Origin: a candidate division CPR3 bacterium GWF2_35_18
Lineage (GTDB): Bacteria > Patescibacteriota > CPR3 > GWF2-35-18
Direction of reading: 5' to 3'
Assembly (NCBI GenBank): GCA_001771135.1
Contig: MESW01000008.1
Coordinates: 2,373-66,372, forward strand
DNA: 64,000 nucleotides
Position numbers and translations under genes: made by a program. A model generated the notes under the pieces. The model was given only the letters and a program-made list of their open reading frames with translations. It was not told where the DNA came from and ran no database searches. Below are positions 1-64,000 of this stretch, one piece after another (within the stretch, counting starts at the first letter, position 1; each line of letters begins with the position of its first letter).

Positions 1-1
1 T

Positions 2-136
2 ATTGTAGCTTATGGTGAAACTGTTGAAGAGGTGATTAGTCATGTAAAAGTTGAAGGTAAAACAATAAAAGATAAGCTTCCAGATCCGCGAGAAGTTCCA
101 ACCGCGATGAAACTTCCAGAGAATAAAAAGATTTAA
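2..136 (+). CDS. 3' end of a gene that starts before the window. Hypothetical, with weak resemblance to HicB/UPF0150-type antitoxins (motif GETVEEVI).
   Basis: Open frame from the window edge to TAA at 134-136. The translation ends ...IVAYGETVEEVISHVKVEGKTIKDKLPDPREVPTAMKLPENKKI*. Confidence 0.3.
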   Translation: MVAYGETVEEVISHVKVEGKTIKDKLPDPREVPTAMKLPENKKI

Positions 137-139
137 ACT

Positions 140-571
140 ATGTGTTTTCATTTCAAAAAAGATACCAGTAATAAAGAGTTTATTTTTTCATACCAATTTT
201 ATCGTGGTTGGTATTTTCCGATTATCAAATTTTATATTGCCAAAGACCAAAAGAGTAACCCCATTGCAATATCGGCTTTAGTTGATTCCGGGGCGAATTT
301 GTCGATATTCAATAAAGAAACAGCCGAAGTTTTAGGTCTCACTATGTCATCGGGAAGAAGACGAAGTTTTTCCGGAGTTTCAGGTAATAGTTATGGATAT
401 GAACATCAGATTTACTTTGATGTTCTAGGTCTGAAATTCAATGATGAGGTAATATTTTCCTCAAACATGGGGGCGTACTTTAATCTAGTAGGAAGAGAGT
501 CATTTTTCAATCAATTTGGAAGAATTTGTTTTGATGAAAATAACAAGCAGACAATTTTAGTAAAAAGATAA
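140..571 (+). CDS. Retropepsin-like (clan AA) aspartic protease domain protein.
   Basis: ATG start. Contains the D-S-G-A motif (ALVDSGANLSIF) typical of retroviral-type aspartyl protease domains. 143 aa. Confidence 0.55.
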   Translation: MCFHFKKDTSNKEFIFSYQFYRGWYFPIIKFYIAKDQKSNPIAISALVDSGANLSIFNKETAEVLGLTMSSGRRRSFSGVSGNSYGYEHQIYFDVLGLKFNDEVIFSSNMGAYFNLVGRESFFNQFGRICFDENNKQTILVKR

Positions 572-583
572 ACTTTAACATTT

Positions 584-1909
584 TTACCCTTTCAATTTTC
601 TAATTAATGCAGATAATTTAACTTTTTCCTGTTTTTTCTGCTGCATCCATTTGATTACTACTTCGTTTTTAGTAATTTCTTCCGGACCTAAAATTAACAC
701 GACTGGAATTACCTTACGATCTGCTAATTTCAGCTGCTTATCGAGTTTGACTCCTGGTTCAGGATATAAAAAGGTGTTAATTCCTGTTTCTCTAAGCTCA
801 TTTGCCAGTTTTATGGAGTCATTTTTAGTTTTTTCATTAAAAATAGTTACCAGAACTTGAGTACTGTTCTGCAGAAAATCAACCATTTGACGTTCTTTTA
901 GAACGATCATCATACGTTCAATTCCAAAAGAGCCACCGGTTGCGGGAATTATTTCATCTGTTCCCAAATACTTGCTAATGACATTATCATATCGACCGCA
1001 GCCAGCTACTGATCCGACATTACCTTCAGTGATTTCAAATTCCCACACCGGGCCGGTATAATGAGCCAGTCCTCGAGCAATTGTGGGATCAAAGCGATAA
1101 TATTTAGAATTTACTTTATTTGCCTCAAGGTAATTTAAAATTTCCTCAACTTCATCCAAAGCCTCACTAACCTTTTTGTTTTCCGAAAATTGCTTGCGGA
1201 AAGCTTTAATTTTTTCTTCATTTGTTCCGGATTGTTCAATTATTTTTACAATTTTTGTGGCAACCTCTTTGCTTAGATTTTCTTTGTTCATCAATCTTTC
1301 AATCACGCCATCTCTTCCAATTTTCCGGATATTATCGATCGTCATACAAACTCCGTAAAATTTATTTTCTGGAATTTGGTATTCAGAAAGCATGCCATCT
1401 AGTAATTTGCGATTCGATATTTGGGCGTAAAATTCCCTAAAACCGAAATTATTTAGAATTTCAATTCCCATCTGTATAAATTCCGCATCAGCAATCATAG
1501 ATGATGTACCAATTGTATCGGCATCACACTGCGTAAATTCACGAAGTCTACCCTTCTGAACATTTTCCGCGCGCCAAACTCTCTGAATTTGATAGCGTTT
1601 AAAGGGAAAGGTAAGTTGATTTTTGTATTGCGCAATTACCCGGCACATCGGAACCATGACTTCGTACCGCATCACAACATCGCGACCACCGTTATCGGTA
1701 AAACGGTAAAAAAGCTTTTCAGCCTCTTCGCCGGAAATACCAAATAGGGTTTCTGCATACTCTAAAGCCGGTGTTTCAAGTGGTTCGTATCCGTATTTTT
1801 CAAATACTTTTTTAAAGGTATTGATCACATATTCACGTAAGCGCATATCATCAGGTAAGAAGTCCTGAAAACCTTTTAAAGTTTGTAATTGTCGTTCTTG
1901 ATTACTCAT
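584..1909 (-). CDS. hisS: Histidine--tRNA ligase.
   Basis: 441 aa with class II aaRS motifs and a HisRS-like N-terminus (MSNQERQLQTLKGFQDFLP...). ATG confirmed at 1907-1909 on the minus strand. Confidence 0.95.
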   Translation of the reverse strand: MSNQERQLQTLKGFQDFLPDDMRLREYVINTFKKVFEKYGYEPLETPALEYAETLFGISGEEAEKLFYRFTDNGGRDVVMRYEVMVPMCRVIAQYKNQLTFPFKRYQIQRVWRAENVQKGRLREFTQCDADTIGTSSMIADAEFIQMGIEILNNFGFREFYAQISNRKLLDGMLSEYQIPENKFYGVCMTIDNIRKIGRDGVIERLMNKENLSKEVATKIVKIIEQSGTNEEKIKAFRKQFSENKKVSEALDEVEEILNYLEANKVNSKYYRFDPTIARGLAHYTGPVWEFEITEGNVGSVAGCGRYDNVISKYLGTDEIIPATGGSFGIERMMIVLKERQMVDFLQNSTQVLVTIFNEKTKNDSIKLANELRETGINTFLYPEPGVKLDKQLKLADRKVIPVVLILGPEEITKNEVVIKWMQQKKQEKVKLSALIRKLKG

Positions 1910-2211
1910 TATTAATCCTTTCGAAGATCTACTGTTTTATATATCACCCATAGACAGGAATTTACCATAGTAGATTCATTTTATCATTAAAGCATAAAAA
2001 CATAAAAGTATAGAAGCAATTTAATCATAACGAATTATTTATATATTCTTGTATTTTTGATCATTTTTCATTAACATATTCTTGGGCAGGGTTTTTGTTG
2101 CTCTAGTTTTTATTAATTAGAGATGACAATATATTCCATTTTCGGAATATTTTGAGGGCTTAGCTTAACCCTAAAGTTCTCAAAACCTTGCCTCTTTTTT
2201 GTTAAGACAGA

Positions 2212-2277
2212 GGAGGGGAACCACTTTCACAACGAAAGTTGTGTGGACACAAATGGTCCCCCTCTTTTTCTTTCTCC
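2212..2277. other. Compound stem-loop (outer 9-12 bp stem with an inner CACAAC-GAAA-GTTGTG hairpin) followed by a T-rich run on the plus strand. It sits between the GNAT 3' end and the hisS 5' end.
   Basis: GGAGGGGAACCA...TGGTCCCCCTCT pairs with one mismatch. The inner 6-bp stem carries a GAAA tetraloop. Downstream is TTTTTCTTTCTCC. Confidence 0.4.
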
Positions 2278-2282
2278 TTTCT

Positions 2283-3050
2283 TTAATGTTCCCAACCGCC
2301 ACCAATTGGGATTATTAGGTTTTTCTGTTGCAAAGTCTTTGGAGTAGCAGAGTCGTTATGCATGGTTACTCGTTCATAATATAGACCTGTAACATCGGTG
2401 CTCCAGTAACCTCGATGTTCATAAGTCGGATCAGTAATGAAAAAGTCTCTCTGAAACCCAAGTTTTTCGTAAAGCCTTACGGCGTTAGAAGCTCGTTCAT
2501 CAGTACGGAGAAATACTTTATTGATACAGCACGAGCTGAAATGACACAGAACTTCCAAAGTCAAAGCTTCTGCAATTCCTTGTCTTCGAAAATCGCTTCG
2601 GACACCGACCTCGTCAATATACCCAACTTTGCCAGCATACATTGGGATATGGATTTGAGTATTGATTAAAGATGATCCTATAGGAATAGTTAGCTCCAGA
2701 TCAGGAATGATAATCTGGATGTTAATGGTAACGGGATATCCCCAGGTAAAACCCAAAATCTGGTTATTTTTGCAGGCTAAAAATCCTTTAGCAAAAGGTT
2801 TTCCTAATTGGGTTTTGATATCATTCTCGACAGTAGAAACATCCCAAAAGGGAATTAATTCCTTGCCACAGTAAGGACAGGATTTTCCTTTGAATGAAAT
2901 GCCGAAGTTATTTTTATCGGTGGGGCATTGGGGGCATTTTTTCCATTCATTCCAGGGTTCGTCAGCCCAGATACGTCCACGAGCGTAACATTGAGCCAAT
3001 GGAGTCAAGTCTTCCCAAGTGAATGGACGGATTGTGATATTGGGGTTCAT
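2283..3050 (-). CDS. GNAT family N-acetyltransferase with an N-terminal CxxC...CxxC zinc ribbon.
   Basis: Acetyl-CoA-binding-like segment RRQGIAEALTLEVL...RLYEKLGF. Cys pairs CPQCP...CPYCG. AAGGAG Shine-Dalgarno upstream of the ATG at 3048-3050. Confidence 0.7.
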   Translation of the reverse strand: MNPNITIRPFTWEDLTPLAQCYARGRIWADEPWNEWKKCPQCPTDKNNFGISFKGKSCPYCGKELIPFWDVSTVENDIKTQLGKPFAKGFLACKNNQILGFTWGYPVTINIQIIIPDLELTIPIGSSLINTQIHIPMYAGKVGYIDEVGVRSDFRRQGIAEALTLEVLCHFSSCCINKVFLRTDERASNAVRLYEKLGFQRDFFITDPTYEHRGYWSTDVTGLYYERVTMHNDSATPKTLQQKNLIIPIGGGWEH

Positions 3051-3217
3051 TTTTAGTCTCCTTAACTATTAAACATTGAATGGGTTTAGGTATTGAATAA
3101 GAATGTTGGCGTGAAGTTATTCTTTCATCAGAACTCCTTCCTCGATTAGCTCGAGGTAATATGGGGAATGTAAGGTGCGAGAGTTTCTCCTTAATTTGGG
3201 AGAAGACTGGAAGAAAT

Positions 3218-4348
3218 CTAATTTCTTCCAGAGCTTTTCCTATTAAGAATTACGGCTTTGAAAACTTCTTTAGTCTTTTCCAAACTTTTAATATCAAGGT
3301 ATTCATTATTAGAGTGAGCAGTATCTTTATTACCAGGACCAAAGTTAATCGCTGGACATTTCCAATTATTGGAAATAATTGCTGATTCATAAAAACCTCC
3401 GTTTCCCAAATTTTGTCGATACTTTGGAATCAATCCAGTTTTAGAAATTGCTTTTTCTAATTTGTTTAGTCTTTTTCTATCGTTAAAATAAGGTTTTAAA
3501 TCAATATTGGTCTTTTCATTCTGAATTTTTAAATTTAGTTTTTTCGCCAAAGCTTTAATAATTTGTAAAACTTTTTTTGCCTCAAGGTTTGGATTTGCCG
3601 GTCGGATATCCAATAAAACTTTGGCAATATCGGGAACCACATTTCCTTGAATAATAATTTGATCGTTTTGTCTTTTTCCTCCTTGTAGAGCACTTAAATT
3701 AACTGTGGTTGATCTAAGTTCGGAGTAATCATTCCTTTGAAGTTCAACTTGTAGATTGAAAATCAAAGAGATAGTTTGTTCGATAGCATTAATTCCTAGA
3801 CTTGGTCTACCGGCATGAGCGGATTTTCCCAAAACTTCAAATTCAATTTCAATCACACCACGACAGCCATTCACAATTTCTAGATCCGTGGGTTCGGGAC
3901 AGATGACTAGCTCCGGTTTGAGTTTTAGTTTTGCTAAGATCTTTTCTATGCCTTTAAAATAATATTCTTCGTCACAATCAAAAATTAAAGCTAAATTATC
4001 CGTTGGGCCTATTTCCTCACAGGTTTTAATTACTGCGGCAAGACCACCTTTCATGTCGCAAGCCCCCAGTCCATAAAGTTTTCCATTTGTACTTTTTGGT
4101 TTCATTTGTGAATTATTTTTTGGTAAAACAGTATCAAGGTGGGAGAGAAAGATAAGTTTTGGATTATTACTATCTGTCGCAATCAGGTTATATCTTGGTC
4201 CTTCCACTATCTGTTTTTCTAGCTTAAACCACGGTAAATTCTGACGAAAATATTCATATAAAAAATCAGCTAGCCGTTTCTCATTACTTTTTTCATCCAC
4301 AAAAGAGGGAATAGAAATTAGTTTTTCTGTAAGTTTTAGTAAATTCAT
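3218..4348 (-). CDS. M20 family metallopeptidase (ArgE/DapE/peptidase T-like).
   Basis: M20 motifs (SHLDTV, GACDMKGG, the dimerisation domain). The ORF-track start at 4375 is a TTG. The in-frame ATG at 4346-4348 is preceded by GAAAGGA, so the start is set there. Confidence 0.75.
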   Translation of the reverse strand: MNLLKLTEKLISIPSFVDEKSNEKRLADFLYEYFRQNLPWFKLEKQIVEGPRYNLIATDSNNPKLIFLSHLDTVLPKNNSQMKPKSTNGKLYGLGACDMKGGLAAVIKTCEEIGPTDNLALIFDCDEEYYFKGIEKILAKLKLKPELVICPEPTDLEIVNGCRGVIEIEFEVLGKSAHAGRPSLGINAIEQTISLIFNLQVELQRNDYSELRSTTVNLSALQGGKRQNDQIIIQGNVVPDIAKVLLDIRPANPNLEAKKVLQIIKALAKKLNLKIQNEKTNIDLKPYFNDRKRLNKLEKAISKTGLIPKYRQNLGNGGFYESAIISNNWKCPAINFGPGNKDTAHSNNEYLDIKSLEKTKEVFKAVILNRKSSGRN

Positions 4349-4371
4349 ATTTTTCCTTTCAAAAATTAAAC

Positions 4372-4399
4372 ACAAAAAAACGGTCGCTTTCGCGCCGTT
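4372..4399 (-). terminator. Rho-independent terminator on the minus strand, in the 5' leader of the M20 gene.
   Basis: Hairpin AACGGCGCGAAAGCGACCGTT (plus-strand coordinates 4379-4399) followed on the minus strand by TTTTTTTGTG. Confidence 0.5.
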
Positions 4400-4569
4400 T
4401 CTATACGTTTCGTTTTCAGTTAAAGATTAAATTAACTTTACGAAACTGATTTATTTATGATGATGGAAATTAGAAACAATAATTGAAATGTAAAATTTAA
4501 GTAACAAATAAGAAACCTTCTTTTCAAGGTCTATAAATTCATATGTAGATAGTGTTTTTAGTTCTTTTG

Positions 4570-4854
4570 TCATTTCTTTTTAATTCGGCTTAAAGCAGTT
4601 TTATAACCGTTTTTACCGTTATTTAACCATTCATTGACACGAGTAACTGTTGTTGTTGAAGTCTTTACTTCTTTTGCAATTTCAATATAGGACATTTTTT
4701 TTTCAGCCAAAAGTTGAGCAATCCTCCATCTTTTACTGAATTCCTTGATTTCGGCTGAGGTCATCAAATCGCGGCAGAAAGATGCAATTTCCCCTTCATT
4801 TTTTAAAGTTTTAAAAGCTTGAAAAAGGCTTTTTTCTTCATTTGTCCAATGCAT
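4570..4854 (-). CDS. TrpR-like helix-turn-helix protein (YerC/YecD family).
   Basis: 94 aa. WTNEEK...SKRWRIAQLL...SYIEIAKEVKTSTTTVTRV pattern of YerC/YecD Trp-repressor-like proteins. Confidence 0.65.
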   Translation of the reverse strand: MHWTNEEKSLFQAFKTLKNEGEIASFCRDLMTSAEIKEFSKRWRIAQLLAEKKMSYIEIAKEVKTSTTTVTRVNEWLNNGKNGYKTALSRIKKK

Positions 4855-5050
4855 ATAGGTTTAGTAATATTCTTTTTATTAACGTATTAGCATGTTAATA
4901 TATACTAATCTTGTATAATTGTCAATTAGCTATTAGAGATTAAGTAATCCCTATCTCCCCAAAATAATAAGCGATAAAAATAAGCATTTATATGTATCTT
5001 ACCTGTTTGCAAATTTTTTGTTAAGAGGTTAGAATGACTGCAAGTATTTT

Positions 5051-5482
5051 ATGATTAATATTGTATTAATAAATATGTTAAAACCAGCAAAAACTAAAAT
5101 TGAATTGACTCAGAAAGATCTGAAGCATCTTTTCAAATTGGTGATCTTGGAGAAGATGATTTTAGAATCGCTCGAAAATAGTCATAATCCCGAAAATATA
5201 TCTTTGTATCAAAGATTAAAAACCTATTTTTCAACTAAAACAGAGAATTTGTTGTCTAAGGAAATTGCTCAATTTTTAGAAGAATATATATCTTATGAAG
5301 ACGCACAAGAGGTGGATATGATTATTGAAGAAGAAAAGGAAACGATTTTAAAAGTTTTGAAAGAGACTGAGAAAAAAGGTGTTAATCTCAATGTAGAAGA
5401 TCTTTTTAATCAGGTTAATCAGAAATTAAACGAATCTGGGATTATCCGAGTTCCTTTCTCAAAAAAGAAACAGAATGATTAA
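5051..5482 (+). CDS. Hypothetical protein.
   Basis: 143-aa ORF with an ATG start and low-GC native composition. No recognisable motifs. Confidence 0.4.
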   Translation: MINIVLINMLKPAKTKIELTQKDLKHLFKLVILEKMILESLENSHNPENISLYQRLKTYFSTKTENLLSKEIAQFLEEYISYEDAQEVDMIIEEEKETILKVLKETEKKGVNLNVEDLFNQVNQKLNESGIIRVPFSKKKQND

Positions 5483-6573
5483 ATAATCATAATTTTTTTA
5501 GGGCTTTTAGTTAGAACCTCCAGTTTTCCATTTTTCATCATCACCGTATCTTCAATACGTATTCCAAAATTATTTTGTAAATAGATTGCTGGCTCAACTG
5601 TAAAAACCATATTATTTTCAATTATATCTGTCGTGAACATTCCTAAAGAAGGTTTTTCATGAATCTCTAGGCCAACCCCGTGACCAAGGTTATGTGAATA
5701 TTGTTCACTCTCTTTTTTAAACCCATGTTTATTCATGACTTTTCGAGTTTCTCTGTCTATATTGGCACTGGAGATGTTTAAGCTTATCGTTTTTATAGCG
5801 TTTTTTTGTGCTTCCAAAACTGCAGTATAGACTTTTGACTGAATAGAAGAGGGGGTGTCGGTAAAAAAGATTCGGGTAATGTCACTAATATATCCGTTTA
5901 CTTTCGCTCCCATATCGATCATGATAAGATCACCTTTTTTGGTTTTTCTATGAGTCGGAGTGTGGTGAGGATTAGCGCTATTTTCAGAGATAGCTACAAT
6001 AATGGGTCTCCAAGCGATATCATCAGCTCTTTCCGTTCTGATAAAATGTTCAATTTTAAAAGAGATCTCTTTTTCGGTTAATCCTAGTTTGAGTTCATTT
6101 TTCAAGAAATTCCAAGCTTTATCAGTAACCGCCACAGCTTTTTTAATATTTTGAATCTCCATAGAATCTTTATAAAGACGCAGATCTTCGATCAAAGAAT
6201 CACTGGGAATAAAATTGATATGAGGGTTTTTTCCAATAAGGTAATGATATATCTTTACGGTCAAAAAACTAGTTTCAACACCTAATTTAGAGCCTTTTTT
6301 CATAAATTTCTGAAGGTAGTTACTAAGGGAATTAATCGGTGTAAGTTCATAAACTTCGAGATCTTTAATCTTCTTTTTTGCCGCATGATAGTAGAGTGAA
6401 TTTGTAAAGAGAAAGGCTCTATTTTTGAGAATCAAAATCCAAGCTTCATGTTCAGTTGGTGATAGACCAGTAAATCCTGAAAGATAAGTAATATTATACG
6501 GATTAGAAACCAAAATTCCATCTAATTCAGAACTTTCTAGTTTATTTTTTAGTTTTTCAATTCGCTGTTTCAT
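5479..6573 (-). CDS. Xaa-Pro aminopeptidase / M24 family metallopeptidase.
   Basis: Creatinase-like N-terminal domain plus an M24 C-terminal domain with HNLGHGVGLEIHE metal-ligand motifs. Confidence 0.8.
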   Translation of the reverse strand: MKQRIEKLKNKLESSELDGILVSNPYNITYLSGFTGLSPTEHEAWILILKNRAFLFTNSLYYHAAKKKIKDLEVYELTPINSLSNYLQKFMKKGSKLGVETSFLTVKIYHYLIGKNPHINFIPSDSLIEDLRLYKDSMEIQNIKKAVAVTDKAWNFLKNELKLGLTEKEISFKIEHFIRTERADDIAWRPIIVAISENSANPHHTPTHRKTKKGDLIMIDMGAKVNGYISDITRIFFTDTPSSIQSKVYTAVLEAQKNAIKTISLNISSANIDRETRKVMNKHGFKKESEQYSHNLGHGVGLEIHEKPSLGMFTTDIIENNMVFTVEPAIYLQNNFGIRIEDTVMMKNGKLEVLTKSPKKIMII

Positions 6574-6757
6574 TCTTGCTTAATTAAATTTTTATCTCTA
6601 GTTTGATTTTAACAGATTGAAAAAGTTCGGCAATAAAATAAACTTAAATCAAATGAAGTTAAATATATCGGTTTTCAGGTCACAACTAATATGATAAAAT
6701 GTAAATCCACAGTAAAGAAATATTAAGCCTTTCATTAATCTAAGGAGTTTAAACAGT

Positions 6758-7408
6758 ATGGAGATTCGTTATTTCGGTCATTCCTCTTTTCTAATACAAA
6801 CCAAGTCGGTAAACATTGTTTGCGATCCATATGGAGCTGATTTGGGTTTAAAGTTTCCCTCTGGAGTAAAAGCGGATATTGTGACTATTTCTCATGACCA
6901 TTACGATCACAATAATCTTAAAGATATTTCCGGAAATCCGTATATTATTAAAGAACCAGGAGAATTTGAGATCAAAGGCGTGAATATTTTTGGGGTTTCT
7001 TCTTTTCATGATAATAACGAGGGAAAAGATCACGGAATGAATACGATGTTTTTGATTGAGGTAGAAGGGGTGACTATTTGTCACCTAGGAGATTTGGGAC
7101 AAGCTCTTTCTACTAACCAGATTAATGAACTTGATGGAGTCGATGTTTTGCTTATTCCGGTCGGTGGAACTTATACATTGAATGCTAAAGAAGCTGAAGA
7201 AGTTATTCTGCAGATTGAACCAAAGATAGTCATTCCCATGCACTATGGCGTTCCAGGATTAAAAGAAAATTTGAGCCCTGTGGCTGATTTTCTAAAAGAA
7301 ATGGGTAAAGAAAATATTGAAGTTCAAAACAAATTAACGATTAAAAGCAGTTTAGATCTTTCTGAAGAAACCCAAATTGTGGTTTTAGAAAGATCCTCTA
7401 AATTCTGA
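6758..7408 (+). CDS. MBL-fold metallo-hydrolase.
   Basis: HxHxDH motif (ISHDHYDHNN) plus downstream His/Asp ligands. 216 aa. Confidence 0.75.
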   Translation: MEIRYFGHSSFLIQTKSVNIVCDPYGADLGLKFPSGVKADIVTISHDHYDHNNLKDISGNPYIIKEPGEFEIKGVNIFGVSSFHDNNEGKDHGMNTMFLIEVEGVTICHLGDLGQALSTNQINELDGVDVLLIPVGGTYTLNAKEAEEVILQIEPKIVIPMHYGVPGLKENLSPVADFLKEMGKENIEVQNKLTIKSSLDLSEETQIVVLERSSKF

Positions 7409-7428
7409 ATTAATTAGTATTTATATTA

Positions 7429-8742
7429 ATGTCTGATCCCAAAATACCTCCTCAAAATTTAGAAGCAGAAGAGTCGGTTTTAGGCGCGCTTCTTATTGAT
7501 AAGGATGCGATTATCAAAGTTGCCGATATGCTTCTTCCAGAGCATTTTTATAATGATGCGAACGGTTTAATCTATGAATCGATTTTAAATCTATATGAAA
7601 AAAGACAATCTGCGGATATTGTGACAGTTGCGAATGATTTAAAAGAGAAAAAGTTGCTTAAAAAAGTAGGTGGTAATTCTTACTTAAGTAAACTAGTCGA
7701 CAGAGTTCCCACTTCAGGTCATATCAAACATTACGCGGATATTGTCAAAGAACAATACGTTCGGAGATCTTTACTTCTTATGTCAGCTAATCTTTCCGAG
7801 ATGTGCTTTGACGGCAGAATAGAGCTACCAAAACTCTTGGACAAGGCGGAACAGAATATCTTCGGACTATCCCAACAGAATCTAAAACAGGATTTTGTGC
7901 CGGTTAAAAGTATTTTAGCGGATTCTTTCGACAGACTGGATGAACTACATCGCACAAAAGACTCTTTGAGAGGTATTCCAACTGGTTTTAAATCTCTTGA
8001 TAACAGACTCGCGGGATTACAAAAGTCAAACATGATTATTCTGGCAGCACGTCCCTCTCAAGGTAAAACCTCTTTAGCTCTAAATATTGCTCAGCATGTG
8101 GCTGTAAAAGAGAAAATTCCGGTTGGTTTTTTTTCACTAGAAACTTCTAAGGATCAACTTGTTGATCGACTTCTTTCAGCTCAGGCTAATGTCGATGCCT
8201 GGAGAATTATGACCGGAAGACTTGAAGAGGAAGATTTCTCTAAACTGGGTGAAGCGATGGGAGAGCTTGCGGAAGCACCTCTTTTTATTGATGATACTCC
8301 CGGACTTAGTATTATGGAAATTCGTACTAAAGCTCGTAAACTCCAAATGGATAAAGGGGTGAAACTACTTCTTTTGGACTATCTCCAGCTGGTTCGCGGA
8401 CCAAAATCAGAAAGTAGGGTAGTTGAAGTTTCTCAAATTTCACAAGGACTTAAGAATATCGCCAGAGAACTCAATATTCCTTTTGTGGTTTTGTCACAGT
8501 TATCACGTGCTATCGAGCAAAGATCTGATCGCAAGCCGCAGCTATCTGATCTACGTGAATCGGGATCAATTGAACAGGACGCTGACGTTGTAATGTTTAT
8601 TCATCGTCCTGATGATGAAAATAAAGAACAGGTTTCCTTAGTAATTGCAAAACATCGTAACGGTCCTACTGGTCAAGTCGACATGGTTTTTAAAGGTGAA
8701 AGAACGAAGTTTTTCGAAGTTGAAAAACAAAGAGAAGAGTAA
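7429..8742 (+). CDS. dnaB: Replicative DNA helicase DnaB.
   Basis: N-terminal DnaB domain (PPQNLEAEESVLGALLID), Walker A ARPSQGKTSLAL, Walker B LLLLDYLQL, and an arginine finger region. Confidence 0.95.
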   Translation: MSDPKIPPQNLEAEESVLGALLIDKDAIIKVADMLLPEHFYNDANGLIYESILNLYEKRQSADIVTVANDLKEKKLLKKVGGNSYLSKLVDRVPTSGHIKHYADIVKEQYVRRSLLLMSANLSEMCFDGRIELPKLLDKAEQNIFGLSQQNLKQDFVPVKSILADSFDRLDELHRTKDSLRGIPTGFKSLDNRLAGLQKSNMIILAARPSQGKTSLALNIAQHVAVKEKIPVGFFSLETSKDQLVDRLLSAQANVDAWRIMTGRLEEEDFSKLGEAMGELAEAPLFIDDTPGLSIMEIRTKARKLQMDKGVKLLLLDYLQLVRGPKSESRVVEVSQISQGLKNIARELNIPFVVLSQLSRAIEQRSDRKPQLSDLRESGSIEQDADVVMFIHRPDDENKEQVSLVIAKHRNGPTGQVDMVFKGERTKFFEVEKQREE

Positions 8743-8746
8743 TTAT

Positions 8747-9619
8747 TTAGTTAAAATTACTTTCGAAGCTAATTCCAGTTGTATCTTCACTTTTTCCCTC
8801 TTCCCATTTGTCTTTTTCTTTTGTAGTTTGATATAGATAATTTCTGACTTTTTGAATTTTTGTTTGAGTTGGTTCTTTACTGATCATTCCTGGACCGCCA
8901 ATACAACCGCCGGGACAAGAGAGACAATCAAAAAAACGAAATTTCTGGCTTTCTGTACCAAAATTACTTAAGATTTTTAGTTCATTTTGCAATCCATTTA
9001 CTATTTTGATTTTATCTTTACAACCTAAATCGTCTGCTGGCATTGATTCTGTCATTCCGCCATCTAGGGGATAGATCTTGGTGGCTTCCGTAGATAGAGA
9101 ATCAAACTTTTCTTCCAGATTACTTTCTATATTCCGCAAATTTTTATTATTCAGGTATTGCTGTAATTCGGAGAAAGTGATGACGATGTCGATGACTTGG
9201 GGGAATTTTTTTGCCTCCAGTTTTTTGGTTAAACACGGACCGATAAACACAACTTTATAACCAGGGAAATGAGTTTTTAAGACTTTTCCCATAGCCACCA
9301 TTGGGGAAACAAAAGGCATTAAATTTTCTTTATATTGTGGGTATTTATTTTCAACTAAAGCCACCAGAGTGGGGCAGGGAGAAGATATATATGATTTACT
9401 TTGATTTTTGCTTAGGAATTCCTTGTAACACTCGTTAACAATTTTGGCCCCAAAGGTTGTTTCGACGATTTTATCAAAACCAAGATGACGTAGAATAGTG
9501 ATGATTTTTGGATATTCAAAATCAACGACAAAAGAAGGCGCGAGCATGGCAATCTTTTTTTCTGTTGAAGATAGTAAATGGTCTAATTTTTGGATATCAG
9601 GTGAGATAGGTGTGGGCAT
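8747..9619 (-). CDS. [FeFe]-hydrogenase large-subunit C-terminal (H-cluster) domain-like protein, minimal 290-aa form.
   Basis: Aligns to HydA H-domain motifs: LGFDKIVETTFGA, SSPCPTLV (vs TSCCPGW), FIGPCLTKKLEA (vs MPCTSKKFEA), FFDCLSCPGGCIGGPGM (vs ACxGGCxxGGGQ). No ferredoxin-like N-terminal domains. Confidence 0.6.
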   Translation of the reverse strand: MPTPISPDIQKLDHLLSSTEKKIAMLAPSFVVDFEYPKIITILRHLGFDKIVETTFGAKIVNECYKEFLSKNQSKSYISSPCPTLVALVENKYPQYKENLMPFVSPMVAMGKVLKTHFPGYKVVFIGPCLTKKLEAKKFPQVIDIVITFSELQQYLNNKNLRNIESNLEEKFDSLSTEATKIYPLDGGMTESMPADDLGCKDKIKIVNGLQNELKILSNFGTESQKFRFFDCLSCPGGCIGGPGMISKEPTQTKIQKVRNYLYQTTKEKDKWEEGKSEDTTGISFESNFN

Positions 9620-9628
9620 ATTAAGGTT

Positions 9629-10165
9629 TTATTTTTTAATTAAATTCAGATTTTTGGTTTTGATTATCATATAGACAATAATTCCAGCGATAGTGGCAGT
9701 TAAAAACTGGTTAAAACCCATGGTTTTCAAAAATATAGCCGGTAAAATTTTGAAGCTGAAGTATCCATAAGCAGAAAGATACAGTACGAATGTTTTTATA
9801 AGCGAAGCTATTAGAAGAGTGAAAAAATAATTGAATTTTTTTTCAACATATAGGTTTTTGATAACTAAGATAAGGGTTGCATTACTAGCCCAAATAAAAG
9901 GAACCATATAAAAAAGGAGTGGAGTGAAAGGTCCAAAGATATAGCCACGGGTGAGTACTCCGATACTGGGAAGAAAAAATAACGGGAAAAGAGTTTTAAT
10001 ATCTTTGTAAGTTATAGCTGCATAAATCAAGGCGATATTTACAAGAATCCCTACCAGTATTTGAGGCCCGCCGATTAGGAAAGGAATGGTAAAAGAAGCA
10101 ACATAGGTAATGATGAGAAAGGTTTTGCTGAGGCTAATTGTATCTATTTCGATGTGATTATCCAT
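9629..10165 (-). CDS. Small polytopic membrane protein, possibly an ECF-transporter S-component-like protein.
   Basis: 178 aa with about 5-6 hydrophobic helices. Confidence 0.4.
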   Translation of the reverse strand: MDNHIEIDTISLSKTFLIITYVASFTIPFLIGGPQILVGILVNIALIYAAITYKDIKTLFPLFFLPSIGVLTRGYIFGPFTPLLFYMVPFIWASNATLILVIKNLYVEKKFNYFFTLLIASLIKTFVLYLSAYGYFSFKILPAIFLKTMGFNQFLTATIAGIIVYMIIKTKNLNLIKK

Positions 10166-10224
10166 ATATCCATATTAAGAGGGATAATAATTTTTGTCAA
10201 AGGAGAGTATCTTGGGAAAGGTTA

Positions 10225-10307
10225 TGCCGGAGGAGGGAGTCGAACCCACACGAGGTTGCCCTCACTGGTTTTTGAGACCAGCTTGTCTGCCATTCCAACA
10301 CTCCGGC
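10225..10307 (-). tRNA. tRNA-Leu (anticodon CAA), type II tRNA with a long variable arm. CCA is not encoded.
   Basis: The minus-strand sequence GCCGGAGTGTTGGAATGGCAGACAAGCTGGTCTCAAAAACCAGTGAGGGCAACCTCGTGTGGGTTCGACTCCCTCCTCCGGCA folds as a cloverleaf. It has a 7-bp acceptor stem, an anticodon loop CTCAAAA, and a GGTTCGA T-loop. Confidence 0.85.
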
Positions 10308-10536
10308 ATAAAAGTCGTTAAGAGCAAAATATAAAGGATCAAGAGAAAATTATACAGGAAAAAGGAGGGAAGGGAAAGAGAAGGGAATAAGAGATGTTTT
10401 TATTAGAATTTTCTTTTCTTTTTCTTGAAAGTAATTTCAAAAAAAGGAGAAGAAAGGAAGAGAGGCGATGTAATTTATACATGTACCTAATCTTCCTAGG
10501 CAGGTTTTCCTTGTCTCTTCTTTCTTCTTTGTTTCT

Positions 10537-10791
10537 TTATTGCCGGGAGTAATACTCCTCTTTTCTCTGTCCAAAGGAGTTTTCCCATTCGAATTCGGCT
10601 CGCCAGTCGTCCATAGAAAAATGCCGCCAACGAATGGCGCGCAGAGCAAGAAGCCAATTGAGGCTACAATCTGGATTTCCGGTTTCCTGGAAGATTTTTG
10701 AAGCTTCAGATGCTATTTCTTGAAAATGAGCAGCCGTAAAAGTGGCATCATCCACAACAACCGGTTTTTGAATCAGAAGTTGAGCAGTCAT
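10537..10791 (-). CDS. Hypothetical protein (GC-rich island).
   Basis: 84 aa with an ATG at 10789-10791. It sits 9 nt after the stop of the upstream ORF, with a GGTGA Shine-Dalgarno-like sequence, so it appears translationally coupled. No motif recognised. Confidence 0.35.
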   Translation of the reverse strand: MTAQLLIQKPVVVDDATFTAAHFQEIASEASKIFQETGNPDCSLNWLLALRAIRWRHFSMDDWRAEFEWENSFGQRKEEYYSRQ

Positions 10792-10800
10792 GACTCACCT

Positions 10801-11304
10801 CTACAATTGAAGGTCTTCAGGATCTGGGACTTCCAGTGGTTCGATCGGGATAATAATCCCTTTATAAACTTCGACCTCGACGACGGTTGTGGTGATGCTG
10901 ATTTCTGTCAAAGTTTGATAGATCGTTGAAATTAAAAACGGTCCAGTAATAGAAAGCGACGCGCCGGCGGGAATAACGGTATCGGGTTGGAGGGGGATAT
11001 AGACTTTATCCCGCAGAAAATCATTCTTCGATTTCACCAGAACCGAAATCCCAATGATCCGAATGGGGTTAATGAGTTGGAAATCTGATACGCCTTGTGC
11101 TTGTAAAGCTCCTTCATAAAGAGGGGTACCAGTTTTTGCATCATAGATGCGAACCTTCTTTTTATGTTGTACAGCCCTACGGAGATGGATTATATCAGAG
11201 GTTTCAGGTGTAATGAGCAGCAGATCAGTGTCCATTTCTCCGTGACAAATCAGAGAACTAGGGCTGTTAGGTTTGAAGATTTCCACTGTTACTTGTTGTT
11301 TCAT
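10801..11304 (-). CDS. Hypothetical protein (GC-rich island), probably beta-rich.
   Basis: 167 aa with an ATG start and AAAGGA upstream. Elevated GC. No recognised motifs. Confidence 0.5.
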   Translation of the reverse strand: MKQQVTVEIFKPNSPSSLICHGEMDTDLLLITPETSDIIHLRRAVQHKKKVRIYDAKTGTPLYEGALQAQGVSDFQLINPIRIIGISVLVKSKNDFLRDKVYIPLQPDTVIPAGASLSITGPFLISTIYQTLTEISITTTVVEVEVYKGIIIPIEPLEVPDPEDLQL

Positions 11305-11335
11305 GGTCTTTTACCGTCCTTTCTCAAAATAGGGT

Positions 11336-11377
11336 GAAGGGGCATTGTATCTGTCTTGCAACAGGCAACACCCCTTC
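11336..11377 (-). other. Intergenic stem-loop between two island ORFs, a possible attenuator or weak terminator.
   Basis: GAAGGGG...CCCCTTC 7-bp stem with an internal TTGC..GCAA helix. On the coding (minus) strand it is followed by ACCCTATTTTG. Confidence 0.3.
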
Positions 11378-11391
11378 TTAGGGTCAGAATA

Positions 11392-11820
11392 TCAGGCTAG
11401 CACTTCGAATAACTCTTTGATTTCGGACAACATGGCGAAGTGAGGAAGGGGATCTTCGATGAGCTCGATTACGACTTCCCAGCAACGCATGTCACCAAAG
11501 CAGAGAGTTAATCTTTGACCGATTTTTTCCCGAAGTACCTTCACAGATTTTGGGTGTAGTTGGATTGCTTCTATGAGAGGGAAAATCGTTGCCCAGCAGG
11601 CGTTTTCTTCGACAAGACAGGTGTCCCCCTCGTAGATAGAGACGGTGAAACCATCTGCTAAATCATTGCTGGTTATCTGACGGTAACCTTCTCTTTGAGC
11701 AGCTAACATGAGATCGCCATTGACGGTTGTTTGCTGCCATTCGGATGGTAGATCTCGAGGGTATCGTAGGATTGTCCAGAGGCCAAGCCTCGCGTTAACG
11801 TAGTAATAGGATTTAGTCAT
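11392..11820 (-). CDS. Hypothetical protein (GC-rich island).
   Basis: The ORF-track entry 11392..12108 overlaps pyrB in another frame. The plausible start is the ATG at 11818-11820, 13 nt after the pyrB stop (MTKSYYYVNARLG...). 143 aa with 4 Cys as CLVEENAC and CFGDMRC. Confidence 0.5.
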   Translation of the reverse strand: MTKSYYYVNARLGLWTILRYPRDLPSEWQQTTVNGDLMLAAQREGYRQITSNDLADGFTVSIYEGDTCLVEENACWATIFPLIEAIQLHPKSVKVLREKIGQRLTLCFGDMRCWEVVIELIEDPLPHFAMLSEIKELFEVLA

Positions 11821-11833
11821 TTCAGACTCTTTT

Positions 11834-12778
11834 CTATGCTTTACCAAGAACCATCGCGAGCAGCGCCATGCGGACATACAGTCCATATTCCATCTGGCGG
11901 AAATACGCCGCCCGGGGATCGGAGTCGATCTCCATCGGCAGTTCTGGGCCGCGCGGGAACGGATGCAAAATTGTGATCTTCGGTTTAGCGAGATCCAGGA
12001 GTTCTGGTGTGACAACGATATCTGTTCCTTGTGTGACATAGAGTACATCCGTAAAAGACAGAATGGTTTCGTCCAAAACTGACTTGTTGATGAGGATGAG
12101 AGTTCCAACTCTGGCTACTTCCTGAAGAAACTCTTCATCAAAAAACTGTTCTGAGGTGGAGATCAAAGTTACGGTGATGTCGTGAAAGAGCATTAAGAGC
12201 CGGATCAGGGAACGGATCGCTCGATTTTTCAGACTTCCGATGATGGTGATATTCAGGCCGGAGATCTGGCCCATTTCTTCTCGGATACTGAAGATATCCA
12301 AAAGTGCCTGAGTGGGATGTTCACCAGTTTCACCTTCACCAGCATTGATGACTGGTTTATGGGCGTATTGTGCCGCGATTTTGGATGAGCCAATAGTTGG
12401 GTGACGCAGTACTATCACATCCGCGTAGGCTTCAACCGTGCGCACCCAATCTGGTAAGGCAGCTTCAGGGCGTTCGGAGGAATATTGTTGCGCAAAGATT
12501 GGAATTACAGAGCCGCCAAGCCGTTCCATGGCCGAAGTGAAACAGGACATGGTGCGGGTCGAAGGTTCATAGAACATATTGGCCAAAATCTTGCCTTTTA
12601 AAAGATCAAAGGTTCCAAGACTGTTGACCATAACACCCATTTCGTGGGCAATATCGAAGATAAAGTTCAGGTCATCAAGGGAAAATTGACCGACAGACAA
12701 GATATTCTCCCCATACCAGGGAGCGTCTTTATTATCACCGAATGGAATATGCTTGGTTTTTGTGAGAGGAGTATTCAT
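11834..12778 (-). CDS. pyrB: Aspartate carbamoyltransferase catalytic chain-like protein (ATCase/OTCase fold).
   Basis: Collinear with E. coli PyrB: DDLNFIFDIA, FYEPSTRTMSCFTSAMERLGGSV (STRTR-like), VLRHP, PVINAGEGETGEHPTQALLDIFSI (HPTQ), ILHPFPRGPE (HPLPR), LLAMVLG. The second Arg of STRTR is replaced by Met. Confidence 0.85.
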   Translation of the reverse strand: MNTPLTKTKHIPFGDNKDAPWYGENILSVGQFSLDDLNFIFDIAHEMGVMVNSLGTFDLLKGKILANMFYEPSTRTMSCFTSAMERLGGSVIPIFAQQYSSERPEAALPDWVRTVEAYADVIVLRHPTIGSSKIAAQYAHKPVINAGEGETGEHPTQALLDIFSIREEMGQISGLNITIIGSLKNRAIRSLIRLLMLFHDITVTLISTSEQFFDEEFLQEVARVGTLILINKSVLDETILSFTDVLYVTQGTDIVVTPELLDLAKPKITILHPFPRGPELPMEIDSDPRAAYFRQMEYGLYVRMALLAMVLGKA

Positions 12779-12783
12779 GATGT

Positions 12784-13020
12784 TTATCCCACTTCTTTCG
12801 GAGATATTACGTTAACGACAGTGATATCTTTTTCCCGAAGGAGAATTTTCTTTGAATCTGCCATGATCGTTCCGCAAGGGGTAAAAACTCGAACTTTACG
12901 ATTGATGCGGATAACGATTAAATCTCCTGGGTCGAAGCGACGCGCCGGGATTCGGAGCTGCAGATTCTCTTGAGTAAGCACGAGCTCTGCATTAACAAGA
13001 TGGGTTTTCGGCTTTTTCAT
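12784..13020 (-). CDS. Small hypothetical protein (GC-rich island).
   Basis: The start is assigned to the internal ATG at 13018-13020, which is preceded by AAGGAG and avoids overlap with the upstream ORF. 78 aa, MKKPKTHLVNAELVLTQENLQLRIPARRFDPGDLIVIRINRKV... Confidence 0.45.
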   Translation of the reverse strand: MKKPKTHLVNAELVLTQENLQLRIPARRFDPGDLIVIRINRKVRVFTPCGTIMADSKKILLREKDITVVNVISPKEVG

Positions 13021-13030
13021 GACATACTCC

Positions 13031-13330
13031 TTATCGAGGGATAACTTGATCTTCATCTTGAGCTGGATGGCCTAATCCCGACGGCGCCGGGTTGGATCCT
13101 TGGATAGTGTCTGAACCTGTTTCTGGGGTAATCATTTTTGGTGTCTTGGTAAAACGAATCTCAGCAACAACCTCGTATTCTTCCCCAGGGTTGAAGCCTG
13201 CATTGTTAAGAAGTTGCCCCAACAGCGCTGTAGAGACGGTAGTTTTGCCCTGAATTTCTAGGCCGAAATTATTACCGGTTGCTCCTGTTTCAGGGATTAG
13301 AACAATCTTGAATTTGATTTTAGCTTGCAT
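13031..13330 (-). CDS. Small hypothetical protein (GC-rich island).
   Basis: The start is assigned to the ATG at 13328-13330, preceded by GAAAGGAGA (6-nt spacer). 99 aa, MQAKIKFKIVLIPETGATGNNFGLEIQGK... The longer ORF-track start at 13411 lacks an RBS. Confidence 0.45.
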   Translation of the reverse strand: MQAKIKFKIVLIPETGATGNNFGLEIQGKTTVSTALLGQLLNNAGFNPGEEYEVVAEIRFTKTPKMITPETGSDTIQGSNPAPSGLGHPAQDEDQVIPR

Positions 13331-13419
13331 AGCGGGTCTCCTTTCTAGAATAGACGGATAGGATGGGGTGTTGAATCTGAATAATTCTATTGGTATATCT
13401 TGATAGGTCACTTCCTTTC

Positions 13420-13434
13420 TTGAATGTTATTCAA
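13420..13434. promoter_or_regulatory. Inverted repeat TTGAAT-gtt-ATTCAA in the divergent promoter region. Candidate operator.
   Basis: Perfect 6-bp inverted repeat with a 3-nt spacer, between the divergent island operon and the P-type ATPase gene. Confidence 0.3.
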
Positions 13435-13503
13435 TTTGTTGAAAAGGTGATGGGGGATCCTCTTTCGAGGTGCGACTTGAGAGGTTATTCTATCAAATTT
13501 TCA

Positions 13504-13531
13504 TTGTAAATTGAAGCAGTTTCGATATAAT
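13504..13531 (+). promoter_or_regulatory. Sigma70-like promoter for the P-type ATPase gene.
   Basis: TTGTAA, a 16-nt spacer, then a perfect TATAAT about 35 nt upstream of the ATG at 13566. Confidence 0.4.
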
Positions 13532-13565
13532 AGAAAAGTAATTTAATTTTTAACCTTTTAAAATT

Positions 13566-16268
13566 ATGTTTCATACACTTTCAATCTCTGAATCTCTAAA
13601 AAATTTAGAATCTACACAAAATGGTTTGTCTAATCTGGAAGCGGATAAACGTTTGAAAAAATTCGGTAAAAATGAACTTCAAGAACCACCTAAAGATCCT
13701 CTCTGGAAGAAATTTTTGGCTCAATTTAAAGACTTCTTAATTATTATTTTGATTGGGGCAGTTATTATTTCTGCTGTTTTGGGAGAGTTTGTGGATGCGA
13801 TTGCAATACTGGTTATACTTCTTATTAACGCTATTTTAGGTTTTGTTCAAGAATATCGAGCCGAACAGGCGCTTGAAGCTTTGAAAAAGATGTCGGGATT
13901 ATCGGCAAAAGTAATGAGAGAAGGAAGGGTTGAAAAAATTCCGGTTTCTCAAGTTGTTCAGGGAGACGTTTTTATTTTAGAAACTGGAGATAAGGTTCCT
14001 GCTGATGCGAGGATTATAGAATCAATTAATCTAAAAGTTTCTGAATCAATTTTAACTGGAGAATCAGACGCTCTGCATAAGAATACCGAGTCTTTGGGTA
14101 AAGATATTGTTCACCTTGGTGATATGCGGAATATTGTATTTAAAGATACTATAATAATGTTCGGTAGGGGAAAAGCTGTTGCTTATGCTACCGGAATGAA
14201 TACTGAGGTTGGAAAAATTGCGAATAAACTTCTTTCAACTGAATCAACTCCAAGTCCTCTCAGTCTTGAAATCGATAAAACCGGTAAAAATATTGCGATT
14301 GCGGTTCTCGCTATTTGTGCTGTAGTCTTTGCTATTGGATTTTTTATGAAGACCACTGGAGTTCTGGAGATTTTTTTAACAGCTATTTCTTTGGCGGTGG
14401 CCGCAATTCCGGAAGGTCTTCCGGCTGTTGTTACAATCGTTTTAGCAATTGGGATTAAACGTCTCGCTCAACAAAAAGCCATTATAAAAAAGCTTCATGC
14501 TGTCGAAACTTTAGGTTCAACGACTCATATTTGTAGTGATAAAACAGGAACTTTAACCCAAAATTCGATGATGGTTACCGATATTTGGTTACCTACAAAC
14601 AACTATACAGTCACAGGGACAAAATATGAACCTCAGGGAACGTTTTTAAAATCAGGAAAAGAGTTAAAAGAGATTCAAACAGATGAAGACTTAAAAACAA
14701 TATTGAAGATTGGAGCTCTTAATAACGATGCGGAAATTAGATTTGATGAGAATCAAAAAAAGTGGAAATTGTTTGGAGATCCAACCGAAGGAGCTCTTAT
14801 TGTTGTAGCCATGAAAGCAGGTTTGAAAATAGAAGAGCTAAATCTTACTGCACCGCGAGTTTCGGAAATTCCATTCTCTTCAGAGAAGGCAATGATGACA
14901 ACTATTCATCAAAAAGGAGAAGAGTATATTGCATATATCAAAGGCGCTCCAGAAAAAATATTAGCGCTGTGTTCATATATTCAGGAAGATAAAAAAATTC
15001 GTGAACTTACAGTAAAAGAGAGAAAAGAAATTGAATTATATGTATCAAAGATGAATAAGCAAGCTCTTCGAACTTTAGGTTTTGCCTATAAAAAAGTAAC
15101 CAAAAATCAGTCACGTAATCCCATGGAACACGATAATGAAATAGAAAAGAATTTGGTCTTTGTAGGTCTAATGGGGCAAAAGGATCCGCTGCGACCTGAG
15201 GTTTTTGACGCAATAGAAAAATGTAAACTAGCCGGAATTCGTCCAATCATGATTACGGGAGACCACTTTTTAACTGCTTATGCAATTGGTAAAGAGCTAA
15301 AAATGATTGAAAACGAAGAAGAAGTTCTAAATGGAGAAGAGCTATCAAAACTGAGTAATGATGAATTAAGAGAAAAATTAAGAACAGTTTCAGTCTTTGC
15401 TAGGGTTTTACCAAAAGATAAGTTGCGTATTATTGAAGTACTTAAAGAAGATAAAGATAAGGTTATTGCTGTAACCGGTGACGGTGTGAATGACAGTTTG
15501 GCTATTAAGTCAGCAGACATTGGAATTGCGATGGGAATTGAGGGCACTGATGTTACCCGTGAAGTTGCGGATATGATTCTTCAAGATGATAACTTCGCCA
15601 CGATTGTAAATGCGGTCAGACAGGGGAGAGTGATTTTTGCTAATTTGGTAAAATTTATCCGCTATCTTATTTCCTGTAACATCTCTGAAGTGATGGTAGT
15701 TTTGCTGGCGGTTATTGTAGGTTTACCTCTTCCATTACTTCCAATTCAACTCCTTTGGGTAAATTTGATTACTGATGGTTTTCCTGCTCTTGCTTTGGGA
15801 GTTGATCCTCCCGAAAAAGGGGTTATGAATAGACCTCCTCGGAATTTAAATGAAGGTATTCTCTCTCCCAGAAGATGGTTAGAAATTTTACTCGAAGGAA
15901 CGGTGATGGGTTTAGCAGTTTTCTTTGTTTTTACACAAACCGATCATCAAGCAAATCTAGAAATGGCGCGAACAGCAACTTTCATTACCCTTTGTATCGT
16001 GCAATTATTACATGCGCTATCCAATCGGTCGGAAACGTTATCTATTTTTAGCTTGGGATTATTTTCAAATAAGGCTTTAATTTTTGCTATTGTTGGTTCA
16101 TTTTTACTCCAAATGATTGTAGTTTACACTCCGATAGGAGAATTTATATTTAAAGCTGTTCCATTACCCTTTAATGAATGGGTGATGATTTTGGCGGCTT
16201 CTTTTGTTCCATTTATTGGAGTAGAAATGGTAAAAATGGTTAAAAGAAAAAGCATGGAAGCAATTTGA
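13566..16268 (+). CDS. P-type cation-transporting ATPase (type II, Ca2+-ATPase-like).
   Basis: DKTGTLT phosphorylation motif (CSDKTGTLTQN), PEGLP, KGAPE, TGDGVNDSLAIKSADIGIAMG, and about 10 TM segments. 900 aa. Confidence 0.9.
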   Translation: MFHTLSISESLKNLESTQNGLSNLEADKRLKKFGKNELQEPPKDPLWKKFLAQFKDFLIIILIGAVIISAVLGEFVDAIAILVILLINAILGFVQEYRAEQALEALKKMSGLSAKVMREGRVEKIPVSQVVQGDVFILETGDKVPADARIIESINLKVSESILTGESDALHKNTESLGKDIVHLGDMRNIVFKDTIIMFGRGKAVAYATGMNTEVGKIANKLLSTESTPSPLSLEIDKTGKNIAIAVLAICAVVFAIGFFMKTTGVLEIFLTAISLAVAAIPEGLPAVVTIVLAIGIKRLAQQKAIIKKLHAVETLGSTTHICSDKTGTLTQNSMMVTDIWLPTNNYTVTGTKYEPQGTFLKSGKELKEIQTDEDLKTILKIGALNNDAEIRFDENQKKWKLFGDPTEGALIVVAMKAGLKIEELNLTAPRVSEIPFSSEKAMMTTIHQKGEEYIAYIKGAPEKILALCSYIQEDKKIRELTVKERKEIELYVSKMNKQALRTLGFAYKKVTKNQSRNPMEHDNEIEKNLVFVGLMGQKDPLRPEVFDAIEKCKLAGIRPIMITGDHFLTAYAIGKELKMIENEEEVLNGEELSKLSNDELREKLRTVSVFARVLPKDKLRIIEVLKEDKDKVIAVTGDGVNDSLAIKSADIGIAMGIEGTDVTREVADMILQDDNFATIVNAVRQGRVIFANLVKFIRYLISCNISEVMVVLLAVIVGLPLPLLPIQLLWVNLITDGFPALALGVDPPEKGVMNRPPRNLNEGILSPRRWLEILLEGTVMGLAVFFVFTQTDHQANLEMARTATFITLCIVQLLHALSNRSETLSIFSLGLFSNKALIFAIVGSFLLQMIVVYTPIGEFIFKAVPLPFNEWVMILAASFVPFIGVEMVKMVKRKSMEAI

Positions 16269-16392
16269 GCCAAAGAGATACTATCTTTAAATATATCTTA
16301 TTTCCTGATATAATAACCTGTCCATTCCCTCAATAAGAGGTGATCCCCATTTAGAAAAGACAACTGAATATGATATGAAAGGAGAGTGATTT

Positions 16393-16959
16393 GTGAGAGT
16401 AATCCTCTGGGTTGTTGGCGGTGGCTTTTACCAGCACGTTTGCGCCGAATTTGATCCAGTCAACAATGGATTTGTACTGGAAAATTATGACAGTCGTCAA
16501 ATTGTCGGTGGACGAAAGGTAAATGTTATCAATTCGCACCAGATACTTCAAGGTTGGGCGAATTTCTCAAGAGGAGGAACGGGAGAGATCGAAGTTACGG
16601 GAGTATGGATCTACCCGTATCTTTACCCACTAGAGGAGGATTGGAAACCGTTTCCTCTCTACTGGTGTTTAATTAATTACCAGTCGTTCATGATGACACC
16701 CCAAGGTCTTGTAATTCCGGCCGACTGTAACATTGAGATTCAGTCTGCTCGTTTTCCCAAGATTTCAGGAACATACAGATTTCTTGAAGACTTTAATCCT
16801 TTTGATGGAGCTCTTGCTCCGCAATTCAGGTTGAATGCAGCACCGCAAGCAGGTGTAATCCTTCGGCGTGTTGTAAACACTGGCACTACTTGCCGTGGTT
16901 CAGCAAACCTCAACCTTCCTTCTTCGGAATTAATCAAAAAAGTATTCGAAGAATACTAA
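16393..16959 (+). CDS. Hypothetical protein (GC-rich island, immediately upstream of the orphan F1 beta/alpha pair).
   Basis: GTG start at 16393-16395, preceded by AAAGGAGAG. 188 aa with no motif recognised. Same RBS context as the downstream beta gene. Confidence 0.5.
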   Translation: MRVILWVVGGGFYQHVCAEFDPVNNGFVLENYDSRQIVGGRKVNVINSHQILQGWANFSRGGTGEIEVTGVWIYPYLYPLEEDWKPFPLYWCLINYQSFMMTPQGLVIPADCNIEIQSARFPKISGTYRFLEDFNPFDGALAPQFRLNAAPQAGVILRRVVNTGTTCRGSANLNLPSSELIKKVFEEY

Positions 16960-16986
16960 AAATGCACCTAAAAATTTCAAATGTAA

Positions 16987-20099
<3,113 letters not shown>

Positions 20100-20136
20100 C
20101 ATCTTCATTCTCACAAAACGGTAAAAATTTCATTAA

Positions 20137-20190
20137 CTGCGGGCGTAAAAGCCGTTCTCGATCATTCGAGTAACCCGCAGCTTTTTCTTT
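20137..20190 (+). terminator. Rho-independent terminator after the island alpha gene.
   Basis: CTGCGGG...CCCGCAG 7-bp stem enclosing an inner CTCGA-tcat-TCGAG hairpin, followed by CTTTTTCTTT. Confidence 0.55.
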
Positions 20191-20404
20191 CATAAAAGCT
20201 TTTCCAATTTCCTTTCCAAAAACAATTTTTTCAAATTGCTTCTCAAATATATCCCTGTTAAAATTAACTTGAATTCTTACAGTTATTAATTATGATGAAA
20301 AACTTAAGATTAGAAATCAAAGAATTGAGCCATCTGTATAAAAAAGATCCAGATAAAGTGAATATCGTGAATAAAGCGGTCTTGCAATTTTTTGATAAAA
20401 CATT

Positions 20405-20713
20405 ATGAAATATCATAAACTAGTTCGCGATAAAATTCCGGAGATCATTGAAAAAGCAGGTTTAAAACCCAGAATAAAGACTTTATCTGATAGTGAGTTT
20501 AGTATTGAACTTGAAAAGAAGCTGGAAGAAGAAATGCATGAATATCTTGAAAGTCATGAGCTGGAAGAACTTATTGATATTGAGGAAGTCATTTTGAAGC
20601 TAATTAAAGTTAAAGGTGTTAAAAAAGAAGATTTTGAAAAGTTAAGGGAAAACAAAAAGAAAAAGCGAGGAGCTTTTGATAAAAAGATTTTTCTTATTGA
20701 AACCACTGATTGA
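20405..20713 (+). CDS. MazG-like nucleotide pyrophosphohydrolase-like small protein.
   Basis: 102 aa. N-terminal KLVRDKIPEIIE motif typical of MazG/HisE-like NTP pyrophosphatases. Confidence 0.45.
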   Translation: MKYHKLVRDKIPEIIEKAGLKPRIKTLSDSEFSIELEKKLEEEMHEYLESHELEELIDIEEVILKLIKVKGVKKEDFEKLRENKKKKRGAFDKKIFLIETTD

Positions 20714-20776
20714 CAGTATTTAATTTGGCTTGTAAAATCAGCTTTTAAGACTATTTGCTATTGAAAGGATTATTCT

Positions 20777-21352
20777 ATGACATATTTACCCGTAAATTCA
20801 TTCAAGAACGGTACTTTTTTCAAAGAGAACGGGATGCCTTATGAAGTAATTAAATACGAACACGTCAAAACCGGTCGTGGGAATGCAACGATTCGATTGA
20901 AGGCTCGTAATGTAAAAAAAGGAACGATGATTGAAAAGTCTTTTCCTTCTGGGTCAAAACTTGAAGAAGCCGATATGAACAAGAAAAAGGTTCAATTTCT
21001 ATATGGTGATCCCAAAAGTGGTTATTTTATGGATTTAGAAACCTATGAGCAGTTTGATGTAGATAGAGAAAAGTTAGAAGGGAAGATCGATTACCTCAAA
21101 GAAGGAGAACAAGTTTACCTTCTTGATTTCGAAGGAGAAATAATTGGAGCGGTGATTCCGCTTTCTGTTACCTTAAAAGTTACCGAAGCTGGTCCTTCAG
21201 AAAAAGGAGATTCAACTAGTTCTGTGACTAAACCGGCTACTTTAGAAACCGGAGTTGTGGTTCAAGTCCCAATGTTTATCAAGGTAGGAGATTTAGTCAA
21301 AATTGATACTCGAAACGGTAGCTATTCGGAAAGAGTAACGAACAAAAATTAA
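20777..21352 (+). CDS. efp: Elongation factor P.
   Basis: 191 aa with three OB/KOW-like domains. KTGRGNATIRLKARN is the Lys-loop region. Confidence 0.9.
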   Translation: MTYLPVNSFKNGTFFKENGMPYEVIKYEHVKTGRGNATIRLKARNVKKGTMIEKSFPSGSKLEEADMNKKKVQFLYGDPKSGYFMDLETYEQFDVDREKLEGKIDYLKEGEQVYLLDFEGEIIGAVIPLSVTLKVTEAGPSEKGDSTSSVTKPATLETGVVVQVPMFIKVGDLVKIDTRNGSYSERVTNKN

Positions 21353-21470
21353 TTCTAATTTTTTATTCATTTTGGTGAATACCAGGGTTTTAGCCTATGG
21401 ATGAAACCAAGTGAACGAGCTTGCTTTGAGGAGAAGATACTATGACCTAAGGTCATAATAGTTTATTCTG

Positions 21471-22739
21471 ATGTCATTCGAAAAAACAACTTTCAAAAAC
21501 AATTTACGTCTCTTAACGATTCCCATAGAATCAGTTGATTCTGTAACGGTAGTCGTTTTTGTGAAAGCCGGTGGGAGATATGAGGCGATTGAAAAATCCG
21601 GTCTTTCTCATTATGTTGAACATACAATTTTTAAAGGTACCCTAAAGCGTCCCAGATCAAAAGATATTGCGACCGAGATAGAGCAGGTGGGAGGAATTCA
21701 TAATGCAGCTACCAGTCATGAATTTACCTATTATTATATTAAAGTTCCGGCTGACAAAATAGAGCTTGCTTTTGACATGCTTTCCGATGTAATTTTTAAC
21801 TCACAATTCAAACAGGCGGATTTAGATATGGAAAAGCAGGTGATTTTAGAAGAGATTAATTATTATAATGATTCGCCAATAGATAAAGTTTTTGATTATT
21901 TTATGAACATGTTGTGGCCGGATCATCCCCTGGGAACTGATCTTACTGGAACGAAAGAGCAATTTTTAGGTTTAAAGCGCAAGGATATTTTGAATTATAT
22001 TCATACTTATTACCACCCCAATAATATGCTTTTAGTGGTTTCCGGGAATGTCAAAAAAGATCTTCCAAAGCGATTAACTGAGAAATATTTTTTGAAACAG
22101 AGTATTCCAACAATTCCGTCATATCAAGAAGTTCGTGATTTTCAAACTGCACCGGCTGTTTCCTTACACTACAAAAAAACCGATCAAACTCATTTTTGTT
22201 TAGGAATAAGATCTTTGCCATTAAATCATCCTGATCGATATGTTCTAGAAGTTTTGACTACTGTAATGGGAAAGGGAATGTCCAGTAGGTTGTTTGAAAC
22301 TCTACGGGAGAAAAATGGTCTTTGTTATTATATTCATGCTGGAGTTGAAGCTTTTTCAGATACCGGAATTTGGTTTGTAAATGCTGGAGTTGATAATACC
22401 CGTTTTTATAAAGCCGTAACTTTGATCATGAAAGAGTTGAAAAAGTTAAAAACCGCGCGAGTTTCCAAAAAAGAGCTTCATAAAGCAAAAGAATATATCA
22501 AAGGTAAACTGAAGTTATCCCTGGAAACATCTGAAGCGCAAGCAAGCTTCTACGGCCATCAAGAGCTACTTTCAGAAGAGATTTTGACGGTGAGAGCCGT
22601 GTGTTCTAAAATAGATTCTGTAAGTAATGATGATATTATTAGAGTAGCCAACTCTCTATTTGTAAATAAGAATCTTAATTTGGCAGCAATCGGTCCGGAA
22701 AAAGATGAGAAACAGATTGAGGCTTTGTTAAATTTTTAA
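21471..22739 (+). CDS. M16 family (pitrilysin/insulinase-like) zinc peptidase.
   Basis: HxxEH inverted zinc motif (GLSHYVEHTIFKG). 422 aa. Confidence 0.8.
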   Translation: MSFEKTTFKNNLRLLTIPIESVDSVTVVVFVKAGGRYEAIEKSGLSHYVEHTIFKGTLKRPRSKDIATEIEQVGGIHNAATSHEFTYYYIKVPADKIELAFDMLSDVIFNSQFKQADLDMEKQVILEEINYYNDSPIDKVFDYFMNMLWPDHPLGTDLTGTKEQFLGLKRKDILNYIHTYYHPNNMLLVVSGNVKKDLPKRLTEKYFLKQSIPTIPSYQEVRDFQTAPAVSLHYKKTDQTHFCLGIRSLPLNHPDRYVLEVLTTVMGKGMSSRLFETLREKNGLCYYIHAGVEAFSDTGIWFVNAGVDNTRFYKAVTLIMKELKKLKTARVSKKELHKAKEYIKGKLKLSLETSEAQASFYGHQELLSEEILTVRAVCSKIDSVSNDDIIRVANSLFVNKNLNLAAIGPEKDEKQIEALLNF

Positions 22740-22778
22740 AATATTAGTATTAAAATTTTATTTTTAATTTAAATATTT

Positions 22779-23648
22779 ATGTATCCAATTTTATTACGAT
22801 TTGGTCCTGTTACAATTTATTCTTACGGTCTTTGTCTTGCTTTAGCTTTTTTACTTGGAACCTTTGTTATTTGGCAAGAATCACATCGCAAAGGATTTGA
22901 TGAAGAAAAAGTTTTAGATTTTGTTCTTATTTCCATTTTCGGTTCAATCTTTTTGGGAAGAATCGTCTTTATTATTTTGAATTGGTCACTTTTTGCAAAT
23001 AACGTCCATAAAGTTTTATATTTTTGGGAGATTGGTGGAATTAACGTTTTGGGATTAGCTTTTGGAGCTTTATTAGCGGGTATTTTGTATTTGAAAAAGA
23101 AGCGTTGGCCAGTTTTAATGACTTATGATTTTTTTGTTTTGGGCCTTTTACTTGCCCAGATTCTCGAAAGAATCGGATTTTTCTTGTCTAGCAGTGGTTT
23201 TGGGAAAATGACTAGCTTTTTTCTGGGGGTTCAATTTCCTGGAGAAATTATAAAAAGACATCCAGTTGCTCTCTATGAAGCTTTTTTATTGTTACCGATT
23301 TTCATTTTGTTCTATTTATTATACCGAAAATGTCAAAAGCGAGAAAACTACAAAGAGGGTTTAATTGCAACTCTTTATCTTATTGTTATGGGATTGATGA
23401 CTATAGGGACGGCTTTTCTGACTAAGAATATGAAAGATAAAGAGGCTATTACCTTGACTTTGATTCCAGTAGGCCTGATAATATTATCGAGTTTTGTGAT
23501 CTTTTATATTCGATCGGGTCGTAATTTGAAAAATGATTTGAAACTCTTTTCCAATCTATTTAAACCTAGAAAGAATGTTCAGAATAATGAGGTAGGAATC
23601 GAAAAATTAGTTGAAAGTACTAAAAAGTTAGAAACTGGAGATAAATAA
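22779..23648 (+). CDS. lgt: Prolipoprotein diacylglyceryl transferase.
   Basis: Lgt-like N-terminus (MYPILLRFGPVTIYSYGLCLALAFLLG), multiple TM segments, and a G-x-x-x-G-R-like segment. Confidence 0.75.
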   Translation: MYPILLRFGPVTIYSYGLCLALAFLLGTFVIWQESHRKGFDEEKVLDFVLISIFGSIFLGRIVFIILNWSLFANNVHKVLYFWEIGGINVLGLAFGALLAGILYLKKKRWPVLMTYDFFVLGLLLAQILERIGFFLSSSGFGKMTSFFLGVQFPGEIIKRHPVALYEAFLLLPIFILFYLLYRKCQKRENYKEGLIATLYLIVMGLMTIGTAFLTKNMKDKEAITLTLIPVGLIILSSFVIFYIRSGRNLKNDLKLFSNLFKPRKNVQNNEVGIEKLVESTKKLETGDK

Positions 23649-23651
23649 ATT

Positions 23652-23990
23652 ATGGAAGAAAAATTACAGCAAAAATTAGCAGAATTAGAAGCGGAATTAA
23701 AATCGGTAGAAGCTCAAGATCCCTATAATAGAGATAGCTATGCTGATGAAAATACTCAGGACGATGATGCTGCTGAAAGGGAAGATCATACCAGAGTAAA
23801 TGCTCTAGAGGACAGCCTTAAAGAAAAGATTCAAAAAGTGGAAGCAGCTTTGGATCGTTGTAAAAAGGGTAAATATGGTCTCTGTGTCTCTTGCGGAGCA
23901 AAAATAGACCAAGCTCGTTTAGATATACTGCCGGAAGCAGATCTTTGTATCTCTTGCAGTAATAAAGAACAATCTTTTGAGCTTTCTTAA
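23652..23990 (+). CDS. DksA/TraR family C4-type zinc-finger protein.
   Basis: Coiled-coil N-terminus plus CVSCGAKIDQARLDILPEADLCISC. Confidence 0.7.
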   Translation: MEEKLQQKLAELEAELKSVEAQDPYNRDSYADENTQDDDAAEREDHTRVNALEDSLKEKIQKVEAALDRCKKGKYGLCVSCGAKIDQARLDILPEADLCISCSNKEQSFELS

Positions 23991-24071
23991 ACAGAATTAT
24001 TTGGTATACTCAACTCTCATTTTCTTGTAAACTATAGGAAGTTGAGCATATAATTTAAAAAGGAGAAAAAT

Positions 24072-24455
24072 ATGGTTGAACAAATTAAAAAAATATTAAT
24101 TGTTGAAGATGATGAATTTCTGTCTTCATTATATAAAGAACTTCTTACTGAAGAAGGATATAACGTTGATTTGATGAAAGATGGACAAACTGGTTTAGAT
24201 GCTGCTAAAAAGGGTGGTTACGATCTGATTCTTTTGGATATTATGCTTCCTAAAATGGATGGATTACAAGTTTTGAAAACTCTTGAAGAGAGTAATAATG
24301 AAAAGAATGGTCCGATTGTTATGTTGACTAATTTAGGACAAGACTCAATTGTTCGCGATGCTTTAAAAAATGGAGCATCTGGATTTTTGATCAAATCTTC
24401 CATGACCCCAGATCAGGTTTTACATGAAGTGAGAGTGTTTTTGAATAAAGAATAA
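24072..24455 (+). CDS. Single-domain response regulator (CheY-like receiver).
   Basis: ILIVEDDEF...DLILLDIMLPKMDG...LTNLGQ...K. A phospho-acceptor Asp is conserved. 127 aa with no output domain. Confidence 0.75.
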   Translation: MVEQIKKILIVEDDEFLSSLYKELLTEEGYNVDLMKDGQTGLDAAKKGGYDLILLDIMLPKMDGLQVLKTLEESNNEKNGPIVMLTNLGQDSIVRDALKNGASGFLIKSSMTPDQVLHEVRVFLNKE

Positions 24456-24528
24456 AATTTAGGAAATAATATGAGTAAAGCGCTTTTTCGCTTATGCGAA
24501 AAATAAGTTTAGTTAAAGGAGACGCCTT

Positions 24529-25506
24529 ATGGCGCCTCTTTTTGTAAGGAAGAACATGATTATCAAAGTCGAAGAAGAAAATATTGGTTTACGTTTAGAT
24601 CAGTTTCTTTCGCAAAAAATAGAGCAGTATTCTCGTAATCAGATCAAAAAAAGTATTTTGCAAGGTTTGGTAAAAAAAGAAGGAGAGACATTAGAACCTG
24701 ACTATCATATTCAAGAAAATGATATTTTTACCTTTGAACCACCAATAATTGAAAGTTCTGATTTAAAACCAGAAAAAATTGATTTGGATATTATTTACGA
24801 GGATCAGAAGGTTCTTGTTGTAAATAAAAAAGTGGGAATGGTCATGCACCCAGGAGCAGGAAATTGGGAAGGAACTCTAGCAAATGCTGTCTTGGGACGT
24901 TTGAAGAAGCAAAGTGATATCTTAAAGACTCCACTCCGAGCCGGTATTGTCCATCGTCTTGATAAAGATACTTCTGGAATTGTCGTTGTAGCCAAAGATG
25001 ATCAAACCTTAGAGTTTTTGCAAAGGCAATTTAGAGAAAAGATAACAGTTAAAAAATATTATGCTTTAGTTTTGGGAAAACCAACTTCAGATGAGGGAAT
25101 TATCAACGCTCCAATAGGAAGACATCGTGGATTTCGTAAAAAATTTACGATACTTGAAAATGGTAAAGAAGCAATTACCCATTACAAAGTTTTAGAAACA
25201 TTTTCATCTTTTTCAGTCACGAATGACTCTATATTTATATCATTATTAGAAGTTTCTCCCAAAACAGGTCGAACACATCAGATTAGAGTACACTTATCGA
25301 AATTGGGTTATCCCATATTGGGTGATCAAGTCTATGGTCGAGAGCAAACTAGGATTAGTAAATCGTTGGGAATTAAAAGGCAAATGTTGCATGCTTATTA
25401 TTTAAAAATCAATCTTCCAGAGATAGGTGAAAAGGAATTTCAAATAGAGATTCCTAAAGATATGGAAGAAGTTATTTCCAGGTTCAAAAGTCAAATAAGA
25501 AAATAG
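24529..25506 (+). CDS. RluA-family 23S rRNA pseudouridine synthase (RluD/RluC-like) with an N-terminal S4 domain.
   Basis: HRLDKDTSG catalytic motif, S4-like N-terminus, and an AAAGGAGA RBS. Confidence 0.85.
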   Translation: MAPLFVRKNMIIKVEEENIGLRLDQFLSQKIEQYSRNQIKKSILQGLVKKEGETLEPDYHIQENDIFTFEPPIIESSDLKPEKIDLDIIYEDQKVLVVNKKVGMVMHPGAGNWEGTLANAVLGRLKKQSDILKTPLRAGIVHRLDKDTSGIVVVAKDDQTLEFLQRQFREKITVKKYYALVLGKPTSDEGIINAPIGRHRGFRKKFTILENGKEAITHYKVLETFSSFSVTNDSIFISLLEVSPKTGRTHQIRVHLSKLGYPILGDQVYGREQTRISKSLGIKRQMLHAYYLKINLPEIGEKEFQIEIPKDMEEVISRFKSQIRK

Positions 25507-25629
25507 CTGATATTCCTTTATATCCATTTAACTTCAATCCGCCAACTGGCGGAACAATTTAATATGTTGTTAAATTGGTAGTACTTATTTGCTCTTATTG
25601 CAAATTCAAGAAAGATGAGTATATAAGCT

Positions 25630-25656
25630 TTGACATTTAAGTTTCGACTTTATACA
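25630..25656 (+). promoter_or_regulatory. Putative promoter of the CPA2 antiporter gene. The transcript may be leaderless or have a very short leader.
   Basis: Perfect TTGACA at 25630-25635, TATACA/ATACAC -10 candidates 15-17 nt downstream, and an ATG at 25665 with no Shine-Dalgarno. Confidence 0.3.
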
Positions 25657-25664
25657 CTGTTTAT

Positions 25665-27362
25665 ATGCAATCCATTTTCTTTGAAGTTGGTTTTATTGTT
25701 GTTTTGGCTACTATCTTAGGTGGTTTTGTGAAATATTTACGTCAGCCACTTGTTTTAGCTTATATTCTAACTGGGGTACTTGTAAAAATTTTAGGTTTTT
25801 CAAATGTCGGATCTCCGGAAACACTAAGTTTTTTCTCACACCTTGGAATTGCCTTTTTACTTTTTATAGTTGGATTAGAGCTTAATCCAGATGAGCTTAA
25901 GGAGATGGGAAAAAAGAGTTTATTCTTGGGAATTGGTCAAATAGTAATTACTTTTGGACTTTCATTTATTCTTTGCTTCCTCCTACAGTTTAACTTGATT
26001 TCCAGTTTTTTTATTGCAATTTCTCTTACCTTTTCTTCTACGATAATTGTTGTAAAGCTTTTGATTGAAAAAAATGACTTAACGTCAGTATACGGACGTA
26101 TTGCTGTAGCTATACTTTTAGTTCAGGACCTCGTTGCCGTTTTAGTCCTAGTCTTTTTATCTGGATTAACTGGAGAGGGAATTTCTTTTTGGACATTTTT
26201 TCTTACGATTATTAAAGCAGGGATTTTTTTCACCATAGTTTATCTGTTTTCTAAAGAGGTTTTGGGATATCTTTTTAAACTACTTTCTTCTTCATCAGAG
26301 CTCCTATTTTTAGGAGGTATCGCGTGGTGTTTACTTCTTGCTGCTTTTGCTAATTTTGCTGGTTTTTCTCTGGAAATTGGGGCCTTTTTGGCTGGAATTT
26401 CTCTTGCTTCAACGAAATATAATTTAGAGATTGGAACAAAGATAAAACCTCTCCGTGACTTTTTTATCACGATCTTTTTTGTGGTTTTAGGTCTTGAAAT
26501 TAGCTTTGGGTCATTTTTTGAAGTTTTACCAATGGTCATAATTTTTACTGTTTTCGTGTTATTAATAAAACCGATTATTGTAATGGGAGTTTCCGGATTT
26601 TTAGGATATAAAAATAGAATTTCCTTCCTAACCGGAAATTGTTTGTCACAGATATCTGAATTTTCCTTGATAGTATCGGCTATAGGACTACAAATGGGAC
26701 AGATTAACGAAAAAATTTCTTCAATTATTACCTTTGTTGGAGTTTTTACAATCCTTTTTTCTAGTTATTTAGTCACTTACGACGATAAGATCTATAAAAA
26801 ACTCAAAAAATATTTAACTATTTTCGAAAGGAAGAATGCTAACAATTCTTATAACTTTAACAAAGAAAAAAATTATGAGGATCATATCATATTAATTGGG
26901 TGTCACCGTATGGGACAAGATTTTATCAGTATTTTCGATAAGCTTAAAATTCCTTTTATTGTTTTGGATTTTGATCCGAAGATTATTAAACAGCTATCTA
27001 TGATGGGAGTATATTGTATTTTTGGAGATATTGGAGATCCAGAAATATTAGAAGCATTAAACTTAGGTAAGACTAAAATGGTGATATCTACTGTTCCAAA
27101 TTTTGCTGATAACAGGGCGGTTTTAGAAGAGGTTAAAAGAGTAAATAAAGAAGTTGTCGTTTTTTTAACCGGTTCTCAAATTGACGAAGCTCTTGAGTTT
27201 TATAAACTAGGGGCAGATTATGTAATATTGCCACAGTTACTTGGTGGTCATTTCGTTTCCGCCCAATTAGAGAAACATTGGGGAAAGCTAGAAGACTTGA
27301 AAAAATTGAAAGAACATCATATGGCAGATCTTATTAAAAGAAAATCCATGGGACAGTATTGA
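25665..27362 (+). CDS. Monovalent cation:proton antiporter (CPA2/Kef-type) with a C-terminal RCK/TrkA-N domain.
   Basis: About 12 TM helices followed by a Rossmann-like domain (IILIGCHRMGQDF...DIGDPEILE). Confidence 0.8.
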   Translation: MQSIFFEVGFIVVLATILGGFVKYLRQPLVLAYILTGVLVKILGFSNVGSPETLSFFSHLGIAFLLFIVGLELNPDELKEMGKKSLFLGIGQIVITFGLSFILCFLLQFNLISSFFIAISLTFSSTIIVVKLLIEKNDLTSVYGRIAVAILLVQDLVAVLVLVFLSGLTGEGISFWTFFLTIIKAGIFFTIVYLFSKEVLGYLFKLLSSSSELLFLGGIAWCLLLAAFANFAGFSLEIGAFLAGISLASTKYNLEIGTKIKPLRDFFITIFFVVLGLEISFGSFFEVLPMVIIFTVFVLLIKPIIVMGVSGFLGYKNRISFLTGNCLSQISEFSLIVSAIGLQMGQINEKISSIITFVGVFTILFSSYLVTYDDKIYKKLKKYLTIFERKNANNSYNFNKEKNYEDHIILIGCHRMGQDFISIFDKLKIPFIVLDFDPKIIKQLSMMGVYCIFGDIGDPEILEALNLGKTKMVISTVPNFADNRAVLEEVKRVNKEVVVFLTGSQIDEALEFYKLGADYVILPQLLGGHFVSAQLEKHWGKLEDLKKLKEHHMADLIKRKSMGQY

Positions 27363-27442
27363 AAATTACAGAAACTGGACTTCACATTATTGTAAAAAAC
27401 ACGTATCATTTAAATGATATAATTAGAGTAAAGGAGAAAATC

Positions 27443-27670
27443 ATGTCATATAACGCAAACGATCCCAACCAAAATCGATATTGGAATCAACAGGTTATCC
27501 GTTCTTTACAAGAACAGATTTATGAAATAGAACAGCGAATGCGTACTGATCCAGATCGTTATGATAGAAGTCGCTATGCGGATATTATAAGGAAACTGAA
27601 TGAAGCTATTTATGCTCTTCAAGAAGAAGAATCTTTAGTTGCTGATGAGGCAGCGAAAGAACAGCAGTAG
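27443..27670 (+). CDS. Small hypothetical protein.
   Basis: ATG at 27443 preceded by AAAGGAGA. The ORF-track start at 27359 overlaps the upstream gene and lacks an RBS. 75 aa, charged and helical. Confidence 0.35.
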   Translation: MSYNANDPNQNRYWNQQVIRSLQEQIYEIEQRMRTDPDRYDRSRYADIIRKLNEAIYALQEEESLVADEAAKEQQ

Positions 27671-27707
27671 TTTCAAGTTAGATTAATTATTTAATTGGAG
27701 GTTATTT

Positions 27708-29204
27708 ATGTCGGTTAAAGATGCTATTTTTGCAGGAATGACTATGGGTGAAAAAAATGGAATTCCTTCCTATCGAATGTTTATTGGTGGGCAGTGGGTA
27801 GAATCTACAAACGGAGAAACTTTTGAAGTAGTTTGTCCAGAGAGTAGAGAAGTAGTTTCTTATATTGCCAAAGCTACAATAGATAATGCTAGTAAAGCTA
27901 TGGAAGCGGCTTACTTAGCCCGAAAGGAAATGGAATATCTTTCTCCAGTTAAACGTTCCGAAATTTTGAGGAAAGCGGCTCTTTTATTCCAAGCTCATCA
28001 AGATGAGGTAATAAAAAGAGTGGTTTTAGAAACCGGAAAACCGATTTCCGAAGCTCATCACGAAATTGCTGCTGCTATAAAAAGGTTAGAATATGCTGCT
28101 GAAGAAGCAAAGTCGATAAAGGGTGAAAGTATTCCTGGGGGAACAATATCGGATGCTGGAGTTAAACAAACGGCTTTGTTAACCAGAAAACCATTGGGAA
28201 TAATTTTGGGCATAACCCCTTTTAATTATCCTTGTTTTATTCCTATGAGTAAGATTGCGCCAGCTTTAGCAGCTGGAAACACCATAGTGATTAAACCGGC
28301 TTCTTCTAATCCTTCTCCAGTTTTATATCTGGCGAAGTTTTTACAGGAAGCAGGACTTCCAGATGGTGCAATAAATGTTGTTACTGGTGAAGGTGCAGAA
28401 TTAGGAGATTACCTAAGTACTCATCCTAAGGTAAATATGATTTCATTTACAGGAAGCTCAAAAGTGGGTAATAGAATTGCTCGTTTGGCTGGAAAAGTAC
28501 AACTTCATTTAGAATTGGGGGGGAAATGCCCAGGAATTGTAAGCCAAAAAGCAGATTTAGATTTGGCCGCAAAAGAGTGTGTCAAGGGTGGCCTAAAATT
28601 TTCTGGTCAACGCTGTGATTCTTTAAGCAGGTTTTTAATTGAAGAAAAAGTTTATGATAAATTCGTCGAAAAAGTATTACTTGAAGTTAAGAAATGGAAA
28701 ATTGGAGAGATTTTTGATGAAGAAACCCAAATAGGTCCGCTTATTAATGAATCGGCTTTAATGAAGGTTTTAGATCTTATCGATGATGCGGTTGCTAAGG
28801 GTGCAAAAGTTTCTTTAGGTAAGGAAATTGCGAAAGATAGCCTGTTAATGTCACCAGTTGTTTTGACTGATGTTACTACCAAAATGAGAATTGCTTGGGA
28901 AGAGACTTTTGGTCCAGCACTTTCACTTATTAAAGTCAAAAACTTTGAAGAAGCAATTTCAATTGCGAATATGTCTGAGTACGGGCTTGATTCCTCTGTT
29001 TTCACTCAAGATATCGATGAGGCAATGTATGCTGCTAATCATTTAGAATCTGGGACAGTGCAAATTAATGCAGCCCCAGCACACGGTCTTGGAAATTTTC
29101 CTTTTGGTGGAGATGAGGAGTCAGGAATGGGAAGAGAGGGAATTGGATATTCCGTATATGATATGACTAAAGTACACAGTATTGTTTTTAATCCGAAAAA
29201 ATAA
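27708..29204 (+). CDS. Aldehyde dehydrogenase family protein.
   Basis: ELGGKCP glutamate motif and FSGQRCDSLSRF catalytic-Cys motif. 498 aa. Confidence 0.85.
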   Translation: MSVKDAIFAGMTMGEKNGIPSYRMFIGGQWVESTNGETFEVVCPESREVVSYIAKATIDNASKAMEAAYLARKEMEYLSPVKRSEILRKAALLFQAHQDEVIKRVVLETGKPISEAHHEIAAAIKRLEYAAEEAKSIKGESIPGGTISDAGVKQTALLTRKPLGIILGITPFNYPCFIPMSKIAPALAAGNTIVIKPASSNPSPVLYLAKFLQEAGLPDGAINVVTGEGAELGDYLSTHPKVNMISFTGSSKVGNRIARLAGKVQLHLELGGKCPGIVSQKADLDLAAKECVKGGLKFSGQRCDSLSRFLIEEKVYDKFVEKVLLEVKKWKIGEIFDEETQIGPLINESALMKVLDLIDDAVAKGAKVSLGKEIAKDSLLMSPVVLTDVTTKMRIAWEETFGPALSLIKVKNFEEAISIANMSEYGLDSSVFTQDIDEAMYAANHLESGTVQINAAPAHGLGNFPFGGDEESGMGREGIGYSVYDMTKVHSIVFNPKK

Positions 29205-29231
29205 TTTTAGCGATTTTTAAGGAGTTAATAT

Positions 29232-29999
29232 ATGTTTGATTTAAAAAATAGAAAGGCATTGGTTACTGGAGGTTCGAGGGGTATTGGAAAGGGAATTGCA
29301 ATATCTCTTGCGAAAGCTGGAGCAGATGTTGTTGTTAATTACTACTCCAAAGTGGAAGAAGCAGAAGCTGTTGTGTCAGAAATTAAAAAGTTGGGGAGAC
29401 AATCATATGCCGTAAAAGCGGATGTTTCCATTAGAGAAGAAGTTGTGAAAATGGTTAATGAAATGACCGAAAAATGGGGAGAAATAAACATTTTGATCAA
29501 TAATGCTGGTCTTTTAGGTGCAGCTCCTTTTACGGAAATGACTGAGGAAGAGTGGCAGAGAGTTCTGAATGTGAATGTAAACGGATATTTTCATGTGGCT
29601 CAGGAAGTCGCTAAACAAATGGTTGCACAAAAAAAAGATGGAAGGATAATTAATATTGCTTCTATTGCCTCTGGTCAGATTGGTATCGGAACTCCAATGT
29701 CTGTTCACTATGGTACTAGTAAGGGAGCTATTGTGGCTTTTTCAGAAAGTTTAGCCGGAGAGCTTGCTCCTTATGGAATTAACGTTAATGCAATTGCTCC
29801 AGGACTTATTGAAACCGATATGGTGGCTGGATTTACCTCAAATAAAACAGTCTTAGATTCTTTTATAGCAAGAACACCCAAAAAACGTGCAGGACAACCA
29901 GAAGATATTGGATACGCAGCAGTTTATCTTGCTTCTGATGAAGCCGATTATGTCACGGGAACAGTTCTGTATGTTGACGGTGGATATTTAGCGGTCTAA
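29232..29999 (+). CDS. Short-chain dehydrogenase/reductase (FabG-like).
   Basis: TGGSRGIGKG cofactor motif, NNAG, and S...YxxxK catalytic triad (YGTSK). Confidence 0.85.
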   Translation: MFDLKNRKALVTGGSRGIGKGIAISLAKAGADVVVNYYSKVEEAEAVVSEIKKLGRQSYAVKADVSIREEVVKMVNEMTEKWGEINILINNAGLLGAAPFTEMTEEEWQRVLNVNVNGYFHVAQEVAKQMVAQKKDGRIINIASIASGQIGIGTPMSVHYGTSKGAIVAFSESLAGELAPYGINVNAIAPGLIETDMVAGFTSNKTVLDSFIARTPKKRAGQPEDIGYAAVYLASDEADYVTGTVLYVDGGYLAV

Positions 30000-30011
30000 T
30001 TTTATTTAACC

Positions 30012-31037
30012 CTACGATATTAACATTCCATCACCAAAACTGTAAAAGCGGTAATTATTATCAATTGCTTCTTGGTATGCCTTTAGGATAAATTCACGTC
30101 CAGCAAGAGCTGATACGAGCATCAAAAGTGTCGACTTTGGTAAATGAAAATTAGTAACCATGGCATTTATAAATTTAAACTGGTACCCAGGATAAATAAA
30201 TAGCGAAGTCTCTCCTGAAAATGCTTCGATAGAATACTTACCATTTTTATTATCCACTGTTGCTTCAATAGCTCTTGTGGAGGTTGTTCCAACACTAATA
30301 ATCCTTTTTCCTTGTTGTTTATATTCATTTAATCGTTTGGCAAGATCAGAAGAAATATTCAGCCATTCACAGTGCATAAAATGATTTTCGATTTTATTCT
30401 CTTTTACGGGTTGAAATGTTCCCAGTCCAACATGTAAAGTTAAGAACTCTGTTTGAACACCTTTTTGATTCAGTTTATTTAAAAGAGATTCACTGAAGTG
30501 GAAGCCAGCAGTCGGAGCCGCTACTGAACCATTATTTTGAGCATAAACAGTCTGGTATTCTTTTCGATTCGTGATTTGCCTTTTTATATAAGGAGGAGTT
30601 GGCATAATTCCAATATTATCTAGGGTTTTTTCTAATTCTTTTCCCTTCATATTCAATTTAATAATTCGAATTCCGGTTGTCAGAATATCTACTATTCTTC
30701 CTTGTAGTCCAGAACCAAAGGTAATAAGTTGATTGATTTTTCCGCCCGGTTTAGTAAGACATTCCCAATATTCAGCTTCAAGTAGTTTTAGGAGTAATAC
30801 TTCTATTTTTCCTCCGGTATCTTTGGTCCCGTAGATTCTTGCCGGAATTACCTTACTATTATTAAAAATAAGCACATCGTTGTCAGTTAGATAGTTTGGA
30901 AGATTATAGAAATGATCGTGAATAATAGTTTGCTTTTTTTTATTGAGGACCATTAACTTTGAGTGATCTCGAGGGGAAACAGGTTTTTGAGCAATTAATT
31001 CTTGCGGTAAATGATAATCAAAATCAGTAGTTTTCAT
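30012..31037 (-). CDS. queA: S-adenosylmethionine:tRNA ribosyltransferase-isomerase.
   Basis: MKTTDFDYHLPQELIAQKPVSPRDHSKLMVL QueA N-terminus. 341 aa. Confidence 0.9.
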   Translation of the reverse strand: MKTTDFDYHLPQELIAQKPVSPRDHSKLMVLNKKKQTIIHDHFYNLPNYLTDNDVLIFNNSKVIPARIYGTKDTGGKIEVLLLKLLEAEYWECLTKPGGKINQLITFGSGLQGRIVDILTTGIRIIKLNMKGKELEKTLDNIGIMPTPPYIKRQITNRKEYQTVYAQNNGSVAAPTAGFHFSESLLNKLNQKGVQTEFLTLHVGLGTFQPVKENKIENHFMHCEWLNISSDLAKRLNEYKQQGKRIISVGTTSTRAIEATVDNKNGKYSIEAFSGETSLFIYPGYQFKFINAMVTNFHLPKSTLLMLVSALAGREFILKAYQEAIDNNYRFYSFGDGMLIS

Positions 31038-31055
31038 ATAATCTCTGAAAATTAG

Positions 31056-33547
<2,492 letters not shown>

Positions 33548-33564
33548 AAGAGCCGTAACAAAAA

Positions 33565-33592
33565 GGACCGTGGCTAATTTTGGCCACGGTCC
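33565..33592. terminator. Perfect GC-rich hairpin between the LCP and T4CP-like genes (10-bp stem, 8-nt loop).
   Basis: GGACCGTGGC-taattttg-GCCACGGTCC. An A-tract lies upstream and no U-tract lies downstream on the plus strand. The T-run is on the minus-strand side, so the direction of termination is ambiguous. Confidence 0.4.
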
Positions 33593-33647
33593 GGAAGAAA
33601 GGAGAGAGACTAACGCCATTTATAGCATACAGAGCTAATATTGTCAA

Positions 33648-33704
33648 TATATCCAACTTTACTTATGGTGACTTATGGTTTTTATTAGTTTTTAGTTGGA
33701 TATA
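33648..33704. promoter_or_regulatory. 11-bp inverted repeat (TATATCCAACT / AGTTGGATATA) enclosing a tandem 10-nt direct repeat (ACTTATGGTG ACTTATGGTT), upstream of the T4CP-like gene.
   Basis: Read directly from the sequence. It lies about 160 nt upstream of the ATG at 33863. Confidence 0.35.
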
Positions 33705-33862
33705 CCTAAATCAGCCTATTTTGAGTATAATAAAACTTAGAAGTTGCATAAATTTTAGAGTACGACTTTAATGTAGTAAATGTTTGTTTTTTATTGTCTT
33801 TTCAGGTAAAATAGGGTGTTGTAAGAGAGAGGTAAATTTTTAATGAGAGAGATGAATTAAAA

Positions 33863-36580
33863 ATGAGTATTTTAGAGATTAATAATTTTATTTTGCATAA
33901 TCAGGCGGGAGTATTTATTGCTCTAGGATTGATATCAATATTCCTGTTTATTGTTATCAAGAGGATAAAAGGCAGTAAAGCAATGAATTCGATTACGATC
34001 GAGGACGGAGTTCTTCTCGCAATCGAAGTTCCTCGTTTCAATGAAAAAGGAGCCTTAGCTGCAGAACAAATGTTTGCTTCTCTGCATGGGCTTTTAAAGT
34101 ATACTCCCGGTATTCAAGAACATATCTCTTTTGAAATCACATCTTCTGCCAAGGGTATAAAATTTTATGTCTTTTTACCTTCATATTTCCATAAGTTTGT
34201 AGAGAGTCAGATTTATGCTCAATATCCTTCTGCAGAGATAAAAGTTATAGAAGATTACTCTCAGATGGACGTTTCTTCTTATCAATTTGTTGGTTCCGAT
34301 ATCACTATGAGTCGGGAATATTTTTTCCCAATTAAAACCTTTCGGGACTTTGAAGTAGATCCCTTAGCCGCAATTACCGGTGCTTTTGAAAAATTAGAAG
34401 ATCCCAATGGACAGGTTTGGTTTCAGATTCTTATTCGTCCGATTCCTGATGATTGGCAGGATCCTGGACATGCATACGTTTCAGCGGTTAGAGAAGGAAA
34501 TTTTGACGAAAAGAGTGCTTTGGGTAAATTTGTGGAAACATTCACCAAAGAAATTGGTTATATAATTACTGGGATTATAGGGTATTTGTTCCGTCCCGAT
34601 GCGGAAATTGGAGGAGATTCTGCTACCGCTGCTGCCAAACAACAGGTGAGACTTTCTGCTGGACAGGACATTGCTTTAAAAGCTATAGAAAACAAATTGA
34701 CAAAGCTAGGATTTGAAGCTGCGGTGAGAGTCATTACTTTTGCCGAAGACGAAGAAAAATCACAAAAACAGCTTTCTTCGGCAATTGCTTCATTAAAACA
34801 ATTTTCTACTGCCAATCTGAATAGCTTTGAACGTTCACCAATTGTTACTCCGAACCAAATTCTCCTTCAAAGATATCGAGAAAGATATTTTCCTACGGAA
34901 AGAGATTCCTCTTTTGTTTTAAATATTGAGGAATTAGCTTCAGTTTTTCATCTTCCTTCAGAGTCAGTAGAAACTCCAAATATCGCTTGGGTAGATGCCA
35001 AAAGGGGTGAACCACCTTTGACTTTACCTTTAACTGACTGTACGTATATTGGTAAGACTATTTTTAGAGATACTGAATCAGTTTTTGGAATTAAAACTGA
35101 AGATCGTCGTCAACATATGTATGTGATTGGAAAAACGGGTACAGGGAAGTCAACTTTAATGAAAAACATGATAATTAATGACATGAAATCTGGTCGTGGT
35201 GTTGGAGTCCTTGATCCGCATGGAGATTTGATTGAAGAGCTTCTTCAATATGTTCCTCTCGAAAGAATCAACGATGTGGTAATTTTTGATCCTTCAGATG
35301 CGAACTATCCCGTATCAATGAATATGTTGGAATTATTTGATCCCTCTCAAAAAGATCTCTATGCTTCCGGTTTACTGGATGTTTTTAAAAAATATTTTGG
35401 TTATTCTTGGGGACCTAGATTAGAACATATTCTTAGAAACTGTATTTTAACACTATTAGAAATTCCCAATTCAACTTTACTTGGAATAACCAGAATTTTG
35501 ATTGATAAAAACTATGAAAGTTACATAGTTGATCAGGTTAAGGATCCTGTTGTAAAGGCCTTCTGGCAGGAGGAATTTGCTAATATTAGAGGAAACCAAC
35601 GTCTCTTTTCAGAAGCAATTCAGCCTATTCAAAACAAAGTGGGGCAATTTTTATCCGCCGCAACCGTGAGAAATATTGTCGGACAAGCAAAAAGTAGCAT
35701 TGAGATTGATGATATTATAAATACCGGAAAGATCTTTTTTGTAAACCTTTCAAAGGGTAAAATAGGAGCGGATAATTCATCTCTTTTGGGAGCAATGATT
35801 ATTTCTAGATTACAATTTGCAGCTATGGCTAGAGTCAAAATCCCAGAGTCAGAACGTAGGGATTTCTACGTTTATGCAGATGAGTTTCAGAACTTTGCGA
35901 CAGAGTCGTTTTCAAATGTGCTTTCTGAAGCCAGGAAATATCGTCTTAGTTTAATTTTGGCACATCAATACATTGATCAGCTTCCAGAAGAGGTTCGTGA
36001 GGCAGTATTTGGTAACGTGGGAACTATTGTAGCCTTTACAATCGGTTCCAAAGATGCCAGATTTTTAGAAAAAGAATTTGCGCCTACGTTTGAAGAATCA
36101 GATTTAGTCAATTTACAAAGACACTATATTTACATTAAAATGATGATAGATGGAATGACCAGTAATCCATTTTCAGCCGTAACTCTTGCACCTCAAGGTG
36201 AAATTACAAACAAAAAAGAAGAGATTATTGCTTTATCGAGGCAAAAATTCAGTCGTGAGCTTGAAACCGTAGAAAACAGAGTTCGAAAATGGACGGAAAC
36301 AAAGTTCAAAAAAGGAATGAAGTTGGTGATTAAAGATAAGCCAGGCCAGAATAAAGAAAAGTTATCCACGATTGATGACATTGAGGAATACGAATTACCT
36401 AAAGGTTCAGAAGCAGAAGCTCCTAAAACTGAAAACATGAATATAACATCAGAATCAGAAAAGATTCCTCCGATATCAGAAATAAATAATCCCATTATTT
36501 CAGATAAAGCAGTTACAATTGATAAAGATTGCGGGCCTATTCCTATTAATATACCAAAACCCAATGAGGAAAAAAGTTAA
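33863..36580 (+). CDS. TraD/TrwB/VirD4-like type IV coupling-protein-family P-loop ATPase (FtsK/HerA superfamily) with an N-terminal TM anchor.
   Basis: N-terminal TM. Walker A GKTGTGKST, LDPHGDL, Walker B FYVYADEFQNF, then LILAHQYIDQL (the AHQ..QL motif seen in coupling proteins). 905 aa. Confidence 0.55.
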   Translation: MSILEINNFILHNQAGVFIALGLISIFLFIVIKRIKGSKAMNSITIEDGVLLAIEVPRFNEKGALAAEQMFASLHGLLKYTPGIQEHISFEITSSAKGIKFYVFLPSYFHKFVESQIYAQYPSAEIKVIEDYSQMDVSSYQFVGSDITMSREYFFPIKTFRDFEVDPLAAITGAFEKLEDPNGQVWFQILIRPIPDDWQDPGHAYVSAVREGNFDEKSALGKFVETFTKEIGYIITGIIGYLFRPDAEIGGDSATAAAKQQVRLSAGQDIALKAIENKLTKLGFEAAVRVITFAEDEEKSQKQLSSAIASLKQFSTANLNSFERSPIVTPNQILLQRYRERYFPTERDSSFVLNIEELASVFHLPSESVETPNIAWVDAKRGEPPLTLPLTDCTYIGKTIFRDTESVFGIKTEDRRQHMYVIGKTGTGKSTLMKNMIINDMKSGRGVGVLDPHGDLIEELLQYVPLERINDVVIFDPSDANYPVSMNMLELFDPSQKDLYASGLLDVFKKYFGYSWGPRLEHILRNCILTLLEIPNSTLLGITRILIDKNYESYIVDQVKDPVVKAFWQEEFANIRGNQRLFSEAIQPIQNKVGQFLSAATVRNIVGQAKSSIEIDDIINTGKIFFVNLSKGKIGADNSSLLGAMIISRLQFAAMARVKIPESERRDFYVYADEFQNFATESFSNVLSEARKYRLSLILAHQYIDQLPEEVREAVFGNVGTIVAFTIGSKDARFLEKEFAPTFEESDLVNLQRHYIYIKMMIDGMTSNPFSAVTLAPQGEITNKKEEIIALSRQKFSRELETVENRVRKWTETKFKKGMKLVIKDKPGQNKEKLSTIDDIEEYELPKGSEAEAPKTENMNITSESEKIPPISEINNPIISDKAVTIDKDCGPIPINIPKPNEEKS

Positions 36581-36616
36581 GAATTGGGTTACAATTTAAA
36601 AAAGGAGATTATTCAA

Positions 36617-37561
36617 ATGAATAGTATGCAAATGAAAATGTTAAGAGATGCCGTTAATGCTGCTGAATCAAATATAAAATTGGCAAAAAACCTTCTTTAT
36701 CAGCTAGAAGAAGGAAGAGGCGATCGTTTTGAACGACATGACAGATTTGACCATAACGATCGTAATGATCGTAACGACCGTCGTGATCGTTTTGATCGTA
36801 ATCGGAATAACGATCTTAACCGTAGACCGCAAAGTGCTGCTATTCCTGTTGCAAAAGATAAAGACATTAATCGAGATCGGGAATTGGTAGGATTTTTTAA
36901 CGGTTTAGAAATGTTGACCGAAAGCGGGAAAAAATTTATTGTTCCTCGAAATTATATTTCCAAAAGCTTTATTGTTGAAGGGGACACCTTGAAATTAGTT
37001 AAAGATGAAGGAGAGGAAAAGTTTAAACAGATTCGTCGGGTAAAGAGAAAAAGAATTGTGGGTACTTTATCTAAAAAAGACGGTGATTTTGTCGTTGTTA
37101 CAGAACTGGGAAGCTTTAAGGTCATTCCGGAAGCAATCGCTTTTTATAAAGCAAAAGAAGAAGATCACTTAACTGTTTTGGTTCCGGCTGAGAAAAAAGC
37201 TACTTGGGCTTCAGTAGAAGGTATTGCTGTTGAGGAAAAGGAAGATATTGTTGATGTTACAGCAGAAAAAGATGATAAAACTGAAGGAAAAGAGGTAGCA
37301 CCTAAAAAGAAATATCCAAAGGCAAAAAAAACAAAGGAGATAAAAGAAGAAAAAAGTGAAAATACTCCGGTTTTAGAGAAAGAAGTTGTTACTCCCAAGG
37401 ATTCTCAGATAATTTTTGAGGAAGGAAAAGAAGTGACCCCAGAGATAAAGATAGAAGCTTCAAAAATAGAAGAACCTTCAGTTCTGGAGGTTAAATCTGA
37501 AGAAAAACCACCTGCCCCTGAACACAAAAAGAGTGAAGATGACGAGGAGGCTTTACAATAA
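36617..37561 (+). CDS. Hypothetical protein with an Arg/Asp/Asn-rich low-complexity repeat and a Lys/Glu-rich C-terminal tail.
   Basis: ATG at 36617 preceded by AAGGAG. The ORF-track start at 36584 is a TTG. The DRFERHDRFDHNDRNDRNDRRDRFDRNRNNDLNRR segment is encoded by an imperfect hexanucleotide repeat. Confidence 0.45.
   Translation: MNSMQMKMLRDAVNAAESNIKLAKNLLYQLEEGRGDRFERHDRFDHNDRNDRNDRRDRFDRNRNNDLNRRPQSAAIPVAKDKDINRDRELVGFFNGLEMLTESGKKFIVPRNYISKSFIVEGDTLKLVKDEGEEKFKQIRRVKRKRIVGTLSKKDGDFVVVTELGSFKVIPEAIAFYKAKEEDHLTVLVPAEKKATWASVEGIAVEEKEDIVDVTAEKDDKTEGKEVAPKKKYPKAKKTKEIKEEKSENTPVLEKEVVTPKDSQIIFEEGKEVTPEIKIEASKIEEPSVLEVKSEEKPPAPEHKKSEDDEEALQ
36721..36820 (+). repeat. Imperfect in-frame hexanucleotide (GAYCGY-like) tandem repeat encoding D-R-N/F/H dipeptide repeats.
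   Basis: gatcgttttgaacgacatgacagatttgaccataacgatcgtaatgatcgtaacgaccgtcgtgatcgttttgatcgtaatcgg. Confidence 0.5.
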
Positions 37562-37585
37562 TTTAAAAAAAGGTAGGGGTAAATT

Positions 37586-38332
37586 ATGTCAGGTCATTCA
37601 AAATGGAAAACTAATAAGCATAAGAAAGGCATCGCAGATGCTAAAAGAGGGCAAGCCTTTACTAAAATAGCCAAGATTATTACGATTGCGGCTAAAGAAG
37701 GTGGAGGTAATCCTGATAGTAACTTTAAACTTCGTTTAGCAATAGAAAAAGGTCGTGAAGTGAACATGCCCAAAGAGAATGTACAACGGGCTATTGATAG
37801 GGGAGTTGGAAATGCTGACGGGGCTTCAAACTATAAAGAAGTTGTCTATGAAGGTTTTGGTCCTGAAGGAACGGCATTTATTGTTGATGCAGCCACAGAT
37901 AATACTAATCGTACTAATGCAGAGTTAAAAACTCTTTTCTCCAAAAATGGGGGAAACATGGCAAGCTCTGGAGCGGTTGCATATCTTTTTGATCACGTGG
38001 GATATCTTTTTTTAGAAATTGAAAAAAATAAAATTGAAGAAGTTATGTTGACCGTAATGGAAGAAGCTGGCGTATTAGATGTTGTTGAAGATAAAGAAGG
38101 AATTGATGTCTATACACAGTTAGACATGCTATCTGCTATCAGAGAATCTCTTACTGCTAAAGGTTATAATATCAAAGATGGTGAATTGATTTTCAGAGCA
38201 AAAAATCCGATTAAAATAGAAGATAAAAATATTATAGAAAGATTGATTAGTTTTTCAGAGCTTATTGAAGAACATGATGATGTTCAAAAAGTTCACGTTA
38301 ATTTTGAGATTGATGATGAGATTTTCAAATGA
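37586..38332 (+). CDS. yebC: YebC/PmpR family DNA-binding transcriptional regulator.
   Basis: MSGHSKWKTNKHKKGIADAKRGQAFTKIAKIITIAAKEGGGNPDSNFKLRLAIEKGREVNMPKENVQRAIDRG is a canonical YebC N-terminus. Confidence 0.9.
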   Translation: MSGHSKWKTNKHKKGIADAKRGQAFTKIAKIITIAAKEGGGNPDSNFKLRLAIEKGREVNMPKENVQRAIDRGVGNADGASNYKEVVYEGFGPEGTAFIVDAATDNTNRTNAELKTLFSKNGGNMASSGAVAYLFDHVGYLFLEIEKNKIEEVMLTVMEEAGVLDVVEDKEGIDVYTQLDMLSAIRESLTAKGYNIKDGELIFRAKNPIKIEDKNIIERLISFSELIEEHDDVQKVHVNFEIDDEIFK

Positions 38333-38895
38333 TTATTTTAGGAATTGATCCCGGACTAGCTACGACCGGTTATGGTGTTATTAAAGTTAATCCTAAAAAA
38401 AAATATTTAACTTCAAATACAAGCTTTGAGAATGGTTTTGAGCTTTTAATTGACTACGGTTGTTTAGTGACTGATAAGGCATTAGAGGAACCAAAACGCC
38501 TAAACTCTTTATATAAAGATACTCAGGCATTACTTAAACTATTTAAACCGGATGTTATTACTATAGAAAGGTTATTTTTCTTTAAAAATGCGAAGACAAT
38601 TATCTCTGTAGGACAAGCTAGAGGTGTAGTAATTTTAGCCGCTTCTCAGTTTTCAATACCAGTATTAGAGTATGCTCCGTTACAGGTAAAGTCAGTCTTA
38701 ACAGGTTACGGTCGTTCTAAGAAAAAAGAAGTTGAGAAGAAGGTGAAAGAGATATTAAACACTCCGATTTTAAAAATAAAAAAAGAGAAGAAATCGAAAG
38801 ATGGACATCATATAGATGATGCTGTTGATGCTTTGGCTGTTGCTATTTGTCATACATTTAAAATGCGGGAAAAGTTAATAAAAATAAAAAAGTAA
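38329..38895 (+). CDS. ruvC: Crossover junction endodeoxyribonuclease RuvC.
   Basis: ILGIDPGLATTGYGVI...ITIERLFF...HHIDDAVDALAVAICH catalytic acidic residues. ATGA overlap with yebC. Confidence 0.85.
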   Translation: MIILGIDPGLATTGYGVIKVNPKKKYLTSNTSFENGFELLIDYGCLVTDKALEEPKRLNSLYKDTQALLKLFKPDVITIERLFFFKNAKTIISVGQARGVVILAASQFSIPVLEYAPLQVKSVLTGYGRSKKKEVEKKVKEILNTPILKIKKEKKSKDGHHIDDAVDALAVAICHTFKMREKLIKIKK

Positions 38896-38898
38896 CTT

Positions 38899-39663
38899 AT
38901 GAATTTTGGAATACTTACCAAAAGGAAAAAAATCACTATAATTTCAGTAATCATAACTGTAATTTTTTTCCTGTTCAACTACTTTGATATTTCCTTGTAT
39001 TTGAAATTTATTGTTGGAGCAATGATCACTTACTTTTTGTGTTTGTGGGCTTTTGATTTTGATTTGAAGCGTTCTGAATATATCATTCTGCCAATAATGC
39101 CGATTCTCTTTTACCTTTCCATGTCTCTTTTATATCCGATTTTGGAAAAATTAAACATTAAATATTTAGTATATCCATTTATTTTACTAGGGATGTATAT
39201 TTTATTGTTAACCTTTAATATCTTGAATATTTCTACGTTTAAACCGATTCCGCTTTCAAAAGCGGCCTGGATCTCTCTTTCTCTCTGGCGCTTTATAATT
39301 TCATTTTTGGTTTATACTTATCTTTTTTGGTTCCATTTTAATTGGTATGTCATAGTGTCGTTAATATTTGTCTTTAGCATTTTTATCGCTTATCCTAGTT
39401 TTTATCTTTTGATTCACCAATTAGGTAGGGGAGAAAGATCTTTATTCTACATTATAGTAGTTACTTTAGCTGTTGTCGAAGTTGGATTTTTGCTTACCTT
39501 TTGGAAACTTCCATTTTTTGGTTCTGGTTTAATATTAGGAGCTTTAGTCTATATTGTAACTGGAATTTTAGAGGCCCATCTAAAAGCTCAACTCGATAGG
39601 GAATTCTTTTGGGAATATGGCGTTGTAGCTTTGTTTGCTATGCTTCTCATGATATTTCTTTAA
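38899..39663 (+). CDS. Polytopic membrane protein, hypothetical.
   Basis: 254 aa with about 7 hydrophobic helices. No motifs. Confidence 0.4.
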   Translation: MNFGILTKRKKITIISVIITVIFFLFNYFDISLYLKFIVGAMITYFLCLWAFDFDLKRSEYIILPIMPILFYLSMSLLYPILEKLNIKYLVYPFILLGMYILLLTFNILNISTFKPIPLSKAAWISLSLWRFIISFLVYTYLFWFHFNWYVIVSLIFVFSIFIAYPSFYLLIHQLGRGERSLFYIIVVTLAVVEVGFLLTFWKLPFFGSGLILGALVYIVTGILEAHLKAQLDREFFWEYGVVALFAMLLMIFL

Positions 39664-39883
39664 TTTCATTAATAATCAATAATTATTTAAATAGAATTAG
39701 TAATAAATAAAGGAGAGTGTTTTTAATAAATTAGTAATTTAATTATCCTGTGGGGAAGGGGATAGTTATGGTTGTTAGAAAAGGATTAACTTGCTGCGTG
39801 TAACATATTGATATAGTCTGTGGAACATTGGTATAATTAAAAACTATAGGTTATAGATATTGATCTAGAATGCGTAGGTAGAT

Positions 39884-39892
39884 TGTGGATAA
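39884..39892 (-). promoter_or_regulatory. Perfect DnaA-box 9-mer (TTATCCACA on the minus strand). Two 7-of-9 matches lie nearby at 39743-39751 and 39819-39827.
   Basis: TGTGGATAA read on the plus strand. Neighbouring TTATCCTGT and TGTGGAACA. All are inside a roughly 960-bp ORF-free AT-rich region. Confidence 0.35.
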
Positions 39893-40626
39893 CTTTTTGA
39901 GGTCACGTTTTCAGCGACATTCGAAGATGACTGCTAATCTTATAGAGGAGGAGTATAGCATTCTTTCTCTATTTTGGTATTAATATATCGTGTTTATAAA
40001 TTATTTAATATATTTATATTTCAAAATTAAATTAATCATTATTAATGAAATAATGATAGAGATATATTCTCTGTTTTTGGTCTTATCTATGTGTAAATAT
40101 TCACTGAGATTTTAGGGAGAGATTTATGGATGGAGCAGTGATTTTGGTAATATGTATAATGTCGTACAATATAACTTAAGCGACAATAGGTGTAAAGTTG
40201 AAAGAGAGGAGTATTAATCCAGATTATATTGATGTATTAATATTTATGTTTATTTCATTAATTAATTTATTAAATTAATATTTATTAATAATTTCCCAAT
40301 TAATCCTAATTCTCTCTATTTAGAGGTCTCCAATTTTTTCGTCTTTAAAATTTCTCTTGTCCTCTTTTGATATAGGTTTGATATATTTATGCTATTTTTG
40401 CTCCTTCTCTGTCTTTTTCCCCTTTAGAGAAGTGGTTTTGAAATGACAAAAGACACTAAAAAGGTTAAAATGAGATAAGGTATAAGTGAATTTTAATTAT
40501 AAACGAAGGTTTTATGTTGATATGACGCCATAAAAATGGCGTATGACTTTAGAAGCCGTCTAGAACGCGTGAAAAATTTAAAGACGATTCTCTAATCATT
40601 AAAATAACGTAAATAGATAGAAAAAT

Positions 40627-41556
40627 ATGAAAACTCTCAAAGAACATAGCTTAGAATTTTTGGAATACTGTGAAATTGAAAAGGGTCTTTCACAACTTAC
40701 AATTAGAAATTACGCTTTTTATTTACAACGATTTTTGGATTATTTGAAAGAAAATAATAAAGAAGATTTAACTCCTGAAAAATTAAGTGCCAAAAATATT
40801 TGGGATTTTCGAGTTTATTTATCACGATACCAAAATCCAGTTTTAAAAAAAGGTTTGAAACGAAATTCGCAGTCATATTTTTTAATTGCATTACGAGTAC
40901 TACTAAAATATTTAGCTAGAAACGATATCAAGACTTTGTCTGCTGATAAAATTGAGTTACCAAAGAAAGAAGCACGCCAGATTAAATTTTTGAGTGAAGA
41001 TCAGGTGGATAAAATCTTAAATGCACCCAAAGCTGATAACATAAGCGGTTTGAGGGATAAGGCTATACTAGAGACTCTTTTTTCGACAGGGCTTCGTGTG
41101 GCTGAGCTCATTGCTTTGAATACGGATCAGATAAATTTTTCTTCACGTGAAATTGGCGTAGTTGGTAAAGGTAATAAACCACGAGTAGTATTTCTATCTG
41201 ATAATGCTGTAATGGCTTTGCAGAGGTACTTGAATAAAAGAAAAGATAAAGAAAAAGCTTTGTTTGTAAATTATCGTGGAAAGATTCCAGAAGCTGGAGA
41301 ACGCCGTTTGTCAACTCGTAGCGTTGAGAGGCTTATCAAAAAATACGTCTTGCAGGCGGGGATTCCAATTTCCGCAACTCCTCACACAATGAGACATAGC
41401 TTCGCTACCGATCTTTTGATGCAAGGAGCAGATCTTCGTTCTGTTCAAGAACTTTTGGGACACTCAAATATCGCAACAACACAAATTTATACTCATGTTA
41501 CGAATAAACAGCTTAAAGATGTGCATCAAGCTTTTCATAGCGGGAACAAAAGATAG
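40627..41556 (+). CDS. Tyrosine site-specific recombinase, XerC/XerD family.
   Basis: Catalytic R..H-x-x-R..Y: GLRVAELIAL, MRHSFATDLL, LGHSNIATTQIYTHV. 309 aa. Confidence 0.85.
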   Translation: MKTLKEHSLEFLEYCEIEKGLSQLTIRNYAFYLQRFLDYLKENNKEDLTPEKLSAKNIWDFRVYLSRYQNPVLKKGLKRNSQSYFLIALRVLLKYLARNDIKTLSADKIELPKKEARQIKFLSEDQVDKILNAPKADNISGLRDKAILETLFSTGLRVAELIALNTDQINFSSREIGVVGKGNKPRVVFLSDNAVMALQRYLNKRKDKEKALFVNYRGKIPEAGERRLSTRSVERLIKKYVLQAGIPISATPHTMRHSFATDLLMQGADLRSVQELLGHSNIATTQIYTHVTNKQLKDVHQAFHSGNKR

Positions 41557-41600
41557 ATAAGTAAGATGTTCGATGGAAATTTATTTATCCTACTCCCCTC

Positions 41601-43279
<1,679 letters not shown>

Positions 43280-43282
43280 TTA

Positions 43283-44101
43283 TTATACACGACTATAATT
43301 ATATTTATGAAGTTCTCTAAGTTTTGCATCTATTTGTTCTCGTCGTTTTCTATTATATTGATGGATTAATATTTTGTTTTGATCTTCCGCGTTGTCATGA
43401 GCATTCTTCATTTCAATCATTTGTGCCGCGTTATACGCAAGTAAAGATTCTTGGAAATAGTTATAGATCAATATTCCGATGATGGTTTTGTTAAAATATT
43501 TAACTACTTCATTAACATTGGGTTCAACTCTAAATCGTTCATCAATATCTTCAAATTTTTTTTGACTTTTTTCTTTATTTGGTTTTGTAATTAAAGATAC
43601 TACTTCAACTATCTGTTGTACTGCACTTTTATATCTTGGGAAAACAATATGAATATGTGCATACGTTCCTAAGATGTCTTTTAATGGTTCTATTTGTTCA
43701 TATTTTACTTTGTTAGGAATACTAAAAAAATGGATTGTGCGTTCATTTCTCTTTATGAAATGATTGTGTCCTTTTTTGCCGGTAATTAAAAGATCCGCTT
43801 TGTATTCTTTATAGAGATGTTCCCCTTTTTCAAGTACTTTATTGAGTAAATTCCCATACATACCTCTATTCAGAGTAAGTACTACAACAAGATGTTTATT
43901 ATTTACTTCCGGTCTTTCAGGTGTTAGCTGTTGTAATGTTCGATACACTTTCCAGGTTTCCTCAAAAAAAAGTCTACTTTTCAATATCTTTTCTCTGGTT
44001 TTAAATATTTCGTTTGCCGCACTTTGCTCCAGTGCTTGCGCAATTTCTCCGAGATATTCAACTGCTTTAATTTTATTTCTTAATATTTCTAGAGACTGCA
44101 T
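43283..44101 (-). CDS. atpG: F1-ATPase gamma subunit.
   Basis: Gamma-like N-terminal (SLEILRNKIKAVEY...) and C-terminal coiled-coil helices. 272 aa. Located between the alpha and beta genes. Confidence 0.75.
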   Translation of the reverse strand: MQSLEILRNKIKAVEYLGEIAQALEQSAANEIFKTREKILKSRLFFEETWKVYRTLQQLTPERPEVNNKHLVVVLTLNRGMYGNLLNKVLEKGEHLYKEYKADLLITGKKGHNHFIKRNERTIHFFSIPNKVKYEQIEPLKDILGTYAHIHIVFPRYKSAVQQIVEVVSLITKPNKEKSQKKFEDIDERFRVEPNVNEVVKYFNKTIIGILIYNYFQESLLAYNAAQMIEMKNAHDNAEDQNKILIHQYNRKRREQIDAKLRELHKYNYSRV

Positions 44102-45656
44102 ATTGATCGCCGGTTGATTCTTTTAAAAGATCTACTATTGTTTCCTTTTCAGCTTCTGATTGTTCTGTCTTTTGAACTATTGGAGGTGTTTTAGGATCTT
44201 TGATAAAATCATTAATTACAGATTCTAAAATCTCTTTTGATTTATCTAACGATTTTAAAGAGAGTGCTTTTTGAACAGAAGCTATATATGAATCTTCTTG
44301 AGAATAACTATGAAATTTTAGTTTTAATTCAGCTATAACTTCATAATTCCACATTAGTATTTTTTTTGAAACGAGTAAATAAAGCATTCCAATTTCATAT
44401 TCTAATGTAAGAAGATCATTAAGAGATTGATGGAAAATAAGATCGATTCTTTTCCCTAGTTCAATAATCTCATAGGTGTTTTTTTGTATTTCTGTTCCCA
44501 GGGAGATGAATTTTTCTACCTCATGGTAACGAATTATCACTGTTTTAAGTTTATCCGATAATTCGCGTAATAGTTTTGGTTGCGATTTTCCTCCAATTCT
44601 GGTAACGGAATAACCAATATCTATTGCTGGTTGAATACCTTTATTTGCTAGGCTTTGTCTAAATAAAATGTGTCCATCTGTTATGGCCATAAGATTTGTT
44701 GTGATGAAGTCAGTAAATTCTTCACTTTGAGTCTCAACAATAGGAATAGCTGTAATAGAGCCATTTCCTACTTTATCACTAAAACTTCCACATCTTTCCA
44801 ATAGCCGGGTATGTAAATAGAAAATATCTCCTGGATAAGCTTCTCTTCCGGGTGGTCTATTGAGGAGTAATGAAAGTTGTCTATATACTTTAGCGTGTGC
44901 GGTTAAATTATCGAATACGATAAGAACATCTTTTCCTAGACCTGCTAGAGTTTCAGCAATTGTCATTCCTGTCATTGGAGCAATATAGTTTAAAGATGCA
45001 GGATCAGAAGATCTTGATAAAATGACAATCGTGTTTCTAAATGCTCCGTATTGGTATAGCTGGCTGAGTCTTCTCTTTACATGAGTAGATTCTGCGTCAA
45101 TAGTGACAAAAATACTTGCTACATTAGAATTAATTTTAGTTTGATTTGCAATAATCGCTGCAGCCACATCGCTCTTTTTAATTTTCTTTTCTCCGATAAA
45201 CAACTCTCTTTGTCCTTTTCCTATGGGAATTTGCGAATCGATTAATATATATCCGGTATTTAATTGCGTTATAATTTGTTTTCTTTCATTAACTTTTTTA
45301 GCCGTTCCTTCTATATCCTTTAAAAGGCCTTTTTCGATCTCTCCTTTGTTATCCAGTGGTTCCCCAAGTGGGCTTATAATTCTTCCAAGTAGCTTTTCAC
45401 TGACATTGATTTTTAAAGAAGGACTAATTATTTTTACCAATTCGCCACGCCGTAAATTTTGATAATTTCCGAGGAGAATAATTTGAGCTTCTTGTTGCGT
45501 AAATCCTAGAACAATTCCCCTTACTCCTGATGAAAATTGTACCACATTATTGAGAGCTACAGATTCCAATCCGCTTATGATACAGACTTCATTTATAATT
45601 GATTCTACTCTGCCGACACTTTCTTTTACACCAATTGAATTAAAACTTTTTGTCAT
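44073..45656 (-). CDS. atpA: F1-ATPase alpha subunit (native copy) with a degenerate Walker A motif and an extended C-terminus.
   Basis: Collinear with alpha (IPIGKGQRELFIG..., [41 protein letters not shown]). The canonical GDRQTGKT is replaced by GEKKIKKS, confirmed from nucleotides 45171-45200. 527 aa. Confidence 0.9.
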   Translation of the reverse strand: MTKSFNSIGVKESVGRVESIINEVCIISGLESVALNNVVQFSSGVRGIVLGFTQQEAQIILLGNYQNLRRGELVKIISPSLKINVSEKLLGRIISPLGEPLDNKGEIEKGLLKDIEGTAKKVNERKQIITQLNTGYILIDSQIPIGKGQRELFIGEKKIKKSDVAAAIIANQTKINSNVASIFVTIDAESTHVKRRLSQLYQYGAFRNTIVILSRSSDPASLNYIAPMTGMTIAETLAGLGKDVLIVFDNLTAHAKVYRQLSLLLNRPPGREAYPGDIFYLHTRLLERCGSFSDKVGNGSITAIPIVETQSEEFTDFITTNLMAITDGHILFRQSLANKGIQPAIDIGYSVTRIGGKSQPKLLRELSDKLKTVIIRYHEVEKFISLGTEIQKNTYEIIELGKRIDLIFHQSLNDLLTLEYEIGMLYLLVSKKILMWNYEVIAELKLKFHSYSQEDSYIASVQKALSLKSLDKSKEILESVINDFIKDPKTPPIVQKTEQSEAEKETIVDLLKESTGDQYAVSRNIKK

Positions 45657-46225
45657 GAATAGATTTTTTCTACTTTATTTTCTAAATATAATTGTAAATA
45701 ATAAATAAGGGCATTTTTAAATGAATAGTCAAGCAAATCACCTCTAATAAGTAGTGTAAATCCTGCTGTTAATGACTTATCAACTTCAAAAATAATTCTT
45801 TTTGAGTTATATCTTTTTACATCATCTCCCAGTCTTTTTGCTATGGTATTTTTAAAATTATCGGAAAGTGCAATTGCAGAAGAAAAAACAATCTCTTCAG
45901 CAGAGGAAAGTTGCTTCAAAAATATCTCATAGAATTCTTTTCCTGTTTCATCAGTTAACGTCCATAAAAGTTTTTTATCAGTAATATCTAATAAAAATTG
46001 AAATATTTCTTCGGATATTTGATCTTTGAAAAGAAAAATAATCGTTTCTTTAATCTTTTCTTTTTTTGCATCTTTATCTGAAAATAGTTTAGTGATTTCT
46101 TCAGAAAAATTTACTTTATCAAAAATAATTCCCATATCTCTCGCTATTTTCTTGTATGGAGAAAAAACAGTATATTGATGTAAAATATCTAATACCTCTT
46201 TAAGTTGCTCGGTTTTCATCTTCAT
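45653..46225 (-). CDS. atpH: F-type ATPase delta (OSCP) subunit.
   Basis: 190 aa with a delta-like C-terminal segment (LTAGFTLLIRGDLLDYSF). It lies between the b and alpha genes with ATGA-type overlaps. Confidence 0.7.
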   Translation of the reverse strand: MKMKTEQLKEVLDILHQYTVFSPYKKIARDMGIIFDKVNFSEEITKLFSDKDAKKEKIKETIIFLFKDQISEEIFQFLLDITDKKLLWTLTDETGKEFYEIFLKQLSSAEEIVFSSAIALSDNFKNTIAKRLGDDVKRYNSKRIIFEVDKSLTAGFTLLIRGDLLDYSFKNALIYYLQLYLENKVEKIYS

Positions 46226-46754
46226 AAATCTTCATTAATTTTTTAATAATATCTTCATGTTGTTCGAGAGTAAATTCTTCTTTGATATATTGTTTTAATG
46301 CCCAGTCAATGGCTTGAGAGGATTCATTAATTGTCTGTTCATAAATCTTACTAGCTTGTTTTTGAGCTTGTGTTTTTATCTTAATTCCATTTTCTTGAGC
46401 TTCACTAATTATCTTAGTGGCTTCTTTCTCTGCTTCAGAAAATATATCTTTTAAATGATTTCCAGAATCAACAAAAGCTCTTTTAGTTACTTCTTCAATT
46501 ATTTTTTTATTCTCTTCAGCTGAATTCTTATGAATGTCTATAGCCTTTTCAGCTGCATCATTGAAATATTTTTTTGTATCTTCTCGTGCAATATGTCCTA
46601 ATTTGGTAAAAGAATTTTCTAAGGCCTTGAAAGAGAGATAGATACGCCATAAGTAAATAATAATAATTATATTTAATACAGCAACAAATAATATGGTATA
46701 AGTTATATTATTTCGTAATAGTTGGTTAAATGTTTCAACAAAGGTGATATTCAT
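46200..46754 (-). CDS. atpF: F-type ATPase b subunit (single N-terminal TM plus a long charged helix).
   Basis: N-terminal TM (YTILFVAVLNIIIIIYLW) followed by a K/E/A-rich helical region. 184 aa. Confidence 0.7.
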   Translation of the reverse strand: MNITFVETFNQLLRNNITYTILFVAVLNIIIIIYLWRIYLSFKALENSFTKLGHIAREDTKKYFNDAAEKAIDIHKNSAEENKKIIEEVTKRAFVDSGNHLKDIFSEAEKEATKIISEAQENGIKIKTQAQKQASKIYEQTINESSQAIDWALKQYIKEEFTLEQHEDIIKKLMKIYEDENRAT

Positions 46755-46761
46755 AAAATAA

Positions 46762-47961
46762 TTAATCTCTCAAAGCTAATAGTGGATCCATACTAACAGA
46801 TCTACGTGCTGGAATTATTCCAATTAAGAAACCGAGAATAAAAGCAATTACTATCATTATTATACTAATAATATAAGGTGTTTCATAGAGCTTGAATAAA
46901 GGAGTATTGATTTGTGATGCTACATAAGCAACTCTAAGGTTAACAAGATAACCAAATCCAGAACCAATAAGTAATCCTATTAATGTTCCTCCTACTGAAA
47001 GAATAATAGATTGACAATAAAATAAAATTTTTACATCTTCTTGTCTAATACCGATAATTCTTAAAAAACCAATTTTTTTAATCTGTTCCATGAGAACAAT
47101 CGTAATCGTATTTAAAATACTAGAAATTGCAACCAAAAGCGTAATGGATCCTAATATAATAAGTAGTATCCGTAAAATACCTAGAATACGCTCTACCTGA
47201 TCAAAAGTATCTTGAATATTACTAGTTTTAAAACCTAGAAGTTCAATATTTTCCCTTATCTCGTCAATTTCATTTAAGTTGCTCACAATTACTTTTGTTT
47301 GACTAGCATAAGTAATTCCTATATTGTAAAGGTCCTCGGCTGGTATATATGCAAGTGGAGATTCTTCTTTATCAATAATTCCAATAACGGTATATTCATT
47401 ATCTGCAATAGTTTTTGTTACCCCATCAATATTATCGGTGAGGTTTTTGGTTAAGACAAAATTAATCATTATATTTCTTCCTATCAGGTCATCCGGATTT
47501 GAAATTCCATAGTCTTGCAAAACAGCTTTGCTTAATATTATTTTCTTTGTATCTCCTAATTCAAAACCTTTTCCCTTCAAGTATGATAAAGATAAAGTGT
47601 TCATGTATGTAGGAGTAATTCCGTAAAAAGGAAGAGTTTGAGAAATTCCGTGGAATAAAGCGTCTCCAGAGAGATTAATGATGGGCTCAACACTTTCAAC
47701 ACCAATTAAAGATCTAAATTCACCAAGGCGGACTTTATCTATTTTTAGTTGTTGTGTTTTTAATGAAGTAACTGTAATAATGTTTCGTGATTCGGAGTTT
47801 TCCATTTCAGTATTAACCATATTTTCTAAACCATATCCTAAACCACTCATGAACATTATCATACTGACACTAATCCCCACTCCTCCCATGGTTAATATAG
47901 TACGGATTCTTTTTGAAAAAACATTAATTACAGCTAACCTAATAATATATAAAATACTCAT
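46762..47961 (-). CDS. ABC transporter permease, MacB/FtsX-like (4 TM with a large extracytoplasmic domain).
   Basis: N-terminal TM, a roughly 230-aa periplasmic-like domain, and three C-terminal TMs. Sits 8 nt downstream of the ABC ATPase gene. Confidence 0.75.
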   Translation of the reverse strand: MSILYIIRLAVINVFSKRIRTILTMGGVGISVSMIMFMSGLGYGLENMVNTEMENSESRNIITVTSLKTQQLKIDKVRLGEFRSLIGVESVEPIINLSGDALFHGISQTLPFYGITPTYMNTLSLSYLKGKGFELGDTKKIILSKAVLQDYGISNPDDLIGRNIMINFVLTKNLTDNIDGVTKTIADNEYTVIGIIDKEESPLAYIPAEDLYNIGITYASQTKVIVSNLNEIDEIRENIELLGFKTSNIQDTFDQVERILGILRILLIILGSITLLVAISSILNTITIVLMEQIKKIGFLRIIGIRQEDVKILFYCQSIILSVGGTLIGLLIGSGFGYLVNLRVAYVASQINTPLFKLYETPYIISIIMIVIAFILGFLIGIIPARRSVSMDPLLALRD

Positions 47962-47969
47962 ATCGTTTT

Positions 47970-48761
47970 TTATTTTTTATTTGGTGATTCAATATAGCTT
48001 ACTACTTCTTTTATGCTGTGTAATGGACTATTTTGTTGTTTAATATTCCAAAGCCTTCCGTCTTTGACAAAAAACCATTTTTTTGAAAATTTTAAAAATT
48101 CAAAATCGTGAGTAACCATGACAATTGTTTTATTTTCTTTGGTATTTATATCCACCAGAATTTTAATTACTTCTTCAACTGATTGTGTGTCCAGGTGTCC
48201 AGTAGGCTCATCTGCAAAAACAATCCAAGGATCATTAATTAAGGCTCTGGCTATAGATGCTTTTTGTTTTTGTCCCGAAGAAGCTTCGGTAGGACGATGC
48301 TTTTTGATACTATCAATACCAAATGTGTCAATGAATTTTTGAGCCTTTTTTAAAGCAATTCCTTTTCTAGTTCCTTGCATGATAAGTGGAAGAGCTATAT
48401 TCTCATGTAAGGTTAATTGTTCTATCCATATTTGTTGTTCTGGGATTAAACCAAATCTTTTTAGTCTAATCTTGGCTCGATCCTCATTACTGAAATTATA
48501 AAAAGACTCTTCTTTTAAAATCACTTCTCCGATATCCGGTTTTTCAATTCCCATTAAGATATTAAGTAATGTTGATTTTCCTGCTCCAGAAGGGCCAAAA
48601 ATAATAACAAAATCTCCGTAATTGATTTGAAAAGATACATCTGAAATCGGAGTTACCATTTGTTTACCGATTTTGAACACTTTTGTTACTCCGACAGCTT
48701 CAAGAATAGGTGCCTTTGTAAAATGCTGAATTGAGGTCTTATCATCTTGGATACTCATCAT
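47970..48761 (-). CDS. ABC transporter ATP-binding protein (MacB/LolD-like).
   Basis: Walker A GPSGAGKST, signature SGGQKQ-like (SSGQKQKASIARAL), Walker B IVFADEPTGHLD, and an H-loop. Confidence 0.9.
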   Translation of the reverse strand: MMSIQDDKTSIQHFTKAPILEAVGVTKVFKIGKQMVTPISDVSFQINYGDFVIIFGPSGAGKSTLLNILMGIEKPDIGEVILKEESFYNFSNEDRAKIRLKRFGLIPEQQIWIEQLTLHENIALPLIMQGTRKGIALKKAQKFIDTFGIDSIKKHRPTEASSGQKQKASIARALINDPWIVFADEPTGHLDTQSVEEVIKILVDINTKENKTIVMVTHDFEFLKFSKKWFFVKDGRLWNIKQQNSPLHSIKEVVSYIESPNKK

Positions 48762-48765
48762 ATTT

Positions 48766-51700
48766 TTAGTTTATTTTAAGTATTTTTTCAAATAAATCGA
48801 TAATAATATCTAGCATAGAATATTCTGGTTCTGAAGCTATGGCCACAGTACGTTCTCCATAACTAATATTGCCTGTAAGGTCTGTAGAAAGAGGTTGGAT
48901 CTTGTAAATTTTTTCTATCGGTAAGTTTGACAAGACTACAACATGAGAAGTTGTTGTTTCCGTATCTAAAGGAGATTCATTTACAAGATCTTCTTTACTT
49001 CCTATGCTATAGCGAATTTGACTAGTTGAAGGTTCATCAGTCTTCCAAGAAACGATAATTTGACTTCTTGCGTTAGAAGCTACTCCAGTAGTAGATATTT
49101 CAACAATAAGATCTGACATTACAGGAGGACGAGTATCTATTTGAGAAGTCCACCTTTGAACTGTACTAGTGACGATTACTCCATATCGATCACGTCCTTT
49201 AATAATAAAACTATATTCAGTATTGCTAAATAAATCATTAATAGTCATAGAGTGAATAGTTTCAAGATCACTTTTGGCTACTTCTTTTTTTAATCCTCCT
49301 CCATCGTAAATAATAAATGAGTCGGTTGGAATATTGGTTCGCCAATTTACTTGAACAGAGTTAAATTGGTCGGCTATAGGTTGGAAAGTAATATTAGTGA
49401 TTTCTGGGTAAGGTAACGTATTAAATGAATAATCATCACTAGTAATTATTGTCCCGAATTCAGTATCTGCAATAATTTTAAAATGATATATTGAACTATC
49501 GTTACTACTTTCGAGATTAGAAAATTCATAGAAGTGTGTTAAAACGGCAACAGTCTCTCCTTCTATTGGAAGTCCTTCAATTGGAGTTAGTTCATAATTA
49601 AGGTTTTTACCATAAGTGATTTTAGATTTTGTCGGAACTGTAGATTTCCAAGTTACCATGGCGCTATTTTGGGTAATGCTATTTTGATCTACAATCACAT
49701 CATATATTCTTGGAGCTTCTTGTGTTTGAAATGAATAGATAGGAGAAAAAGCGTCCGAATCAAGATAGTTTTTATTTTTATCGATACTTAAGACTTTATA
49801 ATAATAAGTAGTTTTTGGGCTAAGGTCTGTTATTGTTATTATATGTTCTTTACGCAAATCTTCATGGTCTCGATCACGTTTTAGATCATTTTGTTGTAGT
49901 CCGATATAAACTGCTCCTTCAGTATCTCTTTCTGTAACCCAGACGATTTCTGCTCTATCAGACCCTGCTTTTACAGTTGGTCCAGAGTTAACCTTTGGCG
50001 GAAAATTAAATACTCCTTCAGGTCTTTTTGTAAATGCCGAAGATTCTCCTCCACAGTTATCGACGCTATCACAAGCAGATACTTTATAAGTATAAGTATT
50101 CTCAGTATTAACCCTCAAATCGACATATGCGGTATCGCTAACTTTTCCAATTTGGTTAAAGATATTTGCTCCATTTTCAGCTCTCCAAACAATGTAGTGA
50201 TCTATTCCGTTTCCTTTAAAAGCCGGAGCGTCCCATGTAAGAGTTAAAGACCATCTTACATTAGCTTGATCAGAAGTATCACTAACAATAAGATTCATAG
50301 GGATTCCCGGGGAAATGGTATTAGCCGTAAAATTAATGGTTGCAGGATATAACCAATTAGCATTTCCGGCTTCATCTAGAGCTATAACAGATAAAATATT
50401 TACGCCTCTTTTAGTAGCAGCTCTAAAAGGACTTATGTATCTGTTTGACGTACAGGTTGTATTAGAATAGCTTAATGGTGGTTCAGCATTTATAGCATAA
50501 CAGTAAGTTAAAAGATCTGCTGATCCAGAAAACATAGCTGGGAGATCCCATGTGAAGGCGAACATATTCATAGTTGATATCGGAGGTATTGCGGCTAAGT
50601 TTGTGACTTTACTAGGAGGGTCATTAGAGAAATAATATGATGCAGTCATATATGATGAAGCAAAGTTACCCGCGACATCTTTTGCTCTTAAATAGAATGT
50701 ATTCGTTCCATTTGTGTACATGGCTGGAATATCAGTTAATAAAAGGCCTGTTTGACATTTTTCGGTTGCATATATTCCTTGAGTCGCTCCAGTCTTATAA
50801 CAATAACTATGTATTTTTGAATGTTCGTCATAAGCATTTGGCCATTCAAAAGTATACTTATTTATAGTTGTAAATCCAGAAGGGGTGACTGTAATCATCG
50901 GTGGATTATCTGGAGGAATGTTATCAAATTTATAAATTATTGGCGTAAAAATATTAGAATCAATATTTCCAGTATAATCGACTGCCTGTAAGCTGAAGTA
51001 ATATGTGTTTGAGGTTGTAAGATTAGCTTCATAGTATGAGTTTTCCGTAAATACTCCAGAAGTTAAAGGTACTGCAGAAGGATCGGTGCTGAAAGAAACA
51101 TAGTATCCTTTAATATGTGATCCGAGTAAGCCATCAGTCGCTCCTCCGGCTTCGCCTGGATCTGGCCAGTCAAAATAAGGTTTTGCGTAGTTGTACCATT
51201 TATTTGTTTCTAATTCGGTTGTTTTTGTATCATCAGTATAATATTTAGTAATGGTTGGATTTGTAGGTGGAGTAACGTCAAAATAATAGTCTAGGGCGTA
51301 ACTTGATAGTTTTGGAGTGTAGACGTTGTCATATGAATACATAATAACCTTAAGTTGTAAATATTTTTGTGGTTGTGATGCTACTCTTGTACTTAATTCT
51401 CCGGTAAATAGTTTGATTTGGTCAGTCAATTCCCATTCATTCCAAGTATTTCCGTCGATCGAAGTTCTAGTATAAAATTCAATATCTGTATTTTCTGGAA
51501 TAGAAACTTCAGCTTTAATTCCAGCATAATCGAATAGTCCGCTTACTTCCATCGGTTGAGATATATGGACTCCAAGCCCCTGATATCCTGTTGTTGCTGA
51601 TGGGAAGTTAAATTGGAGAATATGTGGATTATCTTGTCCCGGAATAGCAAGAGCTTTAGATTCGCTTATTTTTACTAGATTCCCGCCATAAGCAAAATAA

Positions 51701-54700
51701 TCAGGAGATGATGTTCCTTCCACCCATTGATTAGTAGCAATATCGTAGACATACATATTCTTTTGGGCATTACCTCTCATTGCATAGATCTTTCCTTGTT
51801 GCATCACCATAGTGTTTCCATAAGTTGTTGTCACAGGGAAATTTGCTAAAGTTGTCCAGCTATTATTAAAAATATCATACTGGTAAAAAGCGTTTGATCC
51901 ATTACTGCGAAGAGCATAAATGTAATTATCTCCGTCATAAACAAAGGATGCATTAAGTATATTTGCAGGAAAAGCTCTCAAAGATTCCCAAGTTCCTCCG
52001 TTTACATCTGGAGTATAACGATAAAATTGATTATCATTTCCTCGAGGAAGGTATAAATATCCATTTTTATCTACTACTAAGGAACTTGCTCCAGGTCGAT
52101 ATATAGTATTTAAAGTGTCAGTCATCTTTTCCCATTGGTATTTACCAAAATCAAATCGATAGAAGTTGGTTCTGCTTCTACCTGGTTCGTAGTATAGATA
52201 TCCATTTGAATATGCAATTGATCCTCCTATTCCAATATATGGAGGTGGTGGTAAGTATGTGAATTCATTTTTAGAAGTTGAATATTTTAAAAGATAGGAA
52301 TAATCACTTTCATTTCTATTTATAATATAAACATTATCTTCTCCATCGAAAGTAGCTGTTGTGGCTTGTCCTGCATACCATTCAATTCCATTTTGTAGAT
52401 CCCAACGTCTGCGTTGTAATGAGGGAGGTTGCAAATATCCTAAAGAAGTAAATTTACTATTCCAGGTATCGTATTGAAGAATGCGACGAGTGTTCCCAAG
52501 TCCTGGGATTATATATATGTAACGATTTCTATCATCACTCAGAGAGCCCCATGAGCTAATTGGGAATCCAGAGTTTATTGCTTTCCAGGTATCTGTGGCA
52601 ATGTTATATTTGAAAGCAGTGGCGTAACCATTTGTCATAAAATCCTGTCCAAAGATATATAGATTACCTTGACTATCCCCTGCTAGGTTACTTTGGACAT
52701 ACCAAAAATTGTATGGAGGAGTTGCCATCCATCTCCAGGTATCAGTAGAGATAGTATATTTTGCTAGTCCTCTCTGATACCAATCAGATGTTCCGAAGTT
52801 GACATATAAAGAATCTCCACCGTCATACCATATTCCTGATCCAGAATAATAAGTATTAATAGTTGTGGGTAAAGAGGTTAGATTTCCCCATCCGCCGGTT
52901 TCCGTATTATACTCATAGAAATCAATATTTCCAGAAAATACAAATAATATTTTGTTATTTCCAATATATTCCATATCAGTTCCATAGCTAGCGTTAACCG
53001 GAAGATTAGATAAAGGAGCATCCCAGATTTGATTTACAATGTCATATCTATAAAAACCATTTGTACTATTACCACGAATATAATAAATATATTTTTCTTG
53101 ATCCCACACTAAAGAACTTCCAATATAAGCCGTTGCGGGTAACGGAGGAAGATTTGTATCCCAAGTCTGTGATACTAAATTATATCTCCAGAAATTTGTA
53201 GTATTATTCCCGCGTGCTATGTATAGATAATCTCCTATAACAACGGAGGCTGAACCTGTTGCATAATCAGGTAATGAGGTGAAAGATCCTTCAGACCATG
53301 ATCCATAAGGTAATTTTTTTAATGATGCCGATCCTTCTTCGGTTATTAAGTCTAGATTAGTATTGGTTCCTTGAGAGAGTTGTTCATATGAAGTTGTTAG
53401 TTGTGATTCTGGTGGGGAAATATACCAATAACGATAGCTAAAAAATGTTTGGATTGCTGAGACATTTCCTTTATTATCTTTTACTTTAATTCTAACGTAA
53501 TAAATATCTCCACTAGTCATCGGAGATGTTACAACGTAAGTATTATTAGCTTGAAAACTACCATCTACCTCTGGGTCTGCGGCGACATTTGTTCCGTAAT
53601 ATACATAATACCCTGCTATTCCAGAGCCGTTATTTCCATCATTTGCTCCATTCCATTCGAAGTATGGGTGTTGGTATTCGTATGTTTGACCCGTAGTTAA
53701 AGTTTCCCCGGTAGCTGTTCCTTTGGCTACAAATTGTGAAGGAAGATTTGGAGGGATCACATCTTCTTCATAAGTAAATTGAATATTAGAAACTGTAGGA
53801 GTAGATAAGGTATCTCCATGTAGTGCTAGTTTAAATTGAAGATATCTTTTTGGGAGGGATTGTATGTTCCCTCCTGTTATTGGAAGCCATTGATCCCAAA
53901 TTCTACCATTATTTGAAGTTCGAGAATATGCTGTTACTGTGCCTGTGCCAGTAATTGAGGTTTGAAAAGTAGACCATGCTTGTACATGAGTTAAATCAAT
54001 CGATTTTGAGTACCAGACTCCATCAGCTACATAAGTATCTGTTGCTGTAGTCCAGTACCACATATGACTAATTACTGCTGTTGGGGAAACATAAACACGG
54101 TTTGTATTATTATCATAAAAACCGTAAGCAGCAACTTGTGTATAAGAAGGAAGGTTTGCTAGTCTTTTCCAACTGCTATCAGTTGTATCATAGCGATAGA
54201 AAAGTTGAGCTGTAACTGATGTGCGATTTGCAGGTACGAAGTAAAGATAACGACTTGTGTCTCCAACTAATACTCCCCCATGTTCTACAGATCCATTTGG
54301 AATATTTATTGGAAGAGTTGTCCATGTATTACCAGCTACATCGTATTTCATAAAATAGGGTGTACCTCCTCCAGAAAAAGCGTAAATATCTGCTCCAATT
54401 TTTTCTATTCCTCCTCCGCTTCCGATTGCTATTGGAGCAGAAGTTAAACTACCCCAGGTGTTATTAATAATGTCGTAACGATAAAAATTTACTCTTCCTC
54501 CAGGAGAGTAGTAAATATATCCATCCTCTCCGTCTATCATATCGCATCCATAAGTAGTTGCGTATGGAAATGTGGCTAGAGTAGCCCAAGTACTGTTTAT
54601 AAGGTCGAATTTATAAAATATTGTATTTCCATACCAGGATGCTAGGTATAGAGCATTATCTTTATATATTCCCGCAATTCCCGCTCTTGCTCCACTTATA

Positions 54701-55977
54701 GGATATGAACCTACTTTTGTTCTAACCTTTGTAGTTAGGTCCATCTTATAAATATCGGTTAATGACCCCCAATTTTGTCCGGATACATAATAGATAGTAT
54801 TGTCTCCGTCGTATATCGGAGCTCCATGTGCATAACCATAATTTGGGTCATAAAGGTTGTATCCATTTACGTTCCAATTGTCTGTACTGACACTATAGCT
54901 GTATAGAATTGGATGCTGATACATTCCCAATAATGTGTAGATAGTGTCTACTCCGTCAAAAACAGCAGTTACGCCCCAATCATAGGTTTGTCCTGTTGGC
55001 GGTGTTGAGAGACTTACCCATTGGTTGTTAGATATATTATATTGTTGTAAATAAGAGATATCTCCATGTACGTAAATTCCGAGTTTTAAAATCGTATTTG
55101 AAGATGTCAGCATTATCTGTGTTTTCTGACAAACATTATTGTTTGGAGGGACTGTTAGTCTTGGTTCCCAAATATTATTAGCGATTGAATATTTTCGAAA
55201 TTCTCCATTACATCCTGCTAGAGCATAAATTGTATCATTATTATCCCAAGTGAGGCTGATTCCATATCCTGGGACAGATACTGGAAATGATGCCATTTGT
55301 TCCCATTGATTAGAGGTAATGTTATATCGCCAGAACATCGTGGAAACACTTCCTCTAAAACCATACAAATAATTACCATTAATAGTTTCAACATAAATAA
55401 CATCTGTTCCTGCATTAACTGTTTGTGGATGATCTGGTAATACTGTCCATATATTTTCAGATAGAGAATATTTATAAAATTCTGATTTTCCTCCTGCAGG
55501 AAGTAGATACATAGTATCGTTTTTATCCCAAGTAAGAGCTACTCCAGTTCCTATTCCAGAAGGTGGAGCTTCTAGTGTTTCCCATGTTTTTAGTTCTAGA
55601 GAATATTTGAGGAAAAAAGTTCTTCCACTGTCAACATATCCTTGTGTAATAAGGTAAAGCGAATCGTTAGGTCCATATATTATTTCTGTATCTCCATAAA
55701 TTAAAATTGGAGGTTCGAGTAGTCCATCATCTGTTTCCCAACTTCCAACGTCACCACTTTGAAGTTTTATTTCACCTTGAGTAGAAACATCAATATTATT
55801 GAAATTAGAGATTCCTTCAGTAAGATCTTTATTTGAAAAGGAGTATGTTGCGGCACTATTGGGTGTCGGAGTATATACACTTAAAGTAAAAATTACCATA
55901 AGTGTTATAACTAATAATCTCCAAGAAAAAGATAATTTCCTGGTATGTGATAATAAACGTTTATTTCTTTTTTTCAT
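48766..55977 (-). CDS. Giant (about 2400 aa) secreted or N-terminally anchored protein with Kelch/galactose-oxidase-type beta-propeller repeats and fibronectin-III/Ig-like domains.
   Basis: N-terminal basic-plus-hydrophobic anchor (KKRNKRLLSHTRKLSFSWRLLVITLMVIFTL). Many W-x-x-L / DxxIYxxGG-type Kelch-like repeats (NTWTTL, NQWEQM, DNTIYYVSG). Fn3-like segments (YYVRIKVKDNKGNVS, YTYKVSACDSVDNCGGES). Start is uncertain: the ATG at 55977 is used here and the ORF track uses the TTG at 55992. It sits 4 nt upstream of the ABC gene. Confidence 0.8.
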   Translation of the reverse strand: MKKRNKRLLSHTRKLSFSWRLLVITLMVIFTLSVYTPTPNSAATYSFSNKDLTEGISNFNNIDVSTQGEIKLQSGDVGSWETDDGLLEPPILIYGDTEIIYGPNDSLYLITQGYVDSGRTFFLKYSLELKTWETLEAPPSGIGTGVALTWDKNDTMYLLPAGGKSEFYKYSLSENIWTVLPDHPQTVNAGTDVIYVETINGNYLYGFRGSVSTMFWRYNITSNQWEQMASFPVSVPGYGISLTWDNNDTIYALAGCNGEFRKYSIANNIWEPRLTVPPNNNVCQKTQIMLTSSNTILKLGIYVHGDISYLQQYNISNNQWVSLSTPPTGQTYDWGVTAVFDGVDTIYTLLGMYQHPILYSYSVSTDNWNVNGYNLYDPNYGYAHGAPIYDGDNTIYYVSGQNWGSLTDIYKMDLTTKVRTKVGSYPISGARAGIAGIYKDNALYLASWYGNTIFYKFDLINSTWATLATFPYATTYGCDMIDGEDGYIYYSPGGRVNFYRYDIINNTWGSLTSAPIAIGSGGGIEKIGADIYAFSGGGTPYFMKYDVAGNTWTTLPINIPNGSVEHGGVLVGDTSRYLYFVPANRTSVTAQLFYRYDTTDSSWKRLANLPSYTQVAAYGFYDNNTNRVYVSPTAVISHMWYWTTATDTYVADGVWYSKSIDLTHVQAWSTFQTSITGTGTVTAYSRTSNNGRIWDQWLPITGGNIQSLPKRYLQFKLALHGDTLSTPTVSNIQFTYEEDVIPPNLPSQFVAKGTATGETLTTGQTYEYQHPYFEWNGANDGNNGSGIAGYYVYYGTNVAADPEVDGSFQANNTYVVTSPMTSGDIYYVRIKVKDNKGNVSAIQTFFSYRYWYISPPESQLTTSYEQLSQGTNTNLDLITEEGSASLKKLPYGSWSEGSFTSLPDYATGSASVVIGDYLYIARGNNTTNFWRYNLVSQTWDTNLPPLPATAYIGSSLVWDQEKYIYYIRGNSTNGFYRYDIVNQIWDAPLSNLPVNASYGTDMEYIGNNKILFVFSGNIDFYEYNTETGGWGNLTSLPTTINTYYSGSGIWYDGGDSLYVNFGTSDWYQRGLAKYTISTDTWRWMATPPYNFWYVQSNLAGDSQGNLYIFGQDFMTNGYATAFKYNIATDTWKAINSGFPISSWGSLSDDRNRYIYIIPGLGNTRRILQYDTWNSKFTSLGYLQPPSLQRRRWDLQNGIEWYAGQATTATFDGEDNVYIINRNESDYSYLLKYSTSKNEFTYLPPPPYIGIGGSIAYSNGYLYYEPGRSRTNFYRFDFGKYQWEKMTDTLNTIYRPGASSLVVDKNGYLYLPRGNDNQFYRYTPDVNGGTWESLRAFPANILNASFVYDGDNYIYALRSNGSNAFYQYDIFNNSWTTLANFPVTTTYGNTMVMQQGKIYAMRGNAQKNMYVYDIATNQWVEGTSSPDYFAYGGNLVKISESKALAIPGQDNPHILQFNFPSATTGYQGLGVHISQPMEVSGLFDYAGIKAEVSIPENTDIEFYTRTSIDGNTWNEWELTDQIKLFTGELSTRVASQPQKYLQLKVIMYSYDNVYTPKLSSYALDYYFDVTPPTNPTITKYYTDDTKTTELETNKWYNYAKPYFDWPDPGEAGGATDGLLGSHIKGYYVSFSTDPSAVPLTSGVFTENSYYEANLTTSNTYYFSLQAVDYTGNIDSNIFTPIIYKFDNIPPDNPPMITVTPSGFTTINKYTFEWPNAYDEHSKIHSYCYKTGATQGIYATEKCQTGLLLTDIPAMYTNGTNTFYLRAKDVAGNFASSYMTASYYFSNDPPSKVTNLAAIPPISTMNMFAFTWDLPAMFSGSADLLTYCYAINAEPPLSYSNTTCTSNRYISPFRAATKRGVNILSVIALDEAGNANWLYPATINFTANTISPGIPMNLIVSDTSDQANVRWSLTLTWDAPAFKGNGIDHYIVWRAENGANIFNQIGKVSDTAYVDLRVNTENTYTYKVSACDSVDNCGGESSAFTKRPEGVFNFPPKVNSGPTVKAGSDRAEIVWVTERDTEGAVYIGLQQNDLKRDRDHEDLRKEHIITITDLSPKTTYYYKVLSIDKNKNYLDSDAFSPIYSFQTQEAPRIYDVIVDQNSITQNSAMVTWKSTVPTKSKITYGKNLNYELTPIEGLPIEGETVAVLTHFYEFSNLESSNDSSIYHFKIIADTEFGTIITSDDYSFNTLPYPEITNITFQPIADQFNSVQVNWRTNIPTDSFIIYDGGGLKKEVAKSDLETIHSMTINDLFSNTEYSFIIKGRDRYGVIVTSTVQRWTSQIDTRPPVMSDLIVEISTTGVASNARSQIIVSWKTDEPSTSQIRYSIGSKEDLVNESPLDTETTTSHVVVLSNLPIEKIYKIQPLSTDLTGNISYGERTVAIASEPEYSMLDIIIDLFEKILKIN

Positions 55978-56059
55978 ATTAACTATAATCAAATAGTCTA
56001 TTAAAATTATGACATGTTCTTACCATGAATACAATATGAATTTGGATTGGGAATAATAA

Positions 56060-64000
<7,941 letters not shown>

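What the first reader, a model, noticed from the sequence alone, without database searches (positions are those of the whole stretch)
45171..45200. Native F1 alpha subunit has lost its Walker A P-loop (GDRQTGKT replaced by GEKKIKKS)
Alignment with E. coli alpha is collinear ([25 protein letters not shown] versus IPIGKGQRELFIGEKKIKKSDVAAAII). The second glycine and the GK[ST] core are gone, and the following AIGQKAST segment is also altered. I re-derived this from the nucleotides (ttt atc gga gaa aag aaa att aaa aag agc). The non-catalytic alpha sites normally bind nucleotide. An alpha that cannot bind it, combined with a truncated epsilon and the missing a/c genes, points to an F1-like module with altered regulation or function.
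Basis: seen in the sequence. Interest (0 to 1): 0.6.

Follow-up and report, generated by a model that had tools for sequence, protein, structure and literature searches.

The report
Alpha subunit of an ion-blind F-ATPase
The odd alpha subunit is real and belongs to an apparently undescribed ATP-synthase relative, widespread in ultrasmall Patescibacteria, that has no proton channel and whose membrane ring subunit is fused to a giant cell-surface protein, so it looks like an ATP-burning motor for surface machinery rather than an energy-conserving enzyme.

Summary
The alpha gene (44073-45656, minus strand) reads GEKKIKKS where F1 alphas read GDRQTGKT, and AIGQK has become TIDAE. It is not an error: the identical protein is on 14 contigs. 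Only 4 of its 120 closest homologue clusters keep GxxxxGK[ST].

The trait is not a benign quirk of a normal ATP synthase. These alphas form a sharply separate family. In all eight genomes checked the gene order is the same, and upstream views in five more genomes complete it as one 11-gene cluster:
- a TPR membrane protein;
- a ~2,600-aa NHL surface protein ending in an F-type c-subunit hairpin that lacks the ion-binding carboxylate;
- a second giant Kelch/FN3 protein;
- a MacB-type ABC transporter;
- b-like, delta, alpha, gamma, beta and a short epsilon.

No a subunit was found. Beta's catalytic motifs and alpha's arginine finger are intact.

A sister class has shorter c-fusions and still keeps alpha's P-loop, so the P-loop loss came later. 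Conventional Patescibacteria operons have a, c with the carboxylate, full epsilon and a canonical alpha.

Best reading (inferred): an ATP-hydrolysis-driven rotor carrying surface proteins, in which alpha's regulatory nucleotide site became dispensable. The closest analogue is the mycoplasma F1-like X0 ATPases. No description was found in the searchable literature.

The parts
45171..45194 (-). Remnant of the alpha Walker A (P-loop): GEKKIKKS in place of GDRQTGKT
   Evidence: Family statistics: canonical motif in 4 of 120.
44073..45656 (-). Alpha-like (non-catalytic) subunit, 527 aa
   Evidence: Pfam ATP-synt_ab_N, ATP-synt_ab and ATP-synt_ab_C. Best PDB sequence match is Thermotoga alpha, E=1e-100. 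AF2 model pLDDT 87; all top Foldseek hits are F1 alphas, TM 0.82-0.86. Scores below the NCBIfam atpA cut-off, 426.7 < 484.45.
45087..45104 (-). TIDAES replacing the conserved AIGQKxS strand and Gln of the non-catalytic site
   Evidence: Gly to Asp in 105 of 120, Lys to Glu in 86 of 120.
44901..44918 (-). Alpha Walker B region VFDNLT (conventional: IYDDLS)
   Evidence: The second Asp is Asn in 64 of 120.
44589..44609 (-). SVTRIGG: the alpha arginine finger that completes the catalytic site on beta, conserved
   Evidence: Arg in 120 of 120
44124..44153 (-). Family-specific C-terminal tail motif AEKETIVDLL on alpha
   Evidence: The motif A[ED]xE[ST]hxxhL (h = hydrophobic) occurs in 112 of 120 family members and 0 of 65 conventional alphas. 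Predicted as a helix with low confidence.
41834..43273 (-). Catalytic beta subunit, 479 aa, all catalytic motifs intact
   Evidence: [27 protein letters not shown] and AVYVPADD present. Passes NCBIfam atpD, 595.6 > 462.85.
43283..44101 (-). Gamma subunit, 272 aa
   Evidence: Pfam ATP-synt E=4.6e-35. Below the NCBIfam equivalog cut-off.
41601..41861 (-). Short epsilon, 86 aa, beta-sandwich domain only, no C-terminal helices
   Evidence: Pfam ATP-synt_DE_N positions 1-78 of 80. Epsilon is 79-90 aa in all relatives of this cluster, against about 130-150 aa in most conventional operons.
45653..46225 (-). Delta (OSCP) subunit, 190 aa
   Evidence: Pfam OSCP E=5e-11
46200..46754 (-). b-like peripheral-stalk subunit, 184 aa, one N-terminal membrane helix plus a long helix
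   Evidence: jackhmmer from this protein recovers the ORFs at the b position of conventional operons. Only weak Pfam and NCBIfam hits, to HrpE/FliH and V-type E.
46762..47961 (-). MacB/FtsX-type ABC permease, 399 aa
   Evidence: Pfam MacB_PCD + FtsX. Adjacent to the b-like gene in 8 of 8 genomes.
47970..48761 (-). ABC ATPase partner of the MacB-type permease, 263 aa
   Evidence: Pfam ABC_tran. Closest NCBIfam model is LolD.
48766..55992 (-). Giant surface protein B, 2408 aa, N-terminal membrane anchor, Kelch propellers, FN3 domains
   Evidence: Pfam. Homologues of 2403-2448 aa lie at the same position in relatives. L003 has a 521-aa version.
56060..63829 (-). Giant surface protein A, 2589 aa: signal/anchor sequence, NHL-repeat propellers, Ig-like domains, C-terminal c-subunit hairpin
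   Evidence: Pfam NHL x5 and TEN_NHL. On 13 contigs. Homologues of 2348-2583 aa in L089-L091, L093 and L094, and 2568 aa in L003.
56072..56278 (-). F-type c-subunit-like hairpin (aa 2518-2586) with the RNP loop conserved and no acidic residue in helix 2
   Evidence: HMM built from 68 conventional c subunits: E=3.6e-10. Family profile against PDB: all 25 hits are F-type c subunits, best E=8.5e-7. NCBIfam: seven F-type subunit C models and one V-type subunit K model, best E=9.9e-9. Pfam ATP-synt_C E=0.002, below threshold. JGI names fragments 'ATP synthase membrane subunit c'. 0 of 22 fusions have D/E in TM2, against 124 of 125 free c subunits. AF2 predicts a helical hairpin with its turn at RNP.
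63835..64000 (-). 3' end of a 207-aa membrane-anchored TPR protein gene, cut by the window edge: first gene of the cluster
   Evidence: Homologues (36-40% identity) lie immediately upstream of giant protein A in L089, L090, L091 and L094.

Best explanation
The alpha with the degenerate P-loop is the non-catalytic subunit of a distinct derivative of the F-type ATPase, found in several Patescibacteria lineages. I call it type G here.

Shown by the data:
- It is encoded by a conserved, tightly packed 11-gene cluster: TPR membrane protein; giant NHL surface protein ending in a c-subunit hairpin; second giant Kelch/FN3 surface protein; MacB-type ABC ATPase and permease; b-like; delta; alpha; gamma; beta; short epsilon.
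- No a subunit is in the cluster, and the c hairpin has no ion-binding carboxylate.
- Beta keeps every catalytic motif, and alpha keeps the arginine finger and the interface residues.
- A sister class (type M) has shorter c-fusions, no a subunit and a short epsilon, but still keeps alpha's Walker A.

Inferred:
- The complex cannot translocate ions, so it is neither a proton-driven synthase nor a proton pump.
- It most likely burns ATP in beta and turns gamma-epsilon against a ring of c hairpins. The F1-docking loop RNP is invariant. Torque or motion is thereby transmitted to the ~280-kDa extracellular domains fused to each hairpin.
- The b-like/delta stalk, and probably MacB and giant protein B, would serve as the stator.
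- Such a machine never switches between synthesis and hydrolysis. The two classical regulators, ATP binding at alpha's non-catalytic sites and the epsilon C-terminal domain, would then be dispensable.
- Alpha's pocket was not merely left to decay. It was refilled with newly conserved charged residues: Glu at P-loop position 2, Lys/Arg at positions 3-4, Asp/Glu just after the loop, and Asp and Glu in place of the Gly and Lys of GQK. This would make alpha a nucleotide-independent structural partner, as subunit B is in V/A-type ATPases.
For: - Motif and coordinates.
- Family-wide degeneracy with the interface retained.
- Separate family: 467-1127 bits for members, against at most 356 bits for conventional alphas. 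Below all curated alpha cut-offs.
- Identical gene order around alpha in 8 of 8 genomes spanning 47-58% alpha identity, with unrelated flanks.
- The upstream half of the cluster in 5 further metagenome contigs.
- c-like hairpin.
- Carboxylate absent in 0 of 22 fusions, present in 124 of 125 free c subunits.
- An a subunit is detected in 65 conventional loci but in none of the cluster loci.
- Conventional Patescibacteria operons have a, c, a full-length epsilon and GDRQTGKT.
- Southlakia has only the conventional operon.
- Beta motifs intact.
- Type M keeps the P-loop and groups with type G: NJ tree 100/100 and 6 shared derived residues.
- Genes abut or overlap, and there are no terminator-like sites in the stretch scanned, 41400-49000.
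- Walker A mutations in alpha abolish non-catalytic binding, and V-type B binds no nucleotide (PMC4171097).
Against: - No experiment. Rotation, ring formation by the fused hairpins and loss of nucleotide binding are all inferred.
- Engineered alphas without non-catalytic binding fall into MgADP inhibition during hydrolysis (PMC4171097). That is awkward for a dedicated hydrolysis motor unless something compensates.
- Without an a subunit it is unclear what holds the stator in the membrane. Most type M loci have no MacB nearby.
- Alpha's N-terminus, which normally binds delta, is about 20 residues shorter.
- The hairpin scores below the curated Pfam and NCBIfam cut-offs, and its AF2 confidence is only 50-60.
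- I could not search the whole source genome for free a and c genes. The co-occurrence test was inconclusive.
- The G+M grouping could owe something to long-branch attraction.
Confidence: 0.55

Rival explanations
1. Non-rotary coupling. The F1-like head is tethered to the c-like hairpins merely as membrane anchors. It acts as a conformational ATPase, or as an assembly or export ATPase like the FliH-FliI-FliJ complex of type III secretion, that helps secrete, fold or actuate the giant proteins together with the MacB mechanotransmission pump. Alpha is a pure scaffold.
For: - The b-like subunit has weak hits to HrpE/YscL/FliH and V-type E.
- MacB-type pumps work by mechanotransmission (established knowledge), and one is linked in all type G loci.
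- No stator partner equivalent to the a subunit was found.
- An alpha lacking non-catalytic sites would be prone to MgADP inhibition, which argues against sustained rotation.
Against: - The full rotor set (gamma, the epsilon N-domain and the c loop RNP that binds them) is conserved, and so is the peripheral stalk b/delta. That only makes sense if rotor and stator must be distinguished.
- Type III ATPases are homohexamers. Here the alpha/beta alternation and the arginine finger are kept.
- Most type M loci lack MacB.
Confidence: 0.25
2. An ordinary F1Fo ATP synthase with a split operon. The a and c genes lie elsewhere in the genome, the degenerate alpha P-loop is a harmless lineage trait, and linkage to MacB and the giant genes is gene-order inertia.
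For: - Split atp operons exist in other bacteria (established knowledge).
- I could not scan the rest of the 334-kb contig or genome.
- JGI and NCBI pipelines often name these proteins F-type ATPase subunits.
Against: - A c hairpin is in the cluster, but fused and without a carboxylate.
- In every conventional Patescibacteria locus, a and c sit directly upstream of delta/alpha, and alpha is canonical.
- The family is separated by more than 100 bits from conventional alphas.
- Gamma, delta, epsilon and alpha all fall below the equivalog cut-offs.
- The same 9-11 gene order persists across 47-58% alpha identity while the flanks differ.
- Type M shows the same a-less, carboxylate-less arrangement in another gene order.
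Confidence: 0.1
3. Hybrid enzyme. The canonical, foreign-looking alpha2/beta2 pair at 17008-20099 supplies nucleotide-binding alpha or extra catalytic subunits to the same complex. The degenerate alpha would then be a decaying duplicate in this genome.
For: - alpha2 keeps GDRGTGKT and passes the atpA cut-off.
- The pair has no gamma, epsilon, a or c of its own nearby.
Against: - The degenerate alpha is conserved in more than 100 sequence clusters.
- None of the seven relatives' loci inspected carries a second alpha/beta pair within 10 kb of the cluster.
- alpha2/beta2 are 52-63% identical to Anaerolineae subunits and sit in a GC-rich island, so they look like a recent import.
- The degenerate alpha shows strong purifying selection at the interfaces.
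Confidence: 0.03
4. Artefact or pseudogene: a sequencing or assembly error in the 24-nt stretch, or a decaying gene.
For: None beyond the unusual motif itself.
Against: - The identical protein is on 14 contigs from several assemblies.
- The ORF is intact, and neighbours overlap it in a coupled arrangement.
- 116 of 120 relatives are non-canonical at the same position, while 91 of 144 universally conserved columns are retained.
- The AF2 model is confident through the loop, pLDDT above 90.
Confidence: 0.01

Closest known systems
Bacterial F1Fo (F-type) ATP synthase
   Same: Homologues of b, delta, alpha, gamma, beta, epsilon and c, in the canonical order b-delta-alpha-gamma-beta-epsilon. Alpha has the full three-domain fold (TM 0.82-0.86 to solved alphas). 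Beta's catalytic motifs and alpha's arginine finger are conserved.
   Different: - No a subunit.
- c is a C-terminal domain of a 2589-aa surface protein and lacks the carboxylate.
- Alpha lacks Walker A, GQK and part of Walker B.
- Epsilon lacks its C-terminal domain.
- Alpha has a shorter N-terminus and a new C-terminal motif.
- The cluster adds a TPR protein, a second giant protein and a MacB-type ABC transporter.
- Alpha, gamma, delta and epsilon score below the NCBIfam equivalog cut-offs.
Mycoplasma F1-like X0 ATPases (Type 2 G1-ATPase of the M. mobile gliding motor; Type 3 needed for the MIB-MIP antibody-cleavage system)
   Same: - An F1-derived alpha/beta/gamma/epsilon module without Fo a and c, encoded with non-Fo membrane proteins.
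- It is functionally tied to surface machinery.
[quoted passage not shown] That is the same topology as the c-fusion here (PMC12994834, PMC3369863).
- It occurs in a genome-reduced, host-dependent bacterium.
   Different: - Mycoplasma alpha-like subunits keep a conserved Walker A.
- They lack b and delta, and have a 12-helix membrane protein and a small cytoplasmic protein instead of MacB, TPR and giant protein B.
- The window's alpha scores below the cut-offs of both mycoplasma alpha models (353.6 < 600; 263 < 520) and is closer to atpA, so the origin is probably independent.
- Homology of the mycoplasma two-helix protein to c was not tested.
Subunit B of V-type and A-type ATPases
   Same: It is the non-catalytic partner in the hexamer, has no consensus P-loop and, in bacterial V-type enzymes, binds no nucleotide (stated in PMC4171097). 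It still donates interface residues to the catalytic site.
   Different: A different paralogue lineage. The window's alpha scores 156.7 against a cut-off of 349 for V-type B. The loss here is a recent, independent event inside the F-type alpha lineage, because the sister class type M still has the P-loop.
Engineered Bacillus F1 / FoF1 without non-catalytic sites (alpha K175A/T176A, 'deltaNC'), also combined with epsilon C-terminal deletion (PDB 8yh8)
   Same: The same two features occur naturally here: no Walker A Lys/Thr function in alpha, and an epsilon without its C-terminal domain.
   Different: The engineered enzymes keep a normal Fo and are laboratory constructs. They show severe MgADP inhibition of steady-state hydrolysis. 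The natural family has further conserved substitutions around the pocket that may compensate.
N-ATPase (alternate F1Fo, atpDCQRBEFAG)
   Same: A second, divergent F-type set found alongside or instead of the standard one.
   Different: N-ATPases keep a and an ion-binding c, and have their own gene order with AtpQ and AtpR. The window's alpha scores 395.8 against a cut-off of 750.5.

Membership tests
F0F1 ATP synthase subunit alpha (NCBIfam TIGR00962 atpA equivalog) | Whole-protein score at or above the curated cut-off (484.45 bits) | tested here: not met
   426.7 bits. The second alpha in the window (18405-20099) scores 681.1 and passes.
F0F1 ATP synthase subunit alpha | Three-domain alpha/beta-family architecture and fold | tested here: met
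   Pfam PF02874, PF00006 and PF00306. AF2 pLDDT 87. Foldseek top 50 hits are all F1 alpha chains, TM 0.82-0.86.
F0F1 ATP synthase subunit alpha | Walker A GxxxxGK[ST] and the GQK and DD elements of the non-catalytic nucleotide site | tested here: not met
   GEKKIKKS, TIDAES and FDN. Canonical Walker A in 4 of 120 family members.
F0F1 ATP synthase subunit alpha | Arginine finger and catalytic-interface motifs | tested here: met
   [22 protein letters not shown] and TN..ITDG are conserved. Arg in 120 of 120.
F-type ATP synthase (whole complex) | An a subunit (ATP-synt_A) encoded with the complex | tested here: not met
   jackhmmer from E. coli a finds a in 65 conventional loci and none in the window, L001-L008 or L089-L094. 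Precomputed Pfam lists show no PF00119 within 10 kb of the cluster. The rest of the genome was not searchable.
F-type ATP synthase (whole complex) | Free c subunit with an ion-binding Asp/Glu in helix 2 | tested here: not met
   The only c-like sequence is aa 2518-2586 of a 2589-aa protein. No D/E in helix 2 in 22 of 22 fusions, against 124 of 125 free c subunits with one.
F-type ATP synthase (whole complex) | Catalytic beta with Walker A, catalytic Glu and Walker B | tested here: met
   [17 protein letters not shown] and [10 protein letters not shown]. atpD score 595.6 > 462.85.
F-type ATP synthase (whole complex) | ATP synthesis or ion pumping coupled to rotation | not testable with these tools
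   Needs biochemistry. Sequence features (no a subunit, no carboxylate) argue against ion coupling.
Mycoplasma F1-like X0 ATPase, alpha-like subunit (NF045863 MMOB1660 family; NF045936 MSC_0619 family) | Score at or above the curated cut-offs (600; 520) | tested here: not met
   353.6 and 263 bits
Mycoplasma F1-like X0 ATPase (cluster) | Seven-gene cluster: 12-TM protein, small cytoplasmic protein, gamma-like, epsilon-like, large secreted protein with two C-terminal TM helices, alpha-like, beta-like; no b or delta | tested here: not met
   Only the gamma, epsilon, alpha and beta homologues and the 'large protein with two C-terminal helices' have counterparts. b-like, delta, MacB, ABC, TPR and a second giant protein are present instead.
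N-ATPase (alternate F1Fo; TIGR03324 alpha) | Score at or above 750.5, and the atpDCQRBEFAG gene order with a and c | tested here: not met
   395.8 bits. The gene order is b-delta-alpha-gamma-beta-epsilon without a.
V/A-type ATPase subunit B | Score at or above the cut-off (349 for NF003235) | tested here: not met
   156.7 bits. It resembles B only in lacking a P-loop.
Type III secretion / flagellar ATPase (FliI/SctN) | Score at or above the cut-off (379.5 for TIGR01026); homohexamer with a functional Walker A | tested here: not met
   176.7 bits. No Walker A. Paired with a distinct beta.
F-type c subunit (Pfam PF00137; NCBIfam subunit C models), for the C-terminal hairpin of the 2589-aa protein | Score at or above the curated cut-offs | tested here: not met
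   - Pfam: 18.7 bits < 24.
- Best NCBIfam: 35.1 bits < 122.
- Homology is nevertheless supported: custom c HMM E=3.6e-10; family profile against PDB hits only F-type c subunits, best E=8.5e-7; NCBIfam hits are seven F-type subunit C models and one V-type subunit K model.
- Filed as c-derived, not as a functional c.

The most novel reading that the evidence does not exclude
Many Patescibacteria carry an ATP-powered rotary motor whose rotor is exposed on the cell surface. It would be a ring of c-subunit hairpins, blind to ions, each covalently fused to a ~280-kDa NHL-propeller adhesin. An F1 head with a nucleotide-free alpha would spin or torque the ring, braced by a b/delta stalk, a MacB-type transporter and a second giant protein. 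The cell would use it to grip, drill into, move along or mechanically manipulate host cells. It would be the first F-type machine that converts ATP directly into extracellular mechanical work through its own c-ring. It would also mean that part of what is annotated as 'ATP synthase' in these organisms is not bioenergetic at all.
Probability: 0.4. Interest if true: 0.92.

Novelty: new variant of a known kind. Interest (0 to 1): 0.8.

Why it matters
Patescibacteria (the candidate phyla radiation) make up a large share of bacterial diversity and mostly lack a respiratory chain. [quoted passage not shown] In the one species tested genetically, the conventional enzyme is dispensable (PMC10633639).

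This analysis shows that a whole family of these 'ATP synthase' genes, often auto-annotated as F-type H+-transporting ATPase subunits, belongs to a different machine. It has no a subunit. Its c ring cannot bind ions and is fused to giant surface proteins. Its alpha has given up its nucleotide site.

Three consequences follow:
- Metabolic reconstructions that infer chemiosmotic capacity from alpha, beta and gamma hits may be wrong for such genomes.
- It offers a concrete, testable candidate for how these epibionts act mechanically on their hosts.
- It provides a natural experiment on what the non-catalytic sites of F1 are for. They were retained while the enzyme lost ion coupling (type M) and were lost afterwards (type G).

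Tried and rejected
- **Genome scan, single protein.** The genome-contig scan with the single alpha found nothing, because the patterns were too specific.
- **Genome scan, alignment.** It served as a control set, but gave no named genomes carrying the cluster.
- **Co-occurrence test.** None matched, so the test is inconclusive.
- **Homologues of the giant protein's C-terminus.** The search returned only three fragments. Giant proteins seem poorly indexed.
- **Taxonomy.** The listing of cluster members gave no organism names.
- **Signals.** The promoter scan was at chance level, and the terminator scan found none in 41400-49000. This is compatible with one operon but not decisive.
- **Structure search on the hairpin.** AF2 of the hairpin region had low confidence in the membrane helices, so I did not run a fold search on it.
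- **Rejected: sequencing error.** The identical protein is on 14 contigs and the trait is family-wide.
- **Rejected: pseudogene.** The interfaces are conserved.
- **Rejected: N-ATPase, V-type B and type III ATPase membership.** All score below their curated cut-offs.
- **Rejected: the alpha2/beta2 island as an assembly chimera.** The same junctions occur on 17 contigs, including NCBI MESY01000024.1.
- **Literature.** Ten full-text searches found no description of this cluster, of a c-subunit/giant-protein fusion, or of alpha P-loop loss in these bacteria. The library does not cover all journals.


Full report
**1. The observation**

The finding lies inside a 527-aa ORF on the minus strand, 44073-45656. 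Translating 45141-45230 on the minus strand gives IPIGKGQRELFIGEKKIKKSDVAAAIIANQ.

The protein is a true F1 alpha homologue:
- Pfam finds the beta-barrel, nucleotide-binding and C-terminal domains.
- The best solved relative is Thermotoga alpha, E=1e-100.
- An AlphaFold2 model built from 43 family members has pLDDT 87 and pTM 0.85, with above 90 through the strand-loop-helix that carries the motif.
- All top Foldseek matches are F1 alpha chains, TM 0.82-0.86.

Where F1 alphas read GDRQTGKT, this one reads GEKKIKKS. The Lys and Ser are still there, but the second glycine is Lys. VAIGQK has become VTIDAE, and the Walker B pair DD is DN.

**2. Not an error and not general decay**

The identical protein is recorded on 14 contigs. 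It is named 'hypothetical protein A2X44_01830, candidate division CPR3 bacterium GWF2_35_18'.

Among its 120 closest 90%-identity clusters:
- only 4 keep GxxxxGK[ST];
- position 7 is Gln in 71 and Lys in 28;
- the Gly of GQK is Asp in 105;
- the Lys of GQK is Glu in 86;
- the residue after the loop is Asp or Glu in 117.

By contrast the arginine finger (SVSR), PGD.FYLH and TN..SITDG are invariant.

I also compared against the 144 columns that are at least 95% conserved in 70 conventional alphas. Of these, 91 are kept in at least 80% of the family. The 31 lost columns include the Walker A, GQK and neighbouring pocket positions. So the non-catalytic site was remodelled specifically, while the rest stayed under selection.

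**3. A separate family**

An exhaustive HMMER search over 1.84 billion representatives shows family members at 483-500 bits, then a gap to 356 bits or less for conventional alphas at 32-41% identity.

Scores against curated NCBIfam models:

| Subunit | Model | Score | Cut-off | Result |
|---|---|---|---|---|
| alpha | atpA | 426.7 | 484.45 | fails |
| alpha | N-ATPase alpha | 395.8 | 750.5 | fails |
| alpha | MMOB1660 (mycoplasma) | 353.6 | 600 | fails |
| alpha | MSC_0619 (mycoplasma) | 263 | 520 | fails |
| alpha | V-type B | 156.7 | 349 | fails |
| gamma | F1 gamma | 100.3 | 194.45 | fails |
| delta | F1 delta | 45.6 | 57.5 | fails |
| epsilon | F1 epsilon | 51.2 | 67.25 | fails |
| beta | atpD | 595.6 | 462.85 | passes |

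**4. Gene context**

On the minus strand the window holds ten abutting or overlapping genes, with gaps of 67 nt or less:
- giant protein A, 63829-56060, 2589 aa
- giant protein B, 55992-48766, 2408 aa
- ABC ATPase
- MacB/FtsX permease
- b-like
- delta
- alpha
- gamma
- beta
- epsilon, 86 aa, N-domain only

No terminator-like site occurs between 41400 and 49000.

I looked up seven relatives with 47-58% alpha identity. Each shows the same order from giant protein B to the short epsilon, while the genes outside the cluster differ.

Looking up giant protein A shows a 207-aa membrane-anchored TPR protein 5 nt upstream. Its 3' end is at window 63835-64000. It is conserved at that position in four other contigs. 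The unit is therefore 11 genes.

**5. The c subunit is not missing**

I built an HMM from 68 conventional c subunits collected from control loci. It matches residues 2518-2586, the extreme C-terminus of giant protein A, at E=3.6e-10. It also matches the equivalent giant protein in L003.

Further support for the hairpin:
- A profile of six such domains hits only F-type c subunits in the PDB (25 hits, best E=8.5e-7).
- NCBIfam hits seven F-type subunit C models and one V-type subunit K model (best E=9.9e-9).
- Pfam ATP-synt_C is sub-threshold (E=0.002).
- JGI annotated two fragments as 'ATP synthase membrane subunit c'.
- AlphaFold2 predicts an Ig-like domain, a helix and then a helical hairpin with its turn at Arg-Asn-Pro, though confidence in the hairpin is only 50-60.

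The loop GRNP, which corresponds to the RQP loop that docks gamma and epsilon, is invariant. No fusion (0 of 22) has an acidic residue in helix 2. Among free c subunits, 124 of 125 do.

The fusion topology is consistent. With an N-terminal signal or anchor sequence and the hairpin loop in the cytoplasm, the giant NHL-propeller part lies outside the cell.

No a subunit was detected in the window or in any cluster locus. The same search found one in 65 conventional loci.

**6. Three classes**

A metagenome scan with the hairpin profile, together with the control loci, sorts F-type operons into three classes:

| Class | a subunit | c subunit | alpha P-loop | epsilon |
|---|---|---|---|---|
| Conventional (including seven Patescibacteria operons) | present | free, with carboxylate | GDRQTGKT | 130-150 aa in most |
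| Type G (the window's family) | none | fused to a ~2,350-2,590-aa protein, no carboxylate | degenerate | 79-90 aa |
| Type M | none | fused to a 650-800-aa protein, no carboxylate | canonical GDRK[ST]GK[ST] | 89-96 aa |

Type M also has b-like, delta, gamma and beta. MacB and its ABC ATPase are adjacent in one type M locus (L013).

Type G and type M alphas group together in a neighbour-joining tree (bipartition in 100 of 100 bootstraps) and share six derived residues, for example TNLMSITDGH against [10 protein letters not shown]. Long-branch attraction is a caveat.

The simplest history has two steps. First came loss of ion coupling and fusion of c to a surface protein. Later, in type G, came expansion to giant proteins, fixed linkage to MacB, and loss of alpha's nucleotide site.

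**7. What it most likely does**

Shown:
- the catalytic beta is intact;
- alpha keeps its contribution to the catalytic site;
- rotor parts (gamma, the epsilon N-domain, the c loop) and stator parts (b-like, delta) are kept;
- the parts needed for ion translocation are absent.

Inferred: the complex hydrolyses ATP to turn or torque a ring of hairpins that carries large extracellular domains.

For such a machine the synthesis/hydrolysis switch is irrelevant. That fits the loss of both classical regulators. The first is the epsilon C-terminal domain. The second is ATP binding to alpha, which in Bacillus enzymes relieves MgADP inhibition and is abolished by alpha K175A/T176A (PMC4171097). The newly conserved acidic and basic residues in the former pocket suggest that side chains now fill it. 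This would parallel subunit B of bacterial V-type ATPases, which binds no nucleotide (same paper).

Open problems:
- the engineered site-less enzymes are strongly MgADP-inhibited;
- nothing obvious replaces the a subunit as the membrane stator;
- alpha's delta-binding N-terminus is about 20 residues shorter;
- a conserved C-terminal tail motif (112 of 120) has no known partner.

**8. Comparison with known systems**

The nearest functional analogue is the mycoplasma F1-like X0 ATPases. These are an F1-derived module without Fo. They are clustered with a 12-helix membrane protein and with a large secreted protein that ends in two membrane helices. They drive gliding (Type 2) or are required for the MIB-MIP antibody-cleavage system (Type 3) (PMC12994834, PMC3369863).

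The differences are clear:
- mycoplasma alpha-like subunits keep Walker A;
- b and delta are absent there;
- the partner proteins differ;
- the window's alpha is closer to atpA than to the mycoplasma models.

I therefore treat this as an independent, parallel repurposing. It works like an F1-like X0 ATPase but is not a member of that family.

The cultivated Saccharibacterium Southlakia epibionticum has only a conventional atpI-a-c-b-delta-alpha-gamma-beta-epsilon operon, which is dispensable (PMC10633639 and its supplement). Type G is therefore not universal in the phylum.

Ten full-text searches found no description of the cluster.

**9. Limits**

- I could not search the rest of the source genome for free a and c genes.
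- Named members are CPR3, Patescibacteria group, Saccharibacteria, Saccharimonadales and one bin labelled Chloroflexi. The taxonomy of most members is unknown.
- All mechanistic steps beyond gene content and motif state are inference.

**10. Verdict**

The feature is a defining trait of an apparently undescribed, ion-blind F-type ATPase derivative fused to giant surface proteins.

Noticed in passing
window 17008-20099 (+), within the GC-rich stretch at about 10000-20000: An orphan beta (466 aa) then alpha (564 aa) pair with canonical Walker A motifs. Both pass the atpD and atpA cut-offs. They are 52-63% identical to Anaerolineae (Chloroflexi) subunits, with GC 0.43-0.46 against about 0.33 elsewhere. 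No gamma, epsilon, a or c lies nearby. The same arrangement is on 17 contigs, so it is real and looks horizontally acquired. It recalls the extra atpA/atpD pairs of mycoplasmas.
   Followed up: partly
window 19365-19520 (+): The foreign-looking alpha2 carries a 52-residue insertion ([16 protein letters not shown]...KLRG) in its nucleotide-binding domain. The insertion is absent from its closest relative in the local set and from Priestia alpha.
   Followed up: no
window 16393-16959 (+) and 13566-16268 (+): A 188-aa ORF with no Pfam or NCBIfam match sits directly upstream of beta2. Before it is a 900-aa P-type cation ATPase. All lie in the same GC-rich island.
   Followed up: no
window 10224-10308 (-): tRNA-Leu(CAA), the only RNA gene found in the window, lies at the edge of the GC-rich island. 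It is a possible integration site.
   Followed up: no
window 40627-41556 (+): A XerC/D-type tyrosine recombinase gene lies convergent with the end of the epsilon gene. It is not conserved next to the cluster in relatives.
   Followed up: no
L013:4484-16096; also L095, L098, L101, L102, L104, L111, L114, L125: A sister class ('type M'). A 650-800-aa surface protein ends in a carboxylate-less c hairpin. It is followed by b-like, delta, an alpha with an intact P-loop, gamma, beta and a short epsilon, with no a subunit. L013 also has the ABC ATPase and MacB directly upstream, and its alpha has a long Pro/Glu/Lys-rich tail.
   Followed up: partly
window 44124-44153 (-); family-wide: Alpha has a family-specific C-terminal extension with the motif A[ED]xE[ST]hxxhL (112 of 120 members, 0 of 65 conventional alphas) and an N-terminus about 20 residues shorter than usual. 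The tail recalls the mycobacterial alpha extension that hooks gamma, but no partner is known here.
   Followed up: partly
L004:15370-16131; L006:17570-18749: Near the cluster in relatives there is a heliorhodopsin gene (L004), and a reverse transcriptase with a bAvd accessory gene, i.e. a likely diversity-generating retroelement (L006). Whether the retroelement targets the giant surface proteins was not examined.
   Followed up: no
L057:7899-8603: In a Marinamargulisbacteria MAG, a conventional operon encodes a 234-aa c subunit made of three tandem hairpins, next to a normal 83-aa c.
   Followed up: no
(protein sets P0001-P0120 and P0272-P0391): Conventional Patescibacteria alphas are very uniform: the 120 best hits are mostly 79-100% identical to the query. 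The cluster's alphas are only 45-58% identical to the window's alpha, so the repurposed enzyme evolves much faster.
   Followed up: no
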